Below are positions 1 through 64,000 of a stretch of 64,000 nucleotides of DNA, one piece after another. The first letter of the stretch is position 1, and each line of letters starts with the position of its first letter. A program made the translations under genes and the position numbers. Below the pieces are notes generated by a model that saw nothing but the letters and a program-made list of their open reading frames with translations, was not told the origin of the DNA and ran no database searches. Source of the stretch: Bacteroidia bacterium (GTDB lineage: Bacteria; Bacteroidota; Bacteroidia; M30B66); NCBI GenBank assembly GCA_965279035.1, contig OZ257142.1, positions 128,001-192,000 on the forward strand, given 5' to 3'.

Positions 1-1
1 A

Positions 2-100
2 AATCATGGTACTTATCACCGTGGACAAATTTCTCGTGCATTAAAGGCTGCTGGAATTCAGCCTGTATCAACCGATTTCATTGTTTATTCTCGTAAATGA
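2..100 (+). CDS. 3' end of a DinB-family protein (truncated by window start)
   Basis: Manual translation NHGTYHRGQISRALKAAGIQPVSTDFIVYSRK*; NHxxYHRGQ is the DinB/YfiT C-terminal metal-binding motif. Confidence 0.75.
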   Translation, partial: NHGTYHRGQISRALKAAGIQPVSTDFIVYSRK

Positions 101-245
101 ATTTCACTCAGGTGTAAAATAGACAATGAGCCTTGTATTTCCTTTGAATTCAGGCATTCATATCTACGTTTTTTCTACCTTCGCCCTCCTTATTCTTGGA
201 TGTTCTGTCGGAAAATAGACGCTCATCAGAATGAATTGAAACATC

Positions 246-2663
246 ATGTGGGCGGCACTTTCACGCATTATTCTTCGATACCGTTTACCTATTCTCATAG
301 TGATAGGCATTGTCACCGTGTTCATGGGTTGGATGGCAACAAAAGCGGAGATGACCTATGCGCTTGCTCAGATTCTTCCACAAGATGATCCAGAATACCA
401 AGCATATACTTCGTTCAAAGAGCGTTTTGGTGAAGACGCCAATATTTTAGTAATCGGAATTGAGTCGGAGAATCTTTTTCAAAAAGACATTTTCAATGCT
501 TGGAAAGAGGCTGGGGATTCTATTAAATCACTCCCTGAAGTAAGAGGAATTCTCTCCCTTTCGGGAATTTACAATCTTCAACGTGATGATTCCCTTCAGA
601 AATTCATAATCGATCCCGTTGTTAAACGATCACCACAAACTCAAAACGAACTTGATAGTTTGAAGAAAATCATACTATCGTTACCCTTTTACCAAGATCT
701 TCTTTTAACTAAAACTGACGAAGGAAAATTTGCTACAGTGATGCTGGTTACTATGGACCAGAAAAGCATTGATACCAAAGGCAGGAAAGAACTAATTGAG
801 CACCTTACTTCCTACACGGATCATTTTTCCAAAAATCAAAAACTAGAAGTTCATTATTCTGGTCTACCCTATATCCGTACAATGAATTCCGAAAAGCTCA
901 AAAAAGAGCTTGGAATGTTTTTATGGATGTCGCTTCTAGTAACAGCCTTGGTTTTACTCTTATTCTTTCGATCACTAAAAGCCATTATTTTCCCTTTGCT
1001 TGTTGTTGCCATCAGCGTAGTTTGGTGTGTAGGAACAATGGTTTTGCTGGGATATAAGATCACCATACTCACGGCCTTAATTCCTCCTTTGATTGTCATT
1101 ATTGGAATACCGAATTGTATTTTCCTCACCAATAATTTCCACCGAGAATACAAAGGGCACGGGAATAAAATTCGAGCTATTTCAAGGGTAGTTCAACGCA
1201 TTGGAAATGCCACTTTCCTAACCAATTTCAACACGGCATTGGGCTTTATCACATTTGCTTTTGTACAAAGTCAAATGCTGAGAGAATTCGGGATTTTGTC
1301 TTCTATTAATGTTATGCAAGTGTTTATCCTAAGCGTAACCATTTTACCTATTGCGTATACCTACATTCCTTCACCAAAACCTAAACAAACTAAGCATCTC
1401 GATAATCGTTGGATGGATGGAATTATTGAATGGTTAGTGAAGATGGTGACCAATAAACGCAAATGGATTTATGCGATAACGGTGGTTCTCGTTTCGGTTT
1501 CGGTTTGGGGTATGACAAAGATTCATACAACAGGTAATTTTACCGACGATATTCCAAAGAAAGACAAGCTCATAACCGATTTGAAGTTTTTCGAAAAGAA
1601 CTTTCATGGGGTGATGCCTTTTGAAATTACAATCGACACCAAAAAGAAAAATGGGGTGATGAAGCTTTCAACTTTCAGGAAAATTGATGAGCTTCAGCAT
1701 GAGCTGCGAAAATTTCCAGAATTCTCTAAGCCACTCTCCATTGCTGAAGTAATCAAGTTTGCAAAACAGGGTTTTTACGGTGGTGATTCTAGTTTTTACT
1801 CACTTCCAACCAACGAAGAAATTACATTTCTGCTGCCTTATGCACAGAATATGGATTTGAAAAAAGGCGGAGTTACTCGTTCATTCATCGATAGCACACG
1901 GCAATTCACACGCGTTTCGGTCCAAATGGCTGACATTGGTACGAAAGAAATGGAACGCATTCGGAGTGAAGTGAGACCAAAAATTGACTCGATTTTCAAT
2001 CCTGAAAAGTTTGATGTGAAGCTAACAGGAACGAGTATCGTCTTTTTGAAAGGCACCGATTACTTGGTAAACAACCTCTTAATGAGTTTGCTGGCGGCAA
2101 TCATTCTCATTTCTGGCTTGATGTACTTTATGTTCTATTCATTTAAGATGCTGATGATTTCGGCCATCCCGAATGTTATTCCCTTGCTTTTCACTGCGGG
2201 ACTCATGGGCTTCTATGGCATCGCTCTTAAATCTTCAACCATATTAGTTTTCAATATTGCATATGGAATTACGGTTGACTCGGCTATACACTTCTTCTCG
2301 CGCTACGGACAAGATTTAAAAACTCATAACAACGATATTCGACTCGCAGTTATTTCAACTATAAAAGACACCAGCATTAGTATTATCTATACTTCCGTCA
2401 TATTATTGTTGGGATTTTGCATCTTTATTTTCTCTTCGTTTGGTGGAACAATAGCGCTCGGATTCCTCATCTCAGTAACCATTTTTGTGGGTTTGTTTAC
2501 CAATCTACTCCTTCTTCCTACCTTGCTGCTTTCTATCGACCGGGCATTCATCATCAAAGCTTATAAAGAGCCTTTGATTGCTGTCTTTGACGAAGAAGAA
2601 GACATTGATTTAGAAAGCCTTACGATTCGAAAAGATCACAATCACCATCAAACAGAAAATTGA
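246..2663 (+). CDS. MMPL/RND-superfamily membrane transporter
   Basis: 805 aa, two repeats of large periplasmic loop plus TM bundle; [14 protein letters not shown] and [10 protein letters not shown] motifs. Confidence 0.85.
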
Positions 2664-3529
2664 TGAAAGGAATAATTCTCGCCGGTGGATCCGGAACTCG
2701 TTTACATCCCTTGACATTAGCTGTAAGCAAACAACTTATGCCGGTTTACGATAAACCGATGATTTACTATCCTTTATCTACTTTGATGTTGGCTGGAATA
2801 CGTGAAGTTTTGATTATTTCTACACCTCACGATTTACCTCATTTTCGCAAATTGCTGGGCGATGGAAAAAGCTTAGGAATGGATATTTGTTATGCTGAAC
2901 AAGCAATTCCCAATGGGCTTGCTCAAGCTTTTGTGATTGGTGAAGAATTTATTGGTCAAGATAAATGTGCCTTGATTTTAGGTGATAATATTTTTTACGG
3001 AGCAGGCATGACTAGCTTGTTGCAAAAAAACAATGATCCCGAAGGAGGAGTTGTTTTTGCGTATCACGTTTCTGATCCTGAACGCTATGGTGTTGTGGAA
3101 TTTGATGAGCAAATGAATGCTGTTTCGATTGAAGAAAAACCCAGTCAGCCAAAATCCGATTATGCTGTTCCGGGCTTGTATTTCTACGATAACTCGGTTG
3201 TTGAAATTGCCAAGAATTTGAAACCGAGTGCTCGAGGTGAATACGAAATTACAGATGTGAACAAGCAGTATTTAAAAGACGGCAAGCTTAAAGTAGGCAT
3301 GTTGGATAGAGGAACTGCTTGGCTTGATACAGGAACATTTGATTCGCTCATGCAAGCGGGACAGTTTGTACAGGTAATTCAGGAAAGACAAGGGTTGAAT
3401 ATTGGATGTATTGAAGAAGTTGCCTGGCGGATGAAATTCATTTCGAAAGAACAACTTCAAGAACTAGCCGAACCGCTTCGTAAAAGTGGCTACGGGAACT
3501 ATTTACTTAATTTGATAAAAGGAAAATGA
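2660..3529 (+). CDS. rfbA: Glucose-1-phosphate thymidylyltransferase
   Basis: [50 protein letters not shown]; start may be the second ATG at 2663. Confidence 0.97.
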
Positions 3530-4464
3530 CACGAATTCTAATAACCGGAGGAGCTGGATTTATTGGTAGCTGCCTCGCCGAAAAACTGGCTTCAAATCCT
3601 GAGAATTTAGTGGTGGTGGTTGATAATCTTCGCACAGGCGAATTATCCAAAGTTCCCGTTTCTGTTCACAATAACATCCGTTTTATAAAATGCGATGCCA
3701 ATGATTACCGAGATATCTCGGCTGTGTTTTTTGCTTGGCGATTTGATTTCGTATTTCATTATGCAGCATTAGTGGGCGTTATAAGGACCTTGCAAAATCC
3801 TGTTGCCGTTTTAGATGATATTTCTGGAATTGAAAATATCCTGAAATTATCCAAGAATACCGGAGTAAAACGTGTTTACTTCTCCTCTTCTTCCGAAGTA
3901 TATGGAGAACCCGTTGAATTCCCTCAAAACGAACATACAACTCCTTTGAACTCACGTTTGCCATATGCCATTGTAAAAAATGTGGGTGAAGCTTATTTGC
4001 GTTCTTATGAAAAAGAGTTTGGTTTAGAATACACTATTTTCAGATTCTTTAATACGTTCGGTCCCAAGCAGAGTAAGGACTTTGTGATTTCAAAATTCAT
4101 TCGTGCTGCTTTAAAAAATGATCCAATTGCTATTTATGGCGATGGTTCTCAAACACGTACTTTCTGTTATATCGATGATAATATTGAAGCATGCACCAAT
4201 GCATTCTATCAAAACATGTATGTGAATGATGTGGTAAATGTTGGTGGGACAATTGAAATTCCAATTCTTGATGTTGCAAAAACGATTATTCGTTTGACAG
4301 GTTCTTCCTCTGAGATTCGTTTTGTTGCTCCTTTAGAAGAGGGCGACATGACACGCAGAAAGCCTGATACAGCCAAGATGAGCAAGTTAATTAATCGTCC
4401 ACTTGTAGGTTTTGAAGAAGGATTAATTCAAGTGGTAAACAATACTTCGTTTATTCTTCAATGA
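3526..4464 (+). CDS. NAD-dependent epimerase/dehydratase (extended SDR)
   Basis: [18 protein letters not shown], YxxxK (YAIVK), GDGSQTRTF. Confidence 0.9.
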
Positions 4465-5435
4465 CAGGCATTGAGCGTTATCAAGCTCGAATTGCAGCAG
4501 CTTTAGATTGCATCGAATTCCCAGCTCAACCAGTTGAGTTGTATGAGCCAATTCGCTATACATTGGCAATGGGAGGTAAACGGCTTCGACCTGTTTTAAC
4601 GCTCATAGGGTGTGAGCTTTTAGGAGGTTCGATTGATGATGCATTGAATCCAGCTTTGGGAGTAGAAGTGTTTCACAATTTCACTTTGCTTCATGATGAT
4701 ATCATGGATGAAGCACCCTTACGCCGAGGGAAAGCAAGCGTTCATACCAAATGGAACAACAATATCGCGATACTTTCGGGAGATGTGATGTTTGTTGAAT
4801 CGTGCAAACTCATTTCGAAAGCTCCTGTTAATAGCTTATCCAAAGTACTTGATGTTTTTTTCAAAACAGCAGGTGATGTGTGCGAGGGACAGCAATGGGA
4901 CATGAATTTTGAAGCAGAGGAAAATGTTAGCCTAAGCGATTATCTTAACATGATCCGTTTAAAGACGGCCGTTTTATTAGGTGCATCACTTCAAATAGGA
5001 GCGTATTGTGCCAATTCAAGTGAGAACGATGCTTCTCTTCTGTATGAGTTTGGTTGTCATTTGGGAATTGCATTTCAATTACAAGACGATGTGTTGGATG
5101 TATTTGGTGATCCCGAAATTTTCGGAAAGCAAGCTGGTGGCGACATCCTTTCAAATAAAAAAACCTACTTAAAACTTCGTGCGCTTGAAAAATCATCTTC
5201 TCAGCAATTGGATGAATTAAAGCATTGGTATAGCGCGCGCGATTTCAATTCTACGGAAAAAGTTATTGCTGTAACTCGCCTATTTAGAGAACTTCAAGTT
5301 AGAGAAGATGCTGAGGTAGAAATGAACAAGCATTTCGAAACTGCTCTTCAATCTTTAAAGGCTGTAAAAGGAATTCCTGAAATTGCTTCCCAACTCGAGC
5401 GTTTTGCTCAGGAATTGATTGTTCGGATCAAATAA
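4461..5435 (+). CDS. Polyprenyl (geranylgeranyl/farnesyl) diphosphate synthase
   Basis: GGKRLRP, LLHDDIMDEAPLRRG (FARM), FQLQDDVLD (SARM). Confidence 0.93.
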   Translation: MTGIERYQARIAAALDCIEFPAQPVELYEPIRYTLAMGGKRLRPVLTLIGCELLGGSIDDALNPALGVEVFHNFTLLHDDIMDEAPLRRGKASVHTKWNNNIAILSGDVMFVESCKLISKAPVNSLSKVLDVFFKTAGDVCEGQQWDMNFEAEENVSLSDYLNMIRLKTAVLLGASLQIGAYCANSSENDASLLYEFGCHLGIAFQLQDDVLDVFGDPEIFGKQAGGDILSNKKTYLKLRALEKSSSQQLDELKHWYSARDFNSTEKVIAVTRLFRELQVREDAEVEMNKHFETALQSLKAVKGIPEIASQLERFAQELIVRIK

Positions 5436-5436
5436 A

Positions 5437-6465
5437 TTAAGCCCAGACTTTCGTTCCTTCGCTGCAATTGCGGCAAATTTCAATGCTCGAACGATCTTTC
5501 AAAATCGCTAATCGGAAGTTTTGATACTCTTCACTTTTCCAAATGGCTTTGACAGAATTCTCCTTCAAACTTCCTAAACGGTGATGGGCATCTTTGTCGA
5601 AACAACATGGAACAATAGATCCATCCCAAGTAACAACGCAACCTTGCCACATACGCCAGCAATGGTTTTCGAGTTTATTTTTTAAAGTCCATTTGCCGTC
5701 CATTCCCTTTTTATACCGTGAATACTTTTCGTCCTCCGGAATTAAGGGATTGCCGTTTTCAAATTCATACACTTGAGCTGTTTTAAAACGAACTTCATCC
5801 ACACCTAATTCTATAGCTAGTTTAAGGGCATCATTTGTTTGATGTTCATTGGGCTTGACTACTAGAAACTGGAAAATAATGTGAGGTGTTTTGCTTCTTG
5901 CGGCCTTCTTTGCTGCAATTACCCGTTTTGTTCCATCAATTACCTTTTCTATAGATCCTCCAATTCGATATTGAGAGTATGTTTCTTGAGTTGTTCCATC
6001 CAAAGAAATAATCAAACGGTGTAATCCTGAAGCAACAGTTTTTTGGGCGAGTTCGTCATTAAAATAGTGTGCATTGGTCGAAGTGGCTGTGTAAATTCCT
6101 TTTTGAACTGCAACTTCTATCATAGATATAAGTTCTTTATTTAAAAAAGGTTCTCCTTGAAAATAAAAGTTGATTGACCAAAGCGTCTTTCCAAATTTAT
6201 GTAAGAATTTCTCAAAATCTGAATTTTGAAGCATTCCAGTGGGACGAGAGAAGGCTCTTAAACCACTTGGACATTCAGGGCAACGTAAATTACAAGAGGT
6301 AGTTGGTTCAATTGAAATGCTCATTGGCATTCCCCACTGAATCAATTTTCCACTTCGGCTGGAAATGAAGTATGATAAGCGAAGCAGGATAAGATTCCAC
6401 CATTTTGTTAAGCGAAAAGTTCTTATCCAAGAGTAAATATCTGAGTTGATTTTTATACTGGACAT
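5437..6465 (-). CDS. Radical SAM protein with SPASM/Twitch-type C-terminal domain
   Basis: CNLRCPEC (CX3CX2C), QGEP, C-terminal C..CC..CxxC. Start moved from track 6582 to ATG 6465, which follows a TATATTTG box. Confidence 0.88.
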   Translation of the reverse strand: MSSIKINSDIYSWIRTFRLTKWWNLILLRLSYFISSRSGKLIQWGMPMSISIEPTTSCNLRCPECPSGLRAFSRPTGMLQNSDFEKFLHKFGKTLWSINFYFQGEPFLNKELISMIEVAVQKGIYTATSTNAHYFNDELAQKTVASGLHRLIISLDGTTQETYSQYRIGGSIEKVIDGTKRVIAAKKAARSKTPHIIFQFLVVKPNEHQTNDALKLAIELGVDEVRFKTAQVYEFENGNPLIPEDEKYSRYKKGMDGKWTLKNKLENHCWRMWQGCVVTWDGSIVPCCFDKDAHHRLGSLKENSVKAIWKSEEYQNFRLAILKDRSSIEICRNCSEGTKVWA

Positions 6466-6541
6466 TGCATCAAATATAGGTCGCAATCCAATAAAGTCGC
6501 CCATTTCCTTACCACTCATAAATAGTGATTTACTATAAAAG

Positions 6542-6549
6542 TAAATTTG
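6542..6549 (+). promoter_or_regulatory. Bacteroidota -7 promoter box (TAAATTTG)
   Basis: Matches TAnnTTTG, 40 nt upstream of ATG 6589. Confidence 0.55.
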
Positions 6550-6588
6550 TAGTGATAAATATTTCAACCAAATCAAAACCAAACCACA

Positions 6589-7434
6589 ATGAAAAAGTTA
6601 ATTTTCACAATCAGCATTCTTGGAGCTATGACGCTAGCTCTTATGCTCGACAGCACCTCAACGTATTCGAATCCAAGTGGCGCTCCTGAACGTTGTTCGG
6701 GTTCTCCTGGAGATGGAGAAACGTGTGCTAATTCAAATTGCCACAATGGAACCGCATCGGCTCGTGATGGTATGATTACATCAGACATTCCAACTTCGGG
6801 GTATATTCCAGGAACTCTATACACCATTACAGTGAGTATTACGCAATCAGGTGTAACTCGCTGGGGATTTGCGCTTTCTCCTCAAACTCAAGCAGGAAAT
6901 GTTATTGGAACTTTAGCCGTTTCGAACACCACTCAAACCCAATTAAAGAGCTCTGGAAACTACATCACTCACAAAACTGCCGGAAACAGTGGTTCTGGAA
7001 CCAAATCTTGGAGTATGCATTGGACGGCTCCAACAGCAGGAACTGGAGATGTACCGTTTTATGCATCGGTAATGGCAGCCAATGGAAATGGTAATGAAAA
7101 CGGAGATGCTACTTTCTTTGATGTGTATACCGTTTCAGAAGACATTACGACTTCCGTTAATTCAGCGAAAGCCGAAAAAGTAAAATTCAGTGTTTATCCC
7201 AATCCTATTGAAGGAAATGAAGCAAATGTGATTTTCTCTACCAACATGAAAGAGATATCTAAAATTCAGATTTTAAGTTTGAATGGTGAATTGGTAAAAG
7301 AAATCAATTATGTTGCATCATCTTCAGGAAAACAACAACTTACCATTCCTTTTGATGAACTCTCCAAAGGAGTTTATTTGCTTCAAGTTCAAACAGCCGA
7401 AGGTGTAAATTCGAGCAGAATAATACGGCGATAA
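6589..7434 (+). CDS. Reeler-like / choice-of-anchor V protein with T9SS type A C-terminal domain (paralog 1)
   Basis: Signal peptide, SPGDGETCANSNCH, GYIPGTLYTITV, WTAP, C-terminal VYPNP...GVYLLQV...RIIRR. Confidence 0.8.
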   Translation: MKKLIFTISILGAMTLALMLDSTSTYSNPSGAPERCSGSPGDGETCANSNCHNGTASARDGMITSDIPTSGYIPGTLYTITVSITQSGVTRWGFALSPQTQAGNVIGTLAVSNTTQTQLKSSGNYITHKTAGNSGSGTKSWSMHWTAPTAGTGDVPFYASVMAANGNGNENGDATFFDVYTVSEDITTSVNSAKAEKVKFSVYPNPIEGNEANVIFSTNMKEISKIQILSLNGELVKEINYVASSSGKQQLTIPFDELSKGVYLLQVQTAEGVNSSRIIRR

Positions 7435-7449
7435 TATTTAATGACTTAC

Positions 7450-7490
7450 AAACGCCCTTGTTGATGTGAAATTAACAAGGGCGTTTTTTT
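7450..7490 (+). terminator. Rho-independent terminator
   Basis: AACGCCCTTGTTGAT-GTGAA-ATTAACAAGGGCGTT followed by T-run. Confidence 0.85.
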
Positions 7491-7620
7491 ATGTAAAATC
7501 GATAATTCGAAAGTTATCAATAGGTCTAAGGCTTAAACTTAATTTATAACAGCAATATATGTTGGAGGTTAGATTAAATTAAATTCGCCATCCTTTCAAT
7601 CTACCAATTCAACCAAAAAA

Positions 7621-8466
7621 ATGAAAAAAATCTACATTTCACTTTTCATCATAACTAGTGTAGCTATTGCATTAGTGTTTGACTCAACTTCCACGTATTC
7701 AAACCCAAGTGGTGCTCCTGCTGGCTGCAGTAGTTCTCCTTCTGATCAAGCAACTTGTGCAACCTCTGGATGTCATAGTGGAACTGCATCAGCTAAGGAT
7801 GGTATGGTCACTTCTGATGTTCCATCAACAGGTTATATACCAGGAAGTGTATATACAATCACTGTATCAATTACAAAATCGGGCACTTCAAAATGGGGAT
7901 TTGAATGTTCGCCTCAAGATGCTTCTGGAACTAGAATTGGCACATTAGCAATAACAAATTCTACAGAAACCAAACTGGTTGGTTCAAGTACTTATGTTAC
8001 TCATAAAACAGCAGGTAATTCTGGCTCAGGATCAAAATCTTGGAGCTTTCATTGGACTGCACCTTCTTCAGGAACTGGAGATGTTCCTTTTTATGCTTCA
8101 GTTATGGCAGCAAATAACAATGGGGGAACTTCTGGCGACTTGGTTTATTACGATACTTACTATGTTGCAGAAGATGTTTCAACAGCAGGAATTCATGAGA
8201 ATTCGAATGAAAATTTCTTTTCCATTTATCCGAATCCAATAGAAGGAAACGAAGCCAATGTTGAATTTTCGGCAGCTTTTGAAGAGTATTCTAAAATCCA
8301 GATACTCAGTTTAAGAGGAATTATAGTTAAAGAAATAAATCACCTTGCTAAATCGAACGGCAAGCAACAATTAACTATTCCTTTTGATGATATTTCGACA
8401 GGTGTATACTTCCTTCAGATTCAAACATCTACTGGAGTAAAATCAAGCAGAATAATTCGTCGCTAA
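7621..8466 (+). CDS. Reeler-like / choice-of-anchor V protein with T9SS type A C-terminal domain (paralog 2)
   Basis: Same length (281 aa) and long identical blocks with 6589..7434 (DSTSTYSNPSGAP, THKTAGNSGSG, GTGDVPFYASVMAAN, YPNPIEGNEANV). Confidence 0.8.
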   Translation: MKKIYISLFIITSVAIALVFDSTSTYSNPSGAPAGCSSSPSDQATCATSGCHSGTASAKDGMVTSDVPSTGYIPGSVYTITVSITKSGTSKWGFECSPQDASGTRIGTLAITNSTETKLVGSSTYVTHKTAGNSGSGSKSWSFHWTAPSSGTGDVPFYASVMAANNNGGTSGDLVYYDTYYVAEDVSTAGIHENSNENFFSIYPNPIEGNEANVEFSAAFEEYSKIQILSLRGIIVKEINHLAKSNGKQQLTIPFDDISTGVYFLQIQTSTGVKSSRIIRR

Positions 8467-8553
8467 ATAAATATTCTTAATTGCAGGCCGGACCTCCTTT
8501 GTCAATCTTGGCAAGGTCGTCCGGCTTGTGTACTTTAGCACTGCCGAATTTCC

Positions 8554-9396
8554 ATGAATAAGCCACCGGATTCATTAATAACAACAATTAACGATAGTAT
8601 TATCGTTGATTCGAATTCTGTTGCACCACTTGCAAATAAGGATACTACTCTTGCTACTCCTCAACCTATTCAAGCGAAAGAAGAAGCTTTACCCAATTTC
8701 TTTTTCACAGAATACAGCAAGGATTTAACAGCTCATCCACGATATATTGATGCCGAAAGTTGGATTATTCCTCTTCTGCTAGGCGCTGTTTTTCTCTTAG
8801 GAATAATTAATACGTTCTATTATAAAGAGGTTAGAATCCTGTTGATGGGGATTTTCAAAAGAGCAAGTTTGATGAAATTATTGGAAGAAGAAAATACCAT
8901 GATACGCCGAAGTATCTTGATGATGATTTTACTTTTTCTTATTGTTTCACCAGTCTTTGTATTTCAAATTTCAGGGATTTTAAATTTAACAACTGCCTAT
9001 CTTCCCTTTATTCCTGCGTATTTTCAGTTGATGTTACTAGGTGCCGGAGCTTTAGGATTGAAGCTTCTAACAATCAATATCATTGGAAATCTCTTTTATT
9101 CTAAAGAAGAATCTGGAAGCTATATTTTAGGCATCATCGTAATGAATTGCATTTTGGGTGTAGTGCTAATCCCTGTCACATTAGGAATAAAACTAGCTCC
9201 GGCACCCTTTAATACCTGGGCGCTCTATACTGGAATCGCGCTGTTTCTATTGCTTTACCTGTATAGTTTGATAATTGGCTGGGTAGCTGGTTTGAGGAAT
9301 GGCACTCTTTCGAAATTCCATTTGTTTTTATACTTTTGCACCCTTGAAATCCTACCTGTCTTTTTGATCATCAAGGCTGTAAGGAATTTGATTTAA
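8554..9396 (+). CDS. DUF4271-family membrane protein
   Basis: Multi-TM, C-terminal HLFLYFCTLEILP motif, directly upstream of hemD as is usual in Bacteroidota. Confidence 0.8.
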   Translation: MNKPPDSLITTINDSIIVDSNSVAPLANKDTTLATPQPIQAKEEALPNFFFTEYSKDLTAHPRYIDAESWIIPLLLGAVFLLGIINTFYYKEVRILLMGIFKRASLMKLLEEENTMIRRSILMMILLFLIVSPVFVFQISGILNLTTAYLPFIPAYFQLMLLGAGALGLKLLTINIIGNLFYSKEESGSYILGIIVMNCILGVVLIPVTLGIKLAPAPFNTWALYTGIALFLLLYLYSLIIGWVAGLRNGTLSKFHLFLYFCTLEILPVFLIIKAVRNLI

Positions 9397-9405
9397 GTTA
9401 ATCGC

Positions 9406-10209
9406 ATGAGCTCTACTATCCAGGCTACAGCAGAAGAACAAGCAGAGAACTCGCGCGAACAGCGGGTGAAAACTATTTTGGTGACTCAACCAAAGCCGGA
9501 GACAGATAAGTCGCCCTACTTTGATTTAGCCAAAAAATGCAATGTAAAAATTGACTTCCGCTCGTTCATTCACGTGGAGGGTATTTCTGCAAAGGAATTC
9601 CGCAAGGAGAGAATTAACATTCTCGATCACAGTGCAATTATTCTAACAAGCCGGAATGCGGTTGATAATTTCTTCCGCCTTTGTACCGAAATGCGTATTA
9701 CGGTTCCTGAATCGATGAAGTATTTCTGTATCAGCGAATCCACGGCATTTTATCTTCAGAAATACGTTCAATACAGGAAACGTAAGATTTTTTATGGCAA
9801 CCAAAAGTTTACAGAACTGATGGATGTCATCAAAAAGAACAAAACAGAAAAATTTCTTCTTCTGTGTTCCGATATTCACAAAGACGAGATTCCTGAGATT
9901 TTGGAAGAAGCAAAAATCAATTTCACCAAAGCGGTTATTTATAGAACCGTTTGCAGCGATTTGAGTGATTTATCGGATGTGCTTTACGATATGTTGGTTT
10001 TCTTTTCGCCATCAGGTATCAAATCTTTGTTTCAGAACTTCCCCGATTTTAAACAGAATGCTACCCGGATTGCTGCCTTTGGCCCAACTACCGCAGCAGC
10101 AGTGAAAGAATCTGGACTTATTCTCGACATCAACGCTCCAATGCCTCAGGCTCCCTCAATGACAATGGCCATTGAACAATACCTGAAAATAGCGAACAAA
10201 GGCCGATAA
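9406..10209 (+). CDS. hemD: Uroporphyrinogen-III synthase
   Basis: VKTILVTQPKP, IDFRSFIHVEG, LVFFSPSGIKSL, IAAFGPTT: Bacteroidota HemD type. Confidence 0.88.
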   Translation: MSSTIQATAEEQAENSREQRVKTILVTQPKPETDKSPYFDLAKKCNVKIDFRSFIHVEGISAKEFRKERINILDHSAIILTSRNAVDNFFRLCTEMRITVPESMKYFCISESTAFYLQKYVQYRKRKIFYGNQKFTELMDVIKKNKTEKFLLLCSDIHKDEIPEILEEAKINFTKAVIYRTVCSDLSDLSDVLYDMLVFFSPSGIKSLFQNFPDFKQNATRIAAFGPTTAAAVKESGLILDINAPMPQAPSMTMAIEQYLKIANKGR

Positions 10210-10216
10210 GTTCGTC

Positions 10217-10606
10217 ATGAACACCCTTCCGAAAGAAGAACGCCTTCACGGACGAACATGTATCGCGGAGGTTTTTTCCAAGGGCAAGCGATTTAGTGTT
10301 CCTTCTTTTCGCATCATTTGGAGAATAAGACCACTCGATTCTTTACCGACTATTCGTTTTGGGATTACTGTTCCTAAAAAGATTTCAAAAAAAGCTGTAG
10401 AAAGAAACCGCATAAAGCGATGTTGCCGAGAAGCATATCGAACCGTTAAACAAGACTTTACCGAAATTTTATTACAGAATCAGAAACAGATGGATGTATT
10501 TCTCGTTTATTCTGGCAGTATTGATACCTGTACCGAAGAAATCAAGGAGAAAATAATCCTAATTTTGAAACGTTTAACAGCCACGAATGGCCCAAATCCT
10601 CGCTAA
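10217..10606 (+). CDS. rnpA: Ribonuclease P protein component
   Basis: [25 protein letters not shown] (RNR motif). Confidence 0.93.
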
Positions 10607-10808
10607 ACTGATTATTGCACTTATCAAGGTGTATCAGTTAGTGATCTCGCCCGTGTTGCCGAATGCCTGCCGTTACTCGCCTACATGTTCCGCATATGGA
10701 ATAGAAGCAGTAAAAAAATACGGTCCAATGAAAGGAACCGCTTTGGCAATTCGACGATTTTTGAGATGCAACCCTTGGGGAGGACACGGTCATGACCCGG
10801 TACCATAA
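10587..10808 (+). CDS. yidD: Membrane protein insertion efficiency factor
   Basis: YQLVISP...[10 protein letters not shown]...[14 protein letters not shown]. Confidence 0.95.
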
Positions 10809-10810
10809 AC

Positions 10811-12523
10811 ATGAAAGTTTACATGAAAAAACTAAGCAATATCTCCATCAAACTTCGACTATTCATCGCAACCGCTTTGATTGCAGTAGTTTCATTTACA
10901 ACACTCAGCTTTAAAGATGATTATTTCGAGATATCGAAAAACCTCGACATTTTCGCTACGCTTTTCCGTGAAGTCAATTTGTATTATGTGGATGAGATTC
11001 AACCCGGACAAATGATGAAAACTGGGATTGATGCGATGTTGGAGTCACTCGATCCGTATACGAATTATATTCCCGAAGACGATATTGAAGATGCCCGTTT
11101 TATGACTACGGGACAATATGGTGGAATTGGCGCTCTCATCAGAACCAAAGATGATATCATCGTCATTTCTGAACCTTATGAAAATGCCCCAGCTTCTAAA
11201 GCCGATTTACGTGCGGGTGATGTAGTTCTCGAAATTGAAGGAAAAAGCACCAAAGGAAAAACAACCTCCGATGTTGTGAAAGTATTGAAAGGTCAACCCA
11301 ACACACCCGTTAAACTTTTAATTAAACGTGAAGGGGAAGAAAAGCCGATCGAAAAAACCATCATGCGGGAAGAAATTAAAGTGAATAATGTTCCCTATTA
11401 TGGAATGATCGATGATCAAATTGGATACATCAAACTCACCGGTTTTACTCAAGATGCTGGTCGTGAAGTAAAAGATGCTCTCATTAAACTCAAAGAGAAT
11501 CCCAAATTAGAAGGCGTTGTGCTCGATTTGCGCGGAAATCCGGGTGGTTTATTACGCGAAGCCATCAATATTGTCAATGTATTTGTCGAAAAAAATATTG
11601 ATATCGTTAGCACCAAAGGCAAAGTAAAAGACTGGGATAAAACCTATAAATCCATTAACAATCCAGTTGATGTGAACATTCCACTTGCTGTTTTAGTAAA
11701 TCGTTCATCGGCTTCAGCATCTGAAATTGTAAGTGGATCGATTCAAGATCTTGACCGTGGAGTTATTGTTGGCCAACGTAGTTTTGGAAAAGGATTGGTT
11801 CAAACTTCTCGCCCACTTTCCTACAATACACAATTGAAGATTACTACTTCAAAATACTATATCCCAAGTGGTCGCTGCATACAAGCGAAGGATTATTCTC
11901 ACCGTAATGAAGATGGAAGTGTTGGCACTGTTCCCGATTCGATGATTAAAGAATTTACAACTCGTGCTGGTCGTAAAGTATACGATGGCGGTGGTGTGAT
12001 TCCCGATGTGAGTATGCCGGTGAAAGAATACACACCAATATCCAGAAGCGTTGTGAGCAATAGTCTCATTTTCGATTTTGCAACCAAATACCGCATGACG
12101 CATCCTGAATTAGCATCTGCTCGAAATTTTACAATTACTCCGGATGTGTTCAATGAATTTAGTGCTTTCCTTGCTACCAAAGAATATAGCTACAAAACCG
12201 AAAGTGAAGAGCTTTTAGAAGAATGGCAAAAAGTGGCCGAACGCGAGAAATACTTTGATGCTGCAAAATCAGAATTCGATGCACTCAAACAACGCATCGA
12301 TCACGACAAGAAAGCAGATATCGAAAAATCAAAAGATCAGTTGAGTGAATTGTTGATCGATGAAATTGCAAGCCGGTACTTTTTCCAAAAAGGGAGAATT
12401 GAATCTTCGTTTTCCTATGATGCAGAAATCAAAAAAGCGGTAGATATTTTAAAAGACAAGTCGTTCTACACCGATATTTTGAGCGGAAAATACAAAGAGG
12501 AAATCAAGAAAAAAGGAAAGTAA
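10811..12523 (+). CDS. S41 family carboxy-terminal processing protease
   Basis: LDPYT, PDZ (YGGIG), DLRGNPGGLL, SASASEIV, SFGKGLVQ. Confidence 0.93.
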   Translation: MKVYMKKLSNISIKLRLFIATALIAVVSFTTLSFKDDYFEISKNLDIFATLFREVNLYYVDEIQPGQMMKTGIDAMLESLDPYTNYIPEDDIEDARFMTTGQYGGIGALIRTKDDIIVISEPYENAPASKADLRAGDVVLEIEGKSTKGKTTSDVVKVLKGQPNTPVKLLIKREGEEKPIEKTIMREEIKVNNVPYYGMIDDQIGYIKLTGFTQDAGREVKDALIKLKENPKLEGVVLDLRGNPGGLLREAINIVNVFVEKNIDIVSTKGKVKDWDKTYKSINNPVDVNIPLAVLVNRSSASASEIVSGSIQDLDRGVIVGQRSFGKGLVQTSRPLSYNTQLKITTSKYYIPSGRCIQAKDYSHRNEDGSVGTVPDSMIKEFTTRAGRKVYDGGGVIPDVSMPVKEYTPISRSVVSNSLIFDFATKYRMTHPELASARNFTITPDVFNEFSAFLATKEYSYKTESEELLEEWQKVAEREKYFDAAKSEFDALKQRIDHDKKADIEKSKDQLSELLIDEIASRYFFQKGRIESSFSYDAEIKKAVDILKDKSFYTDILSGKYKEEIKKKGK

Positions 12524-12568
12524 TTGTCAGATGAATTCGATTCGCTGCCAATCTATTCTATAATTTAG

Positions 12569-14437
12569 ATGAGGACTTTCTTTAAAAATTTCCGACAGCT
12601 CCCTCTATTACTGATACGCCAGTTTGTTTTCTGGATTCTGTATTTTGCTTTTTGTCGACTCATTTTTCTTGTTTACAACCAAGAAGAGGTTCGACATGCA
12701 CCTTGGTCTGAAATATTTTTAACATTTCCGGAAGCGCTGTACGTGGATACTTCCATGGCATGCTATATTTTATTCATTCCCTTTATTTTATTGAGCATTA
12801 CAGGGTTCAGTGGTAAGGTGTTGTTTTTAAAAATAAATAATTACTACACGGCCTTTATTCTGTTTTTGATTAGTATTCTAACCTTAGTAGAACTACCGCT
12901 TTACGATGAATGGGCACACAAATTCACCTACAAAGCACTGTGGTTTCTTCAACAACCTGCGGAGGTTTTTCAAACGGCTAGTTGGGGACAACTCATTTTT
13001 GCAGTCATAGGTACCACTTCATTAACTTGGGTTTCATTCTGGCTTTTTAAAAAAATTGCTCCAATTCCCTCGACCATCTCTTCGAATAAAGTAGATGCTG
13101 CCTTCTTTTTTCTATTGTTTCCAGGCATTCTCTTAACTGGTTCGCGTGGTGGATATAATCCAATTCCAATTCAAGTTAGTGATGCCTATTTTTCACAATA
13201 CAACATCCTAAACTCCGCTTCGGTAAATTCTACATTTCACTTGATGAGCAATGTGCTTCAAAATTTAGAAGCCTTTGAACCATACACTTTTCTTCGTTCT
13301 GATGAAGCAAAATCAATCGTAGACAGTCTATATGCTGTTCCTTCCGATACGAGCATTCAAGTTATTTCTACCAATCGCCCCAATGTTGTTTTGGTAGTTT
13401 TTGAAGGTTTAGCGGCCGATGTAGTTGGCTCACTTGGAGGATACAGCGATTTGGCTCCGCACTTCAGTCAACTCATAGATCAAGGAATCTCATTCGATTC
13501 ATGCTATGCTTCAGGAAATTTGAGTGACCAAGGAATGGGAGCTGTTTTCTCCGCCTTTCCTGCACAACCTCGTACCTCAATCATTACGGTTCCGGATAAA
13601 TACATTCATCTTCCTTGTGTTAATTCGGAATTCAGAAAGAACGGATATGCAACTTCCTTTCTTTTTGGCGGACAATTGAGTTATGGAAACATTCGGTCGT
13701 ATATGTATTACAATCATTTCGATCGTATTTTAGAAGAGAAAGATTTTGATTCTGATGTGTATAGAGGCAGACTTGGAGTTCACGATGGAGATCTTTTAAC
13801 GCGAGAATTGGAAGAGTTGAATAAAGATAAAACACCCTTTTTTGCAGCCTTGTTTACGCTCAGCACTCACAGCCCGTATGACATTCCTATTGATGAAGTG
13901 ATCCATTGGGGAGAAAAGGAAAAGGGATACATCAACTCGGTGCATTATGCCGATAGCTGTTTGAATCATTTTATGAATGAAGCTCGGAAACAGCCTTGGT
14001 TTGATAATACCTTGTTTGTTTTTGTATCAGATCATCATCACAATACACCCAAAGGATATTCATTCTTCTCTCCCGATTACCGAAGAATTCCTCTTGTCTT
14101 TTATGGAAACGTAATCAAACCGGAATACCGCGGGTTTCACTCAAAACGAATTTGTTCGCAGCTTGATTTAGCGTCTACCTTATTGCATCAACTTCATATG
14201 AATGCAAAACCGTTTACCTGGAGTAAAGATTTATTCAATCCGCACACTCCTGAATTTGCTTTCTATTCGTTCGATGAAGGATTCGGTTGGATTCGTCCAG
14301 AAGGAAGACTCGTTTGGTATGTTCATGAAAACCGTTTTGAGTTTGAACGCTATCTTAATCCTGCTAATAAACCACGACTTTTTAAAGAAGGAAAGGCTTA
14401 TCTGCAAAGAGTTACAGAAGATTTCTGGAAATACTAG
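12569..14437 (+). CDS. LTA synthase-family / sulfatase-like membrane phosphoglycerol transferase
   Basis: N-terminal TM helices, PNVVLVVFEG, TLSTHSPYD, YADSCL, VFVSDH. Confidence 0.85.
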   Translation: MRTFFKNFRQLPLLLIRQFVFWILYFAFCRLIFLVYNQEEVRHAPWSEIFLTFPEALYVDTSMACYILFIPFILLSITGFSGKVLFLKINNYYTAFILFLISILTLVELPLYDEWAHKFTYKALWFLQQPAEVFQTASWGQLIFAVIGTTSLTWVSFWLFKKIAPIPSTISSNKVDAAFFFLLFPGILLTGSRGGYNPIPIQVSDAYFSQYNILNSASVNSTFHLMSNVLQNLEAFEPYTFLRSDEAKSIVDSLYAVPSDTSIQVISTNRPNVVLVVFEGLAADVVGSLGGYSDLAPHFSQLIDQGISFDSCYASGNLSDQGMGAVFSAFPAQPRTSIITVPDKYIHLPCVNSEFRKNGYATSFLFGGQLSYGNIRSYMYYNHFDRILEEKDFDSDVYRGRLGVHDGDLLTRELEELNKDKTPFFAALFTLSTHSPYDIPIDEVIHWGEKEKGYINSVHYADSCLNHFMNEARKQPWFDNTLFVFVSDHHHNTPKGYSFFSPDYRRIPLVFYGNVIKPEYRGFHSKRICSQLDLASTLLHQLHMNAKPFTWSKDLFNPHTPEFAFYSFDEGFGWIRPEGRLVWYVHENRFEFERYLNPANKPRLFKEGKAYLQRVTEDFWKY

Positions 14438-15042
14438 GCGATCATCTTTGTGACCTGCTCATCCAAAGGAGAAATTGCCGGTCCGAAATAAGCAATCAGT
14501 TCTCCCTGCTCATCCAACAAATATTTGCTGAAATTCCAATCGGGTTCCTGATCATTCCAGCCATTTTTCTTTGAATCGGTCAACCAATCAAAAACTTGAT
14601 TCTGCTCTGCTTTACGAATAACTACCGATTTTTTAGCCAAAGGAAAAGTTACACCGAAATTCACCTGACAAAACGCAGCAATTCCCTGATCATCTAATTT
14701 TTCTTGCTCCTTAAAATCATTTGCAGGAAAACCAATAATCTGCAGTTTGCCACTCTGTGATTCGAATAACTGTTGCAGTTCACTGTATTGATTTGTATAG
14801 CCACAGTCCGAAGCTGTATTCACAAGGAGGATCTTTTTCCCTAGATATTCTCTTAGAAAATGCTCCGTTCCATTATTCATTTGAAACGAGAGTTTATTAT
14901 CCGAAATGTTTGATTTTGCTGATTTGGGCTTCAATATCACCTTTCCTTTATCTCCCTTTTGGGAAAGTTTCATAACAAAAGGATAAATCGCTTTCAGGAT
15001 ACGTTGTCGCAAGTTCATTTCAATGATTTGCGAAAGAAACAT
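14434..15042 (-). CDS. Glutathione peroxidase family (Cys-type)
   Basis: LLVNTASDCGYT, GFPANDF, WNFSKYL. Confidence 0.9.
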   Translation of the reverse strand: MFLSQIIEMNLRQRILKAIYPFVMKLSQKGDKGKVILKPKSAKSNISDNKLSFQMNNGTEHFLREYLGKKILLVNTASDCGYTNQYSELQQLFESQSGKLQIIGFPANDFKEQEKLDDQGIAAFCQVNFGVTFPLAKKSVVIRKAEQNQVFDWLTDSKKNGWNDQEPDWNFSKYLLDEQGELIAYFGPAISPLDEQVTKMIA

Positions 15043-15066
15043 TAATACACGTGGATTGTTGCTATT

Positions 15067-16143
15067 TTAATGAATCACAACTTGGAGATACACCGGTTGA
15101 TGATCGCTATATCGGAATTGCATATCGATTCCATGTACATTCAAAATCTCCACATTAGCAGAACTGATGAAAAAGTCGATCAAGGTTGTATAGGTTTTAC
15201 CTGCTTCATAGGAAGTCACGTTGCTTCTATTACTAGCCAATGTTGAATCGTAGCTCACCTTGAAATCCTTTGGAAGCATGTCCATTGTAAGCGATTGAGG
15301 TGTATAACCATCCGATAAATTGCTACTAAAATGCTTGGAATCAAATCCAGGTGGCACTTGGTTCCAGTCGCCACCTACAATAACGGTATTTCCTTTAGCA
15401 ACTTCTGCCTCGTAACGTTTCTTCATAAATTCCATTTCCACCTTTTTTATCTCTCCCGTTTCGTCGTAAGCCGTATTGTGTGTATTCACAACAACAAGCT
15501 CTTTTCCTGAAGAAAGTGGATATCGAAATTCCATCGCACAACGATCAAGCATGTACAATTTAGTTGGCCAAGCAAAACCTCCGGGATATTGAACTCGGGT
15601 GGAAGAACTTGGCTTAAATCGACTATAGCTAACCAATCCTCCGTAGGTTTTTCCATAAGGCGTATAGGGCAATCCAAAGGGAACCGGAACAAACTTCACA
15701 TCATAGTTGAGTGCGAAACTCCAAGAGAAATCAGGAAGTTCGTTCGCTATAACTGGAATCTGATCGGTGTTGTAACTGCGTTTGCTATTACGATCTACTT
15801 CCTGAATGAGAAATATATCGACGCTATCTTTCATCGTACTAACAAAGGTGGAAACCGCTTTTAAATATTTCGCCGATTGTTCCTCACTTGCCCGAACCAT
15901 TTTGCCACCATCATTGAAGAAATCCATTTCCGCTCCCAATCCACAATAGCCGATATTCCAGATTAATAAGGAAAGTGTATCTCCCGGTTTTGTGAGTGAG
16001 GAACTTCCTTCTATGAGTAATTTTTCTTCACTTCCCGGTTCTGGTTGATAATCGGTAATGGTCGAATAACAGAGAAGTCCAACAAATACTAGGATGAGAA
16101 TTAGAAGAAAAAAGCCAATCAAACGGAGAATCTTTCGAATCAT
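15067..16143 (-). CDS. Endonuclease/exonuclease/phosphatase family protein with N-terminal membrane anchor
   Basis: WNIGY, IQEVD, NTHN, GGDWN, IDFF, SDHQPV. Confidence 0.88.
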   Translation of the reverse strand: MIRKILRLIGFFLLILILVFVGLLCYSTITDYQPEPGSEEKLLIEGSSSLTKPGDTLSLLIWNIGYCGLGAEMDFFNDGGKMVRASEEQSAKYLKAVSTFVSTMKDSVDIFLIQEVDRNSKRSYNTDQIPVIANELPDFSWSFALNYDVKFVPVPFGLPYTPYGKTYGGLVSYSRFKPSSSTRVQYPGGFAWPTKLYMLDRCAMEFRYPLSSGKELVVVNTHNTAYDETGEIKKVEMEFMKKRYEAEVAKGNTVIVGGDWNQVPPGFDSKHFSSNLSDGYTPQSLTMDMLPKDFKVSYDSTLASNRSNVTSYEAGKTYTTLIDFFISSANVEILNVHGIDMQFRYSDHQPVYLQVVIH

Positions 16144-16255
16144 AAACCCAATATTTATCTACGTCAAACCTACAAAATATGAAGGTTCCTGAATCTATTA
16201 TTCCATATGTAATTGCTGAAAGAACATTTCTATTTTTACAGCTCACATTCCAACC

Positions 16256-17092
16256 ATGCAACACGCCGACTTTAGCTGGAGATCTGGTTCTGATCAAATA
16301 AAATTGTTCGGCCAGGTTTGGACGCCCATTGAAGAACCCATTGCTGTCATTGCCTTGGTTCACGGCATGGGAGAACACAGCGGACGCTATCGCAGATTAG
16401 CAGAATTCTTCACTTCTCATAACATTGCAGTGATCACGTTTGATCAACGAGGACATGGTCGTTCGGAAGGAAAAAGAGGACACATCACGCACTTTAATCA
16501 ATTGCTCGAAGGAATTGAAGAATTGGTTGATCGGGCGAATTTGAGATTTAAGCATAAACCCATTTTCCTTTATGGACATAGCATGGGAGGAAATGTTGCT
16601 CTTAACTATGCCTTGAAAAAACCTAGTGCAATTAAAGGTGTTATTGCAACAGGACCTTGGTTAAGACTTGCCTTTGATCCACCAGCAATTCAATTAAAAT
16701 TGGCGAACATTATGCGAAATCTGTATCCCGGATTTTCGCAAGCTTCCAAATTAAAAACAGAACATCTTTCGCATGACAAAGCCATTGTTTTGGCTTACGA
16801 AAAAGATAAATATGTTCACGATCGCATTACCGCTTCCTTTTTTACGAACCTATATTCTTCGGGATTGTATGCACTTCAACATGCAAACGAACTTAAAATC
16901 CCTGCTTTAATTATGCATGGCGGTGATGATAAAATCACCTCACAACCGGCCTCCGAAGAATTTGCGCATAAAGCCAATTTAGTTAGCGAATACAAAATTT
17001 GGCCTGATATGTATCACGAGATTCACAATGAACTCGAAAATGAAGAGGTATTCAACTATATTTTACGTTGGATTCAGCGTCAGCTTTCATAA
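16256..17092 (+). CDS. Alpha/beta hydrolase, lysophospholipase/monoacylglycerol lipase family
   Basis: VHGMGEHSGRY, DQRGHGRS, GHSMGG, YHEIHNE. Confidence 0.9.
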   Translation: MQHADFSWRSGSDQIKLFGQVWTPIEEPIAVIALVHGMGEHSGRYRRLAEFFTSHNIAVITFDQRGHGRSEGKRGHITHFNQLLEGIEELVDRANLRFKHKPIFLYGHSMGGNVALNYALKKPSAIKGVIATGPWLRLAFDPPAIQLKLANIMRNLYPGFSQASKLKTEHLSHDKAIVLAYEKDKYVHDRITASFFTNLYSSGLYALQHANELKIPALIMHGGDDKITSQPASEEFAHKANLVSEYKIWPDMYHEIHNELENEEVFNYILRWIQRQLS

Positions 17093-18385
17093 ATGAATTC
17101 GCAATCAAACCGCATTTCTCGACAAACTATTTTACTCATTGTAGTTGCTGCGCTCGGCTACTTTGTCGATATCTACGACTTGATTCTTTTCAATGTTGTA
17201 AAGAAAGAAAGCCTGCTTGCACTCGGTATCACAGATCCTGAAATCCTAAAAAACACAAGCATCACGCTATTCAATTGGCAGATGGGAGGAATGCTCATAG
17301 GTGGTTTGCTTTGGGGAATTTTGGGTGATAAAAAAGGTCGAATCAAAGTCTTGTTCGGCTCTATTCTACTCTATTCTTTAGCCAACGTTTTGAATGCTTT
17401 TGTGACAGGAATTCCAGCCTATGCTGCGGTTCGTTTCATTGCTGGAATTGGTTTAGCGGGCGAATTAGGTGCTGGAATTACGCTTGTTTCCGAAGTGATG
17501 AGCAAAGAAAATCGTGGCTATGGAACCATGATTATTGTAACCTTTGGTGCATTAGGCGCCGTGTTAGCTGCATTGGTTGCTGGCGATGGTCATATTTTAC
17601 GCGATTGGATTGAACAAACCTCCGGGCTCACGCTCGCCAATTGGCAAGTAGCCTACATTATTGGTGGAATGCTCGGATTGATGCTGCTCCTTCTTCGAAT
17701 CGGTACACTCGAATCGGGCATGTTCAAAAATCTACATCATCAAGGAATTGGTCGTGGTCAGTTTCTCAAGCTTTTTTCTAAAAAAGAAACCGCATTTCGT
17801 TACCTCAACTGTATTCTCATTGGCTTGCCCGTATGGTATGCAATAGGCGTTTTGATTGCACTTGCTGAAAATTTTGCATTGCCCGAAGCACTTGGAATTA
17901 CAGGCAAAGTAGTAAACGGACAAGCCGTGATGTTTGCCTATTTAGGTTTATCGGCAGGCGATTTATTGAGTGGCTTGCTGAGTCAGTTTATGCGAAGCCG
18001 AAAAAAGGTTGTTTTGCTGTATCTCGCTTTAAGTGCAGCGATGATGCTTGTTTACCTCTTTTTCAGTGTTGGAAAAACAGCAGAATATTTTTACACCATT
18101 TGCTTTTTAGTTGGGCTTGCAACGGGCTATTGGGCTTTGTTTGTAAGCATTGCCGCCGAACAATTTGGAACTAACATCCGAAGCACCGTTACCTCAACCG
18201 TTCCCAATTTTGTTCGAGGTGCAGTCATTCCAATAACAGGAAGCTTCCGTTTGCTAGAAGGCAGTTTAGGAATGATTGGAAGTGCCCTGTTGGTGGGAAT
18301 TGTATGTATTGCTTTAGCCGCTTTCTCAATGTCGAAATTGAAAGATACATTCGGAAAAGACCTCGATTACATCGAAACGCTTTGA
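17093..18385 (+). CDS. MFS transporter
   Basis: ~12 TM, GILGDKKGR motif A, RFIAGIGLAGE. Confidence 0.9.
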   Translation: MNSQSNRISRQTILLIVVAALGYFVDIYDLILFNVVKKESLLALGITDPEILKNTSITLFNWQMGGMLIGGLLWGILGDKKGRIKVLFGSILLYSLANVLNAFVTGIPAYAAVRFIAGIGLAGELGAGITLVSEVMSKENRGYGTMIIVTFGALGAVLAALVAGDGHILRDWIEQTSGLTLANWQVAYIIGGMLGLMLLLLRIGTLESGMFKNLHHQGIGRGQFLKLFSKKETAFRYLNCILIGLPVWYAIGVLIALAENFALPEALGITGKVVNGQAVMFAYLGLSAGDLLSGLLSQFMRSRKKVVLLYLALSAAMMLVYLFFSVGKTAEYFYTICFLVGLATGYWALFVSIAAEQFGTNIRSTVTSTVPNFVRGAVIPITGSFRLLEGSLGMIGSALLVGIVCIALAAFSMSKLKDTFGKDLDYIETL

Positions 18386-19107
18386 GCATTCGGCTCCATC
18401 ACTTCCCCAAATACACTTTCTAAAAATCCTTTTATTATTTTCATCCCGTCTGTATTGCCCAATAAATCATCCGAAGCACGTTCTGGATGTGGCATCATTC
18501 CAAACACATTCTTGCCCTGATTGCAAACACCTGCAATATGATCCATCGATCCATTGGGATTAAAATCAGCCCCTAAAATTCCTTCATCACTGCAATAGCG
18601 AAATAGAATTTGCTCATTGTCTTGAAGTCGTTTTAATGAATCAGCATCAGTAGTATAACGTCCTTCACCATGAGCAATCGGAATAGTGAATGGTTGATCT
18701 TTTTTCAATGAACGAGTAATAGCATTGGATGAACTGCCCGGTAGGATATTCACGTTTTGACAAATGAATCGATGAGAAGTATTGTGAAGCAAGGCGCCCG
18801 GTAAAAGCAAGGATTCGCATAAAATCTGAAATCCATTGCATACACCAAACACATTTCCTCCTTTGTTTGCAAAGTCGATTACCTCTTTCATGATAGGTGA
18901 AAATCGTGCAATTGCGCCCGATCTTAAATAATCACCGTAGGAAAATCCGCCAGGCAAAACAATTAATTGTGAACCTTGTAAGTCGTGGTCTTTATGCCAT
19001 AGTTTTTTTACTTCAACGTGCTGATATATTGAAAGCGCATCCACCATATCCTGATCACAATTTGAACCTGGAAAAACAACAACTCCGATGCGAATAGAAC
19101 TAGACAT
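18367..19107 (-). CDS. purQ: FGAM synthase glutaminase subunit
   Basis: VVFPGSNCD, PGGFSYGDYLRSG, GVCNGFQ, GMMPHPER. Confidence 0.97.
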   Translation of the reverse strand: MSSSIRIGVVVFPGSNCDQDMVDALSIYQHVEVKKLWHKDHDLQGSQLIVLPGGFSYGDYLRSGAIARFSPIMKEVIDFANKGGNVFGVCNGFQILCESLLLPGALLHNTSHRFICQNVNILPGSSSNAITRSLKKDQPFTIPIAHGEGRYTTDADSLKRLQDNEQILFRYCSDEGILGADFNPNGSMDHIAGVCNQGKNVFGMMPHPERASDDLLGNTDGMKIIKGFLESVFGEVMEPNAQSVSM

Positions 19108-19120
19108 TTTGATTGGTTGG

Positions 19121-20122
19121 TTAAAGCGTTGAAAATTGAAGGAAATACAGAACCTGATTGTAAATCACTGCAGCAAGCAAAAGTAGAAACATCAGCTCAG
19201 CTAGAATCTGATTTTTTAAGGAAAGAAAATAATTCGAAATAATAACCGAGAGTGGAATGGCTAAAAATGAAAGTCCAATCATGGTGCGTTTAGAGGCAAC
19301 AAGATAACTCAGTCCTGCAAAAAGAAAAAACCAAACGATGATGGCTAAAAATTTACGTGTTCGCAGTTTGGCAAACGTATTTAAATCGTTGGAAAACCGC
19401 CAGAGTGAAGCAATAACAATGACAGCTAGAATAGCTGAGAGTATAATGTATGTTCCGTTATACGCTGTTGAAAATTGTACTTTATAAAAAGGCTCTAGAA
19501 TAGATCGAATGCTATTCAAGCTGAGCATATCGAACCAAAATAAAATGGTTCCGAAAAACAGAAATGGTAGTATAACTCCGATAAAACTAACAAGCCATTC
19601 GCGCCATTCAAAAGGACGGAGAACAAATAAAGACGCGAGTGTTAATGGAAATAGAAACAAACAAGGCCAATAAAATAAAGAGGCCAACCCAATGAATAAA
19701 CCGGCATCAAATACTTCAAAAACAGCTGTGTCGGAACGGTAAAAATTAAAAAGGGAATTGAGAAATACGATGATAAAAAAGTTCGCGAATAGCAGCGGAT
19801 TAAATGAAAGTTGTTCAGGAAAACAACTCATCAATACCACATAAAGCAATGCAGGTAAATGCGATGAATCACGTAAAACTCCTTGACGATTAATCACCGA
19901 AGTGAGAAAAAAAGCTTGCAATACCACCATCAACAAGGAAATCCCTATGAGTAAAATGCGATTCGATCGTATGGATTGAAATGCATAAAGGAAAAGTGGA
20001 AAGGCGTTTTCGGTATTACTAATTTCCGGTTTAGGCAAAATAAAAACCCACATCACCATTAACACCAAGGGCAGCATGAGCAGATTGATGAAATGGGCAG
20101 ACCGAAAAAAATTAATAAACAA
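19121..20122 (-). CDS. Multi-pass membrane protein (DUF6427-like)
   Basis: Highly hydrophobic; FDAGLFIGLASLFY and RPFEWREW motifs. Confidence 0.65.
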   Translation of the reverse strand: MFINFFRSAHFINLLMLPLVLMVMWVFILPKPEISNTENAFPLFLYAFQSIRSNRILLIGISLLMVVLQAFFLTSVINRQGVLRDSSHLPALLYVVLMSCFPEQLSFNPLLFANFFIIVFLNSLFNFYRSDTAVFEVFDAGLFIGLASLFYWPCLFLFPLTLASLFVLRPFEWREWLVSFIGVILPFLFFGTILFWFDMLSLNSIRSILEPFYKVQFSTAYNGTYIILSAILAVIVIASLWRFSNDLNTFAKLRTRKFLAIIVWFFLFAGLSYLVASKRTMIGLSFLAIPLSVIISNYFLSLKNQILAELMFLLLLAAVIYNQVLYFLQFSTL

Positions 20123-20181
20123 GGGCTTGGGAAATTGGTGTTCGGGAAAATTCTTACTTTCGCAACAAATTTATCATAATC

Positions 20182-20343
20182 ATGGATACGCTGGTTTACG
20201 CACTCAAAGACTTTTTCGAATTTACTTTCAGTTTCATGCCTTCCATTGGAGCTGCAACCAATCTAATTTTCATTGGACTGCTCACTTTCTTTTCGATTTA
20301 TTGGATTGTTCAAATGTTTAAGAATCCCGAAAAACAACATTAA
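20182..20343 (+). CDS. Small 53-aa membrane protein (DUF6341-like), missing from the ORF track
   Basis: MDTLVYALKDFFEFTFSFMPSIGAATNLIFIGLLTFFSIYWIVQMFKNPEKQH*; TACTTTCG box upstream and terminator downstream. Confidence 0.7.
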   Translation: MDTLVYALKDFFEFTFSFMPSIGAATNLIFIGLLTFFSIYWIVQMFKNPEKQH

Positions 20344-20365
20344 TTTTTTAATGTTCAATACTATA

Positions 20366-20392
20366 CGCCCTGGTTATGCCGGGGCTTTTTAT
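20366..20392 (+). terminator. Rho-independent terminator
   Basis: GCCCTGG-TTATG-CCGGGGC followed by T-run. Confidence 0.65.
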
Positions 20393-20503
20393 TTTAAACT
20401 ATTCACGAGTAAATGTGAACACTCTGATTAAATCAACTGTTTGGCTGGAATCGATTAAACTAATTTTGCATCGAGCACTCCATTTTCTTTTGATCTTCAA
20501 CCA

Positions 20504-22975
20504 TTGTCTAAATCGCTTTTTTCTTTTTTCATTCTTACCGTTTTATTCGCCCATACGCTTGGGGCTCAGATTACGCGTGTAAAAGGAACTGTAAAAGATG
20601 CTACGACAAAAGAAACAATGCCTTTTGTCAATTTGATTTTCAAAGGAACTTCAATAGGAACTTCAACCGACATAAACGGAACTTTTGAATTAGAAGCTCA
20701 GCGTTCAGTAGATACGCTCCTTATCAGCTTCATGGGTTATAAAACCAAACGTGTAGGCATACTTCGTAATAAATCCAATACAGTTAATATTGAACTTCAA
20801 CCCGAAAATATTACGCTTCGGGAAGTAGTTATTCTACCTGGTGAAAACCCTGCTCACCGCATTATGCGCGAAGTGGTAGCTCATAAAAACGTAAACAATC
20901 CACAAAACGTAAAAACGTATCAATACGAGGTTTACAATAAAATTCAGTTCGATCTCAATAATTTCAAAGAAGGTTTTACTAAAAAGAAACTCTTCAAGCC
21001 CTTTGATTTCGTCTTTTCTTATGCCGATACAACCGAAGATGGAAAGCCTTATTTACCCATTGCTTTCACCGAAACATTCGCTCAAGTAACCTATACAAGC
21101 AATCCCGAAAGGAAACAAGAGCTCATAAAGGCCAGCCAAATTTCAGGGATTAAAAATGCCAGTGTCTCTCAGTTTCTGGGTGATATGTATCAAAATGTAA
21201 ACATCTACGATAACTTCTTGCTCATATTCAACAAAAGTTTCGTTAGCCCTGTTACCGACAATTTTCTGCGGTATTACAAATATTATTTGGTCGATAGTGT
21301 TTACATCGGAAACGAACGTTGCTATAAATTACTCTTCCTCCCCAAACGTAAACAAGACTTAACATTTACTGGAAATCTGTTTATACACGATTCAACCTTT
21401 GCAGTCAAACAAGTAAATATCCGTTTTAACGATAATGCCAACATCAATTATATCAAGCAGTTTGATGTGTTTCAGGAATACGAACGCGTGGATGGGAAAC
21501 AATGGATGCTCACCTATGAAAAATCTTTAGGCGATTTTGCTCCATTCGAAAAAGCCAATGGGAAAGGTGTTTTTGGTCGAAAGACAACTCGCTATCAAAA
21601 CTTCCGAATAAACAACTTGATAGCCGATTCGCTTTTCAAAGCTGGACAAGACATTATCGTATCTGATAGTGCCGATAAACATGATGATAGCTACTGGAAT
21701 CAATTAAGACCAGATTCGCTCACCCAAAAAGAACGCGACATTTATGTGATGGTTGATTCGCTCAAACAAGTGCCGCGGCTCATAAATACACGCTATTTCG
21801 GACAAATGCTTGCTACCGGTTATTTGCATTCGCATTGGATGGAAATAGGAAAGTACTACACCTTTGTGAGTTGGAACGATATCGAAGGTGTCCGCTTAAA
21901 ATTTGGCGGAATAACATCCAACGACTTTAGTAAACGCCTCGAACTTCGCGGTTCGCTTGCTTATGGATTGCAGGATAATCGCTTCAAAGCCCGAACTGGA
22001 TTGCGCTATTTTGTAGATAAAAACAAAAAACACAGAAGGCTACTCACGCTTACTTACAAATCAGATTTGGAACAGTTAAGCTTAAGTGCAAACTCCTTAA
22101 CGCTCGACAATATTCTAACGTCCATCCTACGCAGAACGGCATTGAAAAATGTAACCAATGTGGAAGAAGGTTTTGCAATGCTTGAATATGATTGGTTTCC
22201 TGGACTCAGTAATAAATTCACAGTTTTCAACAGAAGACTTGTTCCTTTAGGCAATTTCAAATTTGAACGTCAGTTGACTTCGGGAGAAAAAGTAAATGTG
22301 TCTCAAATTACTACCACCGAAATTGGGATACAAACTCGCTTTGCTTGGGGCGAAAAGTTTATCACCGGTGAATTCGATCGAACAAGTATCGGCACACGCT
22401 ACCCGATTATCACCCTTGATTTAGGATTAGGCGTTCCAAATGTATTGAGTTCACAATTCAATTATGTAAAAGCGCGTTTGAGAATTAGCGATCGCTTTCG
22501 GATTAATCCAATGGGCTATACCGATTATGTGATTGATTTTGGGAAAATATGGGGAACAGCGCCCTACTTATTTTTGGAATTACACCAAGGTTCTCAAACA
22601 TATGCGCTCGATCCTTTGGCGTTTAACATGATGAACATCTTTGAATTTGCTAGCGATCGTTATGCATACCTCTTTATTGATCATCATTTTGAAGGTTTCT
22701 TTCTGAATAAAATACCTTTGATGCGCAAACTAAAATGGCGCGAAGTAGTGACTTTAAAATCGGTGATCGGTGATATGAGAGCAGAGAATGTAAATCAACT
22801 GGTTTATCCCGGTGGATTAGATCCTCAATTGCATCGTCCTTATCTTGAAAGTGGCTTTGCAGTTGAAAATATTTTTAAAATTGTACGGGTCGATGCCCTT
22901 TGGCGAATGACACACCTTGATCGTCCCAATACGCGTGCATTTGGTGTTCGTGTTTCACTTTCTTTCCGCTTTTAA
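20504..22975 (+). CDS. Outer-membrane protein with carboxypeptidase-like regulatory domain and DUF5686-like barrel
   Basis: Signal peptide (TTG start), VKGTVKDATTKE..PFVN..GTSTDINGTF, LREVVI, C-terminal F. Confidence 0.8.
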   Translation: MSKSLFSFFILTVLFAHTLGAQITRVKGTVKDATTKETMPFVNLIFKGTSIGTSTDINGTFELEAQRSVDTLLISFMGYKTKRVGILRNKSNTVNIELQPENITLREVVILPGENPAHRIMREVVAHKNVNNPQNVKTYQYEVYNKIQFDLNNFKEGFTKKKLFKPFDFVFSYADTTEDGKPYLPIAFTETFAQVTYTSNPERKQELIKASQISGIKNASVSQFLGDMYQNVNIYDNFLLIFNKSFVSPVTDNFLRYYKYYLVDSVYIGNERCYKLLFLPKRKQDLTFTGNLFIHDSTFAVKQVNIRFNDNANINYIKQFDVFQEYERVDGKQWMLTYEKSLGDFAPFEKANGKGVFGRKTTRYQNFRINNLIADSLFKAGQDIIVSDSADKHDDSYWNQLRPDSLTQKERDIYVMVDSLKQVPRLINTRYFGQMLATGYLHSHWMEIGKYYTFVSWNDIEGVRLKFGGITSNDFSKRLELRGSLAYGLQDNRFKARTGLRYFVDKNKKHRRLLTLTYKSDLEQLSLSANSLTLDNILTSILRRTALKNVTNVEEGFAMLEYDWFPGLSNKFTVFNRRLVPLGNFKFERQLTSGEKVNVSQITTTEIGIQTRFAWGEKFITGEFDRTSIGTRYPIITLDLGLGVPNVLSSQFNYVKARLRISDRFRINPMGYTDYVIDFGKIWGTAPYLFLELHQGSQTYALDPLAFNMMNIFEFASDRYAYLFIDHHFEGFFLNKIPLMRKLKWREVVTLKSVIGDMRAENVNQLVYPGGLDPQLHRPYLESGFAVENIFKIVRVDALWRMTHLDRPNTRAFGVRVSLSFRF

Positions 22976-22978
22976 TTT

Positions 22979-23704
22979 ATGAAACTACATACGAATAATC
23001 TGGTAAAGCGCTATAAAAAGCGTACAGTCGTGAATCATGTTTCGGTGGAAGTGAACCAAGGTGAAATTGTTGGTTTGCTTGGTCCTAATGGCGCTGGTAA
23101 AACAACCACATTTTACATGACCGTTGGGCTCATTCGTCCAAATGAAGGCGATGTTTTTCTGGATGATTTAAACATCACCGATTTGCCCATGTACCGTAGA
23201 GCACAGCTAGGAATTGGTTACTTGGCTCAAGAAGCTTCGGTGTTTCGTAAATTGAGTGTAGAAGATAATATTAAAGCCATTTTGGAGATGACTAAACTCT
23301 CGAAAGTGGAGCAAAAAAAACGGCTTGAGTCTTTGCTAGATGAGTTTAGCTTGCAGAAAATTCGTACAAACCGAGGTGACCTTTTATCGGGTGGTGAACG
23401 AAGAAGAACAGAGATTGCTCGCGCCTTGGCTTCAGATCCAAAATTCATTCTTCTCGACGAACCGTTTGCTGGAGTTGATCCCATAGCGGTGGAAGATATT
23501 CAAAGCATTGTTGCCAAATTGAAAGATCGGAACATCGGAATTCTCATCACCGATCACAACGTACACGAAACACTCAACATTACCGATCGCGCATATCTGT
23601 TATATGAAGGCAAAATTCTAAAATCGGGTACCGCCGAAGAACTCGCTGCAGATGAAACTGTTCGACGTGTTTACTTGGGAATGAACTTCGAATTACGTCG
23701 TTAG
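22979..23704 (+). CDS. lptB: LPS export ABC transporter ATP-binding protein
   Basis: [48 protein letters not shown]. Confidence 0.96.
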
Positions 23705-23788
23705 TGTTGATGATTTTCATGTTTAATCATTCAATCCAATAGAAAGAGAAATCTCGAAGCGCTTATATTTGTAACTTATCTCAGTCCA

Positions 23789-24040
23789 ATGAAATTTATT
23801 GCAGAAATTGATGTGATGCCTCACAAGGCTCTACTCGATCCACAAGGAAAAGCCGTTAGCGGAAGTATGAAAAACTTGGGCCTTCCTGAGATTGGAAATG
23901 TACGAATCGGAAAACACATTCAATTAGAAGTGGAGGCAGGCGATGAAAAAGCTGCCCGCGAAAAAATTGACAAAGCCTGCAAAGAATTATTAGCCAATCC
24001 AATTATGGAAGGTTATCATTTTACGGTGATTTCGGCTTAG
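23789..24040 (+). CDS. purS: FGAM synthase subunit PurS
   Basis: LLDPQGKAV, VRIGKHI, LLANPIME. Confidence 0.95.
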   Translation: MKFIAEIDVMPHKALLDPQGKAVSGSMKNLGLPEIGNVRIGKHIQLEVEAGDEKAAREKIDKACKELLANPIMEGYHFTVISA

Positions 24041-24050
24041 ATAATTTCCT

Positions 24051-24782
24051 TTAAACAGGAGTACTCTTCGTTTTTGTTGCAAGCATTTGCACTAAAGAAA
24101 TCAGCACGTAAAGTCCCACAAATGGGGCAAGTGCTGCAAACTTTAGCCAAATAAAAAACGGAACCGAAAGGAGAATCAAACTGTATTGAGCTTCGTTCCC
24201 TTTCCAAGTTAAATTTTTCAGTTTAAAGCTAAACATCGGTATTTCCGATACTAATAAAAAGGAAGTCAACACTGCGATTCCACATAAAATCCAAGTGGAA
24301 AACCAATAAGTTCCATTGTGATATCCAATCCATATTCCTGCCCAAAATAAAGCATTGGCTGGTGTAGGCATTCCTATAAACGAACTACTTTGTCGCGTAT
24401 CGTGATTGAATTTTGCTAAACGATAGGCAGAAAAAACGGCAATCAATAGAGCGATTGAAGTCGGAAATTGCATAAAGAATTCGGCAACTTCTTCGCCTGT
24501 TTGCAAGGAACTCAATTGTGATTCAGCAATGAGTCGAAAAGCCATCATCGAAGGCAAAACTCCAAATGTTACCATGTCGGCCAATGAATCCAAATCTTTT
24601 CCAATTGGAGAAGATACTTTGAGTGCTCGTGCTGCAAAGCCATCAAAAAAGTCAAACACTCCTGCCAACAACATGAGCAAAGGAACCAAGTCAGGATTAC
24701 CTGCTAACAGTTGCTGAATAGCCAAGCAGCCACATAGCAAATTAGAAAGAGTTAGTGCGTTAGGCAGGTTTTGTTTTAGCAT
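24051..24782 (-). CDS. pssA: CDP-alcohol phosphatidyltransferase (phosphatidylserine synthase type)
   Basis: LPNALTLSNL, DFFDGFAAR...GKDLDSLADMVTFG, RLAKFN, FIGMPTP. Confidence 0.85.
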   Translation of the reverse strand: MLKQNLPNALTLSNLLCGCLAIQQLLAGNPDLVPLLMLLAGVFDFFDGFAARALKVSSPIGKDLDSLADMVTFGVLPSMMAFRLIAESQLSSLQTGEEVAEFFMQFPTSIALLIAVFSAYRLAKFNHDTRQSSSFIGMPTPANALFWAGIWIGYHNGTYWFSTWILCGIAVLTSFLLVSEIPMFSFKLKNLTWKGNEAQYSLILLSVPFFIWLKFAALAPFVGLYVLISLVQMLATKTKSTPV

Positions 24783-25947
24783 CGTTAATCCCTACTGGAT
24801 TGTATTCGCGAGTTGGATTGTAGTTTTTCTTACGGCGAATGAATTTCTTTTCGAAGTATTCTGTACTGAAAATTGCTAGCGCAAAAGTAATGGCAAATGC
24901 AATCAAAGGTTCTATCAATAAAACAGAAGTTAAGTTTTCTTCACTTACTATGAACTTCATGATTCGATATCCTAAAATAATCCCAATGGCATGATATGCA
25001 TACATGCTATAAGCATGCTTTCCGGGATAATTGAATATGCGCAATTTGGCTAATTTGAAAACCGAATTAGAACTGAAATTCTGTTCAAAAACAAAAAATG
25101 CCAACGTGAGCGTGAGCACTACGCGTTCGATAATAAATACCAATTGTTCAGGTATCATTTGCATCCGAAATTCAATGGGCTTTAAGAATATCAACACTCC
25201 AAAAAATGCGAGGTATATAAACCCAATCGTCCGGCGTGTTTGCTTTTTCAAGAAAATGTAAAGTTTGTATTTAAAGAAACAGAAGTAGGCTAAATACGAA
25301 CCAACTATAAAATCACACATCACGTTCAAGGTGCTGTAACGGAACGAATCATCTTGCGACCACATCCAAGCAGAACCAATAAAAGCAAGCATTGCAATGA
25401 CAAACAAGGTCATTTCCTTTCTACGAAAATTAGCCATCAACAAAGGCCAAATCAATATAAATTGAAATGAAACTGCGATTGACCACATATTTCCTAATAC
25501 TCCTTGAATTGGATTTCCGGTATCGATGTAATGATAATTAAATATAAAACCGAGGTATTCTGCAATACCAATTGGTTGATTCGTACTATCAGGAATTCCG
25601 GTATCGACATTCGGAAGAATAAAAAATCCTAACAAAAACAGAAGAAAATACAAGGGTAACATCCCCAAAATCCGACGCATGTAAAAGCGTAAAAGATTCA
25701 TTTTCTTATAGATAAATCGCTCTTCGAAAATTGTCCAAGTGTTCAAAAACCCTGTTAGTAGAAAGAGTAAACTGTAGCAAACACTATTGAGATTGCCTGT
25801 AACTTGCCGCATGTCAAGAAACAAAGATGATACTTCAACCTGTTGATTGTCTGTTATGAAACAATGAGAAAAGAAAATGCCGAAAAACGCCAGAAACCGA
25901 AGCGAATTGATATTGTCAAAATGTGATTTCTTAATAAGTCGTTTCAT
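24760..25947 (-). CDS. Acyltransferase-3 (OafA-like) membrane protein, divergent
   Basis: INSLRFLA...H, FYMRRIL, WSIAV, YSMYAYH, EYFEK; about 10 TM. Confidence 0.75.
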   Translation of the reverse strand: MKRLIKKSHFDNINSLRFLAFFGIFFSHCFITDNQQVEVSSLFLDMRQVTGNLNSVCYSLLFLLTGFLNTWTIFEERFIYKKMNLLRFYMRRILGMLPLYFLLFLLGFFILPNVDTGIPDSTNQPIGIAEYLGFIFNYHYIDTGNPIQGVLGNMWSIAVSFQFILIWPLLMANFRRKEMTLFVIAMLAFIGSAWMWSQDDSFRYSTLNVMCDFIVGSYLAYFCFFKYKLYIFLKKQTRRTIGFIYLAFFGVLIFLKPIEFRMQMIPEQLVFIIERVVLTLTLAFFVFEQNFSSNSVFKLAKLRIFNYPGKHAYSMYAYHAIGIILGYRIMKFIVSEENLTSVLLIEPLIAFAITFALAIFSTEYFEKKFIRRKKNYNPTREYNPVGINDAKTKPA

Positions 25948-26095
25948 GTACCAAATTCAATCTCTTCTATCCACATTTTTGGAAAGCAAACATGCAAAGG
26001 AAAAAAAGATTCTATACCTACAAAATAAATCCTGTCCGAATACGCTTAATCGGGTGAAAAGACCCCGCGATTCATCCAAATCATTTTTTTAAAAT

Positions 26096-27238
26096 ATGCA
26101 TAATGCCCACTATATCAACTACATGAAATACATCAGGCTGCTAATTTTATTTTTCGTGTTGTTTACACAAGGCGAAATCTCCGCTCAAACTGCTCGAAAA
26201 TACAGTAATGAGTTCCTCTCAATCGGTGTTGGTGCACGCGCATTGGGTATGTCCGGAGCCTTTGTTTCTGCTGCTTCTGATGCAACAGCTGGTTATTGGA
26301 ATCCCGCTGGATTAACTGGAATTACCTCTAAATTCCAAGGTGCATTGATGCATTCGGAATACTTTGCAGGAATTGCCAAATACGATTATGGTTGTCTGGC
26401 AACTCGCCTCGATCCTAAAAGCGTTCTTGCCGTTTCGGTTGTTCGATTTGGTGTGGATGATATTCCCGATACCTCCGAACTCATCGATGCCAATGGAAAC
26501 ATTAACTACGATCGAATCCAATCATTCTCTGCTGCCGATTATGGATTCCTTTTTTCCTACGCCCGTCAACTAAAAAAAGAAGGACTTAGCATTGGAGCAA
26601 ATGCCAAAGTAATTCATCGGAAAGTGGGCGACTTTGCAAAATCTTGGGGATTCGGCCTTGATGCTGGTGTGCAATACAATCCTGGGAAATGGCGCTGGTC
26701 GGCTATGGCTCGCGATATTACTTCTACGTTTAATGCTTGGTCTTACAATTTAAGTCAAGCTCAACGTGATGCATTATCATCCACTGGCAATGAGATTCCT
26801 CAAAATTCACTTGAAATCACATTACCCACTCTAACCTTAGGAGCCGCTCGAAAATTCGAATTCGGGAAGAAATTTACGCTACTCACCGAACTCGATCTCC
26901 AAACAACCTTCGACGGAATGAGAAATACCATCATCCGCGATAAAACTTTTTCCATGACTCCTGTGTTTGGATTAGAAGCCGGTTTTAAAAACATCATCTT
27001 TCTTCGTGGCGGTGTTGGAAACCTTCAAACTATTCAAAATGATGCGAATACTGGTCGAACAACTACCTTTCAACCCAACCTCGGCTTAGGAATTCGTATT
27101 AAAGGAATTCAAATCGATTATGCCCTTACCGACATAGGTGATCAAAGTACAGCGCTGTTCTCTAATGTATTTTCTCTTCGTTTCGACATCAACGCTGCTG
27201 ATAAGAAACCGAGTTCATCAACTTCAACGACCAAGTAA
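26096..27238 (+). CDS. PorV/PorQ-family T9SS shuttle beta-barrel (PorV2-like)
   Basis: EFLSIGVGARALGMSGA, DATAGYWNPAGL, DYALTD; start may be ATG 26123. Confidence 0.82.
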   Translation: MHNAHYINYMKYIRLLILFFVLFTQGEISAQTARKYSNEFLSIGVGARALGMSGAFVSAASDATAGYWNPAGLTGITSKFQGALMHSEYFAGIAKYDYGCLATRLDPKSVLAVSVVRFGVDDIPDTSELIDANGNINYDRIQSFSAADYGFLFSYARQLKKEGLSIGANAKVIHRKVGDFAKSWGFGLDAGVQYNPGKWRWSAMARDITSTFNAWSYNLSQAQRDALSSTGNEIPQNSLEITLPTLTLGAARKFEFGKKFTLLTELDLQTTFDGMRNTIIRDKTFSMTPVFGLEAGFKNIIFLRGGVGNLQTIQNDANTGRTTTFQPNLGLGIRIKGIQIDYALTDIGDQSTALFSNVFSLRFDINAADKKPSSSTSTTK

Positions 27239-27246
27239 GTTTGCTT

Positions 27247-30200
27247 ATGGTAAAACGTTACTTCCTTCCATTTTTATTTCTATTTTTTGTTCAATCTATC
27301 CTTGCGCAACCATTCGGCAATGAGTGGATTCAGTACAACCAATCATATTACAAAATTAAAGTTTGGAACGATGGTGTTTACAGAATCTCCTTTGCTGCCT
27401 TAACAGAAGCTATTCCTGCGCTTGTTGCAACAGATCCTCGTAATCTCCAGATCTTTGGACGCGGTCAAGAACAAGCCATTTACATCCAAGGTGAAAGCGA
27501 TGGAACTTGGGACTCAGCCGATTTTGTTGAGTTTTTTGGACGGAAAAATACAGGCTGGCTCGATGCATCCATGTATCCTGATGCCAATGCACATGGGAAT
27601 CCAAATTATTCCTTGATTTCGGATACAGCATCCTATTTTATCACTTGGAATTCTTCTACCTCTAATTTGAGGATGATCTCCGAAACGGATGTGAACTTCA
27701 CCGGAATTACCGCAGCTCCCTATTTCATCAATCAAGTAAACTATCAGGAAACTAGCGATTACTATTTTGGTAAAACCGATTTCAACAATTCTACCGATCC
27801 CGAATATACCGATGGTGAAGGCTGGGCTGGTGCTGTTTTTACGGCACCTCTACTCAATCAAATAATTTCTCTTCCAAGTACAAATGCCGTTGCTACTGGA
27901 CCACAGGCAAATTTATCCATTGTTTACAACACCATTTCCAATGCACCTTGGTTTAATGATCATCATTACCAAATGCAGCTTAGCAATCTTGCTGTTTTAG
28001 ACACTATAATGGAAGGTCATGGTTGTAGAAAGTTTTCATTTTCGATGAATGCTTCTGGACTTGGAGCTTCCACTACTCAGTTTAAACATTCCTACCTCGG
28101 CATAAACGATAACAATGGTGTTTTAGTCACTTCCAATAGTATGTTCTCCAATTACGTGTGGCGTTATCCGCATAGTTTCAATTTGGAAAACAAAACGTAT
28201 TATCGCATGTGGCTGCCCGACAATCCCAATAGTAGCAACTATTTGCTCAACATGAGTAATCTTGCCGCAGCTGGTTCGACCGTTTGGCTGTATGATTTGA
28301 GCAATGGAAAACGTATTACCGTTTTACCTGTTGCGGGTGTTTACAAAGCCATTGTTCCAAATGGTTCGGGTGCTGAAAAAGAACTTTTTGTTGTTCCTGA
28401 AAACCAATTTTCATCCATCGCAGGAACAGCCATCCAACCTGTAAATTCAGCCAGTGCTCAACCCGGAAAATTTACCGATTTGCAAAACATTCCCGGGTAC
28501 CAATTTTTGCTGGTTTCCAATAGAAACTTGAGCCAAGAAGCTCAGAATTACAAAGCATACCGCACTGCAAAATACAGCTCCGAAGTTGTTTATGTGGATG
28601 AACTATTCGATCAATTTAGCTACGGTATTACTCAACATCCGCTTGCTATTCGAAATTTTGCTAATACGGCTTTGTCTTATTGGACCACAAAACCCGAATA
28701 CTTACTACTTCTCGGAAAATCAATTTCAGCTCATTTTATTCGAAACGATGCCCAAGCCTGGAGCGAATGCATGGTTCCAACTTATGGCTTTCCATCAAGC
28801 GATGCTTTGTTAACAGCAGGATTAAATGGAACATTGCCCTATGAACCTGCATTAGCAACGGGACGTGTTGCCGCTAAGAATGGCGCTGATGTGACTGCTT
28901 ACCTCAATAAACTTCAAGAATACGAAGCCAATGAACCAGCACTTTGGATGAAACAGATTCTCCATTTTGGTGGTGGTCAAAGTCAAGGCGAACAACAAAC
29001 TTACTTGAATTACTTAGGAACCTATAAGCACACCATCGAAGACACGCTGTTTGGAGGAACAGTTTATACCTATCAAAAAACCAGCTCTGCTCCTATTGAG
29101 CAAACACAAAGCGCCATCATTGCCGATTACATAAACAATGGTGTTTCCTTGATGACCTTTTTTGGACATGCTACTGGAAGTGGATTTGACGTAAGTATTG
29201 ATGATCCGGGTTCCTATAATAATCAAGGGAAATATCCTTTCCTTATCGGGAATTCTTGTTATGCCGGCGATATCCACCAACCACCCGGATTTGGCTTTAG
29301 TCAAAGTGAGGAATTTACCCTCATTCCCAATCGGGGAACTATCGGCTTTATCGCTTCTGTTTCGCTCGGAATTCCCAATCAATTGCACACTTACACCGAT
29401 TCTTTGTATAAATACATAGGACAGCGTCATTACGGAGAACCGGTTGGAATGAGCATGAAGCGTGTTTGTCACGATATCTATTCGAACGATCCTTTCCGAA
29501 AAGCTGTAATACTTGAAACAACATTACACGGCGATCCAGGCGTTGCAATGAATCATGCCGATTTGCCCGATTACCTCACTACGGCACCTGAAGTTTATTT
29601 CGATCCAAATGAAGTAACGACCGAAGTAGATAGCTTCAGCTTAAACATTGTTGTTACGAATGTTGGGCGTGCAACTAATCAACCGGTAACCCTTGAAGTC
29701 GTTCGTAATTTCCCCGGAACTGGACTTACAACAACCTATTCACGCGTGATGCAACAATTGTATTACCGTGATACACTTCATATTCGCATGCCGGTAACCG
29801 ATTTGGTAAAAGGTGGTGTGGGCATCAATACGTTCAACATTCGTATAGATCCATTGAATCAGCAAGCAGAGCTTTCAGAATCCAATAACAACCTAACTGC
29901 AACACTTATTATCCGTTCTGCTGAAGTCTTACCTGTTTGGCCTTATGAATATGCCTTAGTTCCTGATAACTCGGTTACGTTAAAAGCTTCTACCGGAGAT
30001 CCTTTTGCTCCCGTTCGGAACTACATTTTCGAAATGGATACAACAGATCTCTTTAATAGTCCATTTAAAATAACTACCACCATTACACAAGCAGGTGGAG
30101 TTCTCAACTGGGTGCCACCATTGACTTTACAAGATAGCATGGTGTATTTCTGGCGCGTTTCTCCCGATTCAGTTGCTGGAGGATCGTATCGTTGGAAAGA

Positions 30201-32253
30201 AAGTTCATTCCAATACATTCCCGGAAAACGAGGTTGGGCGCAAGATCATTTCTTTCAATTTAAAAAAGACACCTACAACCAAATCAATTACTTACGCCCT
30301 GTGCGCTATTTCGATTTTGTAAGCAACGCGAAAGAAATTACCTGCTATGCGTATGGTTATCCTTGGGAAGTAAGTGAACTTTGGGCAACCTCGTATAAAA
30401 TTGACGCTGAAGTTTGGGCTGATGCAGGATGTAGCTTGGATGGCGCTGTATACATTGCTGTTATTGATTCGGTTACACTACTCCCTTGGCTCTCTCCACA
30501 AAATTGCTGGGATGTTGGAAATCAGTTCGGACAGTTCAACAATACCTGTCAGTGTAAAAGTGGAAGCCGCATGGCAAATTTCGTGTTTCGTAACGAAGGT
30601 TCTGCAACCGAAATGGCAGCTATGCGCGATATGATTAACAGTGTTCCTAACGGACATTATATCTTAGCCTATACTTGGATTTACGGGAATTATCAAACTT
30701 GGGATGAAAGTGTAATTCAAGCATTCGAAGATTTAGGTGCTGATAGTGTTCGATATTTACCTAATGAATACCCTTATATTTTTCTTGCTAAGAAAGGACA
30801 TCCCGAAACTGCCATTGAATTGATTGCTGATTCGGCCAATGCAAATCTGGTCTTGAGTGCACCGATGTATAATAGCTGGGTAAGTGGTGACTTTTCATCC
30901 ACTTTGATTGGTCCTGGTTCTGGTTGGGATACCCTAAGTTGGAAGGCAAAACAGTTCGACAATCCTTTAGACAGCATCAGAATTCAAGTAAAAGGTATTC
31001 AATACAATGGAACAGAAGATGTCATTTTAGAAGCAACAACGGGTTCTGAAGGAAATCTGAATCTTTCTCCACTCATCGGGACAACTTCCTATTCTTACCT
31101 AAAGTTGAATGCCTTCATGCGTGATGATTCCTTGCGTACACCCGTTCAACTTGATCGTTGGCAAGTAACATTCGATCCTGTGCCAGAATGTGCGTTGAAT
31201 CCTTTAGCTGGATTGTATATGAATAATGACACCATTCAGCAAGGTGATAGTCTTAAAATAGCGATTGCCATTCAGAATATCAGTGAATTGCCGATGGATA
31301 GCATGTTAGTTGCCTATTGGATTCAAGATGCCGATCGGAATATTTATCCGGTTAATTATACGCGTCAAAAACCACTAGCACCGGGTGAGATATTGTATGA
31401 TACCGTTGCCGTTTCAACTTTATCGTATTCGGGATTGAATTCAATTTGGGTTGAAGCCAATCCAAACAACGATCAGCCAGAACAATTCCGTTTCAACAAC
31501 ATCGGATCTCTCAATTTCTTTATTGATTCAGATCACATCAATCCACTGATGGACGTGACATTTGATGCAGTACACATATTGAATGGAGATATCATTTCCC
31601 CAAAACCTGAAGTGATTATCCAATTAAAAGATGAAAATCCTTATTTAGCATTGAATGATACGAGTTCCTTTCAACTGTATTTGAGAAAACCATCTCAAAG
31701 TACGGCGAGTCCTATTTATTTTCATACAACGCCAGAACTCAGTTTTATTGCTGCTTCATTGCCATTGAATAAAGCAAAACTCGAATGGAGACCATTGTTT
31801 ACAGAAGATGGAAAATACGATTTGATCGTTAAAGCCAAAGATCGTTCGAACAATGCCAGTGGATCGGTTCAGTATAGTATTTCTTTTGAGGTGATTAATA
31901 AATCAACTATCACAAACATTCTCAACTATCCGAATCCGTTTAGTACGAAAACTCACTTTGTTTTCACTTTAACCGGTTCTCAAATTCCGGATGAATTTAG
32001 GATTCAGATTATGACCATTACTGGAAAAGTGGTGAAAGATATTCGACGGGAAGAACTTGGTCCGATTCGAATTGGTCGAAATGTAACAGAATATGTGTGG
32101 GATGGGCGCGATGAATTTGGAGATCAACTTGCCAATGGAATTTATCTCTATCGGGTGATGACTTCCATCGATGGTCAACAAATCGAACGAAGAGAAACTG
32201 GAGCGGATACGTATTTTGAACGAGGATTTGGAAAAATGTACTTGATGCATTAA
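27247..32253 (+). CDS. C25 (gingipain-clan) cysteine peptidase, PorU2-like T9SS sortase
   Basis: FGNEWI, YLLLLGK, TFFGHA (His) and GNSCYAG (Cys), LHGDP, C-terminal NYPNPF...WDGRDEFG..LANGIYLY; adjacent to PorV-like gene. Confidence 0.82.
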   Translation: MVKRYFLPFLFLFFVQSILAQPFGNEWIQYNQSYYKIKVWNDGVYRISFAALTEAIPALVATDPRNLQIFGRGQEQAIYIQGESDGTWDSADFVEFFGRKNTGWLDASMYPDANAHGNPNYSLISDTASYFITWNSSTSNLRMISETDVNFTGITAAPYFINQVNYQETSDYYFGKTDFNNSTDPEYTDGEGWAGAVFTAPLLNQIISLPSTNAVATGPQANLSIVYNTISNAPWFNDHHYQMQLSNLAVLDTIMEGHGCRKFSFSMNASGLGASTTQFKHSYLGINDNNGVLVTSNSMFSNYVWRYPHSFNLENKTYYRMWLPDNPNSSNYLLNMSNLAAAGSTVWLYDLSNGKRITVLPVAGVYKAIVPNGSGAEKELFVVPENQFSSIAGTAIQPVNSASAQPGKFTDLQNIPGYQFLLVSNRNLSQEAQNYKAYRTAKYSSEVVYVDELFDQFSYGITQHPLAIRNFANTALSYWTTKPEYLLLLGKSISAHFIRNDAQAWSECMVPTYGFPSSDALLTAGLNGTLPYEPALATGRVAAKNGADVTAYLNKLQEYEANEPALWMKQILHFGGGQSQGEQQTYLNYLGTYKHTIEDTLFGGTVYTYQKTSSAPIEQTQSAIIADYINNGVSLMTFFGHATGSGFDVSIDDPGSYNNQGKYPFLIGNSCYAGDIHQPPGFGFSQSEEFTLIPNRGTIGFIASVSLGIPNQLHTYTDSLYKYIGQRHYGEPVGMSMKRVCHDIYSNDPFRKAVILETTLHGDPGVAMNHADLPDYLTTAPEVYFDPNEVTTEVDSFSLNIVVTNVGRATNQPVTLEVVRNFPGTGLTTTYSRVMQQLYYRDTLHIRMPVTDLVKGGVGINTFNIRIDPLNQQAELSESNNNLTATLIIRSAEVLPVWPYEYALVPDNSVTLKASTGDPFAPVRNYIFEMDTTDLFNSPFKITTTITQAGGVLNWVPPLTLQDSMVYFWRVSPDSVAGGSYRWKESSFQYIPGKRGWAQDHFFQFKKDTYNQINYLRPVRYFDFVSNAKEITCYAYGYPWEVSELWATSYKIDAEVWADAGCSLDGAVYIAVIDSVTLLPWLSPQNCWDVGNQFGQFNNTCQCKSGSRMANFVFRNEGSATEMAAMRDMINSVPNGHYILAYTWIYGNYQTWDESVIQAFEDLGADSVRYLPNEYPYIFLAKKGHPETAIELIADSANANLVLSAPMYNSWVSGDFSSTLIGPGSGWDTLSWKAKQFDNPLDSIRIQVKGIQYNGTEDVILEATTGSEGNLNLSPLIGTTSYSYLKLNAFMRDDSLRTPVQLDRWQVTFDPVPECALNPLAGLYMNNDTIQQGDSLKIAIAIQNISELPMDSMLVAYWIQDADRNIYPVNYTRQKPLAPGEILYDTVAVSTLSYSGLNSIWVEANPNNDQPEQFRFNNIGSLNFFIDSDHINPLMDVTFDAVHILNGDIISPKPEVIIQLKDENPYLALNDTSSFQLYLRKPSQSTASPIYFHTTPELSFIAASLPLNKAKLEWRPLFTEDGKYDLIVKAKDRSNNASGSVQYSISFEVINKSTITNILNYPNPFSTKTHFVFTLTGSQIPDEFRIQIMTITGKVVKDIRREELGPIRIGRNVTEYVWDGRDEFGDQLANGIYLYRVMTSIDGQQIERRETGADTYFERGFGKMYLMH

Positions 32254-32273
32254 GATCAATAAATAATACATTG

Positions 32274-32314
32274 AAAAGGTTCAGTTAACAAGAAGTTAAA
32301 CTGGACCTTTTTTT
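32274..32314 (+). terminator. Rho-independent terminator
   Basis: AAAAGGTTCAGTTAAC...GTTAAACTGGACCTTTTTTT. Confidence 0.75.
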
Positions 32315-32408
32315 ATGATTTTATTGAAACTAAAAACTCGCAAAACCTTACAAGTGTTTGTATTGTAAAGGAATTTGCAGATATTTGATTTCAAACAAGT
32401 TCAACCAA

Positions 32409-34328
32409 ATGAGAAAAATTTATCTATCACTTTCGCTCCTCCTTGCAGGCATGGGGCTTTCAAACGCACAACGTGTTTGTGGAACAATGGGCCATCATGA
32501 AATGTTGCTCAACCAAGATCCAAACTATGCACAACGCATGGAACAAATCGAAGAGCATACACGTCAATTCATTCAACATGGTGGAGAGCGTGTAGTTGTT
32601 AATATTCCCGTGGTATTCCACGTTGTTTACAATACTTCGGCTCAAAATATCAGTGATGCTTTATTACAAGCTCAGCTCAATCAATTAAATCAAGATTTCC
32701 GTAAGCTAAACTCTGATGTATCATCTGTTCCAGCATTGTTTGCAGGTGTTGCTGCCGACATGGAAATTAACTTCTGTTTAGCTCAACAAACACCCACTGG
32801 TGCGGCTACATCAGGTATCATTCGTAAATCTACTACAACAACTTCTTTTTCTGATAATGACGCTGTTAAGTCTTCTTCAACAGGAGGAGACAATGCATGG
32901 GACGCTACCAAATACTTAAATCTTTGGGTATGTAACATGGGCGGTGGTATTTTAGGTTATGCACAATTTCCTGGTGGGCCAGCTGCTACTGATGGTGTTG
33001 TTCTTCAGTACAATACAGTTGGTAGTCGCGCTACTCCAGGTTCTGCAAGTCCATATAACCTTGGACGTACTGCAACTCACGAAATTGGTCACTGGCTAAA
33101 TCTTCGCCATATCTGGGGTGATGCTAATTGCGGAAGTGACTTAGTAAGTGATACACCAACTCATACAACATCTAATTTTGGCTGCCCTTCATATCCTAAA
33201 ACCAATACGTGTACTGGTGGTGGAACTGAAATGACAATGAACTACATGGATTACACAGATGATGCATGTATGTATATGTTCTCAGCTGGTCAAAAAGCAC
33301 GCTCTCAAGCCCTATTCGCAACAGGTGGTGCACGTGTAGGTATTTTAACTTCCGTAGGATGCTCTGCTCCAAGTGGTGGAACAACGTGTAATGTACCAAG
33401 CGGACTTTCTTCAAGTTCAATTACTTCTAATGCAGCAACCGTGAGTTGGGCTGGAGCAACTGGAGCTACTTCGTATAGTTTACAGTACAAAACGGCTGCT
33501 GCTTTAACTTGGAATACTGTTGCAGTATCTTCAACGAGCTATGCTTTAAGTGGTTTAGTTGCATCTACAACCTATAATTTCCAAGTTGCTTCGGTATGTT
33601 CTGGTGGAACAAGCGCTTATTCTTCGGCTGCTTCATTTACAACTTCTGCTGTAAGCACAACCTGTAGCGATACTTGGGAATCAAATAATACAACCGCTAC
33701 AGCCAAAACCATTACTGTAGCTACAAATATTCAAGCTACCATTGGTACCTCTACCGATAAAGACTATTTCAAATTCAGTAATACGACAGCTGCTAAAAAC
33801 ATCAAAGTTACTTTGACGAATTTACCTGGTGATTATGATTTGAAATTGTATAAAGGAACAAGCACTCTTCTTGGAACATCACAAAATGCTGGTACAACAT
33901 CAGAATCATTAATCTACAATACAACTTCCGCTGCTGCTACTTATTATGCTTATGTATATGGTTACAACAGTGCATTTAGTGCAACAAGTTGCTATACGCT
34001 TCGTGCTGAAATAAGCTCTAGTACATTTGTACGTATGTCTGGTGAAACCGAATCGGACGAATCAATGATTATTGAAGGAGCCCTTTCAATCTATCCAAAC
34101 CCAACTAATGGAACGTTGAATATTCGTCTTCAACCAGAAGCTGATTTAAACCAAACAGTAAGCGTTTACAATAGCTTGGGTCAATTGGTTGATTCGTATG
34201 AATTGAGCTTTACGAAAAACCAACCTGCTGTTGAGATTCGTATGAATGATCTTACTGATGGAATTTATTTCGTACGTGTATTCGATGGCAATACCGTTCA
34301 AACACGTAAAGTAATGCTTCGTAAATAA
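32409..34328 (+). CDS. M43 (pappalysin/ulilysin-like) zinc metalloprotease with FN3 and PPC domains and T9SS type A CTD
   Basis: RVCGT prodomain, HEIGHWLNLRH, Met-turn MNYMDY, IYPNP CTD; ATG 32409 gives signal peptide MRKIYLSL. Confidence 0.92.
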   Translation: MRKIYLSLSLLLAGMGLSNAQRVCGTMGHHEMLLNQDPNYAQRMEQIEEHTRQFIQHGGERVVVNIPVVFHVVYNTSAQNISDALLQAQLNQLNQDFRKLNSDVSSVPALFAGVAADMEINFCLAQQTPTGAATSGIIRKSTTTTSFSDNDAVKSSSTGGDNAWDATKYLNLWVCNMGGGILGYAQFPGGPAATDGVVLQYNTVGSRATPGSASPYNLGRTATHEIGHWLNLRHIWGDANCGSDLVSDTPTHTTSNFGCPSYPKTNTCTGGGTEMTMNYMDYTDDACMYMFSAGQKARSQALFATGGARVGILTSVGCSAPSGGTTCNVPSGLSSSSITSNAATVSWAGATGATSYSLQYKTAAALTWNTVAVSSTSYALSGLVASTTYNFQVASVCSGGTSAYSSAASFTTSAVSTTCSDTWESNNTTATAKTITVATNIQATIGTSTDKDYFKFSNTTAAKNIKVTLTNLPGDYDLKLYKGTSTLLGTSQNAGTTSESLIYNTTSAAATYYAYVYGYNSAFSATSCYTLRAEISSSTFVRMSGETESDESMIIEGALSIYPNPTNGTLNIRLQPEADLNQTVSVYNSLGQLVDSYELSFTKNQPAVEIRMNDLTDGIYFVRVFDGNTVQTRKVMLRK

Positions 34329-34346
34329 GCAAATTCAATAAAATTC

Positions 34347-34382
34347 AAAAGCGCGACATAGCACTATGTCGCGCTTTTTTTA
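34347..34382 (+). terminator. Rho-independent terminator
   Basis: AAAAGCGCGACATAG-CA-CTATGTCGCGCTTTTTTT. Confidence 0.9.
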
Positions 34383-34768
34383 TGGAATAAACGAAACCAT
34401 TTAAATTTCTATTTCATTCTATGGAACCGTTCAGCTTAAGAAAGAATTTGTTAAAGCAAAACCAATCAATCCAATCCTCTTTCCATACGGTTCCGAATTA
34501 TTATTCAATTCAAATTCCTTAGAATGAGCCAATGTAAAAGAAACCTTTATATCATATAAAACAATAAATAGAAAGTTTATGAAGCCATTTTATATTGACA
34601 TAATTGATTCAAGTAATATGTCAACGAATAGATACTAAATATCCAATAAACACATGCTTTTTCTATTTCTACTCAGGTTCGATTTAAACTGAATGTCATT
34701 GAAATTTGAATGTTTAATCCATCCTGAAATAGATCATAGACGTTTAAAATCAGGCATTAGTACAAATA

Positions 34769-34798
34769 AAAAAGGCCCGAACCAATGTTCGAGCCTCG
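34769..34798 (-). terminator. Probable terminator of the 34818..36212 gene
   Basis: On minus strand AGGCTCGAAC-ATTG-GTTCGGGCCT followed by T-run. Confidence 0.7.
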
Positions 34799-34817
34799 TA
34801 AAAGTTGATTGTTTAAT

Positions 34818-36212
34818 TTAAAACTTAACAGCTCTTAGCGTTATATCCGTTTGATTTCCAGCAAGTCGAACAACATACATTCCTGGAGCGGCCGATTGAA
34901 GATCGCTTAGTTGAATAGTATTATCTCCCACATTAAGACTTGTTTGCTTTTGAGAAACAATACGTCCTGAAAGATCGAGTAGTTGAATAACAACGTGCTC
35001 TTGTGATCCAGCAGATACATTCATGCGAACAACATCCTGAAAAGGATTAGGATAAAGTGATATGCTTGTTGTTGAAGTAGAAGCAATGGCGTTAGGAAAG
35101 TCAGAATAAATGGCAAATACTCCATTCAATGAAGTGAAATTAGCCGTTGAAAAAGATTCACCAATATTCACATTGGTGCCATCAACCCAATTAGTACCGC
35201 TGCTCTGAGCAATAACACGATTGGCAACCGTAGCCCAATCAGAAGGTTCAACAGCACCTGTATAGTCAAAACGAACCGATGCTGCAGTAACAGAACCACT
35301 TGCATGAATCTCCCATTCTAAACGGATATGACTATTTACTTGACTTGATAAATCAGGATTAAAAGAAATTGGATTTCCTGCAGAACGAACACGACCAGCT
35401 ACACTTGCTGTATTGGATGGAGTTATAGCCGAAATACTAATTGGTGCGTAAAGATCTTCAGTCCCAACAGGAATGATCGTAGCACCAGATACATTAACTG
35501 GAACTGAAAGTAATCCTGCTCCTACCGTTTTTACATAACTATTTCCATTTCCAGGAAAAACAAGAGCTCCGGGAAGGATTGAAACGTTCGAAGTACTTAA
35601 AACAAGATATCCTCCTTCGGGGCGATTTAATTGTAAAGAACCAGAAATTTGAACATCGCCTGTTGAATACACATGGATGTCAGCTCCCGCTAGTACAATA
35701 TCACGAACTGTTGAAGCACCTAAAAACGTGAGTTGAAATGTTTTTGTAAGGGTAACAGTTTCATCATAATTTCCTGATCCAACATAAACAGTCCCATTTG
35801 AACTTACCATATTAACACCATCCGAAATACTTGAACCAGGATTTACTGTTATTGTTTGTGCAGAAAATGCCGATGGAGCTGGTTTTGGTGCTACCAATTG
35901 AGCACCTCCACTAAAAGTAAACGAGCTGAAATAAGCAGTTGTAGCGCCAGTTTTTAAAAGAACGACACTTTTATCAATAATTACATCTTCGGTATAGAAA
36001 CCAGATTCAACACTCACGATGTCTCCGTCTGTTGCTAACGACAAGGCACCATTTTGCCCCGACAAGCTCAACTTCGGTCCAGAGGAACCCGAAACTGTTG
36101 CAGAAAGACCGTCATTACTGTCGTTGCCTGTTGTGGCATTCACATAAATTATTGATTGTGCTGAAGCAAAAACTGCTGTCAACATGAATACAAGAGTAAA
36201 AAGTTTCTTCAT
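34818..36212 (-). CDS. Secreted protein with T9SS type A CTD
   Basis: MKKLFTLVF signal peptide, IYVNATTGNDSNDG, LYPNPF...GMYVVRL; TACATTTG box at 36237-36244 supports start 36212. Confidence 0.8.
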   Translation of the reverse strand: MKKLFTLVFMLTAVFASAQSIIYVNATTGNDSNDGLSATVSGSSGPKLSLSGQNGALSLATDGDIVSVESGFYTEDVIIDKSVVLLKTGATTAYFSSFTFSGGAQLVAPKPAPSAFSAQTITVNPGSSISDGVNMVSSNGTVYVGSGNYDETVTLTKTFQLTFLGASTVRDIVLAGADIHVYSTGDVQISGSLQLNRPEGGYLVLSTSNVSILPGALVFPGNGNSYVKTVGAGLLSVPVNVSGATIIPVGTEDLYAPISISAITPSNTASVAGRVRSAGNPISFNPDLSSQVNSHIRLEWEIHASGSVTAASVRFDYTGAVEPSDWATVANRVIAQSSGTNWVDGTNVNIGESFSTANFTSLNGVFAIYSDFPNAIASTSTTSISLYPNPFQDVVRMNVSAGSQEHVVIQLLDLSGRIVSQKQTSLNVGDNTIQLSDLQSAAPGMYVVRLAGNQTDITLRAVKF

Positions 36213-36290
36213 AGATCGATGCTTGTATAGCTGAAACAAATGTAATTGAATAATTGAATTGTTTAAATCCTGTCTGCTTGCTTGTATATA

Positions 36291-36323
36291 AAAAAAGAGG
36301 GGCCGGAAAACCGACCCCTCTTT
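36291..36323 (-). terminator. Rho-independent terminator of the giant gene
   Basis: Minus strand AAAGAGGGGTCGG-TTTT-CCGGCCCCTCTTTTTT. Confidence 0.85.
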
Positions 36324-36345
36324 CAGGATTTAATTGAAGCTAAAC

Positions 36346-39300
36346 TTATTTCGCGATAGTCAAGCGACCAACACTACGGAAGTTTTTGCTGTCAATAGAA
36401 ACTTCATAAACTCCATTAGCTAAACCATTGATATCAAGTTCAACGATAGCACCAGAACGAAGGTTAGTCAAGTTGTGTTTGTTAACTAAACGTCCAGCAG
36501 CATCAGTAATACTGATTGTAGCTTGAGCATCTTTCAAGTCAACATTTAACAACAATTTAGCAGCTTCGTTAGCAGGGTTAGGATAGATAGAGAATCCTTT
36601 GCTGTTGCCAACATTTGCAATTCCAGTTGTATTGTCTGTTACAGATACTACAGAAGTTGCAGTTGAAGAACAACCACCGCTCAATGCAGTAAGAGTTACA
36701 GTGTAAATACCTGGTTGCATGTAAGCATGAACTGGTGTAGCAGAAGTAGTTTCAATTGTACCATCTCCAAAGTTCCAGATGAATTCAGTTGCACCAGGAG
36801 CTGTTGCAGCAAATTCAATAATTGCATCAGCAAGTTGAACTGTGTTAGATGATGCGATAAAGCTTGCTGGAGAAAGAACTCCTGAAACTCCGATGTTAGA
36901 AGAAAGACTAAATACGCTTCCATCAACATAAGACATATCAACTGTGTAAGAACCTGAACTTAGGTTTTGGAAGATATGCTCACCTACAAACTGACCAGAA
37001 TTCGATACCGTTTCACCATTGTTGTTTTTCAACACTGCAGTCATAGGGTAAGCCATGTTGCTGTTGCTAACAATCAATTTACCGTTTGTTTCGCCAACAC
37101 AAGTTGAACTTGACGCCATGTTTACTGGAGCCATGAAGTGTAGACGGAAACGAACACCTTGGAATGAAGGATCGGTAGTGAACGTGTAGTTCGGATTGCT
37201 GTTTAAGCCTTGGAATGTTCCAGTAGCACGGTCTTCTAAGAACACGCGTGTTGATGGATCAAAGTCAACATACTCAGTCATCGAAATTGTGTATTCACCA
37301 TTAGTAGTCATTGAAGTACCTAGGTCAACAATACGAGTAGCCTGAAGTGGGCTGAACATTTGAATTACTAGATCTTGATTATCCAATTTAGAATAGATAT
37401 CGAATCCAGTAGTTCCAGGCATACGTGGAGAATCTTCACCACCTACAAACTGATCAGAAGATGTTTCAGAGAAAGCAACTACAGTGTTTACTGCTGTTCC
37501 AACTGAATTTTTCAAGTCCAAACGAACCAAAGAAATGTTAGAAGTAACATCAAAGAACTGTGTGCTATTTACAGGGTATGTAGGAACACGGTCTTCACAA
37601 CTGAATGTGATATCGTTTGTGTTCTGAACATCTGTCATGAAAGCTTGACAAGCACCTAATTCAAGGGCTGCAACACTATATCCAGAAGGAGGAGTTCCAC
37701 CAGCTGCAAGGTTAGAGCTATTGATTACTACATAATCACCTGTTGAGAAAGGAATGTTTCCAGATTGATTCCATAAGTAGATAGAACCAAGTGTACCTGA
37801 ATTTGTTCCGCGAGCTCTTAACTCATTAATCTTCAATGAAGATGGGAATGGGTTACCAATTAAGTTGAAGTTATTTGCTCCAGTAATTGTTGGAGTATAA
37901 TCGAAACTTACTTGGTTAGGTAGACCATTGAATACCACATTACCATTACCAGCATACGTTTGAATGTAACCACGACCAATTTGCATTGCAGTTGATGGTG
38001 ATAGTGCAGTACCCCAACCTAATTGTACGTTAGCACCAGCTCCAGGAGCAGTGTTGTTGTAAGTGTAAAGGTTACTTCCGTATGAAGTAGCAAGACACGT
38101 TGTATTTCCGTTTGATATTGGAGAAGACCAATAGTCATACATACCATACACAGAACCGCTACGACGATAAATGATAGAACCATTTACAGTACCACCGTAA
38201 TTGTAAGAAGGGTTTGTTGTTTTAACACCACCTGACAACAATACTGAATTGTTGATGAATGATAATTTACCATTCGAATTCAATTGAGCATTGGTTTTAA
38301 CACCTAAAGCACCTTCAATAATGATTTGATATGAAGTAGAAGGAGTGTTGATGTTGTGAATGTTATACAATGGATTCACATTCGTATTCACGAATTCAAG
38401 AACCCCTGTACCAGCAACATGTGGATTAGCCAAGATGAATGGATTTCCTTGAGCTGAAACGAAACCACCGCGTTGTAAAGAAGAGTTGATTCTCAATTTC
38501 GCAGCTGGATCAATTGTAATTCTAGCTGCATTCGCTGTAAGCGTATTGTAGTAGAAATTGATACCGTGTACGTCTTGAGTTCCAATTACATAAGGGTAGT
38601 TGTTTGTAGCAGACTGGGGAATGATAATCGATTTGCTGATTGAAGGTAGGATACCTGTTGTAGTTAAATCTCCACCATACCAGTTAGAAGGATTTAAGAA
38701 CACATAATCTCCAGCATTACCTGACCAGTAAAGACCGCTCATTACTAACAGTTTGAAGAAACCTACTGGAGGAGCAATGTTCGCTTGACGACTACCTACA
38801 CGAATGAATACATTGCTACCTGGAGTAAGACCAGAAGCAGAAACATATGTATGACCATCAACACCATTGAACGCATCACAACCTAATTGAGTCAATGTAC
38901 CAGTACAAGTACCATCACTTGAAGAGTAAATGGCAACTACAGTACTATCCAAATCGAATGTTGTAACAGCATTATTTGCATCGAACGTATAAACATGGAT
39001 ATCTCCTGAAGCAGGAATCACTGATTTATACCAAACATCTGATTTTAATAGAGTACACAAACCAGCCAAACTACCTGTGATAGGAGCTCCAAGGTTTGTT
39101 CTGTTAACAACAGAAGCTAAGCTCGCAGGAGGCGCATCCAATACAGTTACAGAAGCTGCATTACAAATTTGGTCAGTTACAACTGAACAAACGTTAACTG
39201 GCAATGTAAGTGCGTTACTTTGACAACCTGTACCAGGGTTTGTTACTTTAACTGAATACACACTGTTGTTGAAAGGAGCTGCATAAACAGTACTTACAGG

Positions 39301-42300
39301 AGTGTTGGCAACGTATGCTGATGAAGCAGCAACATCATTGAACAAACCACCAGCAGGAGAGAAAGAGAACTGTGGAGTAGAGATTGTCTCGTTCACTTGA
39401 ACGTTATCAACGGCTACCCAATATCCCCACTCAGAATAATAAGAGAAACGTATACGGAAGTTAGAAACACCACCAGCATAAGCTGCAGGAGGAATTGTAA
39501 CAGTCATCGTTTGGAAATCTCCCAAAGTAGTAGGAACATCTGTTGCATCAGATAAAACGCTGGCTGCAATTGGTGTCCAAGTTAAATTGTCTGTTGAATA
39601 CAATACTTGGAATACATCTGCAGGATAAGCGTTGTATGATACATCATACGTTAACACAACTGAAGTAGCAGCAGAACTAATGCTGATTGAAGCGTTTGGA
39701 GAAGTTAAGGTAGCTGTAGCTCCAGAACTGCTTGCTCCTTGAGCATCACCGATTGCTACTGCAAATGAACCTGTAGAATTAAACGTTTGAGGATAACCTG
39801 GATAGGTATATGCCGGAGGTGCAGACGGGAATGTCCAACGAGATAATGCACCAAGAACTTCAGCAGGAACAACTTGTGTGAACGCTGTTTGCCATCCAAG
39901 ACCAGCACCGAATGCGAAGTCGTCGAAGAACAAGGTCGTTACCAATGGAGTTGCAGTTGCATTGATCTGTACCGGAGTAAACGTACCGTTTGTATTTGGA
40001 CAGAACGTAATTGGACTTCCTGAAGGAATTGAAGTAACACTTGTTGGTGTAGCCGGTTTAGGATTTACACGTACAGTTATCGTTTTAGAGTTAGTACAAC
40101 CCAACGAAGTAACACCATTCACTGTATACGAGGTAGTTGTAATAGGAGAAACACTAACACTGCTTCCTACAACCGGACCAGGAGTCCAAGTATAAACATA
40201 CGTTAAGTTGGTACTGCTCACTTGAAGTGTAGTAGCATCACCTTCGCAAATTGAAACAGAAGTTGTTGGTGTAGTAGAAATACTAGGAGCAGCAGTTACT
40301 GTAGCAGTAACCAATGAACGAACACTTGAACAGCTTTTTTCAATTTGCCAGTTGTATAAGTTATACCAGTAAGAAGTACTACCTACCCAGTTGTCGGTAA
40401 ATGTTACATTGTTTGATGGAGTACCATAGTAACCAGCTGCACCAGCTGAATTTCTCAAACAAACCGGTCCAGTTACGTATACCAATTGCCAATCAGTTCC
40501 AACTGGAACATCAAAATTCAATGGAACAGTTAAAGGAGTTCCTACAAAACTTCCTGTTGAGTTAGCGTCACCAGCAGTAATAACTTGAGAATACGATAAT
40601 ACCGTATTACCTAAGTTATCTTGAAGTTCGATTTGTGCTGTACCAGCAGCTGTCGGAAACAAATCAATAGAAAGGATTTTAACCGGAGCAGATGTAGTAA
40701 ACACTTGGTAAACACCATTGAAACTCGTTCCGAAAGAACCAATTGCCGGGCTAACTGCACCTGAAGTTCCAGAACCTAGGATAGTGAATGCTTCAACATA
40801 ATAATTCGTTGAACTTGGGCCTGGCAATGTAGCTGTAGCATAAGCAACTCCTGAAGTTCTAGTTGCCAATAATGTACCTCCAGTAGAAGCATCATAATAG
40901 CGAAGATCTGAACCGGCAGAAGATGTAGCATTTAGGTTCACAGAACCAATACCGCAACGAGTACCATTGGTTACACCCAAAACTTGAGGATTGTATGCAG
41001 TGATTGCAATAGTAGAAGATGTAACTTGAGTAGTTCCGTTACATTTTACTTCTACATCGTAGTTACCAGAGAGTGTAACAGGTAAAGAAACAGAAGCAGA
41101 AGTTTGAGGAACTCCAAATGCAACTCCATTTCTTCTCCACTGATATGTAATACCTAAACCAACTGGCATTGGTACAGTAATACCAAAGTTAACTGATGAA
41201 CCAGCACAAACCGAAGTTGGTGAAGCAGTTGCAGCAGTAGCAGGGAAAGGCAATAATGTAGAGCAGTTTGGTGGAGGAAGAATGGTTACAATGTAATCTT
41301 CAGTTTCACCATATCCACTTGAACTAGCGCCACATGCTTGGTTGCTAGACAATTGGCTATCGTTACCACCACGAACGCGCATACGAAGGTTTCCTGTAGA
41401 ACCAGCAATTGGAACTACGATACTAATTGTTGAAGTACCGCCACCACCTGGTGAAGTTGTAGAACCAAAGAATTCTGTTGTTGCAAATACTCCATCATTA
41501 TTAAAGTCAATCCATACACCTAAATACTGATTTCCATCAGATCCAAATGTAGCAGATAGATTATACGTAGAACCTTGAAACAAATCCGGTTTATTAACTG
41601 CGCTGAAGTAGGTGTAATATGGACTCGCTGAACAACCTGAAGAATTTGACAAGTTGATTGAAGCACCATTCATAGACACGTTAGTGATTTCATCACCTGA
41701 GCTACAACCTGAAGAATACGTAGGAGTACAATAATCGATATAACGATTACCAGCAGGATCCACATCAGCAGAAGGTTGAGAACCTGTAGCAGTTGCACCA
41801 CCAGCAGCTGTAAATGACATATCGCCAGCTACAATTTTAGCATCTACCAAGTTTCCGATAACAGCACCCGCAGATGTATTTACACGTAACCATAGGTAAC
41901 TAGTTGCACCAACACTTACACTTAAACCAGTGAAGTTAACTACACCAGCAGCTATTGTTTGGCTTGTACCAATTTGAGCAGTAGGTGCAGCACTTGTACC
42001 TGTCCAAAGAGAAACTCCCAATGCCGCGATATCAGCAGAGCTAACACCAGTGTATGTGAATTTAGCTTGAGTTAAGGTAATTGTACCAAGTGATCCAGTT
42101 GTAGAAAGATCAACACGTAACAAATTGTTGTTAGTTGAAGAAGCTCCCATACCACCTGTTTGTTGAACAGAAGTAATAGCATTTAATGAACGAGGTGTTG
42201 GAGATGCTATAGTTACACTATAATCAACAACAGTTCCGTAGTTAATTGGATTCAAGCATACGTCTGTTTGAACGAACGTTGTATTATAACGGTTCATTAC

Positions 42301-45300
42301 ACGCATACGACAACCAGGCCCAGTAAAAGCAAGAGGATCTATTGTTACACCTAGCGTACCTGATGAACTAGCAGCAGTTGTTCCTGCAGTACCAAAAAAC
42401 TCACCTGCATCTAAGAAGTCACCATCGCGGTTAAAATCGAACCAGATACCAACACCTTGAGCACCACCTGAACCTGTTGTAAAGTTAGCCGTGTAAGCAT
42501 TTCCTTGTTGCAAAGTAGTAGTAGCTGCATTTAACGCATAATTATTAGGTAAAGCACCTGGACAATTTGGCGTAGTACTAATTGTATTCAAGCTGAATGC
42601 TGTTAAATAATCTAAACTAGAACAAGCATTAGTAAATACTGGTAAGCAATAATCGATTAACACATTACCTGCATCAGAAATAGTTCCAGCTGTAAGCGAA
42701 TTTGTTGCACCACCAGCTAACGTAAATGTTAAGTTGGTTTTGTCAAGAGTTAAGTCGAGCGTATTTCCAATAATTGCAGTACCTGAAACATTGAAACGTA
42801 CCCAGAAATAATTTGAACCGGAAGCTATGTTTGTAGTTAATCCAGTAAAAGAAATCTGACCTGCAACAACACTTACCGCACCACCTATTTGAGCAACAGG
42901 AGCACCAAAAGTACCAGTCCACAAAGTAGCTGAAGTAATTTCCGATGGAGCTGCAGTACCTGTAAAGTTGAAAATACAATCTGTAAGGGTTATCGTTCCA
43001 GTAGATCCAACAGATTGGATATTCATACGAGTTTGGTTCACGTTAGTAGCACCAACATTTGTTGTAGCAGAAATAGCAGCAACTCCGGTTTGGTTTATAC
43101 TAACAGCAGCAACATCTAAAGGACCCGTTTGACCAAAAGCAATACGATCAGGGAAGGTGGAAGCAGCTAAAACTGGAGGAGGGTTTGCTAAGAATGCACC
43201 AAGTGGAACTGAACCAGCATTAAAAGTTGATCCTGAGCCTAAAATAGAGAAATCAGTTGCAGGCGATTGGATACCCACAAGTGTATTTCCAGAAACCATG
43301 GCTGCATCGTGCCCTTGAACACTATAGGAAACAAAGTTAGCAGATCCACTAGCGATACTAGTAACCCATTCTCTGTTCGGATTAAGAGAAACAATTCCAA
43401 TAAATGTATTTGGAAGACCTACTGAGTTGTTTGTTTCTGCTTGAATTGAAACTGGACCACCTGCATTTGTTGTAGCATTAAAAATTGCTAACCAATTAGA
43501 GGCTGTTTTACCAACTGGCAACCAAGCAGTAAAGTTGGTTGAGCTTGCTGGTATAACACGAATCATTGGTCCTGAAACATAACCAGCAGTTGTAGCGCCA
43601 GTAAAGGTATTTCCAGATGTTGTTGACTTATGAGTTAAAATATTGGTCAACGTTGTATTTACTTTACCTGCATTTAATGTAATTGAACCAGTTACAGATA
43701 AAGGAACGTTTAAAGTAACACCTGTAGCATTTGAATTTTGAACAATTAAATTGGCCAAATTACCTGTTGGAGATGCCGTGAGGTTTTGAATAGTACCTGA
43801 TCCACCAATAGTTTGTGCTCCTGTTGCATTAGAAAATACTAAACTAGATACATCCAAGAAACCTGCAGTTATGAATCCCAAGGTTCCAGATGTAGTCAAA
43901 GTTCCATTAACTAAAATACTTCCCGCAACATAGGGAGAAGCAATGCGGCTATCACCTCCAGTGTTGATTGTGAAATCACCTAAAATGGGTTGTTGGTAAG
44001 TGCTTGTTACAAAACGATTTGTTCCTGTTGGACCATTAACAATAACATTTCCAAACACCATACCTGTTGTAGAAGACCATGTGTTAACATTCCAAGCAGT
44101 AGCACTTGCGGCAGTACTTGATGTACCATCACCGAAACGGATTGTATGACCTGATGTTACATTCACATTTCCATTAAGACTACCACTTAAAGTAATTGTA
44201 TTAACTGCATTTGCAGGTGGATCAATAAATGTTAAAGTTCCTCCTGTAAGATTTACAGAAGTTAATGAAGACACATTCAGATTAAACAATACTGAACTCG
44301 TAGAATTTGCTGTAACGTTATTTGCATTACCATCTACATTAAAGTTACCACCTGATTGATTTAAAATCATTCCAGAAGTGGTAGCTAAATTTCCTGCAAG
44401 ATTAATAGTTCCACTTGATAAGTTTAACGTAGAACCATTTCCAAGATTTAATGTCCGGTTACAAAATGAATTGTCTTGAGGTCCAATGTTAATAGTACCT
44501 CCGCTTACATTCAATACACCTCCTGCTCCTAGTGAGATTCCTGTTCCTGAAGCTCCAGTAACTGTTAATGTATTACCAGAAACTACTAAAGTACCATTCA
44601 CAGCTACAGTAAGAGCAGCTGCGGCTGCAGCGTTTACAGTAACAGTAGTTCCTGAAGTAATTAATGGATTATCAGAAGATGTTGGAACCGAACCTGTTGA
44701 CCAAGTAGAACCAACATTCCAAGCAGCGCTAGCCACCGAATATAATCCGATATCGGCAGTATTGATACCCAAATACTGAGAACCAGAAAATGGAGTACTA
44801 GCTGCACCCGTAAATGTTCTACATCCAAAAGGAATTGCAGAAGTACCAGTTGCCGCCAAATGAGTTCCTGCTGCAGCGCCTACTTGCATAATGCGAGGAG
44901 CTGTTGAAGGAGCCGCAGCTGTTACAATTAAACCATCGCCACAGAGTGCCATGTGGATATTTCCTGTTGCTGTGTATCCGCCACCAGAGGCAAATAACCA
45001 TAAAGAGTTAGTTCGTTGGCTTAATACATAAGCCCCATCTGTATAACCATCAGCAGTTAATCCAGCCGTATTGGTATGAGTACATTCTACCCAACCAGCA
45101 ACGTTTGTAGATCCTGTTGTGTTTCTGTTTAAACGAACCATCCTAGAGGATGTACCGCTTACCATAGGGAAGAAGTTGGCTGTTGCAGAAGCTGCCGTAG
45201 TAATTGTAGTTGTTGTTACCCAACGACGAAATGTAGTTCCAGAAGCAAATCCACCAGAAGTCCAAGAAAGAGTTCCTGCAGAAGCAGTAGAAATACCTTG

Positions 45301-46494
45301 AATGAAGGTATTTGTAGAATTAATTAAACCTTGTGTAAACGTTAAAGTTCCAGAAACAGTACCTGTACTAGTACCACTCAAAACCGAATTGGCATTTAAA
45401 AAAGTAACACCACCCGTACTATTATTATTAACTGTTAATCCTGCAAAGTTCGCAGTTGGTGAAGCAGCTAAGTTACGGAATGAACCAGAACCAGTAATAG
45501 ATTGAGCTACAGTAGCTGGAGCCAAAGTTCCAGTTCCAGAACTGTTTGCAAAGGCAAATGTACCTGTAGTTGTTAATGTTCCATTGACAACCGTATTACC
45601 AGCAACTGAAAGTACACCAGTATTTCGGTAATCACCAGCTGTGATAGTTAGATCTTTTTGTACACCAACATATTGAGTAGTATATTGTTGTGTAACCAAA
45701 GTACGGTTACCAGAACCAGCAATATTGATAATTAAATTACCATATAATACGCGAGTTGAACCTACATATGTTTCTTGAACAAAACCACCTGTATTGGCAG
45801 TTGCATCGGTAGAAACACCATCACCCAATTGGAAGGTGTGATTCACACCAAGAGCCATACTTACAGAACCTAAATATGCAAATGCTCTTCCTAATGAATT
45901 ACTATTCACTACGTGGGGGTCAACAATGATGATTGATCCACCAGTAAGGTTTAGGTTAGTTGCAACTGAAGCAGTAAAACCAACAATGTTAGTTCCGGAA
46001 GCTACTGAAGTAGCAACGTTTCCATTGTCATTACCATCTACCTTTAATGTTCCAGCAGATTGGTCAAAACGACCACCTGAAGCAAGAGTAAAGGCACCAT
46101 TTACGATTACCGTTCCACCTGTAAGGTTGAAACGACCACCTGAGTTAATAGTAAAAGCAGAGTTGAACTGTGCTGCAATAGCAACAGTAAGGGTATTCGC
46201 TCCAACATTTAGTGTTCCAGCATTGATTACCAATGAACGAACAGAAGCGCTTCCCGATAAAGTCATTACAGAACTATTCTGAATAACGAAATCGTCAGCA
46301 TTGGAGATTGAACCTGGGTTGGTACCAGATAAACCATTTGTTGCAGTTACCCAACTTGCGACATTGTTAAAGTCTGTTGCAGAGGGGACCGAGTAATACG
46401 TGGTGGCTTGGAGCCAGCCGACCATCAAGAGAAAGATCCCCGTCAGGAGAAAACTTTTTCTTTGCCGGCGAAACAAATGTGTAGTTGTTTGCAT
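36346..46494 (-). CDS. Giant (3382 aa) T9SS-secreted surface protein with beta-strand repeats, two GEVED domains, Ig-like and PKD domains, type A CTD
   Basis: Signal peptide; Thr/Ser/Gly/Ala-rich; YGTVVDY and YGETEDY GEVED motifs; WNFGDG PKD; IYPNP...GVYEV CTD. Confidence 0.88.
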   Translation of the reverse strand: MQTTTHLFRRQRKSFLLTGIFLLMVGWLQATTYYSVPSATDFNNVASWVTATNGLSGTNPGSISNADDFVIQNSSVMTLSGSASVRSLVINAGTLNVGANTLTVAIAAQFNSAFTINSGGRFNLTGGTVIVNGAFTLASGGRFDQSAGTLKVDGNDNGNVATSVASGTNIVGFTASVATNLNLTGGSIIIVDPHVVNSNSLGRAFAYLGSVSMALGVNHTFQLGDGVSTDATANTGGFVQETYVGSTRVLYGNLIINIAGSGNRTLVTQQYTTQYVGVQKDLTITAGDYRNTGVLSVAGNTVVNGTLTTTGTFAFANSSGTGTLAPATVAQSITGSGSFRNLAASPTANFAGLTVNNNSTGGVTFLNANSVLSGTSTGTVSGTLTFTQGLINSTNTFIQGISTASAGTLSWTSGGFASGTTFRRWVTTTTITTAASATANFFPMVSGTSSRMVRLNRNTTGSTNVAGWVECTHTNTAGLTADGYTDGAYVLSQRTNSLWLFASGGGYTATGNIHMALCGDGLIVTAAAPSTAPRIMQVGAAAGTHLAATGTSAIPFGCRTFTGAASTPFSGSQYLGINTADIGLYSVASAAWNVGSTWSTGSVPTSSDNPLITSGTTVTVNAAAAAALTVAVNGTLVVSGNTLTVTGASGTGISLGAGGVLNVSGGTINIGPQDNSFCNRTLNLGNGSTLNLSSGTINLAGNLATTSGMILNQSGGNFNVDGNANNVTANSTSSVLFNLNVSSLTSVNLTGGTLTFIDPPANAVNTITLSGSLNGNVNVTSGHTIRFGDGTSSTAASATAWNVNTWSSTTGMVFGNVIVNGPTGTNRFVTSTYQQPILGDFTINTGGDSRIASPYVAGSILVNGTLTTSGTLGFITAGFLDVSSLVFSNATGAQTIGGSGTIQNLTASPTGNLANLIVQNSNATGVTLNVPLSVTGSITLNAGKVNTTLTNILTHKSTTSGNTFTGATTAGYVSGPMIRVIPASSTNFTAWLPVGKTASNWLAIFNATTNAGGPVSIQAETNNSVGLPNTFIGIVSLNPNREWVTSIASGSANFVSYSVQGHDAAMVSGNTLVGIQSPATDFSILGSGSTFNAGSVPLGAFLANPPPVLAASTFPDRIAFGQTGPLDVAAVSINQTGVAAISATTNVGATNVNQTRMNIQSVGSTGTITLTDCIFNFTGTAAPSEITSATLWTGTFGAPVAQIGGAVSVVAGQISFTGLTTNIASGSNYFWVRFNVSGTAIIGNTLDLTLDKTNLTFTLAGGATNSLTAGTISDAGNVLIDYCLPVFTNACSSLDYLTAFSLNTISTTPNCPGALPNNYALNAATTTLQQGNAYTANFTTGSGGAQGVGIWFDFNRDGDFLDAGEFFGTAGTTAASSSGTLGVTIDPLAFTGPGCRMRVMNRYNTTFVQTDVCLNPINYGTVVDYSVTIASPTPRSLNAITSVQQTGGMGASSTNNNLLRVDLSTTGSLGTITLTQAKFTYTGVSSADIAALGVSLWTGTSAAPTAQIGTSQTIAAGVVNFTGLSVSVGATSYLWLRVNTSAGAVIGNLVDAKIVAGDMSFTAAGGATATGSQPSADVDPAGNRYIDYCTPTYSSGCSSGDEITNVSMNGASINLSNSSGCSASPYYTYFSAVNKPDLFQGSTYNLSATFGSDGNQYLGVWIDFNNDGVFATTEFFGSTTSPGGGGTSTISIVVPIAGSTGNLRMRVRGGNDSQLSSNQACGASSSGYGETEDYIVTILPPPNCSTLLPFPATAATASPTSVCAGSSVNFGITVPMPVGLGITYQWRRNGVAFGVPQTSASVSLPVTLSGNYDVEVKCNGTTQVTSSTIAITAYNPQVLGVTNGTRCGIGSVNLNATSSAGSDLRYYDASTGGTLLATRTSGVAYATATLPGPSSTNYYVEAFTILGSGTSGAVSPAIGSFGTSFNGVYQVFTTSAPVKILSIDLFPTAAGTAQIELQDNLGNTVLSYSQVITAGDANSTGSFVGTPLTVPLNFDVPVGTDWQLVYVTGPVCLRNSAGAAGYYGTPSNNVTFTDNWVGSTSYWYNLYNWQIEKSCSSVRSLVTATVTAAPSISTTPTTSVSICEGDATTLQVSSTNLTYVYTWTPGPVVGSSVSVSPITTTSYTVNGVTSLGCTNSKTITVRVNPKPATPTSVTSIPSGSPITFCPNTNGTFTPVQINATATPLVTTLFFDDFAFGAGLGWQTAFTQVVPAEVLGALSRWTFPSAPPAYTYPGYPQTFNSTGSFAVAIGDAQGASSSGATATLTSPNASISISSAATSVVLTYDVSYNAYPADVFQVLYSTDNLTWTPIAASVLSDATDVPTTLGDFQTMTVTIPPAAYAGGVSNFRIRFSYYSEWGYWVAVDNVQVNETISTPQFSFSPAGGLFNDVAASSAYVANTPVSTVYAAPFNNSVYSVKVTNPGTGCQSNALTLPVNVCSVVTDQICNAASVTVLDAPPASLASVVNRTNLGAPITGSLAGLCTLLKSDVWYKSVIPASGDIHVYTFDANNAVTTFDLDSTVVAIYSSSDGTCTGTLTQLGCDAFNGVDGHTYVSASGLTPGSNVFIRVGSRQANIAPPVGFFKLLVMSGLYWSGNAGDYVFLNPSNWYGGDLTTTGILPSISKSIIIPQSATNNYPYVIGTQDVHGINFYYNTLTANAARITIDPAAKLRINSSLQRGGFVSAQGNPFILANPHVAGTGVLEFVNTNVNPLYNIHNINTPSTSYQIIIEGALGVKTNAQLNSNGKLSFINNSVLLSGGVKTTNPSYNYGGTVNGSIIYRRSGSVYGMYDYWSSPISNGNTTCLATSYGSNLYTYNNTAPGAGANVQLGWGTALSPSTAMQIGRGYIQTYAGNGNVVFNGLPNQVSFDYTPTITGANNFNLIGNPFPSSLKINELRARGTNSGTLGSIYLWNQSGNIPFSTGDYVVINSSNLAAGGTPPSGYSVAALELGACQAFMTDVQNTNDITFSCEDRVPTYPVNSTQFFDVTSNISLVRLDLKNSVGTAVNTVVAFSETSSDQFVGGEDSPRMPGTTGFDIYSKLDNQDLVIQMFSPLQATRIVDLGTSMTTNGEYTISMTEYVDFDPSTRVFLEDRATGTFQGLNSNPNYTFTTDPSFQGVRFRLHFMAPVNMASSSTCVGETNGKLIVSNSNMAYPMTAVLKNNNGETVSNSGQFVGEHIFQNLSSGSYTVDMSYVDGSVFSLSSNIGVSGVLSPASFIASSNTVQLADAIIEFAATAPGATEFIWNFGDGTIETTSATPVHAYMQPGIYTVTLTALSGGCSSTATSVVSVTDNTTGIANVGNSKGFSIYPNPANEAAKLLLNVDLKDAQATISITDAAGRLVNKHNLTNLRSGAIVELDINGLANGVYEVSIDSKNFRSVGRLTIAK

Positions 46495-46563
46495 GGTTTT
46501 GTGTTTAGTGGTTGTTTTTAAAAAGGTGGTTGTTGAGTATATATAGAGACTAAACTAGGATGT

Positions 46564-47457
46564 TTAGGATTTGCTTTTTTTAACGGCTTTCCCCGGTCTT
46601 AATTCTGGAGCAAAGGCGTTACAGAGTGCTAGAGCGTCGGAGAAAAATTCAGGTCCCACTTGTTTGGCTTTCATAATATCTGTTGCTCTGCTTGGGCGAG
46701 CAAACAACCAACGGTTAAACAAGGACATATATGCCAACATCGCATTGGGAGAATCGGCAGGGAGAGCATCGCGGGTTATGTTTTTAGATGAAGGAACATC
46801 TAATTCCTCATCCATAATACATACATTTCCCATCAATACTTGTTGTTTAATAAACGATTGATGGTTTTCAACAAAGGTTGAATTTAGAAAACAATAATTC
46901 CAATCAGCAAATAGGATATTTTGTTTGTTTTCAATATCAGTTAAGCCCAACAAATCAGATTGAATATTAAAAAATTGATTTTTAAATGATTCAATTGAAT
47001 ATTTTGAGTTAATCTGATGAATTCTTTCCAATATAGAATTCCACTCTTCATGTGTGTAATCTATATAATTCCCATCACTTGTTATTTGGATTGGAATAGG
47101 TAAAACAAGAGAAGATAAAATTGGGTCTTTTAAAGAATTAGAAAAAGCTGAATTTGAAAAAACAGAATACAAATCGATGCTACTATCTAATTGAAAAGTT
47201 TTAAAGCCATATTTAGTTGTTTTGCTTGAAGCTCCATCCCCACTTTCAGATTTATCTGCATTAGAAATTGGTACTTGTGCAGAAAGAATAGAGCAAGAAA
47301 ACAACATTGCCCCCATAAATAGAATTGCCAATTGAAAACGCATGAAAGCTGCGCTGGCAGTGGAAAGTTTAGAAAAAATTACGCGTGAGTACATAAAAAT
47401 CATCTCGTTCAACACTTTTCGGTAACTCCAAATATACAAAAAGATAAAATCAAACAT
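46564..47457 (-). CDS. Hypothetical, possibly exported protein
   Basis: 297-aa ORF; the true start is probably downstream (47403 or 47343) of the TATATTTG box at 47430-47437; signal-like MRFQLAILFMGAMLFSC. Confidence 0.6.
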   Translation of the reverse strand: MFDFIFLYIWSYRKVLNEMIFMYSRVIFSKLSTASAAFMRFQLAILFMGAMLFSCSILSAQVPISNADKSESGDGASSKTTKYGFKTFQLDSSIDLYSVFSNSAFSNSLKDPILSSLVLPIPIQITSDGNYIDYTHEEWNSILERIHQINSKYSIESFKNQFFNIQSDLLGLTDIENKQNILFADWNYCFLNSTFVENHQSFIKQQVLMGNVCIMDEELDVPSSKNITRDALPADSPNAMLAYMSLFNRWLFARPSRATDIMKAKQVGPEFFSDALALCNAFAPELRPGKAVKKSKS

Positions 47458-47749
47458 GCAAGAAATAACTTTATTTTTTATCGGTAAACGTATATAAGTT
47501 GTATTGCATTTTCTTACTTGATGCCTGATGATTGTCTATAATCGGCATGTTTAAACAAAAGTTAAAATTAAATGTGGTTGCACTTGGATTTTAACAAGCA
47601 TTATTTGGGAAGTAAGAAAATAAGGGTTCGGTGATATTTTAGAATCCCATCCACGAATATGAATCAGATTGCAGCCCCCTTGAGTGAATTGGTTACTTTT
47701 ATAGCAAATCCAAATTCAAGATACTATCAGGCAAAACATACATATATAT

Positions 47750-49561
47750 ATGTACCGTTCATTTCGAAATCATTTTTACTCATTCCTCCTGATATTGCTG
47801 GCTTGCACCGCATGTTCTCAGAAATTAAACGCACAATTTGTACTCTATACCGATACCATTTTCCAAGCCTGCGATAGCATTCCATTCGTAATGGGATTGA
47901 ACGAAGAACCTGGATACCAGTATTCTTGGAGTCCACAATTACATCTTCAATCACCCGATAGTTCAAAAACCAGCGCTCTGCTCGAAAACAATACATCAAA
48001 CAATACGGTTTATCTCGTATACACTCAAACCATCTCCGATTCACAAGGTACAGTTGTTCATATTCGTACCTACGAGATTTATGTAAGCAAAATCACAGAG
48101 ATTCAAATTCAATTGGGTAATTACCCTTTATGTAAAGGAGATACGTTTATACTATCTCGACCACCCGGTTTAACAGGTAATTTAGAAATTCGGCCCACTG
48201 CTACTTCCTTTGGTGGAGTAAATGATGATCTTATTTATTTTTGGCCATCGGATACTACTCAGTACGAAATTATCTCGATTGATTCCTTGTACTGTGGACG
48301 CGTGACCTTCTTTATGGAGATCGATGTGAAAGATTTTACTCCTGCTACACTTAGTGCTAGTCAAACTTTTTTCTGCGAAGGAGGAGCCGACGACACAACG
48401 CAAATTGTTGCCATTCCACCTGGAGGTTCTTTTGGAGGACTTGGAGTGAATCAAGCCGGGATATTCAATGCTTCCATTGCTGGTTCGGGTGAACATTCAA
48501 TTATTTATTTCAGTTTTGAAAACGGCTGTGTTTCTTCCGATACACTGATTATCGAAGTGGCAACAGAGAATTCGGTAACAATAGATGGATTAACGAATCT
48601 TTGTGCGACCGATACCATCCTTGAATTAAGTTATGGACATCCTTCGGGTGGAACCTATTTAATAGATGGGGAGCCCAAAACGGGAAGTTTTAATCCGTCC
48701 GTACTAGGATCGGGCTCACATACCTTAACCTATTCGTATATATGGGAAGGCAATTGTACGTTTACCAAGGAGCAGGTTTTTTTCATCATTCCCATTCCAC
48801 CGAAACCTATACTTGAAGCACCCGATGGTCTGCTTGCCTGTGAAGGAGATTCACTCACATTAAGAACAACACTGTTCCCCACCTATTTCTGGAGTACAGG
48901 ACAAGTTTCTCCTGAAATTGAGGTCAAAACTAGTGGACACTACTCCGTTTTTTTTCGAAGTAATATAGGCTGCTATTCCTATTCCGACACGCTCAATGTG
49001 GTGATTTCGCCTGCCTTCACAATGGACTTAACTTCTCCCCTATTTGATAATGGCTTTGCGATTAGTCAATACGGAGCAACAGATGGTAGTATTGAAATTC
49101 AAGTACAAGGTGGATTGAGTCCCTTTCAGATTGATGTTAGTCCGAATGTTGGAACGGTTGATCAGTGGACTATTAGTGATTTAAATGCAGGATTTTACAC
49201 GATAACACTAAGCGATCAAGTTGGTTGTACCTCATTTGACACCTTGAGTTTGTTTCAACCCGATTTTGTACCGGAACCCATTGATTCCAGCTTACGAATT
49301 CCAAATGCCTTTACTCCAAATGGTGATGGGCATAACGACTTTTTCGTGATTCAAGGCTTGATTCCGAAATATGCGAAGAATACGTTCCGCGTATGGAATA
49401 TTAGTCGACAGTTGGTTTATAGCACAAGTGATTATACCAATACTTGGGATGGCAAAGACAACCAAGGAGTTAAACTTCCGGCAGGTACTTATTTCGCTGT
49501 ATTTACAAGTGAGAGCTTAACTGGAGTTGCTAAAACTTATATTGATATTCGATATGAGTAG
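47750..49561 (+). CDS. Secreted protein with T9SS type B (gliding motility-associated) C-terminal domain
   Basis: IPNAFTPNGDGHNDFF...WDGK...LPAGTYF; SprB-like DGSIEI..GG..PF repeat. Confidence 0.88.
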   Translation: MYRSFRNHFYSFLLILLACTACSQKLNAQFVLYTDTIFQACDSIPFVMGLNEEPGYQYSWSPQLHLQSPDSSKTSALLENNTSNNTVYLVYTQTISDSQGTVVHIRTYEIYVSKITEIQIQLGNYPLCKGDTFILSRPPGLTGNLEIRPTATSFGGVNDDLIYFWPSDTTQYEIISIDSLYCGRVTFFMEIDVKDFTPATLSASQTFFCEGGADDTTQIVAIPPGGSFGGLGVNQAGIFNASIAGSGEHSIIYFSFENGCVSSDTLIIEVATENSVTIDGLTNLCATDTILELSYGHPSGGTYLIDGEPKTGSFNPSVLGSGSHTLTYSYIWEGNCTFTKEQVFFIIPIPPKPILEAPDGLLACEGDSLTLRTTLFPTYFWSTGQVSPEIEVKTSGHYSVFFRSNIGCYSYSDTLNVVISPAFTMDLTSPLFDNGFAISQYGATDGSIEIQVQGGLSPFQIDVSPNVGTVDQWTISDLNAGFYTITLSDQVGCTSFDTLSLFQPDFVPEPIDSSLRIPNAFTPNGDGHNDFFVIQGLIPKYAKNTFRVWNISRQLVYSTSDYTNTWDGKDNQGVKLPAGTYFAVFTSESLTGVAKTYIDIRYE

Positions 49562-49581
49562 AAGGAGCGATTCATTTTCGC

Positions 49582-50154
49582 ATGATTGCTATGAGTGAAA
49601 TGCCGAATCCTTCACACTGGGTTGAATTGTATGGGGATGATTTATTTTCATACGCTCGTTGGAAAGTAGCAGATGAAGAAAGTGCGCAAGACTTAGTACA
49701 AGAAACGTTTTTGTCGGCATTGAAATCTCTTTCAACATTCCGAGGCGAATCGCAGGAAAAGACATGGCTATTCTCTATTTTGAAGCATAAGATCAGCGAT
49801 CATTATCGAAAACTCTATGCACGTGCACCACATGAGTCGTTAGAGAAAGGTGAAGAAAAAATTCAAAACTGGTTTTCAGAAGATGGCCATTGGAAGGCAG
49901 AACGTAAACCACATGTCTGGAAATCGGATGAAAAAGACGTATTGGAAAGTAAAGAGTTTTACACCATTTTAAGTAGCTGTCGCGATAAACTTAACAAACA
50001 ACAACAGGTCATTTTTGCCTTAAAGTATTTAGAAGATCGCGATGCAGATGAAATCTGTAAGGAACTTTCAATATCCACGTCCAATTACTGGGTGATAATC
50101 CACCGAGCGCGTCTGCAGCTTCGCGAGTGCTTAGAAATTAACTGGTTGAGATAA
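49582..50154 (+). CDS. ECF-type sigma-70 factor
   Basis: AQDLVQETFL, FRGES..KTWLFSILKHK, ICKELSIS...HRARLQLRECLE. Confidence 0.92.
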   Translation: MIAMSEMPNPSHWVELYGDDLFSYARWKVADEESAQDLVQETFLSALKSLSTFRGESQEKTWLFSILKHKISDHYRKLYARAPHESLEKGEEKIQNWFSEDGHWKAERKPHVWKSDEKDVLESKEFYTILSSCRDKLNKQQQVIFALKYLEDRDADEICKELSISTSNYWVIIHRARLQLRECLEINWLR

Positions 50155-50157
50155 TAT

Positions 50158-50418
50158 ATGGCTCGATTAAACATCAAGTGTAAAGAAGCCACAGCCTTGG
50201 TTTTGAAAAAGGAGAGTAGTTCTCTTCCTCTTCAAGATCGATTCCGCTTATGGATGCATTTGATCATTTGTTCCTGGTGCCGTTTGTTTGTGAAACAAAA
50301 TCGAATGCTTCACACAGCCATGAGCCAAGAAGGGCCGCATGTGAAGCTAGATCCTGAATTCAAGAAAAAGATAGAGGAAAGCCTGGGGCGGGGGGGCTCG
50401 GACTTACCCTCGGACTGA
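50158..50418 (+). CDS. zf-HC2 zinc-finger anti-sigma factor
   Basis: CKEAT...HLIICSWC (HxxxCxxC), directly after the ECF sigma; C-terminus is repeat-derived. Confidence 0.85.
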   Translation: MARLNIKCKEATALVLKKESSSLPLQDRFRLWMHLIICSWCRLFVKQNRMLHTAMSQEGPHVKLDPEFKKKIEESLGRGGSDLPSD

Positions 50419-50494
50419 AGTCCGGGGTTGCTGGGGGGGGGAGAGCTGAATTTTAGATGCGGTGATGGGCAGCCTCGGACTTCAGTCCGGGGGT
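50406..50494. repeat. Inverted doublet of the REP-like palindrome (REPIN-like), overlapping two gene ends
   Basis: CCTCGGACTGAAGTCCGGGG (50408-50427) and inverted CCTCGGACTTCAGTCCGGGG (50473-50492); 69/84 ungapped identity with 53349-53432. Confidence 0.9.
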
Positions 50495-52393
50495 TTTTGA
50501 CGAAATTGATAGAGCTGTATTATAAATAGCATCTGCATCGTAGCCGCATTCAGCCCAGAGTTCGGGTTGTGTGCCATGTTCCACAATGCTATCGGGAATT
50601 CCAAGTCGTTTTACGCGGGCAGAATATCCATGATCAGCCATAAATTCTAAAACGGCAGATCCGAAACCACCTTGAACGCAGCCATCCTCAACAGTAATGA
50701 TGTATTTGTAGTGTTTGAAGATAGTATGAAGCAATTCTTCGTCGATGGGTTTTACGAAACGCATATCGTATAAGCCAACGTCAAGGCCATTTTCAACCAA
50801 ACGATCAACCGCTACAGAAGCCATATTTCCCATGTGGCCAATGCTTAAAATAGCAAGGTCTTTTCCTGTACGCAACGTTCTTCCTTTCCCAATTTCGAGA
50901 AGTTGAAGTGGTTTTTTCCAGTCTATCATCACTCCGTTTCCGCGTGGATAACGAATACTGAATGGTGCTGGCGTTTTGTAAGCGGTGAACATGAGATTCC
51001 GAAGCTCTTCTTCATTCATAGGAGCAGAAACAATCATGTTGGGTATGCAGCGCATGTAGGCAATGTCATATGCACCATGATGCGTAGGTCCATCGGCACC
51101 CGCCAATCCACCGCGATCGAGGCAAAATACAACATGCAAATTTTGAATGGCTACATCGTGAATCACTTGATCATACGCACGTTGCATGAATGAACTGTAA
51201 ATATTACAGAAGGGAATCATACCTTGTGTAGCCAAACCTGCAGAAAAAGTAACGGCATGTTGCTCACAAATCCCCACATCGAAAGCACGATCGGGAATTT
51301 CCTTCATCATAATATTAAGCGAACAACCCGAAGGCATTGCAGGTGTAATTCCAACAACTCGCGCATCTTCTTTTGCTATCTCAACTAAAGTATGACCGAA
51401 AACATCTTGGTACTTAGGCGGTTCTGGTCCTTTTTTGGGTGCTTTAATTATTTCACCCGTGTCTTTATTGAATAATCCCGGAGCATGCCATAATGTTTGG
51501 TCTTCCTCAGCAAGCTTGTATCCTTTGCCTTTCACCGTAAGCACGTGCAGAAGTTTAGGTCCGGGAATGTCTTTGAGGTCATTCATCACCTGAACCAAAC
51601 GATTCACGTCATGTCCATCAACCGGTCCGAAATAGCGGAAATTCAATGATTCGAAAAGGTTGCTTTGCTGAAGAACAGCACTCTTGATTGCATTTTCTAC
51701 CTTTTGAACGATGGCTTGAGCATTCGGTCCAAACTTGGAGATTTTCCCAAGCAGATTCCACACTTCATCTTTCACACGGTTGTAAGTGTGTGAAGTGGTA
51801 ATATCCGTAAGATATTCTTTCAATGCACCAACATTGGGATCGATCGACATACAGTTGTCGTTCAAAATCACCAACATATTATTATTAGAAGCACCCGCAT
51901 TGTTCAAGGCTTCGAATGCCATTCCACCTGTAAGCGCCCCATCTCCAATAACAGCAATGTGTTGACGTTTGGTATCCCCTTTCAAATGTGAAGCGATAGC
52001 CATTCCGAGTGTCGCCGAAATAGATGTTGAACTGTGCCCAACTCCAAAAGTATCGTATTCGCTTTCTTTCCGTTTAGGGAAACCGCTAATTCCTCCGTAG
52101 ATCCGATTTGTATGAAATATTTCTCTACGACCAGTCAGCATTTTATGCCCATAGGCCTGATGTCCAACATCCCAAACGAGTTGATCGTCGGGAGTATTGA
52201 ATGCATAATGCAAAGCAACTGAAAGTTCAACTGTTCCTAGGCTAGCGCCAAAGTGCCCTCCTTTTACAGATACAATATCGATGATGTATTGACGTAACTC
52301 ATTGCAGATTTGCACGAGATCGTCTTCTTTGAATCGTCTTAGATCGGCAGGAGAGTCGATCTGAGCAAGCAATTCACCTGGAATAATGTTCAT
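50453..52393 (-). CDS. dxs: 1-deoxy-D-xylulose-5-phosphate synthase
   Basis: GGHFGASLG, WDVGHQAYGHK, GDGALTGG, DVGICEQHAV, DGPTHHG; start at ATG 52393 (MNIIPGELL) after TACCTTTG box. Confidence 0.97.
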   Translation of the reverse strand: MNIIPGELLAQIDSPADLRRFKEDDLVQICNELRQYIIDIVSVKGGHFGASLGTVELSVALHYAFNTPDDQLVWDVGHQAYGHKMLTGRREIFHTNRIYGGISGFPKRKESEYDTFGVGHSSTSISATLGMAIASHLKGDTKRQHIAVIGDGALTGGMAFEALNNAGASNNNMLVILNDNCMSIDPNVGALKEYLTDITTSHTYNRVKDEVWNLLGKISKFGPNAQAIVQKVENAIKSAVLQQSNLFESLNFRYFGPVDGHDVNRLVQVMNDLKDIPGPKLLHVLTVKGKGYKLAEEDQTLWHAPGLFNKDTGEIIKAPKKGPEPPKYQDVFGHTLVEIAKEDARVVGITPAMPSGCSLNIMMKEIPDRAFDVGICEQHAVTFSAGLATQGMIPFCNIYSSFMQRAYDQVIHDVAIQNLHVVFCLDRGGLAGADGPTHHGAYDIAYMRCIPNMIVSAPMNEEELRNLMFTAYKTPAPFSIRYPRGNGVMIDWKKPLQLLEIGKGRTLRTGKDLAILSIGHMGNMASVAVDRLVENGLDVGLYDMRFVKPIDEELLHTIFKHYKYIITVEDGCVQGGFGSAVLEFMADHGYSARVKRLGIPDSIVEHGTQPELWAECGYDADAIYNTALSISSKTPGLKSEAAHHRI

Positions 52394-52420
52394 AGGCCTG
52401 GTTGACGGCGAGATAGGTTT

Positions 52421-52428
52421 CAAAGGTA
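52421..52428 (-). promoter_or_regulatory. Bacteroidota -7 promoter box (TACCTTTG) for dxs
   Basis: Exact TAnnTTTG 28 nt upstream of ATG 52393. Confidence 0.65.
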
Positions 52429-52500
52429 GTGTATCTGTTGGAAAATATGTTCTGATAAACAGAGAATGGGTGGAAATGTTGTGGGGGAAGGGGATTTTGG

Positions 52501-52722
52501 AGCCTCGGACTGAAGTCGGGGGGGATGGGGGGAAGGGAGCTGGAATATAGATAGGGCTGGACAACCCCGGACTGAAGTCCGAGGGTGCTGGGGGAAGGGA
52601 GCTAGATTTTAGAGAGGGAGATCTGCTGTCCTTGACTCTTATCGGATACCCCTCGGACTGAAGTCCGAGGTTGCTGGAGGGGAGGGTGCGGAATTTTAGT
52701 TAGGGTGAGCTGAAGTCCTGGG
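52501..52722 (+). repeat. Left tandem array of REP-like units
   Basis: Palindromes at 52503, 52565 and 52651 plus a degenerate half at ~52709; each followed by G-rich tract and GAGCTGGATTTTAGA-like box. Confidence 0.9.
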
Positions 52723-52827
52723 ATGCGGGAGATGCAAATCTATTGCGTGTAATGCAAAAGGATGATAATAAAACAAGGCTAGATTTATACGATATATTCA
52801 TCAATAGTAAAATCAATATTAAATAGT

Positions 52828-53229
52828 ATGGGAAGAGTTACTGTATTTATTCATATCGTATTCAGTACAAAGTATGGGCATCGAATACTTACTGAGGAAT
52901 TGATTGAAACATTAAAACTCTATCTTAAAGATCAATCTATTTTAAAACCCTTTGAAGTAATCGAATTTAATGGTTTTGAAAATCATATCCATTGTCTAAT
53001 AAGCTGCCATTCGGGCATTTCTCTTCCAGATTGTGTAAAATGGTTAAAAGGGTCATCATCAAGATGGCTGAATCAACAATCCTATTTTAAGCATCATTTT
53101 AAATGGAAAGTTGGGTATTATGCTACGAGAATTCCTTCAACTGAATATGATAGGGTAGTTCGCTATATACAAAATCAACAGGTCACTCATTTAAAGCGTT
53201 TGGGAAAAGAGAAGCTGGCCCCGGACTGA
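52828..53229 (+). CDS. tnpA: IS200/IS605-family Y1 HUH transposase (TnpA / RAYT-like)
   Basis: HIVFSTKY, HUH motif NHIH, KGSSSRWLN, catalytic Tyr in VRYIQNQ. Confidence 0.9.
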   Translation: MGRVTVFIHIVFSTKYGHRILTEELIETLKLYLKDQSILKPFEVIEFNGFENHIHCLISCHSGISLPDCVKWLKGSSSRWLNQQSYFKHHFKWKVGYYATRIPSTEYDRVVRYIQNQQVTHLKRLGKEKLAPD

Positions 53230-53433
53230 AGTCCGGGGGGTTGGGGGGAAGGGTGCTGAAATATAGATAAGGTGAGACGAAGCCTCGGAATGAAGTCCGA
53301 GGGTGCTGGGGGGAAGGGAGATGGATTTTAGATATTGTGCGTCGTATTCTCGGACTGAAGTCCGAGGTTGCCGAGGGAAAGGGAGCTGGATTTTAGATAT
53401 AGTGCGCAGCAGCCTCGGACTTCAGTCCGGGGT
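53219..53433 (+). repeat. Right tandem array of REP-like units ending in an inverted copy
   Basis: Palindromes at 53219, 53283, 53348 (GAA loop) and 53413 (inverted, TTC loop); spacing 64/65/65 nt. Confidence 0.92.
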
Positions 53434-54183
53434 TTATGAGAACCAGTTTGCCAGATCTTCAATACGCAATTGTTTTTTTGCATCACCCGAAACATCACGT
53501 ATAACCTGCCCTTCGGATAGTTGTATGATTCGGCTTCCGACCTGAATGCATTGTCGCAGCTCATGTGTTACCATGATTGCAGTGATTTTTTTTTCGAGTA
53601 AGATGCGCTGGGTGAGTTCCAAAATACGAGCTGCTGATCGAGGATCCAATGCTGCAGTAGGCTCATCTAACAATAATACATCTAAGGTGTCGAAGGTTGC
53701 CATGAGTAAGGAAAGAGCTTGCCTTTGTCCACCTGAAAAACTTCCCATGGGTTGATCAAGCCTGTTTTCTAAGCCCATAGCGAGGATGCTCACATGTGCA
53801 GAAACTACTTTCCGGAAAGCAGAATCAACTCCAATTCGCAATCCCTTGTTTTGAGTGCGTAATGATGCTAGTCGGAAATTATCGATCAACGAAAGATCAG
53901 GGGCTGTTCCAGCTGTTGGGTCTTGGAATATTCGAGCAATAGAAGCACTTCGTTTATAGCTAGGCAGTGATTGTATTTGTTTTCCGTTGATAGAAATGCT
54001 TCCTGAATCAGGTAAAAAGGAGCCTGCGATGAGATTGAGCAGCGTTGATTTTCCAGAACCATTCGACCCAACCATCACATTGAAGGAACCGACCTCTAAG
54101 GTTAGGTTGATGCTTTTTACAGCAATCACTTGACGTTCGGTGCCGGGGAAAAAAGTCTTGTTCAGATTCTTAATCTCAATCAT
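53434..54183 (-). CDS. ABC transporter ATP-binding protein
   Basis: GSNGSGKST, IFQDP, FSGGQRQAL, LLLDEPTAALDP. Confidence 0.93.
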   Translation of the reverse strand: MIEIKNLNKTFFPGTERQVIAVKSINLTLEVGSFNVMVGSNGSGKSTLLNLIAGSFLPDSGSISINGKQIQSLPSYKRSASIARIFQDPTAGTAPDLSLIDNFRLASLRTQNKGLRIGVDSAFRKVVSAHVSILAMGLENRLDQPMGSFSGGQRQALSLLMATFDTLDVLLLDEPTAALDPRSAARILELTQRILLEKKITAIMVTHELRQCIQVGSRIIQLSEGQVIRDVSGDAKKQLRIEDLANWFS

Positions 54184-55052
54184 TTGAAGGCCATTTTTCC
54201 TTTGAAACGTGGAATACTCACAAACAAGAGAACGACTCCAGCTGTGATGAGCTTAAGCAAATTGGGATCGGCTCCTGATGCCAAGGTAAATGCAATAACA
54301 ATCCGAAAAATGATGCATCCAAGCAGAACACCTACTATCCGCCAGGCAATACCCTGACGTTTAAAAAGATCCATTAAGGTTTCACCAATCATCACGGAAC
54401 CAAGTCCAACGATGACGATTCCAATGCCCATATTGATATCAGAAAACTGCTGGAGTTGAGCTACAATACTCCCACTGAAGGCCGTTAAGGCATTGGCGAT
54501 AGCTAAACCAATAATTTTCATCCGATTGGTATTGACGCCCATTGCATTCACCATGGATTCGGAGTTTCCAGTGGCGCGCATGGCTAATCCAAAGTCGGTT
54601 TTGAGCATAAAAACCAGAAACAAACCGAGGATCGACATCAAAATCAACAACAGAATTCCCTGATCGAGATAGGAAGATCCCGTTGGTTGAAAGGCAAAAA
54701 ACACATGATTCACCTGCAACAGCGGAATATTGGATCGTCCCATCAGGATGAGATTTACCGAATACAGGGCGGTCATTACTAAAATGCCAGATAGAAGCGC
54801 ATTTACGCGAAGTCGAGTATGAATAATCCCGGTGAGCATACCGGCCAATCCACCACCAATCATGGAACAGAGTAAAACCCAATACCAAGAAATTCCATCA
54901 GTAAGCTGAACGGCTGTGATTGCAGCACCTAATGTAAAACTACCGTCGGTGGTGATATCTGGAATGTTAAAAATTTTAAGCGTAAGAAAGATCCCCCAAC
55001 CAAGCGCACACAGGGCAAGACCAAGACTGATGGCGGTTAAGTAAAACTGCAT
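54180..55052 (-). CDS. ABC transporter permease (putative aromatic amino-acid uptake family)
   Basis: PDITTDGSFTLG, LLSGIL..ALYSVNL, GLAMRATG, DINMGIG. Confidence 0.88.
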   Translation of the reverse strand: MQFYLTAISLGLALCALGWGIFLTLKIFNIPDITTDGSFTLGAAITAVQLTDGISWYWVLLCSMIGGGLAGMLTGIIHTRLRVNALLSGILVMTALYSVNLILMGRSNIPLLQVNHVFFAFQPTGSSYLDQGILLLILMSILGLFLVFMLKTDFGLAMRATGNSESMVNAMGVNTNRMKIIGLAIANALTAFSGSIVAQLQQFSDINMGIGIVIVGLGSVMIGETLMDLFKRQGIAWRIVGVLLGCIIFRIVIAFTLASGADPNLLKLITAGVVLLFVSIPRFKGKMAFK

Positions 55053-56002
55053 TAGGAAACCGGTTTAAACGAAGCGTTGGGTTGAAAACCGTATTTCTTG
55101 GCTTTCTCGGGGTTGAACATGCGTGCTCGTTTTTTCAATTTTATGGGATATGGCAGTTTACCCGTTTTGAGAAATTTAGCAGCTTCCTGTCCGGATGCGT
55201 ATCCCCATTCATAGATATCGGCTCCAAAACCAGCAAGTGCTCCACGGCTAACCAATCCTGATTCGGAGGTAATGATGGGAATTCCCGCTTTATCGCAGCT
55301 ACTAACAATGGTTTCGAATGAAGCAAAAATGGTGTTATCGGGTAAGGCAAAGAATACGTCAATTTTTTGATCAATCAGACGTTCCATCACGAGTTGTGTT
55401 TCGGCAGAGCTATTGGCTGGTAGGGAAATGATGGTCATTCCTTGTTTAGCTGCATCTTTCCGTATACGTTCAAGTGCATCCACACTTTGCGGCTCACTTT
55501 GATTGATCAGTGCACCAATCTTGAGTGCTTTGGGGAATATTTCATGAATGAGTGTGATGGCAGTGTCGATGTATTCGAGTGTTTCATAAACACCAAAAAG
55601 GTTGATTGGATCTTTCCCTTGAGGATTGCGCAAACCTGCAAGTTCTGGACTTGGGCTTACCATCATACAAACTGGAATTTGATTGGTTTTTTGAACTGCC
55701 GAAATGGTTGATAAAGTGGTATTGGTGGCGATGAGACTCACCTCTTGCGAAATGAAATAATCGATCGATTGTGTTAGTGCTGGAATATCACCTTGGGCAT
55801 TTCGGTAAATGACTTTCAGGTTTTTTTCGGGAATGTAGCCACTATCCTTTAATGCTGTGAAAAACCCTTTCTTCGCTTGAGAAATGGTTTCATCTTCGAA
55901 TGCATCTAAAAACGCAATGGTATGAAATGAATTCTTGCCTGACTGCGGAGTTGATCCACACGAAAGAAGGCAGAAAATAGAAAGATAGAGGATCAGTCTC
56001 AA
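55052..56002 (-). CDS. ABC transporter substrate-binding lipoprotein
   Basis: Lipobox LLSC, NAQGD, PDNTI; forms an operon with the permease and ATPase. Confidence 0.85.
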   Translation of the reverse strand: MRLILYLSIFCLLSCGSTPQSGKNSFHTIAFLDAFEDETISQAKKGFFTALKDSGYIPEKNLKVIYRNAQGDIPALTQSIDYFISQEVSLIATNTTLSTISAVQKTNQIPVCMMVSPSPELAGLRNPQGKDPINLFGVYETLEYIDTAITLIHEIFPKALKIGALINQSEPQSVDALERIRKDAAKQGMTIISLPANSSAETQLVMERLIDQKIDVFFALPDNTIFASFETIVSSCDKAGIPIITSESGLVSRGALAGFGADIYEWGYASGQEAAKFLKTGKLPYPIKLKKRARMFNPEKAKKYGFQPNASFKPVS

Positions 56003-56066
56003 GCAGCTTGGATTTGGGAAAAGAGCATAACAAAAGAATCAAAAAAGTGTTTTTGGAAACCAGAAA

Positions 56067-57071
56067 TCAGGACTTCTTGTAAACCAAATACATTTCGCTT
56101 CCAGTGGGATTTTCGCTTTCACGCTCCCACTCGTTGGCTAGATTTTTTTCAAATTCAATTCCCTCTTGAATCAAACTATAATCGCTAATTAGCTGAAACG
56201 ACTGTCCAAAAAGAGAAAGCGGATTCGACTTTATCGCATTGAGGCGTGTCTTCATGCGGTGTTTGAGGCCTTCTTTAGCGAATTTACGCGCCGTTTTCAA
56301 GCGAGCTATTTGATTACGTAGTGCCAACAAACGCACTTTTGCTGCCGAATCTCCTTTGGCAAGATCAAGGTTTGTAAGCGTATCGAGAATAAACACATCG
56401 GGAGTTTCGCACATCCATTCTAATGAACCGTATTGTTGATTGGCGAACCAGGCTTTTTCGGGATGATAGTTTTCGGCTTTCACCAAAATATCCATATCGG
56501 ACGAAGAAAGACGACGGAGATGCCCGATATCTTCGTAATAGAAGCGGTTTTTAATCTCCGGATTGATTCCACCTGGAATTGATGCGGCAAGATTATATTC
56601 GAAACTTCCTTTGTTTCCGCAGGGCAAGACATGAAAAATACGAGCTCCAACCTCTTGAAGTTTACTCATATCGGCCAACACGTTTTCTAATTCTGAAACA
56701 TGTTCGAGAACGTGATGAGAAAAGATTAAATCGAACTTTTCTTGGTCAGCAATGAGTTTGTTTATGTCTTCGAAACGGCAATCCGGGAAGCGTGTTCGTC
56801 CTGTTGACATTGCATTTTGAGAAATATCGCATCCTGTTATTTCCCAGTTGGGAAGTGCTTGTTTGAGCACTTGAGTAAATATCCCACGTCCGCAGCCAAA
56901 ATCAAGGGCTTTGCCTGTTTTAGGAAGATTTAGTTTTGTAATAAGTTCAGCAATTCGTTGCTTTTTCCATAAAGGCCATTCATCCATGTAGTCGTCTTTG
57001 TAACGACTTTCATAAAAGTTTTGGGCAACGTTCTGATCATTCAGTTCAATAGTAGTAACAGCCGGTTCCAT
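56067..57071 (-). CDS. Class I SAM-dependent methyltransferase
   Basis: ALDFGCGRG, GCDIS, FDLIFSHHVLEHV. Confidence 0.85.
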   Translation of the reverse strand: MEPAVTTIELNDQNVAQNFYESRYKDDYMDEWPLWKKQRIAELITKLNLPKTGKALDFGCGRGIFTQVLKQALPNWEITGCDISQNAMSTGRTRFPDCRFEDINKLIADQEKFDLIFSHHVLEHVSELENVLADMSKLQEVGARIFHVLPCGNKGSFEYNLAASIPGGINPEIKNRFYYEDIGHLRRLSSSDMDILVKAENYHPEKAWFANQQYGSLEWMCETPDVFILDTLTNLDLAKGDSAAKVRLLALRNQIARLKTARKFAKEGLKHRMKTRLNAIKSNPLSLFGQSFQLISDYSLIQEGIEFEKNLANEWERESENPTGSEMYLVYKKS

Positions 57072-57124
57072 GCTTTTTAATAAGCTGTGAAGATAAATAA
57101 GTTCCCACAGTTAGCCAACCCGTT

Positions 57125-58552
57125 TTACGAAACCTGCGAACGAATGATTGGAATGGAAAGGAGGTTTCGAACTGTTTCCATATCGATTGGTTTGGAGAGA
57201 AAATCCCTCACCATAGGATAACTACGAGCTTTTTTAACATCCTCAGGATCAATGGATGATGAATACATATATACATTCACAAAGCGATGCATGGATCGTA
57301 ATTCATCGAGAAATTCCCAACCGGTAATGCCCGGCATATTGATATCAAGAAGTAGAATATCGGGTTGAGCTGAGTCGAAACGTAATTTTTCGAGTGCCAT
57401 TTTCGCACTGAGAAACTCTGTTACTTTCACTGTTGGATCAGCGTTTTTCATCAAGCGCTGGGTGATATATGTAATTACTTGGTCGTCGTCAACAATCCAC
57501 ACATCATGAATTCGTTGGTCTTCTTTTTCATTAAAGAAAAGGCTTTTTTCCACTTCAACATCGAGTTCGGCCAAGGCTTGTCCCATTTCATGAACAACAC
57601 CATCGAGTTGACCAGTAAGCATTCGAAGTGTTTCAAGTGTAATGGTAACATCTTGTTTCGAATGCGACTCACTCTTAACCAGTTCAATCAAGCCTAAAAT
57701 ATTGGCAAGAGGTTGACGTAGTTTATGCGAAGTGAGGAATGCAAATTCTTTCAATCGTTTGTTTTGCTCGAGAATTCGGAGTTGGAAATCGCGTTTTTCG
57801 GTTGTATCGACAAGGTAAATTGAGACAACTGGTAAGCCATTTACTTCCACCATTTTCCGAATCACTTCAATAACTAAGGGTTTCCCATTGAATGTTGAAA
57901 ATCGGAGTTCTTTTCGTGATGTATCGCGTTGTTGAACAATGCGTTCTGATTCATTCCGAAGATCTTTTCTGGATGCTTCAGGCAGTTTCGAAAAATGAGT
58001 TTCGATAAAATCTTTCCCCAATAAATCCTCCCTTTTACATTCGAATAAATCGCAATAGGCCTGATTTACACGAACAAATATCCCTTTGCTATCAGTGAAA
58101 CACATCGGCATTACAGCCTGTTCGTAAATTTCATCGTATTCTTTCCAACTTCTGCGAAGCTTCTGTTCTTGTTGTTTTCGAAAAGTAATATCCTCTTCGA
58201 GTGCTATGTATCCAGCAATTTTGCCGCTTTCATCGAGAACGGGTGTTATATCGAGCTGAGCCCAATACATACGACCATCTTTGGTATAGTTGATTTGCTC
58301 TTCTTTTACCGGTTCGCCATTATCTAGTTTAACTTTGATTTCGGCTGCTTTAACTAAATTGGTTTCGGGTCCAAAAAGAAATTCTGAGGGTTTTTTGCCT
58401 TTGATTTCTTCCAAACTATACCCTGTTCCTTGAATAAAACTTTCATTTACCCAATCAATACGGCGTTTCGCATCAGTAATGATAACCATGTTACCCATTC
58501 TGTCTGCTACTAAAGCTAATTTTTCTAATACGGACAATAATTGCATAAGCAT
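57125..58552 (-). CDS. PAS-PAS-HisKA(DHp)-receiver signalling protein lacking a HATPase domain
   Basis: Two PAS/PAC domains, H-box SHKLRQPLANILG, REC IVDDD/LLDINMP/SKP. Confidence 0.85.
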   Translation of the reverse strand: MLMQLLSVLEKLALVADRMGNMVIITDAKRRIDWVNESFIQGTGYSLEEIKGKKPSEFLFGPETNLVKAAEIKVKLDNGEPVKEEQINYTKDGRMYWAQLDITPVLDESGKIAGYIALEEDITFRKQQEQKLRRSWKEYDEIYEQAVMPMCFTDSKGIFVRVNQAYCDLFECKREDLLGKDFIETHFSKLPEASRKDLRNESERIVQQRDTSRKELRFSTFNGKPLVIEVIRKMVEVNGLPVVSIYLVDTTEKRDFQLRILEQNKRLKEFAFLTSHKLRQPLANILGLIELVKSESHSKQDVTITLETLRMLTGQLDGVVHEMGQALAELDVEVEKSLFFNEKEDQRIHDVWIVDDDQVITYITQRLMKNADPTVKVTEFLSAKMALEKLRFDSAQPDILLLDINMPGITGWEFLDELRSMHRFVNVYMYSSSIDPEDVKKARSYPMVRDFLSKPIDMETVRNLLSIPIIRSQVS

Positions 58553-58718
58553 CGTGCTGTTCAGGTAGAGTTTACCCTAAAAAGCACCCATAGGTTGCGG
58601 CCTAAATTGTGTCAAATGCAACTAATTCGTGTAGTTAATTACATGATGATCTTAGATAATCGAGTTCAAATTGGCTGAAATATCTTGTCCACAAACTTGT
58701 CCCAATCCACTAATAACA

Positions 58719-58766
58719 ACGGTTCCTGCTATGGTAGAATACTAAACTCAACCTAGCAGGAACCGT
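58719..58766. other. Long intergenic hairpin (terminator or structured RNA)
   Basis: ACGGTTCCTGCTA(T)GGT / ACCTAGCAGGAACCGT, 16-bp stem with one bulge. Confidence 0.6.
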
Positions 58767-58827
58767 GAATAAACTTTCATGCTAGGTAGAAACCCCTAGC
58801 AGGGAATAATTGAAGGATTTGTGAGTA

Positions 58828-60285
58828 TTAGCTTAACAAAGAGCGCATTGAAACGTGTTTTTCAATTTTACTTAAAAGCTCGCTAATCTCAATTCGTTCT
58901 TGGATCATCGAATCGCGATGACGAATAGTAACTGTATTGTTTTCAAGCGTTTCGTGATCAACCGTAACACAGAAAGGCGTTCCTATTGCATCATGCCGAC
59001 GATAGCGTTTTCCAATGGCGTCTTTTTCTTCGTAATGGCAGCGATATGAAGGTTTAAGGATATCCATTATTTCGCGTGCTTTTTCGGGAAGACCATCCTT
59101 TTTAGTTAAAGGTAAAATAGCCACTTTGAATGGTGCTAACTGCGGCGGAAGCGCCAATACTGTGCGGATTTCCTTCTTTTCACCTTCACCAATTTCTTCT
59201 TCTTGGTAAGCATTGATAAGCGTTAATAAAAACATCCGATCAAGTCCGATAGAGGTTTCTATCACGTAAGGAATATAGTTTTGATTGATTTCCGGATCGA
59301 AGTATTGCATCTTTTTCCCCGAAAATTCCTGGTGTTGCTTTAGATCAAAATCTGTACGTGAGTGAATTCCTTCAACTTCTTTAAAGCCAAAAGGGAATTC
59401 GAATTCGATATCGGTTGCAGCATTGGCATAGTGTGCTAGTTTGATGTGATCATGAAAGCGGTATTTTGAAGGAGAAGTTCCTAAAGCCAAATGCCATTTC
59501 AATCGAGTTTCTTTCCATTTAGCAAACCATTCCATTTCGGTTCCAGGTCGAACGAAAAACTGCATTTCCATTTGTTCGAATTCACGCATACGCATGATAA
59601 ATTGACGAGCAATGATTTCGTTCCGAAAGGCTTTTCCTATTTGAGCTATCCCGAAAGGAATCTTCATTCGCCCGCTTTTTTGGACGTTTAGAAAATTCAC
59701 AAATATCCCTTGAGCAGTTTCAGGACGTAGGTAAACAACATCTGTATCATCGGCTAAAGAACCCATTTGTGTGCTGAACATGAGGTTGAACTGACGTACA
59801 TCGGTCCAGTTGCGAGTTCCGCTTATTGGACAAACAATCTCGTGTTCCACAATGAGATCGTGCATAGCGTTTAGGTCATTGTCGTTGAGCGCTTTGTTCA
59901 TTGCAGCTTCCAACTCCGCAGCCTTATCGCTTTTGCCTTTTTTCTCATACTTCTCAATTTGTTCTTCCAAAAGCTGATCAGCACGATAACGTTTCTTAGA
60001 ATCTTTGTTATCAATCATCGGATCGCTAAAACCATCCACGTGTCCGGAGGCCTTCCATACTTTGGGATGCATGAAAATGGCAGAATCGATTCCTACAATA
60101 TTCTCATTCATCTGCACCATCGATTTCCACCAGTATTCCTTGATGTTGTTTTTCATTTCAACACCATTTTGGCCGTAATCGTAAACGGCTCCAAGTCCAT
60201 CGTAAATTTCGGATGATTGAAATACGAAACCGTATTCTTTGGCGTGGGCGGTGACTTTTTTAAAGAGATCGTCCGGTTGAGACAT
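58828..60285 (-). CDS. glyQS: Glycine--tRNA ligase (alpha2 type)
   Basis: SEIYDG..YDYG, ASGHVDGFSDP, YLRPETAQG, FEQMEMQFF, IGKRYRRHDAIGTP. Confidence 0.96.
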   Translation of the reverse strand: MSQPDDLFKKVTAHAKEYGFVFQSSEIYDGLGAVYDYGQNGVEMKNNIKEYWWKSMVQMNENIVGIDSAIFMHPKVWKASGHVDGFSDPMIDNKDSKKRYRADQLLEEQIEKYEKKGKSDKAAELEAAMNKALNDNDLNAMHDLIVEHEIVCPISGTRNWTDVRQFNLMFSTQMGSLADDTDVVYLRPETAQGIFVNFLNVQKSGRMKIPFGIAQIGKAFRNEIIARQFIMRMREFEQMEMQFFVRPGTEMEWFAKWKETRLKWHLALGTSPSKYRFHDHIKLAHYANAATDIEFEFPFGFKEVEGIHSRTDFDLKQHQEFSGKKMQYFDPEINQNYIPYVIETSIGLDRMFLLTLINAYQEEEIGEGEKKEIRTVLALPPQLAPFKVAILPLTKKDGLPEKAREIMDILKPSYRCHYEEKDAIGKRYRRHDAIGTPFCVTVDHETLENNTVTIRHRDSMIQERIEISELLSKIEKHVSMRSLLS

Positions 60286-60326
60286 AATAAAAGATTGTTG
60301 GGATGAATGAATGAGGTGGTAAAAGA

Positions 60327-60836
60327 TTAATTATCAGAAAGTAGTTCTCGTTTTTTGCGGCTACGTTCGATCGACTTCATATAGGTTTCAACATTAACGT
60401 AGCTTAAGGTAAAGCGCACGGCCGATTTGAAGTTCTCAATGGCTTTGTTATAGTCCTGTTTTAACTCGTAAAGAATTCCAAATTCGTTGTAGATAGCGGC
60501 TTTGTCGGTACCGGGAACGAGGATGGCTTTGTTAAGCAAGTCTTCGAGGTCGTCGTATTTTCCTAATGAAGAAAGAACTATGCTGAGATTCAGGTAAACA
60601 GGAGAATAATCGGGATTATACGCTAAACATTGACGATACATGTTTTCGGCACGAGTGTAGTCTTTCAGTTTTGTTTCATACACCCAACCGAGGTGATTGT
60701 ATGCTTTTCCAAAATCAGGAGCTTGAGCAATAATTCCTTCTAACAAGGCAACAGCATCGGCTATTTTATTGTTGCGAATGAGATCATCGGCTTCAAAAAG
60801 CATGTCTTCGAATTCGAGGTTTTCGTATGCTGACAT
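60327..60836 (-). CDS. Tetratricopeptide repeat protein
   Basis: TPR-like helices (PDFGKAYNHLG, YNEFGILY..YNKAIENF). Confidence 0.8.
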   Translation of the reverse strand: MSAYENLEFEDMLFEADDLIRNNKIADAVALLEGIIAQAPDFGKAYNHLGWVYETKLKDYTRAENMYRQCLAYNPDYSPVYLNLSIVLSSLGKYDDLEDLLNKAILVPGTDKAAIYNEFGILYELKQDYNKAIENFKSAVRFTLSYVNVETYMKSIERSRKKRELLSDN

Positions 60837-60898
60837 AGAGAATAGATTAGCGGGTGCAAACCTAAGGAATTTGAAGGAGAGCTATGTACCTTTGCCGC

Positions 60899-61477
60899 AT
60901 GCTGATTGTAGGAGATATTTTGGTGTCGGAAGACATTCTAGAAAAGAAGTTTGTGTGTGATCTTAATGCTTGCAAAGGAGCCTGTTGTGTTCAAGGAGAT
61001 GCAGGAGCGCCTTTGGCAGATGATGAAACGGGGATATTAGAGGAAGAGTACGAACATTTCAAATCGTATATCCGACAAGAAGGTCAAGAGGCTGTTTTGA
61101 GAGATGGTGTTTTTACGATTGATTCGGATGGAGATATTGTAACTCCATTAATTGATGGAAAGGAATGCGCCTATACCGTTTTTGATGCTCAAGGAATTGC
61201 AGCATGTGGAATTGAGAAAGCTTGGCTCGATGGTAAAACTCGATTTAGAAAACCAGTTTCGTGTCATTTGTATCCCATTCGAGTTAAGAAGCTGGTAGAT
61301 ATTGATGCGCTGAATTATCACACCTGGGACATTTGCAAACCAGCATGTACCTGTGGTTCAACACTCAAAGTTCCTGTATATCGTTTTTTAAAAGATGCAC
61401 TCATCCGAGCATATGGAAGTGAATGGTTTGAGCAGTTGGAAATAATAGCTCAAGAATGGGGAAAAACACCCTTGTAG
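60899..61477 (+). CDS. DUF3109-family Cys-rich protein
   Basis: FVCDLNACKGACCVQGDAGAPL, KPVSCHLYPIR; ATG 60899 follows TACCTTTG at 60887-60894. Confidence 0.85.
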   Translation: MLIVGDILVSEDILEKKFVCDLNACKGACCVQGDAGAPLADDETGILEEEYEHFKSYIRQEGQEAVLRDGVFTIDSDGDIVTPLIDGKECAYTVFDAQGIAACGIEKAWLDGKTRFRKPVSCHLYPIRVKKLVDIDALNYHTWDICKPACTCGSTLKVPVYRFLKDALIRAYGSEWFEQLEIIAQEWGKTPL

Positions 61478-61873
61478 ATGAATGTTTTTTCTTCATAGGC
61501 AAAGCATTCTTAACATGCAAATGGACTAGTATAAATTCTCTGTGACCGACTTGTTAACTCATCATTAACTATCAAATTAACAAGCGCTTGTCATGTTTAT
61601 AACTCGATTATCGGGTATATTCTGGAACCTTAGTCTGGCAGCTGTTTTAACTGATAATCAATGGCTCCTAAGGATGTAGCTCAAATGTTAAAAAGTGCAT
61701 CCAAATGTTAACAAAAACGAGTTGTGAGAAGCCCCCTTCCGAACCATTTTTGTGAAGTACGATTTTCCTACCTGTCTTAGCGATATCTCTCTGTATAAAA
61801 GCCACTTAGCTTTTTGAGAACTATGCCTGCCAGAAGCAAAATCGCAACTAACTGATTATCAAGACAGAGCAAA

Positions 61874-62899
61874 ATGGACAACGTTTTACCTACGAAAATA
61901 ACGAGTGAAGTCGATCTAATGAACAATGTAATAGCAGACGAACCGATATTGCAGGAAAACAAGGACCGTTTTGTATTGTTTCCTATTAAACATACCGACA
62001 TCTGGCAGATGTACAAGCAAGCGGAAGCTAGTTTTTGGACGGCGGAAGAGATTGATTTACATGCCGATTTAACGGATTGGGAAAACAAGTTGACTCCTGA
62101 TGAAAAACATTTCATCAAGCATGTATTGGCATTTTTCGCAGCCAGCGATGGAATTGTGAATGAGAATTTGGCGATTAACTTCATGAAAGAAGTTCAATAT
62201 CCTGAGGCGCGTTGTTTTTATGGATATCAGATTATGTGTGAGAATATTCATTCGGAAACCTATTCCTTATTGATCGACACATACATCAACGATACCGCTG
62301 AGAAGAATCGTTTGTTTCATGCGGTTGAAAACGTTCCGGCAGTTGGTCGCAAGGCAGATTGGGCTTTACGTTGGATTGAGAATGGAACATTTGCAGAACG
62401 CTTAGTTGCTTTTGCTTCAGTTGAAGGGATTTTCTTCTCCGGTTCATTTTGCTCTATCTTCTGGTTGAAGAAACGTGGTTTGATGCCGGGATTGAGTTTC
62501 TCGAATGAATTGATTTCCCGTGACGAAGGATTGCATTGCGATTTTGCCTGCTTGATTTACAAACAACTTCGTCATCAATTAAGCGAAGCGCGTGTAAAAG
62601 AGATTGTTTCAAGTGCGGTAGAAATAGAAAAAGATTTTGTGAGCGACGCCATTCCAGTTTCACTTATTGGAATGAATGCAGAGTTGATGTGTCAATACAT
62701 TGAGTTTGTAGCAGATCGCTTATTAATTGAATTGGGTTGCACCAAAATATACAATGCTAGCAATCCGTTTGATTTTATGGAGATGATTTCCCTTCAGGGC
62801 AAAACCAACTTTTTTGAAAAGAAAGTAGGGGAATATCAAAAAGCCGGAGTAATGGGCAAACAGATCGACAATACCATTCGTTTCGACGAAGATTTTTGA
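61874..62899 (+). CDS. nrdB: Class Ia ribonucleotide reductase beta subunit
   Basis: [27 protein letters not shown] (radical Tyr), [15 protein letters not shown]. Confidence 0.96.
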
Positions 62900-62939
62900 T
62901 AGAAAAAGACATTTTTTTAAAAAACCTAACTAAAAAACC

Positions 62940-64000
62940 ATGTATGTAATCAAGCGGGACGGCCGACAGGAGTCTATTAAGTTTGACAAGATTACGGCTC
63001 GTATACAGAAACTCTGTTACGGTTTAGAGCCCGTACACGTGGATCCAGTAAGTGTTGCCATGAAAGTAATTCAGGGGATTTACCCTGGAGTAACCACCGA
63101 AGCTCTCGACAATCTAGCTGCAGAAACTGCCGCATCGATGACAGTGAAGCATCCGGATTACGCCCTTTTGGCATCGCGTATTGCGATTTCCAACCTACAC
63201 AAAACCACCAAGAAGTCGTTTTCTGAAACGATGAAGGATTTGTACTTCTTCGTTGATCCAAAAACCAATCAGGCGGCACCTTTGATTGCAGATGATGTGT
63301 ATGATATCATCTTGAAAAATGCAGAATTATTAGATTCTACAATCATCTACGATCGGGATTTTGGCTACGATTATTTTGGATTCAAAACCTTAGAAAAATC
63401 CTACCTGCTGAAAATCAACAATGCAGTTGTTGAACGACCACAACATATGTTGATGCGTGTTTCGGTTGGAATTCACAAAGATGATATTGAGAATGCGATC
63501 AAAACCTACGATTTGATGTCGGAACGTTGGTTTACGCATGCAACTCCAACACTTTTCAATGCTGGAACACCGAAGCCTCAAATGTCGAGCTGTTTCCTCA
63601 TTACGATGAAGGACGACAGTATTGATGGGATTTACGATACACTAAAACAGTGTGCGAAAATTTCCCAAAGTGCTGGTGGTATTGGATTGAGTATTCATAA
63701 TGTACGAGCAACGGGTTCTTACATCCGCGGAACCAATGGAACATCCAATGGAATTGTTCCAATGTTGCGTGTTTTCAATGATACCGCCCGTTATGTAGAT
63801 CAAGGTGGAGGAAAACGAAAAGGATCATTTGCAGTTTATATTGAACCTTGGCATGCCGATATTTTCGATTTTCTGAATTTGAAAAAGAATCACGGGAAAG
63901 AAGAAGTTCGTGCTCGCGACCTATTTTATGCTCTTTGGATTCCAGATCTTTTTATGAAGCGTGTGGAAGAAGAAGGAGAATGGTCTTTATTCTGTCCAAA
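62940..64000 (+). CDS. nrdA: Class Ia ribonucleotide reductase alpha subunit (truncated by window end; absent from ORF track)
   Basis: Manual translation [29 protein letters not shown] (ATP cone), [36 protein letters not shown]. Confidence 0.95.

What the first reader, a model, noticed from the sequence alone, without database searches (positions are those of the whole stretch)
52501..53433. Lone HUH-Y1 transposase flanked by tandem ~64-bp palindrome arrays: candidate new RAYT/REP-type system in Bacteroidota
Seen: a 133-aa TnpA (HIH and YIQNQ intact, no TnpB) with 3 palindromes plus 1 partial upstream and 4 downstream, consensus CCYCGGACT-GA-AGTCCGRGG. Each unit is hairpin + G-rich tract + GAGCTGRATTTTAGAT box + a short variable segment, with periods of 62, 64 and 65 nt (one 86). 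All are co-oriented except the last, which is inverted, and two more copies lie ~2 kb to the left. Established: ordinary IS200/IS605 elements have one subterminal hairpin per end, whereas RAYTs are flanked by multiple REPs, typically GTAG- or CGTC-footed, which these are not. Inference: a domesticated IS200-like nuclease with its own repeat family, in which tandem units arise by rolling-circle-like amplification. The array may also be transcribed into repeated structured RNAs.
Basis: partly seen in the sequence, partly recalled or inferred. Interest (0 to 1): 0.85.

Follow-up and report, generated by a model that had tools for sequence, protein, structure and literature searches.

The report
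IS200-like transposase flanked by REP arrays
A lone IS200-type DNA-cutting enzyme gene in a Bacteroidia genome sits between clusters of a 20-base hairpin repeat, laid out like the REP/RAYT systems of E. coli and Pseudomonas but built on a different branch of the enzyme family, so it is a new variant of a known kind.

Summary
A 133-aa HUH-Y1 gene (52828-53229) lies between three and a half upstream and four downstream copies of CCYCGGACTGAAGTCCGRGG. Two more copies lie 2 kb to the left. No copies are expected by chance.

New anatomy:
- On the opposite strand, 7 of 9 copies carry a conserved 5' foot, GCA[A/C/G], one base away from the canonical GTAG.
- The last two downstream copies and the two left-hand copies are 87-nt inverted doublets that fold like REPINs.
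- The tnpA, dxs and a small ORF all end inside repeats.

The protein is IS200-class, not classical RAYT: NCBIfam IS200 scores 67.7 bits against a cutoff of 55, and REP_Tyr scores 29.4 against 80. Its nearest relatives carry the Y-x3-Q-x2-HH signature of Quentin's "subclass 1.2", which was reported as having no REPs.

The same repeat flanks related genes in a syntenic Bacteroidetes MAG, a Limisphaerales MAG and a Chlorobiales MAG. A Persicobacter plasmid has 1 such gene and 16 repeat sites.

Best reading: a REPtron-like unit of an IS200-like transposase with its own REP/REPIN family (confidence 0.6).

Genome-wide counts of the repeat and of tnpA could not be obtained, so domestication remains unproven. 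Bertels 2017 already described a "RAYT-like IS200 Group 3". I rate this a new variant of a known kind, of moderate interest.

The parts
52828..53229 (+). tnpA: a 133-aa HUH-Y1 transposase of the IS200-like class 1, near 'subclass 1.2'. Key residues are H53, H55, W93, Y113 and Q117. The stop codon lies in the loop of the next REP.
   Evidence: Pfam PF01797 scores 82.9 bits. NCBIfam NF033573 scores 67.7 against a cutoff of 55; NF047646 scores 29.4 against 80. The AlphaFold2 model has pLDDT 91.4. The best structural matches are the ISDra2 and IS608 TnpA.
52503..52522 (-). REP copy u1, the most degenerate (foot ATCC, one stem mismatch). It starts a 62-nt unit.
52565..52584 (-). REP copy u2 (foot GCAC on the - strand). 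Its unit is 86 nt long and has an extra 22-nt segment.
52651..52670 (-). REP copy u3 (foot GCAA). It is the left arm of a decayed doublet.
52707..52729 (+). Partial REP. It is the decayed inverted right arm of the upstream doublet and aligns with the inverted REP of L085.
53219..53238 (-). REP copy u4 (foot AACC). It overlaps the last 11 nt of tnpA.
53283..53302 (-). REP copy u5 (foot GCAC, one mismatch)
53348..53432 (.). REPIN-like doublet: REP u6 (53348-53367, foot GCAA) + 45-nt linker + inverted REP (53413-53432, foot GCAG). It ends 1 nt before the stop codon of the ABC ATPase gene.
   Evidence: Folds as a 22-bp-stem hairpin, -24.0 kcal/mol, z -6.8. 82% identical over 87 nt to 50409-50495.
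50408..50492 (.). Second REPIN-like doublet, at a separate site between the convergent small ORF and dxs. It consists of REP 50408-50427, a linker and inverted REP 50473-50492. Both genes end inside it.
   Evidence: Folds at -25.1 kcal/mol, z -6.5. The dxs tail ...PGLKSEAAHHRI is REP-coded and absent from 118 of 120 listed orthologues.
50453..52393 (-). dxs (1-deoxy-D-xylulose-5-phosphate synthase, 646 aa), divergent from tnpA. Its last ~13 codons are REP-derived.
   Evidence: TIGR00204 scores 792.8 bits
53434..54183 (-). ABC transporter ATP-binding gene, convergent with tnpA. It bounds the downstream array.
   Evidence: Pfam ABC_tran

Best explanation
The locus is a REPtron-like unit. It holds one IS200-class (class 1, subclass-1.2-related) HUH-Y1 transposase gene embedded in clusters of its own repeat family.

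The repeat. It is a 24-nt REP read on the strand whose loop is TTCA: a 4-nt foot GCA[A/C/G], an 8-9-bp G+C-rich stem and a 2-4-nt loop. The likely mobile form is an 87-nt inverted doublet (a REPIN): REP, a G-rich tract with the AGCTGnATTTTAGAT box, then an inverted REP.

Inferred mechanism, by analogy with IS608/ISDra2 TnpA and with TnpA-REP. The enzyme binds the folded hairpin on transiently single-stranded DNA. It uses the foot tetranucleotide as a guide to pick a nearby cleavage site. It cuts through a 5'-phosphotyrosine link (Y113, with metal held by H53, H55 and Q117) and rejoins. This moves or copies doublets in trans, while the gene itself stays put.

The co-oriented tandem units beside the gene are local duplications of 'REP + linker'. 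They could arise by slippage, unequal exchange or enzyme-mediated joining; which one is not shown.

Side effects that the sequence shows directly:
- Repeats supply the stop codon of tnpA.
- Repeats supply the C-terminal tails of dxs and of a small ORF.
- Repeats fill the dxs-tnpA promoter region and the 3' end of an ABC operon.

Shown: the anatomy, the protein class, the association across genomes and one insertion polymorphism. Inferred: binding, cleavage, trans-mobilisation and domestication.
For: 1. Architecture. There are 9 repeat copies where none is expected, all within 3 kb around the only Y1 gene of the 64-kb window. Two 87-nt doublets are 82% identical and fold as long hairpins: z -6.5 to -7.1 on both strands, with 0 of 200 shuffles as good.

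2. Foot. GCA[A/C/G] lies directly 5' of the stem in 7 of 9 window copies. Across the window and L085 together it is 11 of 13.

3. An intact enzyme.
- HUH, W, Y and Q are all present.
- Four homologues at 55-70% identity are free of breaks.
- The model has pLDDT 91.4 and pTM 0.84.
- The best structural matches are ISDra2 TnpA (E 8e-10) and IS608 TnpA (E 2e-8).

4. The gene and repeat travel together.
- L085 (a Bacteroidetes MAG) has dxs 5' end - doublet - tnpA - doublet. Its dxs is 78% identical in DNA and its leader region is alignable. It has the same REP and foot and the same ...PD* ending in the REP loop.
- P0002 (70% identical) has the tail LGLKSGAAGGKGVGF, which is the REP plus G-tract translated.
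- The Limisphaerales locus L072 and the Chlorobiales locus L058 have subclass-1.2-type genes flanked on both sides by the same 14-nt core. That Chlorobiales MAG has the core on 3 further contigs with no Y1 gene in the held flanks.

5. A case retrieved by protein, not by hairpin. The Persicobacter JZB09 plasmid3 has 1 subclass-1.2-type gene. Its 46-nt flanking arm occurs at 16 places on the 632-kb replicon and at 3 on a second replicon. These include 6 empty ~190-nt doublets near the one that carries the gene.

6. Mobility in the source lineage. The REP-coded dxs tail is present in the window and in its closest relative (91% identical). It is absent from the other 118 of 120 listed orthologues.

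7. Not IS-like in distribution.
- The window protein's 90% cluster has 1 member on 1 contig.
- Subclass-1.2-type genes occur on 2 of 72,556 plasmid records at E<=1e-15.
- Of the 6 classical plasmid tnpA loci I inspected, 5 have TnpB beside them.

8. Literature.
- Guide-tetranucleotide and hairpin recognition by TnpA-REP (PMC8266576, passages read).
- 'RAYT-like IS200 Group 3': no duplicates, none on plasmids, abundant flanking 16-mers (PMC5581495, sections 23-24 read).
Against: - No repeat copy lies in the other ~60 kb of the window. The family may be small or local. If sites were spread at random, this only bounds them below roughly 200 in 4.2 Mb (my estimate).
- Genome-wide counts of REP and tnpA were not obtained.
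- By sequence the protein is an IS200/IS605 transposase above NCBI's cutoff, and it fails the RAYT model.
- It lacks the conserved C-terminal domain and one H of the subclass-1.2 signature. It could be a decaying copy.
- The syntenic L085 protein is only 36% identical. That fits replacement or repeated insertion as well as vertical descent.
- The same hairpin core flanks class-2 RAYT-type genes in Acidobacteriaceae and in Portibacter. A different enzyme elsewhere in the genome could be the real mobiliser.
- In Persicobacter the gene sits between the two arms of the repeated element. That is the picture of an IS with MITE derivatives.
- The stem shows no covariation beyond chance: 93.8% of cells are paired, but 369 of 500 shuffles do as well.
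Confidence: 0.6

Rival explanations
1. An ordinary autonomous IS200-family element whose subterminal hairpins have been locally duplicated, together with MITE-like deletion derivatives (the doublets). In this reading tnpA itself transposes, is multi-copy in the genome and is not domesticated.
For: - NCBIfam equivalog IS200/IS605 scores 67.7 against a cutoff of 55.
- The closest structures are the ISDra2 and IS608 transposases.
- The nearest full REPs on either side of the gene (52651 and 53219) are co-oriented, as the left and right end hairpins of IS200/IS605 are (the IS layout is from PMC6006769 passages).
- In Persicobacter the gene lies between the arms of the element that also exists as six empty copies.
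- The Bernardetia plasmid has 2 tnpA places and only 3 repeat places.
Against: - There are several hairpins per side, including complete inverted doublets, not one per end.
- The gene occupies the same place beside dxs in a second genome whose dxs DNA differs by 22%. That argues for long residence.
- The 90% cluster has a single member on a single contig.
- Relatives are almost absent from plasmids (2 of 72,556 records).
- There is no TnpB, and no second copy in 64 kb.
[quoted passage not shown] This is unverified.
Confidence: 0.2
2. The repeats belong to a different enzyme, a class-2 RAYT encoded elsewhere in the genome. The IS200-like gene is a bystander or relic that the repeats have invaded, truncating its C-terminus.
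For: - The identical 14-nt core flanks class-2 RAYT-type genes. Examples are L038 (NF047646 108.8 bits against a cutoff of 80), L060 and L025 in Acidobacteriaceae, and L028 in Portibacter marinus, a member of the Bacteroidota.
- The same core is a GTAG-footed REP in 7 Pseudomonas-type loci.
- The repeat overlaps and ends the ORF in both the window and L085.
- The clade lacks the C-terminal domain of its relatives.
Against: - The association with subclass-1.2-type genes recurs in four phyla: the window, L085, L072, L058 and the tail of P0002.
- No class-2 gene lies in the 64-kb window or in the held flanks of those loci.
- The catalytic residues and the fold are intact.
- The foot GCAN differs from the GTAG/CAG/TAG feet seen beside the class-2 genes.
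Confidence: 0.12
3. The arrays are mainly cis-acting or RNA elements (terminators, mRNA 3' stabilisers, structured transcripts) that expanded by replication slippage, with no role for the transposase.
For: - The repeats sit exactly at gene ends: the dxs 3' end, the ABC operon 3' end and the small ORF 3' end.
- REP 50473-50492 followed by GTTTTT scores as terminator-like.
- REPs elsewhere are reported to stabilise mRNA and to terminate transcription (PMC6006769 background passage).
Against: - Terminator-like sites are not enriched: 4 found against 3.2 +/- 1.9 in shuffles.
- There is no Rfam family; the best matches are 28 bits against a gathering score of 90.
- Slippage does not explain the second doublet 2 kb away across dxs, or the same repeat beside related genes in other phyla.
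Confidence: 0.05

Closest known systems
REPtrons and REPIN-RAYT systems: E. coli TnpA-REP with REP/BIME; Pseudomonas and Stenotrophomonas RAYTs (Bertels RAYT groups 2 and 3, Quentin subclasses 2.2 and 2.5)
   Same: - One Y1 HUH gene flanked by several copies of a 20-40-nt palindrome that carries a 5' tetranucleotide.
- Inverted doublets that fold as long hairpins.
- Clusters with tandem reiteration of REP plus flanking DNA (PMC3733652 passages).
- Hairpin apex GAC-TTCA-GTC, as in listed GTAG REPs (Quentin Table S1).
- The identical 14-nt core is GTAG-footed in Pseudomonas loci.
   Different: - The protein fails the RAYT model (29.4 bits against a cutoff of 80).
- It has Y-x3-Q, not Y-x3-NP.
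- 4er8 is only rank 30 structurally (E 1.3e-5) and is not found by sequence at E<=1.
- The foot is GCA[A/C/G], not GTAG.
- High genome-wide copy number is not shown.
TnpA-Y1 'subclass 1.2' of Quentin et al. [quoted passage not shown] 2017 (PMC5581495)
   Same: - The nearest relatives are of this group. 125 of the 150 best representatives and 48 of the 56 other hits carry Y-x3-Q-x2-HH; none carries Y-x3-NP.
- It is IS200-like by profile.
- It stands alone without TnpB.
- It occurs in Bacteroidetes.
- It is low in copy number and almost absent from plasmids.
- Bertels' group has abundant flanking 16-mers.
   Different: - The window clade (P0001-P0004) has Y-x3-Q-x3-H with T or N in place of the first H. 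It has WK/WG instead of WQ, and it lacks the conserved C-terminal domain.
- Quentin et al. list this subclass as having no REP and generally no terminal structures. Here a defined REP/REPIN family flanks it.
- The identity of Bertels' Group 3 with subclass 1.2 is my inference. Its sequences are not in the supplement I could search.
IS200/IS605 transposases TnpA of IS608 and ISDra2 (Quentin subclass 1.1)
   Same: - The fold, the catalytic HUH, Y and Q, and the size.
- They recognise subterminal hairpins with a 5' guide tetranucleotide on one strand (PMC6006769 passage).
   Different: - Classical elements have one hairpin per end.
- They usually carry TnpB (5 of the 6 classical plasmid loci inspected).
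- They are multi-copy and common on plasmids (PMC5581495, section 19).
- Here there are arrays and doublets, no TnpB, and a fixed place beside dxs in two genomes.
Bacteroidetes RAYT-type genes with atypical repeats (Quentin subclass 2.6 = Bertels RAYT group 5; also subclass 2.4)
   Same: Same phylum. The genes are flanked by non-GTAG secondary structures that recur in the genome.
   Different: Those proteins are class 2 (NH[LIV]H, WQ, YIH[QN]NP, about 179 aa). Ours is class 1 and 133 aa. I did not compare the repeats directly. My search of Quentin's held supplementary files found our core only inside cyanobacterial GTAG REPs.
Portibacter marinus locus L028/L029
   Same: A Bacteroidota Y1 gene flanked on both sides by tandem arrays (periods 51-78 nt) that contain the same CGGACTTCAGTCCG core.
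   Different: The protein is 248 aa and class-2-like (NHFH, YILDNP; NF047646 62.7 bits). Its arrays alternate two different hairpins.

Membership tests
IS200/IS605 TnpA (Y1 HUH transposase) | Profile match above the curated cutoff (Pfam PF01797, NCBIfam NF033573) | tested here: met
   82.9 bits against a cutoff of 23; 67.7 bits against a cutoff of 55
IS200/IS605 TnpA (Y1 HUH transposase) | HUH motif, catalytic Tyr and a Gln four residues later; ferredoxin-like fold with a C-terminal helix carrying the Tyr | tested here: met
   H53, H55, Y113 and Q117 are present. The model has pLDDT 91.4. Foldseek gives ISDra2 E 8e-10 and IS608 E 2e-8.
IS200/IS605 TnpA (Y1 HUH transposase) | IS organisation: one subterminal hairpin at each end; several near-identical copies per genome | tested here: inconclusive
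   There are 3.5 hairpins upstream and 4 downstream, including a doublet. There is one copy in 64 kb, and the 90% cluster has 1 member. Genome copy number could not be obtained.
IS200/IS605 TnpA (Y1 HUH transposase) | Acts as a homodimer with active sites formed in trans | not testable with these tools
   The only attempt gave no verdict (see Tried and rejected). Oligomeric state needs experiment.
RAYT / TnpA-REP (class 2) | Profile match above the cutoff (NCBIfam NF047646) and the Y-x3-NP motif | tested here: not met
   29.4 bits against a cutoff of 80. The motif is YIQNQ. 4er8 is not among the sequence hits at E<=1.
RAYT / TnpA-REP (class 2) | Gene flanked by two or more cognate REPs or REPINs (a REPtron) | tested here: met
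   also in L085, L072 and L058
RAYT / TnpA-REP (class 2) | REP carries a conserved 5' GT[AG]G guide tetranucleotide at the foot | tested here: not met
   The foot is GCA[A/C/G] in 7 of 9 copies. It is conserved, but it is not GTAG or GTGG.
RAYT / TnpA-REP (class 2) | Single gene copy with tens to hundreds of REPs dispersed in the genome | not testable with these tools
Within the window there are 2 sites, both within 2.5 kb of the gene. In the Persicobacter analogue the ratio is 16 sites to 1 gene.
RAYT / TnpA-REP (class 2) | Vertical inheritance at a conserved locus | tested here: inconclusive
   L085 has the same place beside dxs, but its TnpA is only 36% identical. Only one comparison genome was available.
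TnpA-Y1 subclass 1.2 (Quentin 2018) | Y-x3-Q-x2-HH signature | tested here: not met
   The window has YIQNQQVTH and its three close relatives have YIQNQ[RK]INH: only the second H is present. The L085 protein does have YIENQKEHH.
TnpA-Y1 subclass 1.2 (Quentin 2018) | Conserved subclass-specific C-terminal domain | tested here: not met
   Absent in P0001-P0004. The ORF ends in the repeat 16 residues after Y113.
TnpA-Y1 subclass 1.2 (Quentin 2018) | Closest sequence relatives are of this subclass; found in Bacteroidetes/Cyanobacteria; low copy; no TnpB | tested here: met
   125 of the 150 best representatives carry the signature. The source is Bacteroidia-like by dxs. The tree did not resolve deep placement.
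REPIN (REP doublet forming a hairpin) | Two REPs in inverted orientation with a short spacer that fold into one long hairpin; more than one copy | tested here: met
   50408-50492 and 53348-53432 are 82% identical. Stems are 22-26 bp with z -6.5 to -7.1. There are two more in L085, with z -9.7 and -5.3.

The most novel reading that the evidence does not exclude
IS200-like 'subclass 1.2' Y1 transposases as a whole may be an unrecognised second lineage of REP/REPIN-associated, host-resident (domesticated) transposases. They would be spread through Bacteroidota, Chlorobiota and Verrucomicrobiota. They would use the same hairpin apex (GGAC-TTCA-GTCC) and an xxAG-type foot, as class-2 RAYTs do. That would make them the living intermediate between IS200 elements and RAYTs, and would show that hairpin recognition predates the split. 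The 2018 survey scored this subclass as REP-less, probably because it searched automatically only for GT[AG]G feet.
Probability: 0.35. Interest if true: 0.6.

Novelty: new variant of a known kind. Interest (0 to 1): 0.45.

Why it matters
REP/RAYT systems are the textbook case of a domesticated bacterial transposase with its own population of small mobile repeats. All tested examples are class-2 enzymes from Proteobacteria with GTAG-footed repeats.

This locus gives a concrete, sequence-defined repeat (foot, hairpin, doublet) for an IS200-class enzyme from a group described only as 'IS200-related, not IS-like, function unknown, no REP'. That turns an open annotation problem into a bench test: a 133-aa protein against 24-87-nt ssDNA substrates.

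It also offers a possible intermediate for asking whether RAYTs were domesticated once or several times.

Practically, it shows that such genes, which NCBI rules name 'IS200/IS605 family transposase', need not mark insertion sequences. It also shows that their repeats can rewrite the 3' ends of essential genes such as dxs.

Tried and rejected
1. Genome-wide repeat count. No count was obtained.

2. The listing of cluster members for P0001-P0004, P0063, P0070 and P0212. The database was switched off.

3. Search with an array-encoded peptide (window 53194-53421, - strand) for other translated arrays. One candidate, none at E<=10. This is uninformative.

4. Homodimer prediction. No verdict; it is not evidence either way.

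5. Maximum-likelihood tree of 63 Y1 proteins. This was a subset: 45 randomly sampled from the 125-160-aa hits, plus named loci and outgroups.
- Only shallow clades are supported: the window clade at 98, and L085+P0070 at 99.
- The long-branched IS605 and class-2 outgroups fell inside a polytomy, so there is no placement relative to subclasses 1.1 and 1.2.

6. GC skew for replication direction. Values range from -0.05 to +0.07 with no clear sign. Strand bias of the repeats relative to the fork was left untested.

7. Rfam. Only miRNA-precursor look-alikes of the doublet, far below gathering scores.

8. Promoter and terminator scan. Counts are not above shuffles.

9. Stem covariation. Not above shuffles.

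10. Doublet against plasmids. Only 19-31-nt partial hairpin matches at E 0.06-9. I rejected these as chance or as generic hairpin similarity.

11. Leader fold upstream of tnpA. z is -0.45 in the window. Only L085 has a strong hairpin there.

12. Bertels 2017 supplement. It holds RAYT nucleotide sequences and no IS200 Group 3 list, so the equation with subclass 1.2 stays unverified.

The contigs of P0002-P0004 and P0212 could not be read.

14. I considered and dropped G-quadruplex formation by the G-tract. There are only three runs of three or more G per unit, by eye.
Full report
OBSERVATION.
- The palindrome CCYCGGACTGAAGTCCGRGG (up to 3 mismatches) occurs at 9 sites: 50408, 50473, 52503, 52565, 52651, 53219, 53283, 53348 and 53413. 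In 100 dinucleotide-preserving shuffles the count was 0.
- Seven sites are co-oriented. Sites 50473 and 53413 are inverted.
- Spacings are 62 and 86 nt upstream and 64, 65 and 65 nt downstream. Tandem Repeats Finder reports 53218-53433 as period 65, 3.4 copies.
- A profile of the seven full units finds only these, plus the two inverted hairpins. Nothing lies outside 50405-53438 at E<=10.
- ORF 52828-53229 (133 aa) is the only Y1_Tnp ORF in the window. Its neighbours are dxs (50453-52393, - strand) and an ABC ATPase gene (53434-54183, - strand). There is no TnpB.

ANATOMY. Four things were not in the finding.
1. The foot. When each copy is read on the strand whose loop is TTCA, the four bases directly 5' of the stem are GCAA, GCAG or GCAC in 7 of 9 copies. 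The two exceptions have one or more extra C's. The repeat therefore has a conserved foot one base away from the canonical GTAG.
2. The doublets. Copies 53348+53413 and 50408+50473 are two examples of one 87-nt element: REP, then a linker made of the G-rich tract, the AGCTGnATTTTAGAT box and ~14 variable nt, then an inverted REP. They are 82% identical. As single strands they fold into 22-26-bp hairpins. Energies are -20 to -25 kcal/mol, z is -6.5 to -7.1 on both strands, and 0 of 200 shuffles do as well. These are REPIN-like. A single REP folds at about -9 kcal/mol.
3. The partial copy. The 'partial' copy at 52707-52729 aligns with the inverted arm of a doublet in a related locus. The upstream cluster is therefore two tandem units plus one decayed doublet.
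4. Overlap with coding ends.
   - The tnpA stop TGA is the ...CTGAAG... of the hairpin loop.
   - dxs ends ...SSKTPGLKSEAAHHRI inside the left-hand doublet.
   - The small ORF 50158-50418 ends ...GGSDLPSD in it.
   - The last REP ends 1 nt before the ABC gene's stop.

The host DNA is 39-40% G+C, and the repeats are G+C-rich islands.

THE PROTEIN.
- NCBIfam places it in IS200/IS605 at 67.7 bits against a cutoff of 55. It fails the RAYT model at 29.4 bits against a cutoff of 80.
- By sequence it hits 8 distinct PDB sequences at E<=1. All are IS200/IS605-type transposases. The best is 2fyx at 4.4e-10, and 4er8 is not among them.
- An AlphaFold2 model built on 139 aligned sequences has pLDDT 91.4. 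Foldseek ranks ISDra2 (E 8e-10) and IS608 (E 2e-8) first. The E. coli RAYT 4er8 is rank 30 (E 1.3e-5).
- The catalytic H53, H55, Y113 and Q117 are present.
- In the 5.8-billion-protein set it has three close relatives at 70, 67 and 59% identity. The other 56 hits are at most 41% identical. Its own 90% cluster has one member, on one contig of 4,200,666 bp.
- In the exhaustive search of representatives, 3460 score E<=1e-3, 332 score <=1e-10 and none scores <=1e-30.
- Of the best 150 representatives, 125 carry Y-x3-Q-x2-HH. Of the 56 distant hits, 48 do. None carries the class-2 Y-x3-NP. That signature defines 'subclass 1.2' of Quentin et al. 2018 (PMC6006769; I read its section 18 and further passages).
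- The window clade departs from that subclass. It has YIQNQQVTH, with only the second H. It has WK/WG instead of WQ and no conserved C-terminal domain.
- A 63-row tree supports the window clade (98) but resolves nothing deeper.

RELATIVES ELSEWHERE. I spent the single genome-contig scan on the hairpin (CYCGGACTGAAGTCCGRG). The source genome was not among them, so there is no genome-wide count.

The scan was informative in another way. A Y1 profile run over 3180 six-frame ORFs of these loci gave 11 ORF hits in 8 distinct loci.

Three of those loci hold subclass-1.2-type genes:
- L085 (a Bacteroidetes MAG): doublet - tnpA - doublet, with the ORF ending ...HHSGPPD* in the hairpin loop.
- L072 (Limisphaerales): YIENQQQHH, with a hairpin on each side.
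- L058 (Chlorobiales): YIDAQLEHH, with a hairpin on each side. The same MAG has the core on three more contigs with no Y1 gene in the held flanks.

L085 is syntenic with the window:
- Its first 171 nt are the dxs 5' end, 78% identical.
- The region between the doublet and tnpA is alignable.
- All 4 of its REPs have GCAG or GCAA feet.
- Yet the two TnpAs are only 36% identical. This remains unexplained.

P0002 (70% identical) ends LGLKSGAAGGKGVGF, which is the REP plus G-tract translated.

The remaining Y1 loci are of other kinds:
- Class-2 RAYT-type: Acidobacteriaceae L038 (108.8 bits against a cutoff of 80), L060 and L025, and Portibacter marinus L028 with tandem hairpin arrays on both sides.
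- One cut-off IS200-type ORF, L118.

Oriented on the TTCA strand, 66 of 142 hairpin instances have AG ending 2-3 nt before the core, and 20 have GTAG within 10 nt. The Pseudomonas loci read GTAG-CC-core. Quentin's Table S1 lists GTAG REPs with the same GAC-TTCA-GTC apex in subclasses 2.5, 2.7 and 2.8 (term search of the held supplements). The window's palindrome is thus a member of a widespread REP hairpin type with a variant foot.

A CASE RETRIEVED BY PROTEIN, NOT BY HAIRPIN. A tblastn of the window protein against 72,556 plasmids gave 21 records. I inspected 8.
- Six are annotated as classical tnpA, and 5 of those 6 have TnpB beside them.
- Two are subclass-1.2-type: Persicobacter JZB09 plasmid3 and a Bernardetia plasmid.
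- With a typical subclass-1.2 protein as query, only these 2 of 72,556 records match at E<=1e-15.

In Persicobacter the gene lies between the arms of a palindrome-bearing element.
- The 46-nt arm occurs at 16 places on the 632-kb replicon and at 3 on a second replicon.
- In the 50 kb I read, there are six empty ~190-nt doublets and one that carries the gene.

In Bernardetia the gene has 2+2 flanking inverted repeats. There are only 3 repeat places for 2 gene places.

MOBILITY IN THE SOURCE LINEAGE. Of the 120 dxs proteins listed (8000 were scored), only two have REP-coded tails: the window's own and its closest relative (91% identical...PGLQSGVYH). The other 118 end normally. The left-hand doublet is therefore a recent gain. 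Named relatives are Bacteroidia and Flavobacteriales MAGs.

LITERATURE.
- Quentin 2018 lists subclass 1.2 as IS200-related, low-copy, lacking IS properties, found in Cyanobacteria and Bacteroidetes, and 'REP: no'. Its automatic REP search required a GT[AG]G foot.
- Bertels 2017 (PMC5581495; abstract and sections 19, 23 and 24 read) describes a 'RAYT-like IS200 Group 3'. It has no duplicates, no members on plasmids, and flanking 16-mers with 21 occurrences. It is probably the same group, but its members are not in the supplement I could search.
- Di Nocera 2013 (PMC3733652, passages) reports REP clusters made of tandemly reiterated singletons or dimers with flanking DNA. Tandem arrays are therefore not new.
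- Corneloup 2021 (PMC8266576, passages) shows that the last two foot positions and the loop bases guide cleavage in group-3 REPtrons.
- Full-text searches for the core sequence found only unrelated primer-type hits (5 papers). Searches for TnpAREP, TnpAY1, REPtron and 'subclass 1.2' from 2018 onward found no later treatment of this subclass (12 papers).

MECHANISM AND RIVALS.
- Best reading (0.6): a REPtron-like unit in which the IS200-class enzyme recognises its GCAN-footed hairpin on single-stranded DNA and moves doublets in trans. The tandem units are local duplications.
- Rival, an ordinary IS200 with MITE derivatives (0.2). This fits the profile call and the Persicobacter layout.
- Rival, repeats owned by a class-2 RAYT elsewhere (0.12). 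This fits the shared hairpin.
- Rival, purely cis-regulatory arrays (0.05).
- The remaining ~0.03 is left for explanations not listed here.
- Nothing supports rolling-circle amplification or structured RNA products.

NEGATIVE OR INCONCLUSIVE RESULTS.
- No repeat lies in the other ~60 kb of the window.
- There is no covariation in the stem: 93.8% of cells are paired, and 369 of 500 shuffles equal it.
- GC skew is uninformative.
- Promoter and terminator counts are not above shuffles.
- The doublet has no plasmid match beyond partial hairpins.
- The array-peptide search was empty.
- The dimer job gave no verdict.

VERDICT. The feature is real and well described. The domestication claim is still open. 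It is a new variant of a known kind, of moderate interest (0.45).

Noticed in passing
proteins P0061, P0062, P0065, P0067, P0068 and others: 23 of the 150 closest representatives are 266-315-aa proteins with two Y1_Tnp domains in tandem. Several have a recognisable Y motif only in the second domain. They may be covalently linked 'dimers'. The 2018 survey discarded over-long proteins as fusions or errors.
   Followed up: partly
L085:1-928 versus window 52230-53240: The locus is the same in both: dxs 5' end, doublet, leader, tnpA. The REP is the same, but the TnpA proteins are only 36% identical while the dxs DNA is 78% identical. This could be fast evolution or replacement between flanking doublets.
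   Followed up: partly
L085:365-418: A perfect 15-bp inverted repeat lies between the upstream doublet and the tnpA start (RNA fold z -5.1). The window keeps only a degenerate TGCAAA-rich remnant at 52733-52765. It may be a regulatory hairpin.
   Followed up: partly
window 50453-50500 and 50390-50418: The last ~13 codons of dxs and the last ~9 codons of the small ORF 50158-50418 are encoded by the repeat doublet. Among 120 listed dxs orthologues, only the closest relative (P0212) also has a REP-coded tail.
   Followed up: yes
L028/L029 (Portibacter marinus NZ_JAJNKB010000014.1), L028:1990-3080: A 248-aa class-2-like Y1 gene (NHFH, YILDNP) is flanked on both sides by tandem arrays alternating two hairpins, one with the same CGGACTTCAGTCCG core. 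By its motifs it resembles the group that the 2018 survey lists as REP-less (subclass 2.1). That assignment is my guess.
   Followed up: partly
L127 (Persicobacter sp. JZB09 plasmid3 CP012861.1, 279109-292168): Six empty ~190-nt palindrome-bearing doublets and one that carries a subclass-1.2-type tnpA lie within 13 kb. The arm has 16 places on the replicon. The record is unannotated.
   Followed up: partly
L001-L122: The 14-nt core CGGACTTCAGTCCG recurs on several contigs in 19 of the 87 genomes hit (Acidobacteriota, Planctomycetota, Chlorobiota, Myxococcota, Pseudomonadota and one archaeal MAG). Each has genome-specific flanks, which suggests many independent REP families share one hairpin.
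   Followed up: partly
window 36346-46494 (- strand) and 27241-32253 (+ strand): Two very long ORFs (3382 aa and 1670 aa). The first has internal direct repeats. The ORF 47750-49561 ends with a motif that I recall as the Bacteroidota gliding/T9SS-type C-terminal domain. None of this was examined.
   Followed up: no
plasmid hits H39 and H40 (Deinococcus wulumuqiensis): A 25-nt, 92% match of the REP lies under TnpB/transposase annotations (E=3). This is chance level, but it sits in IS200/IS605 elements.
   Followed up: no
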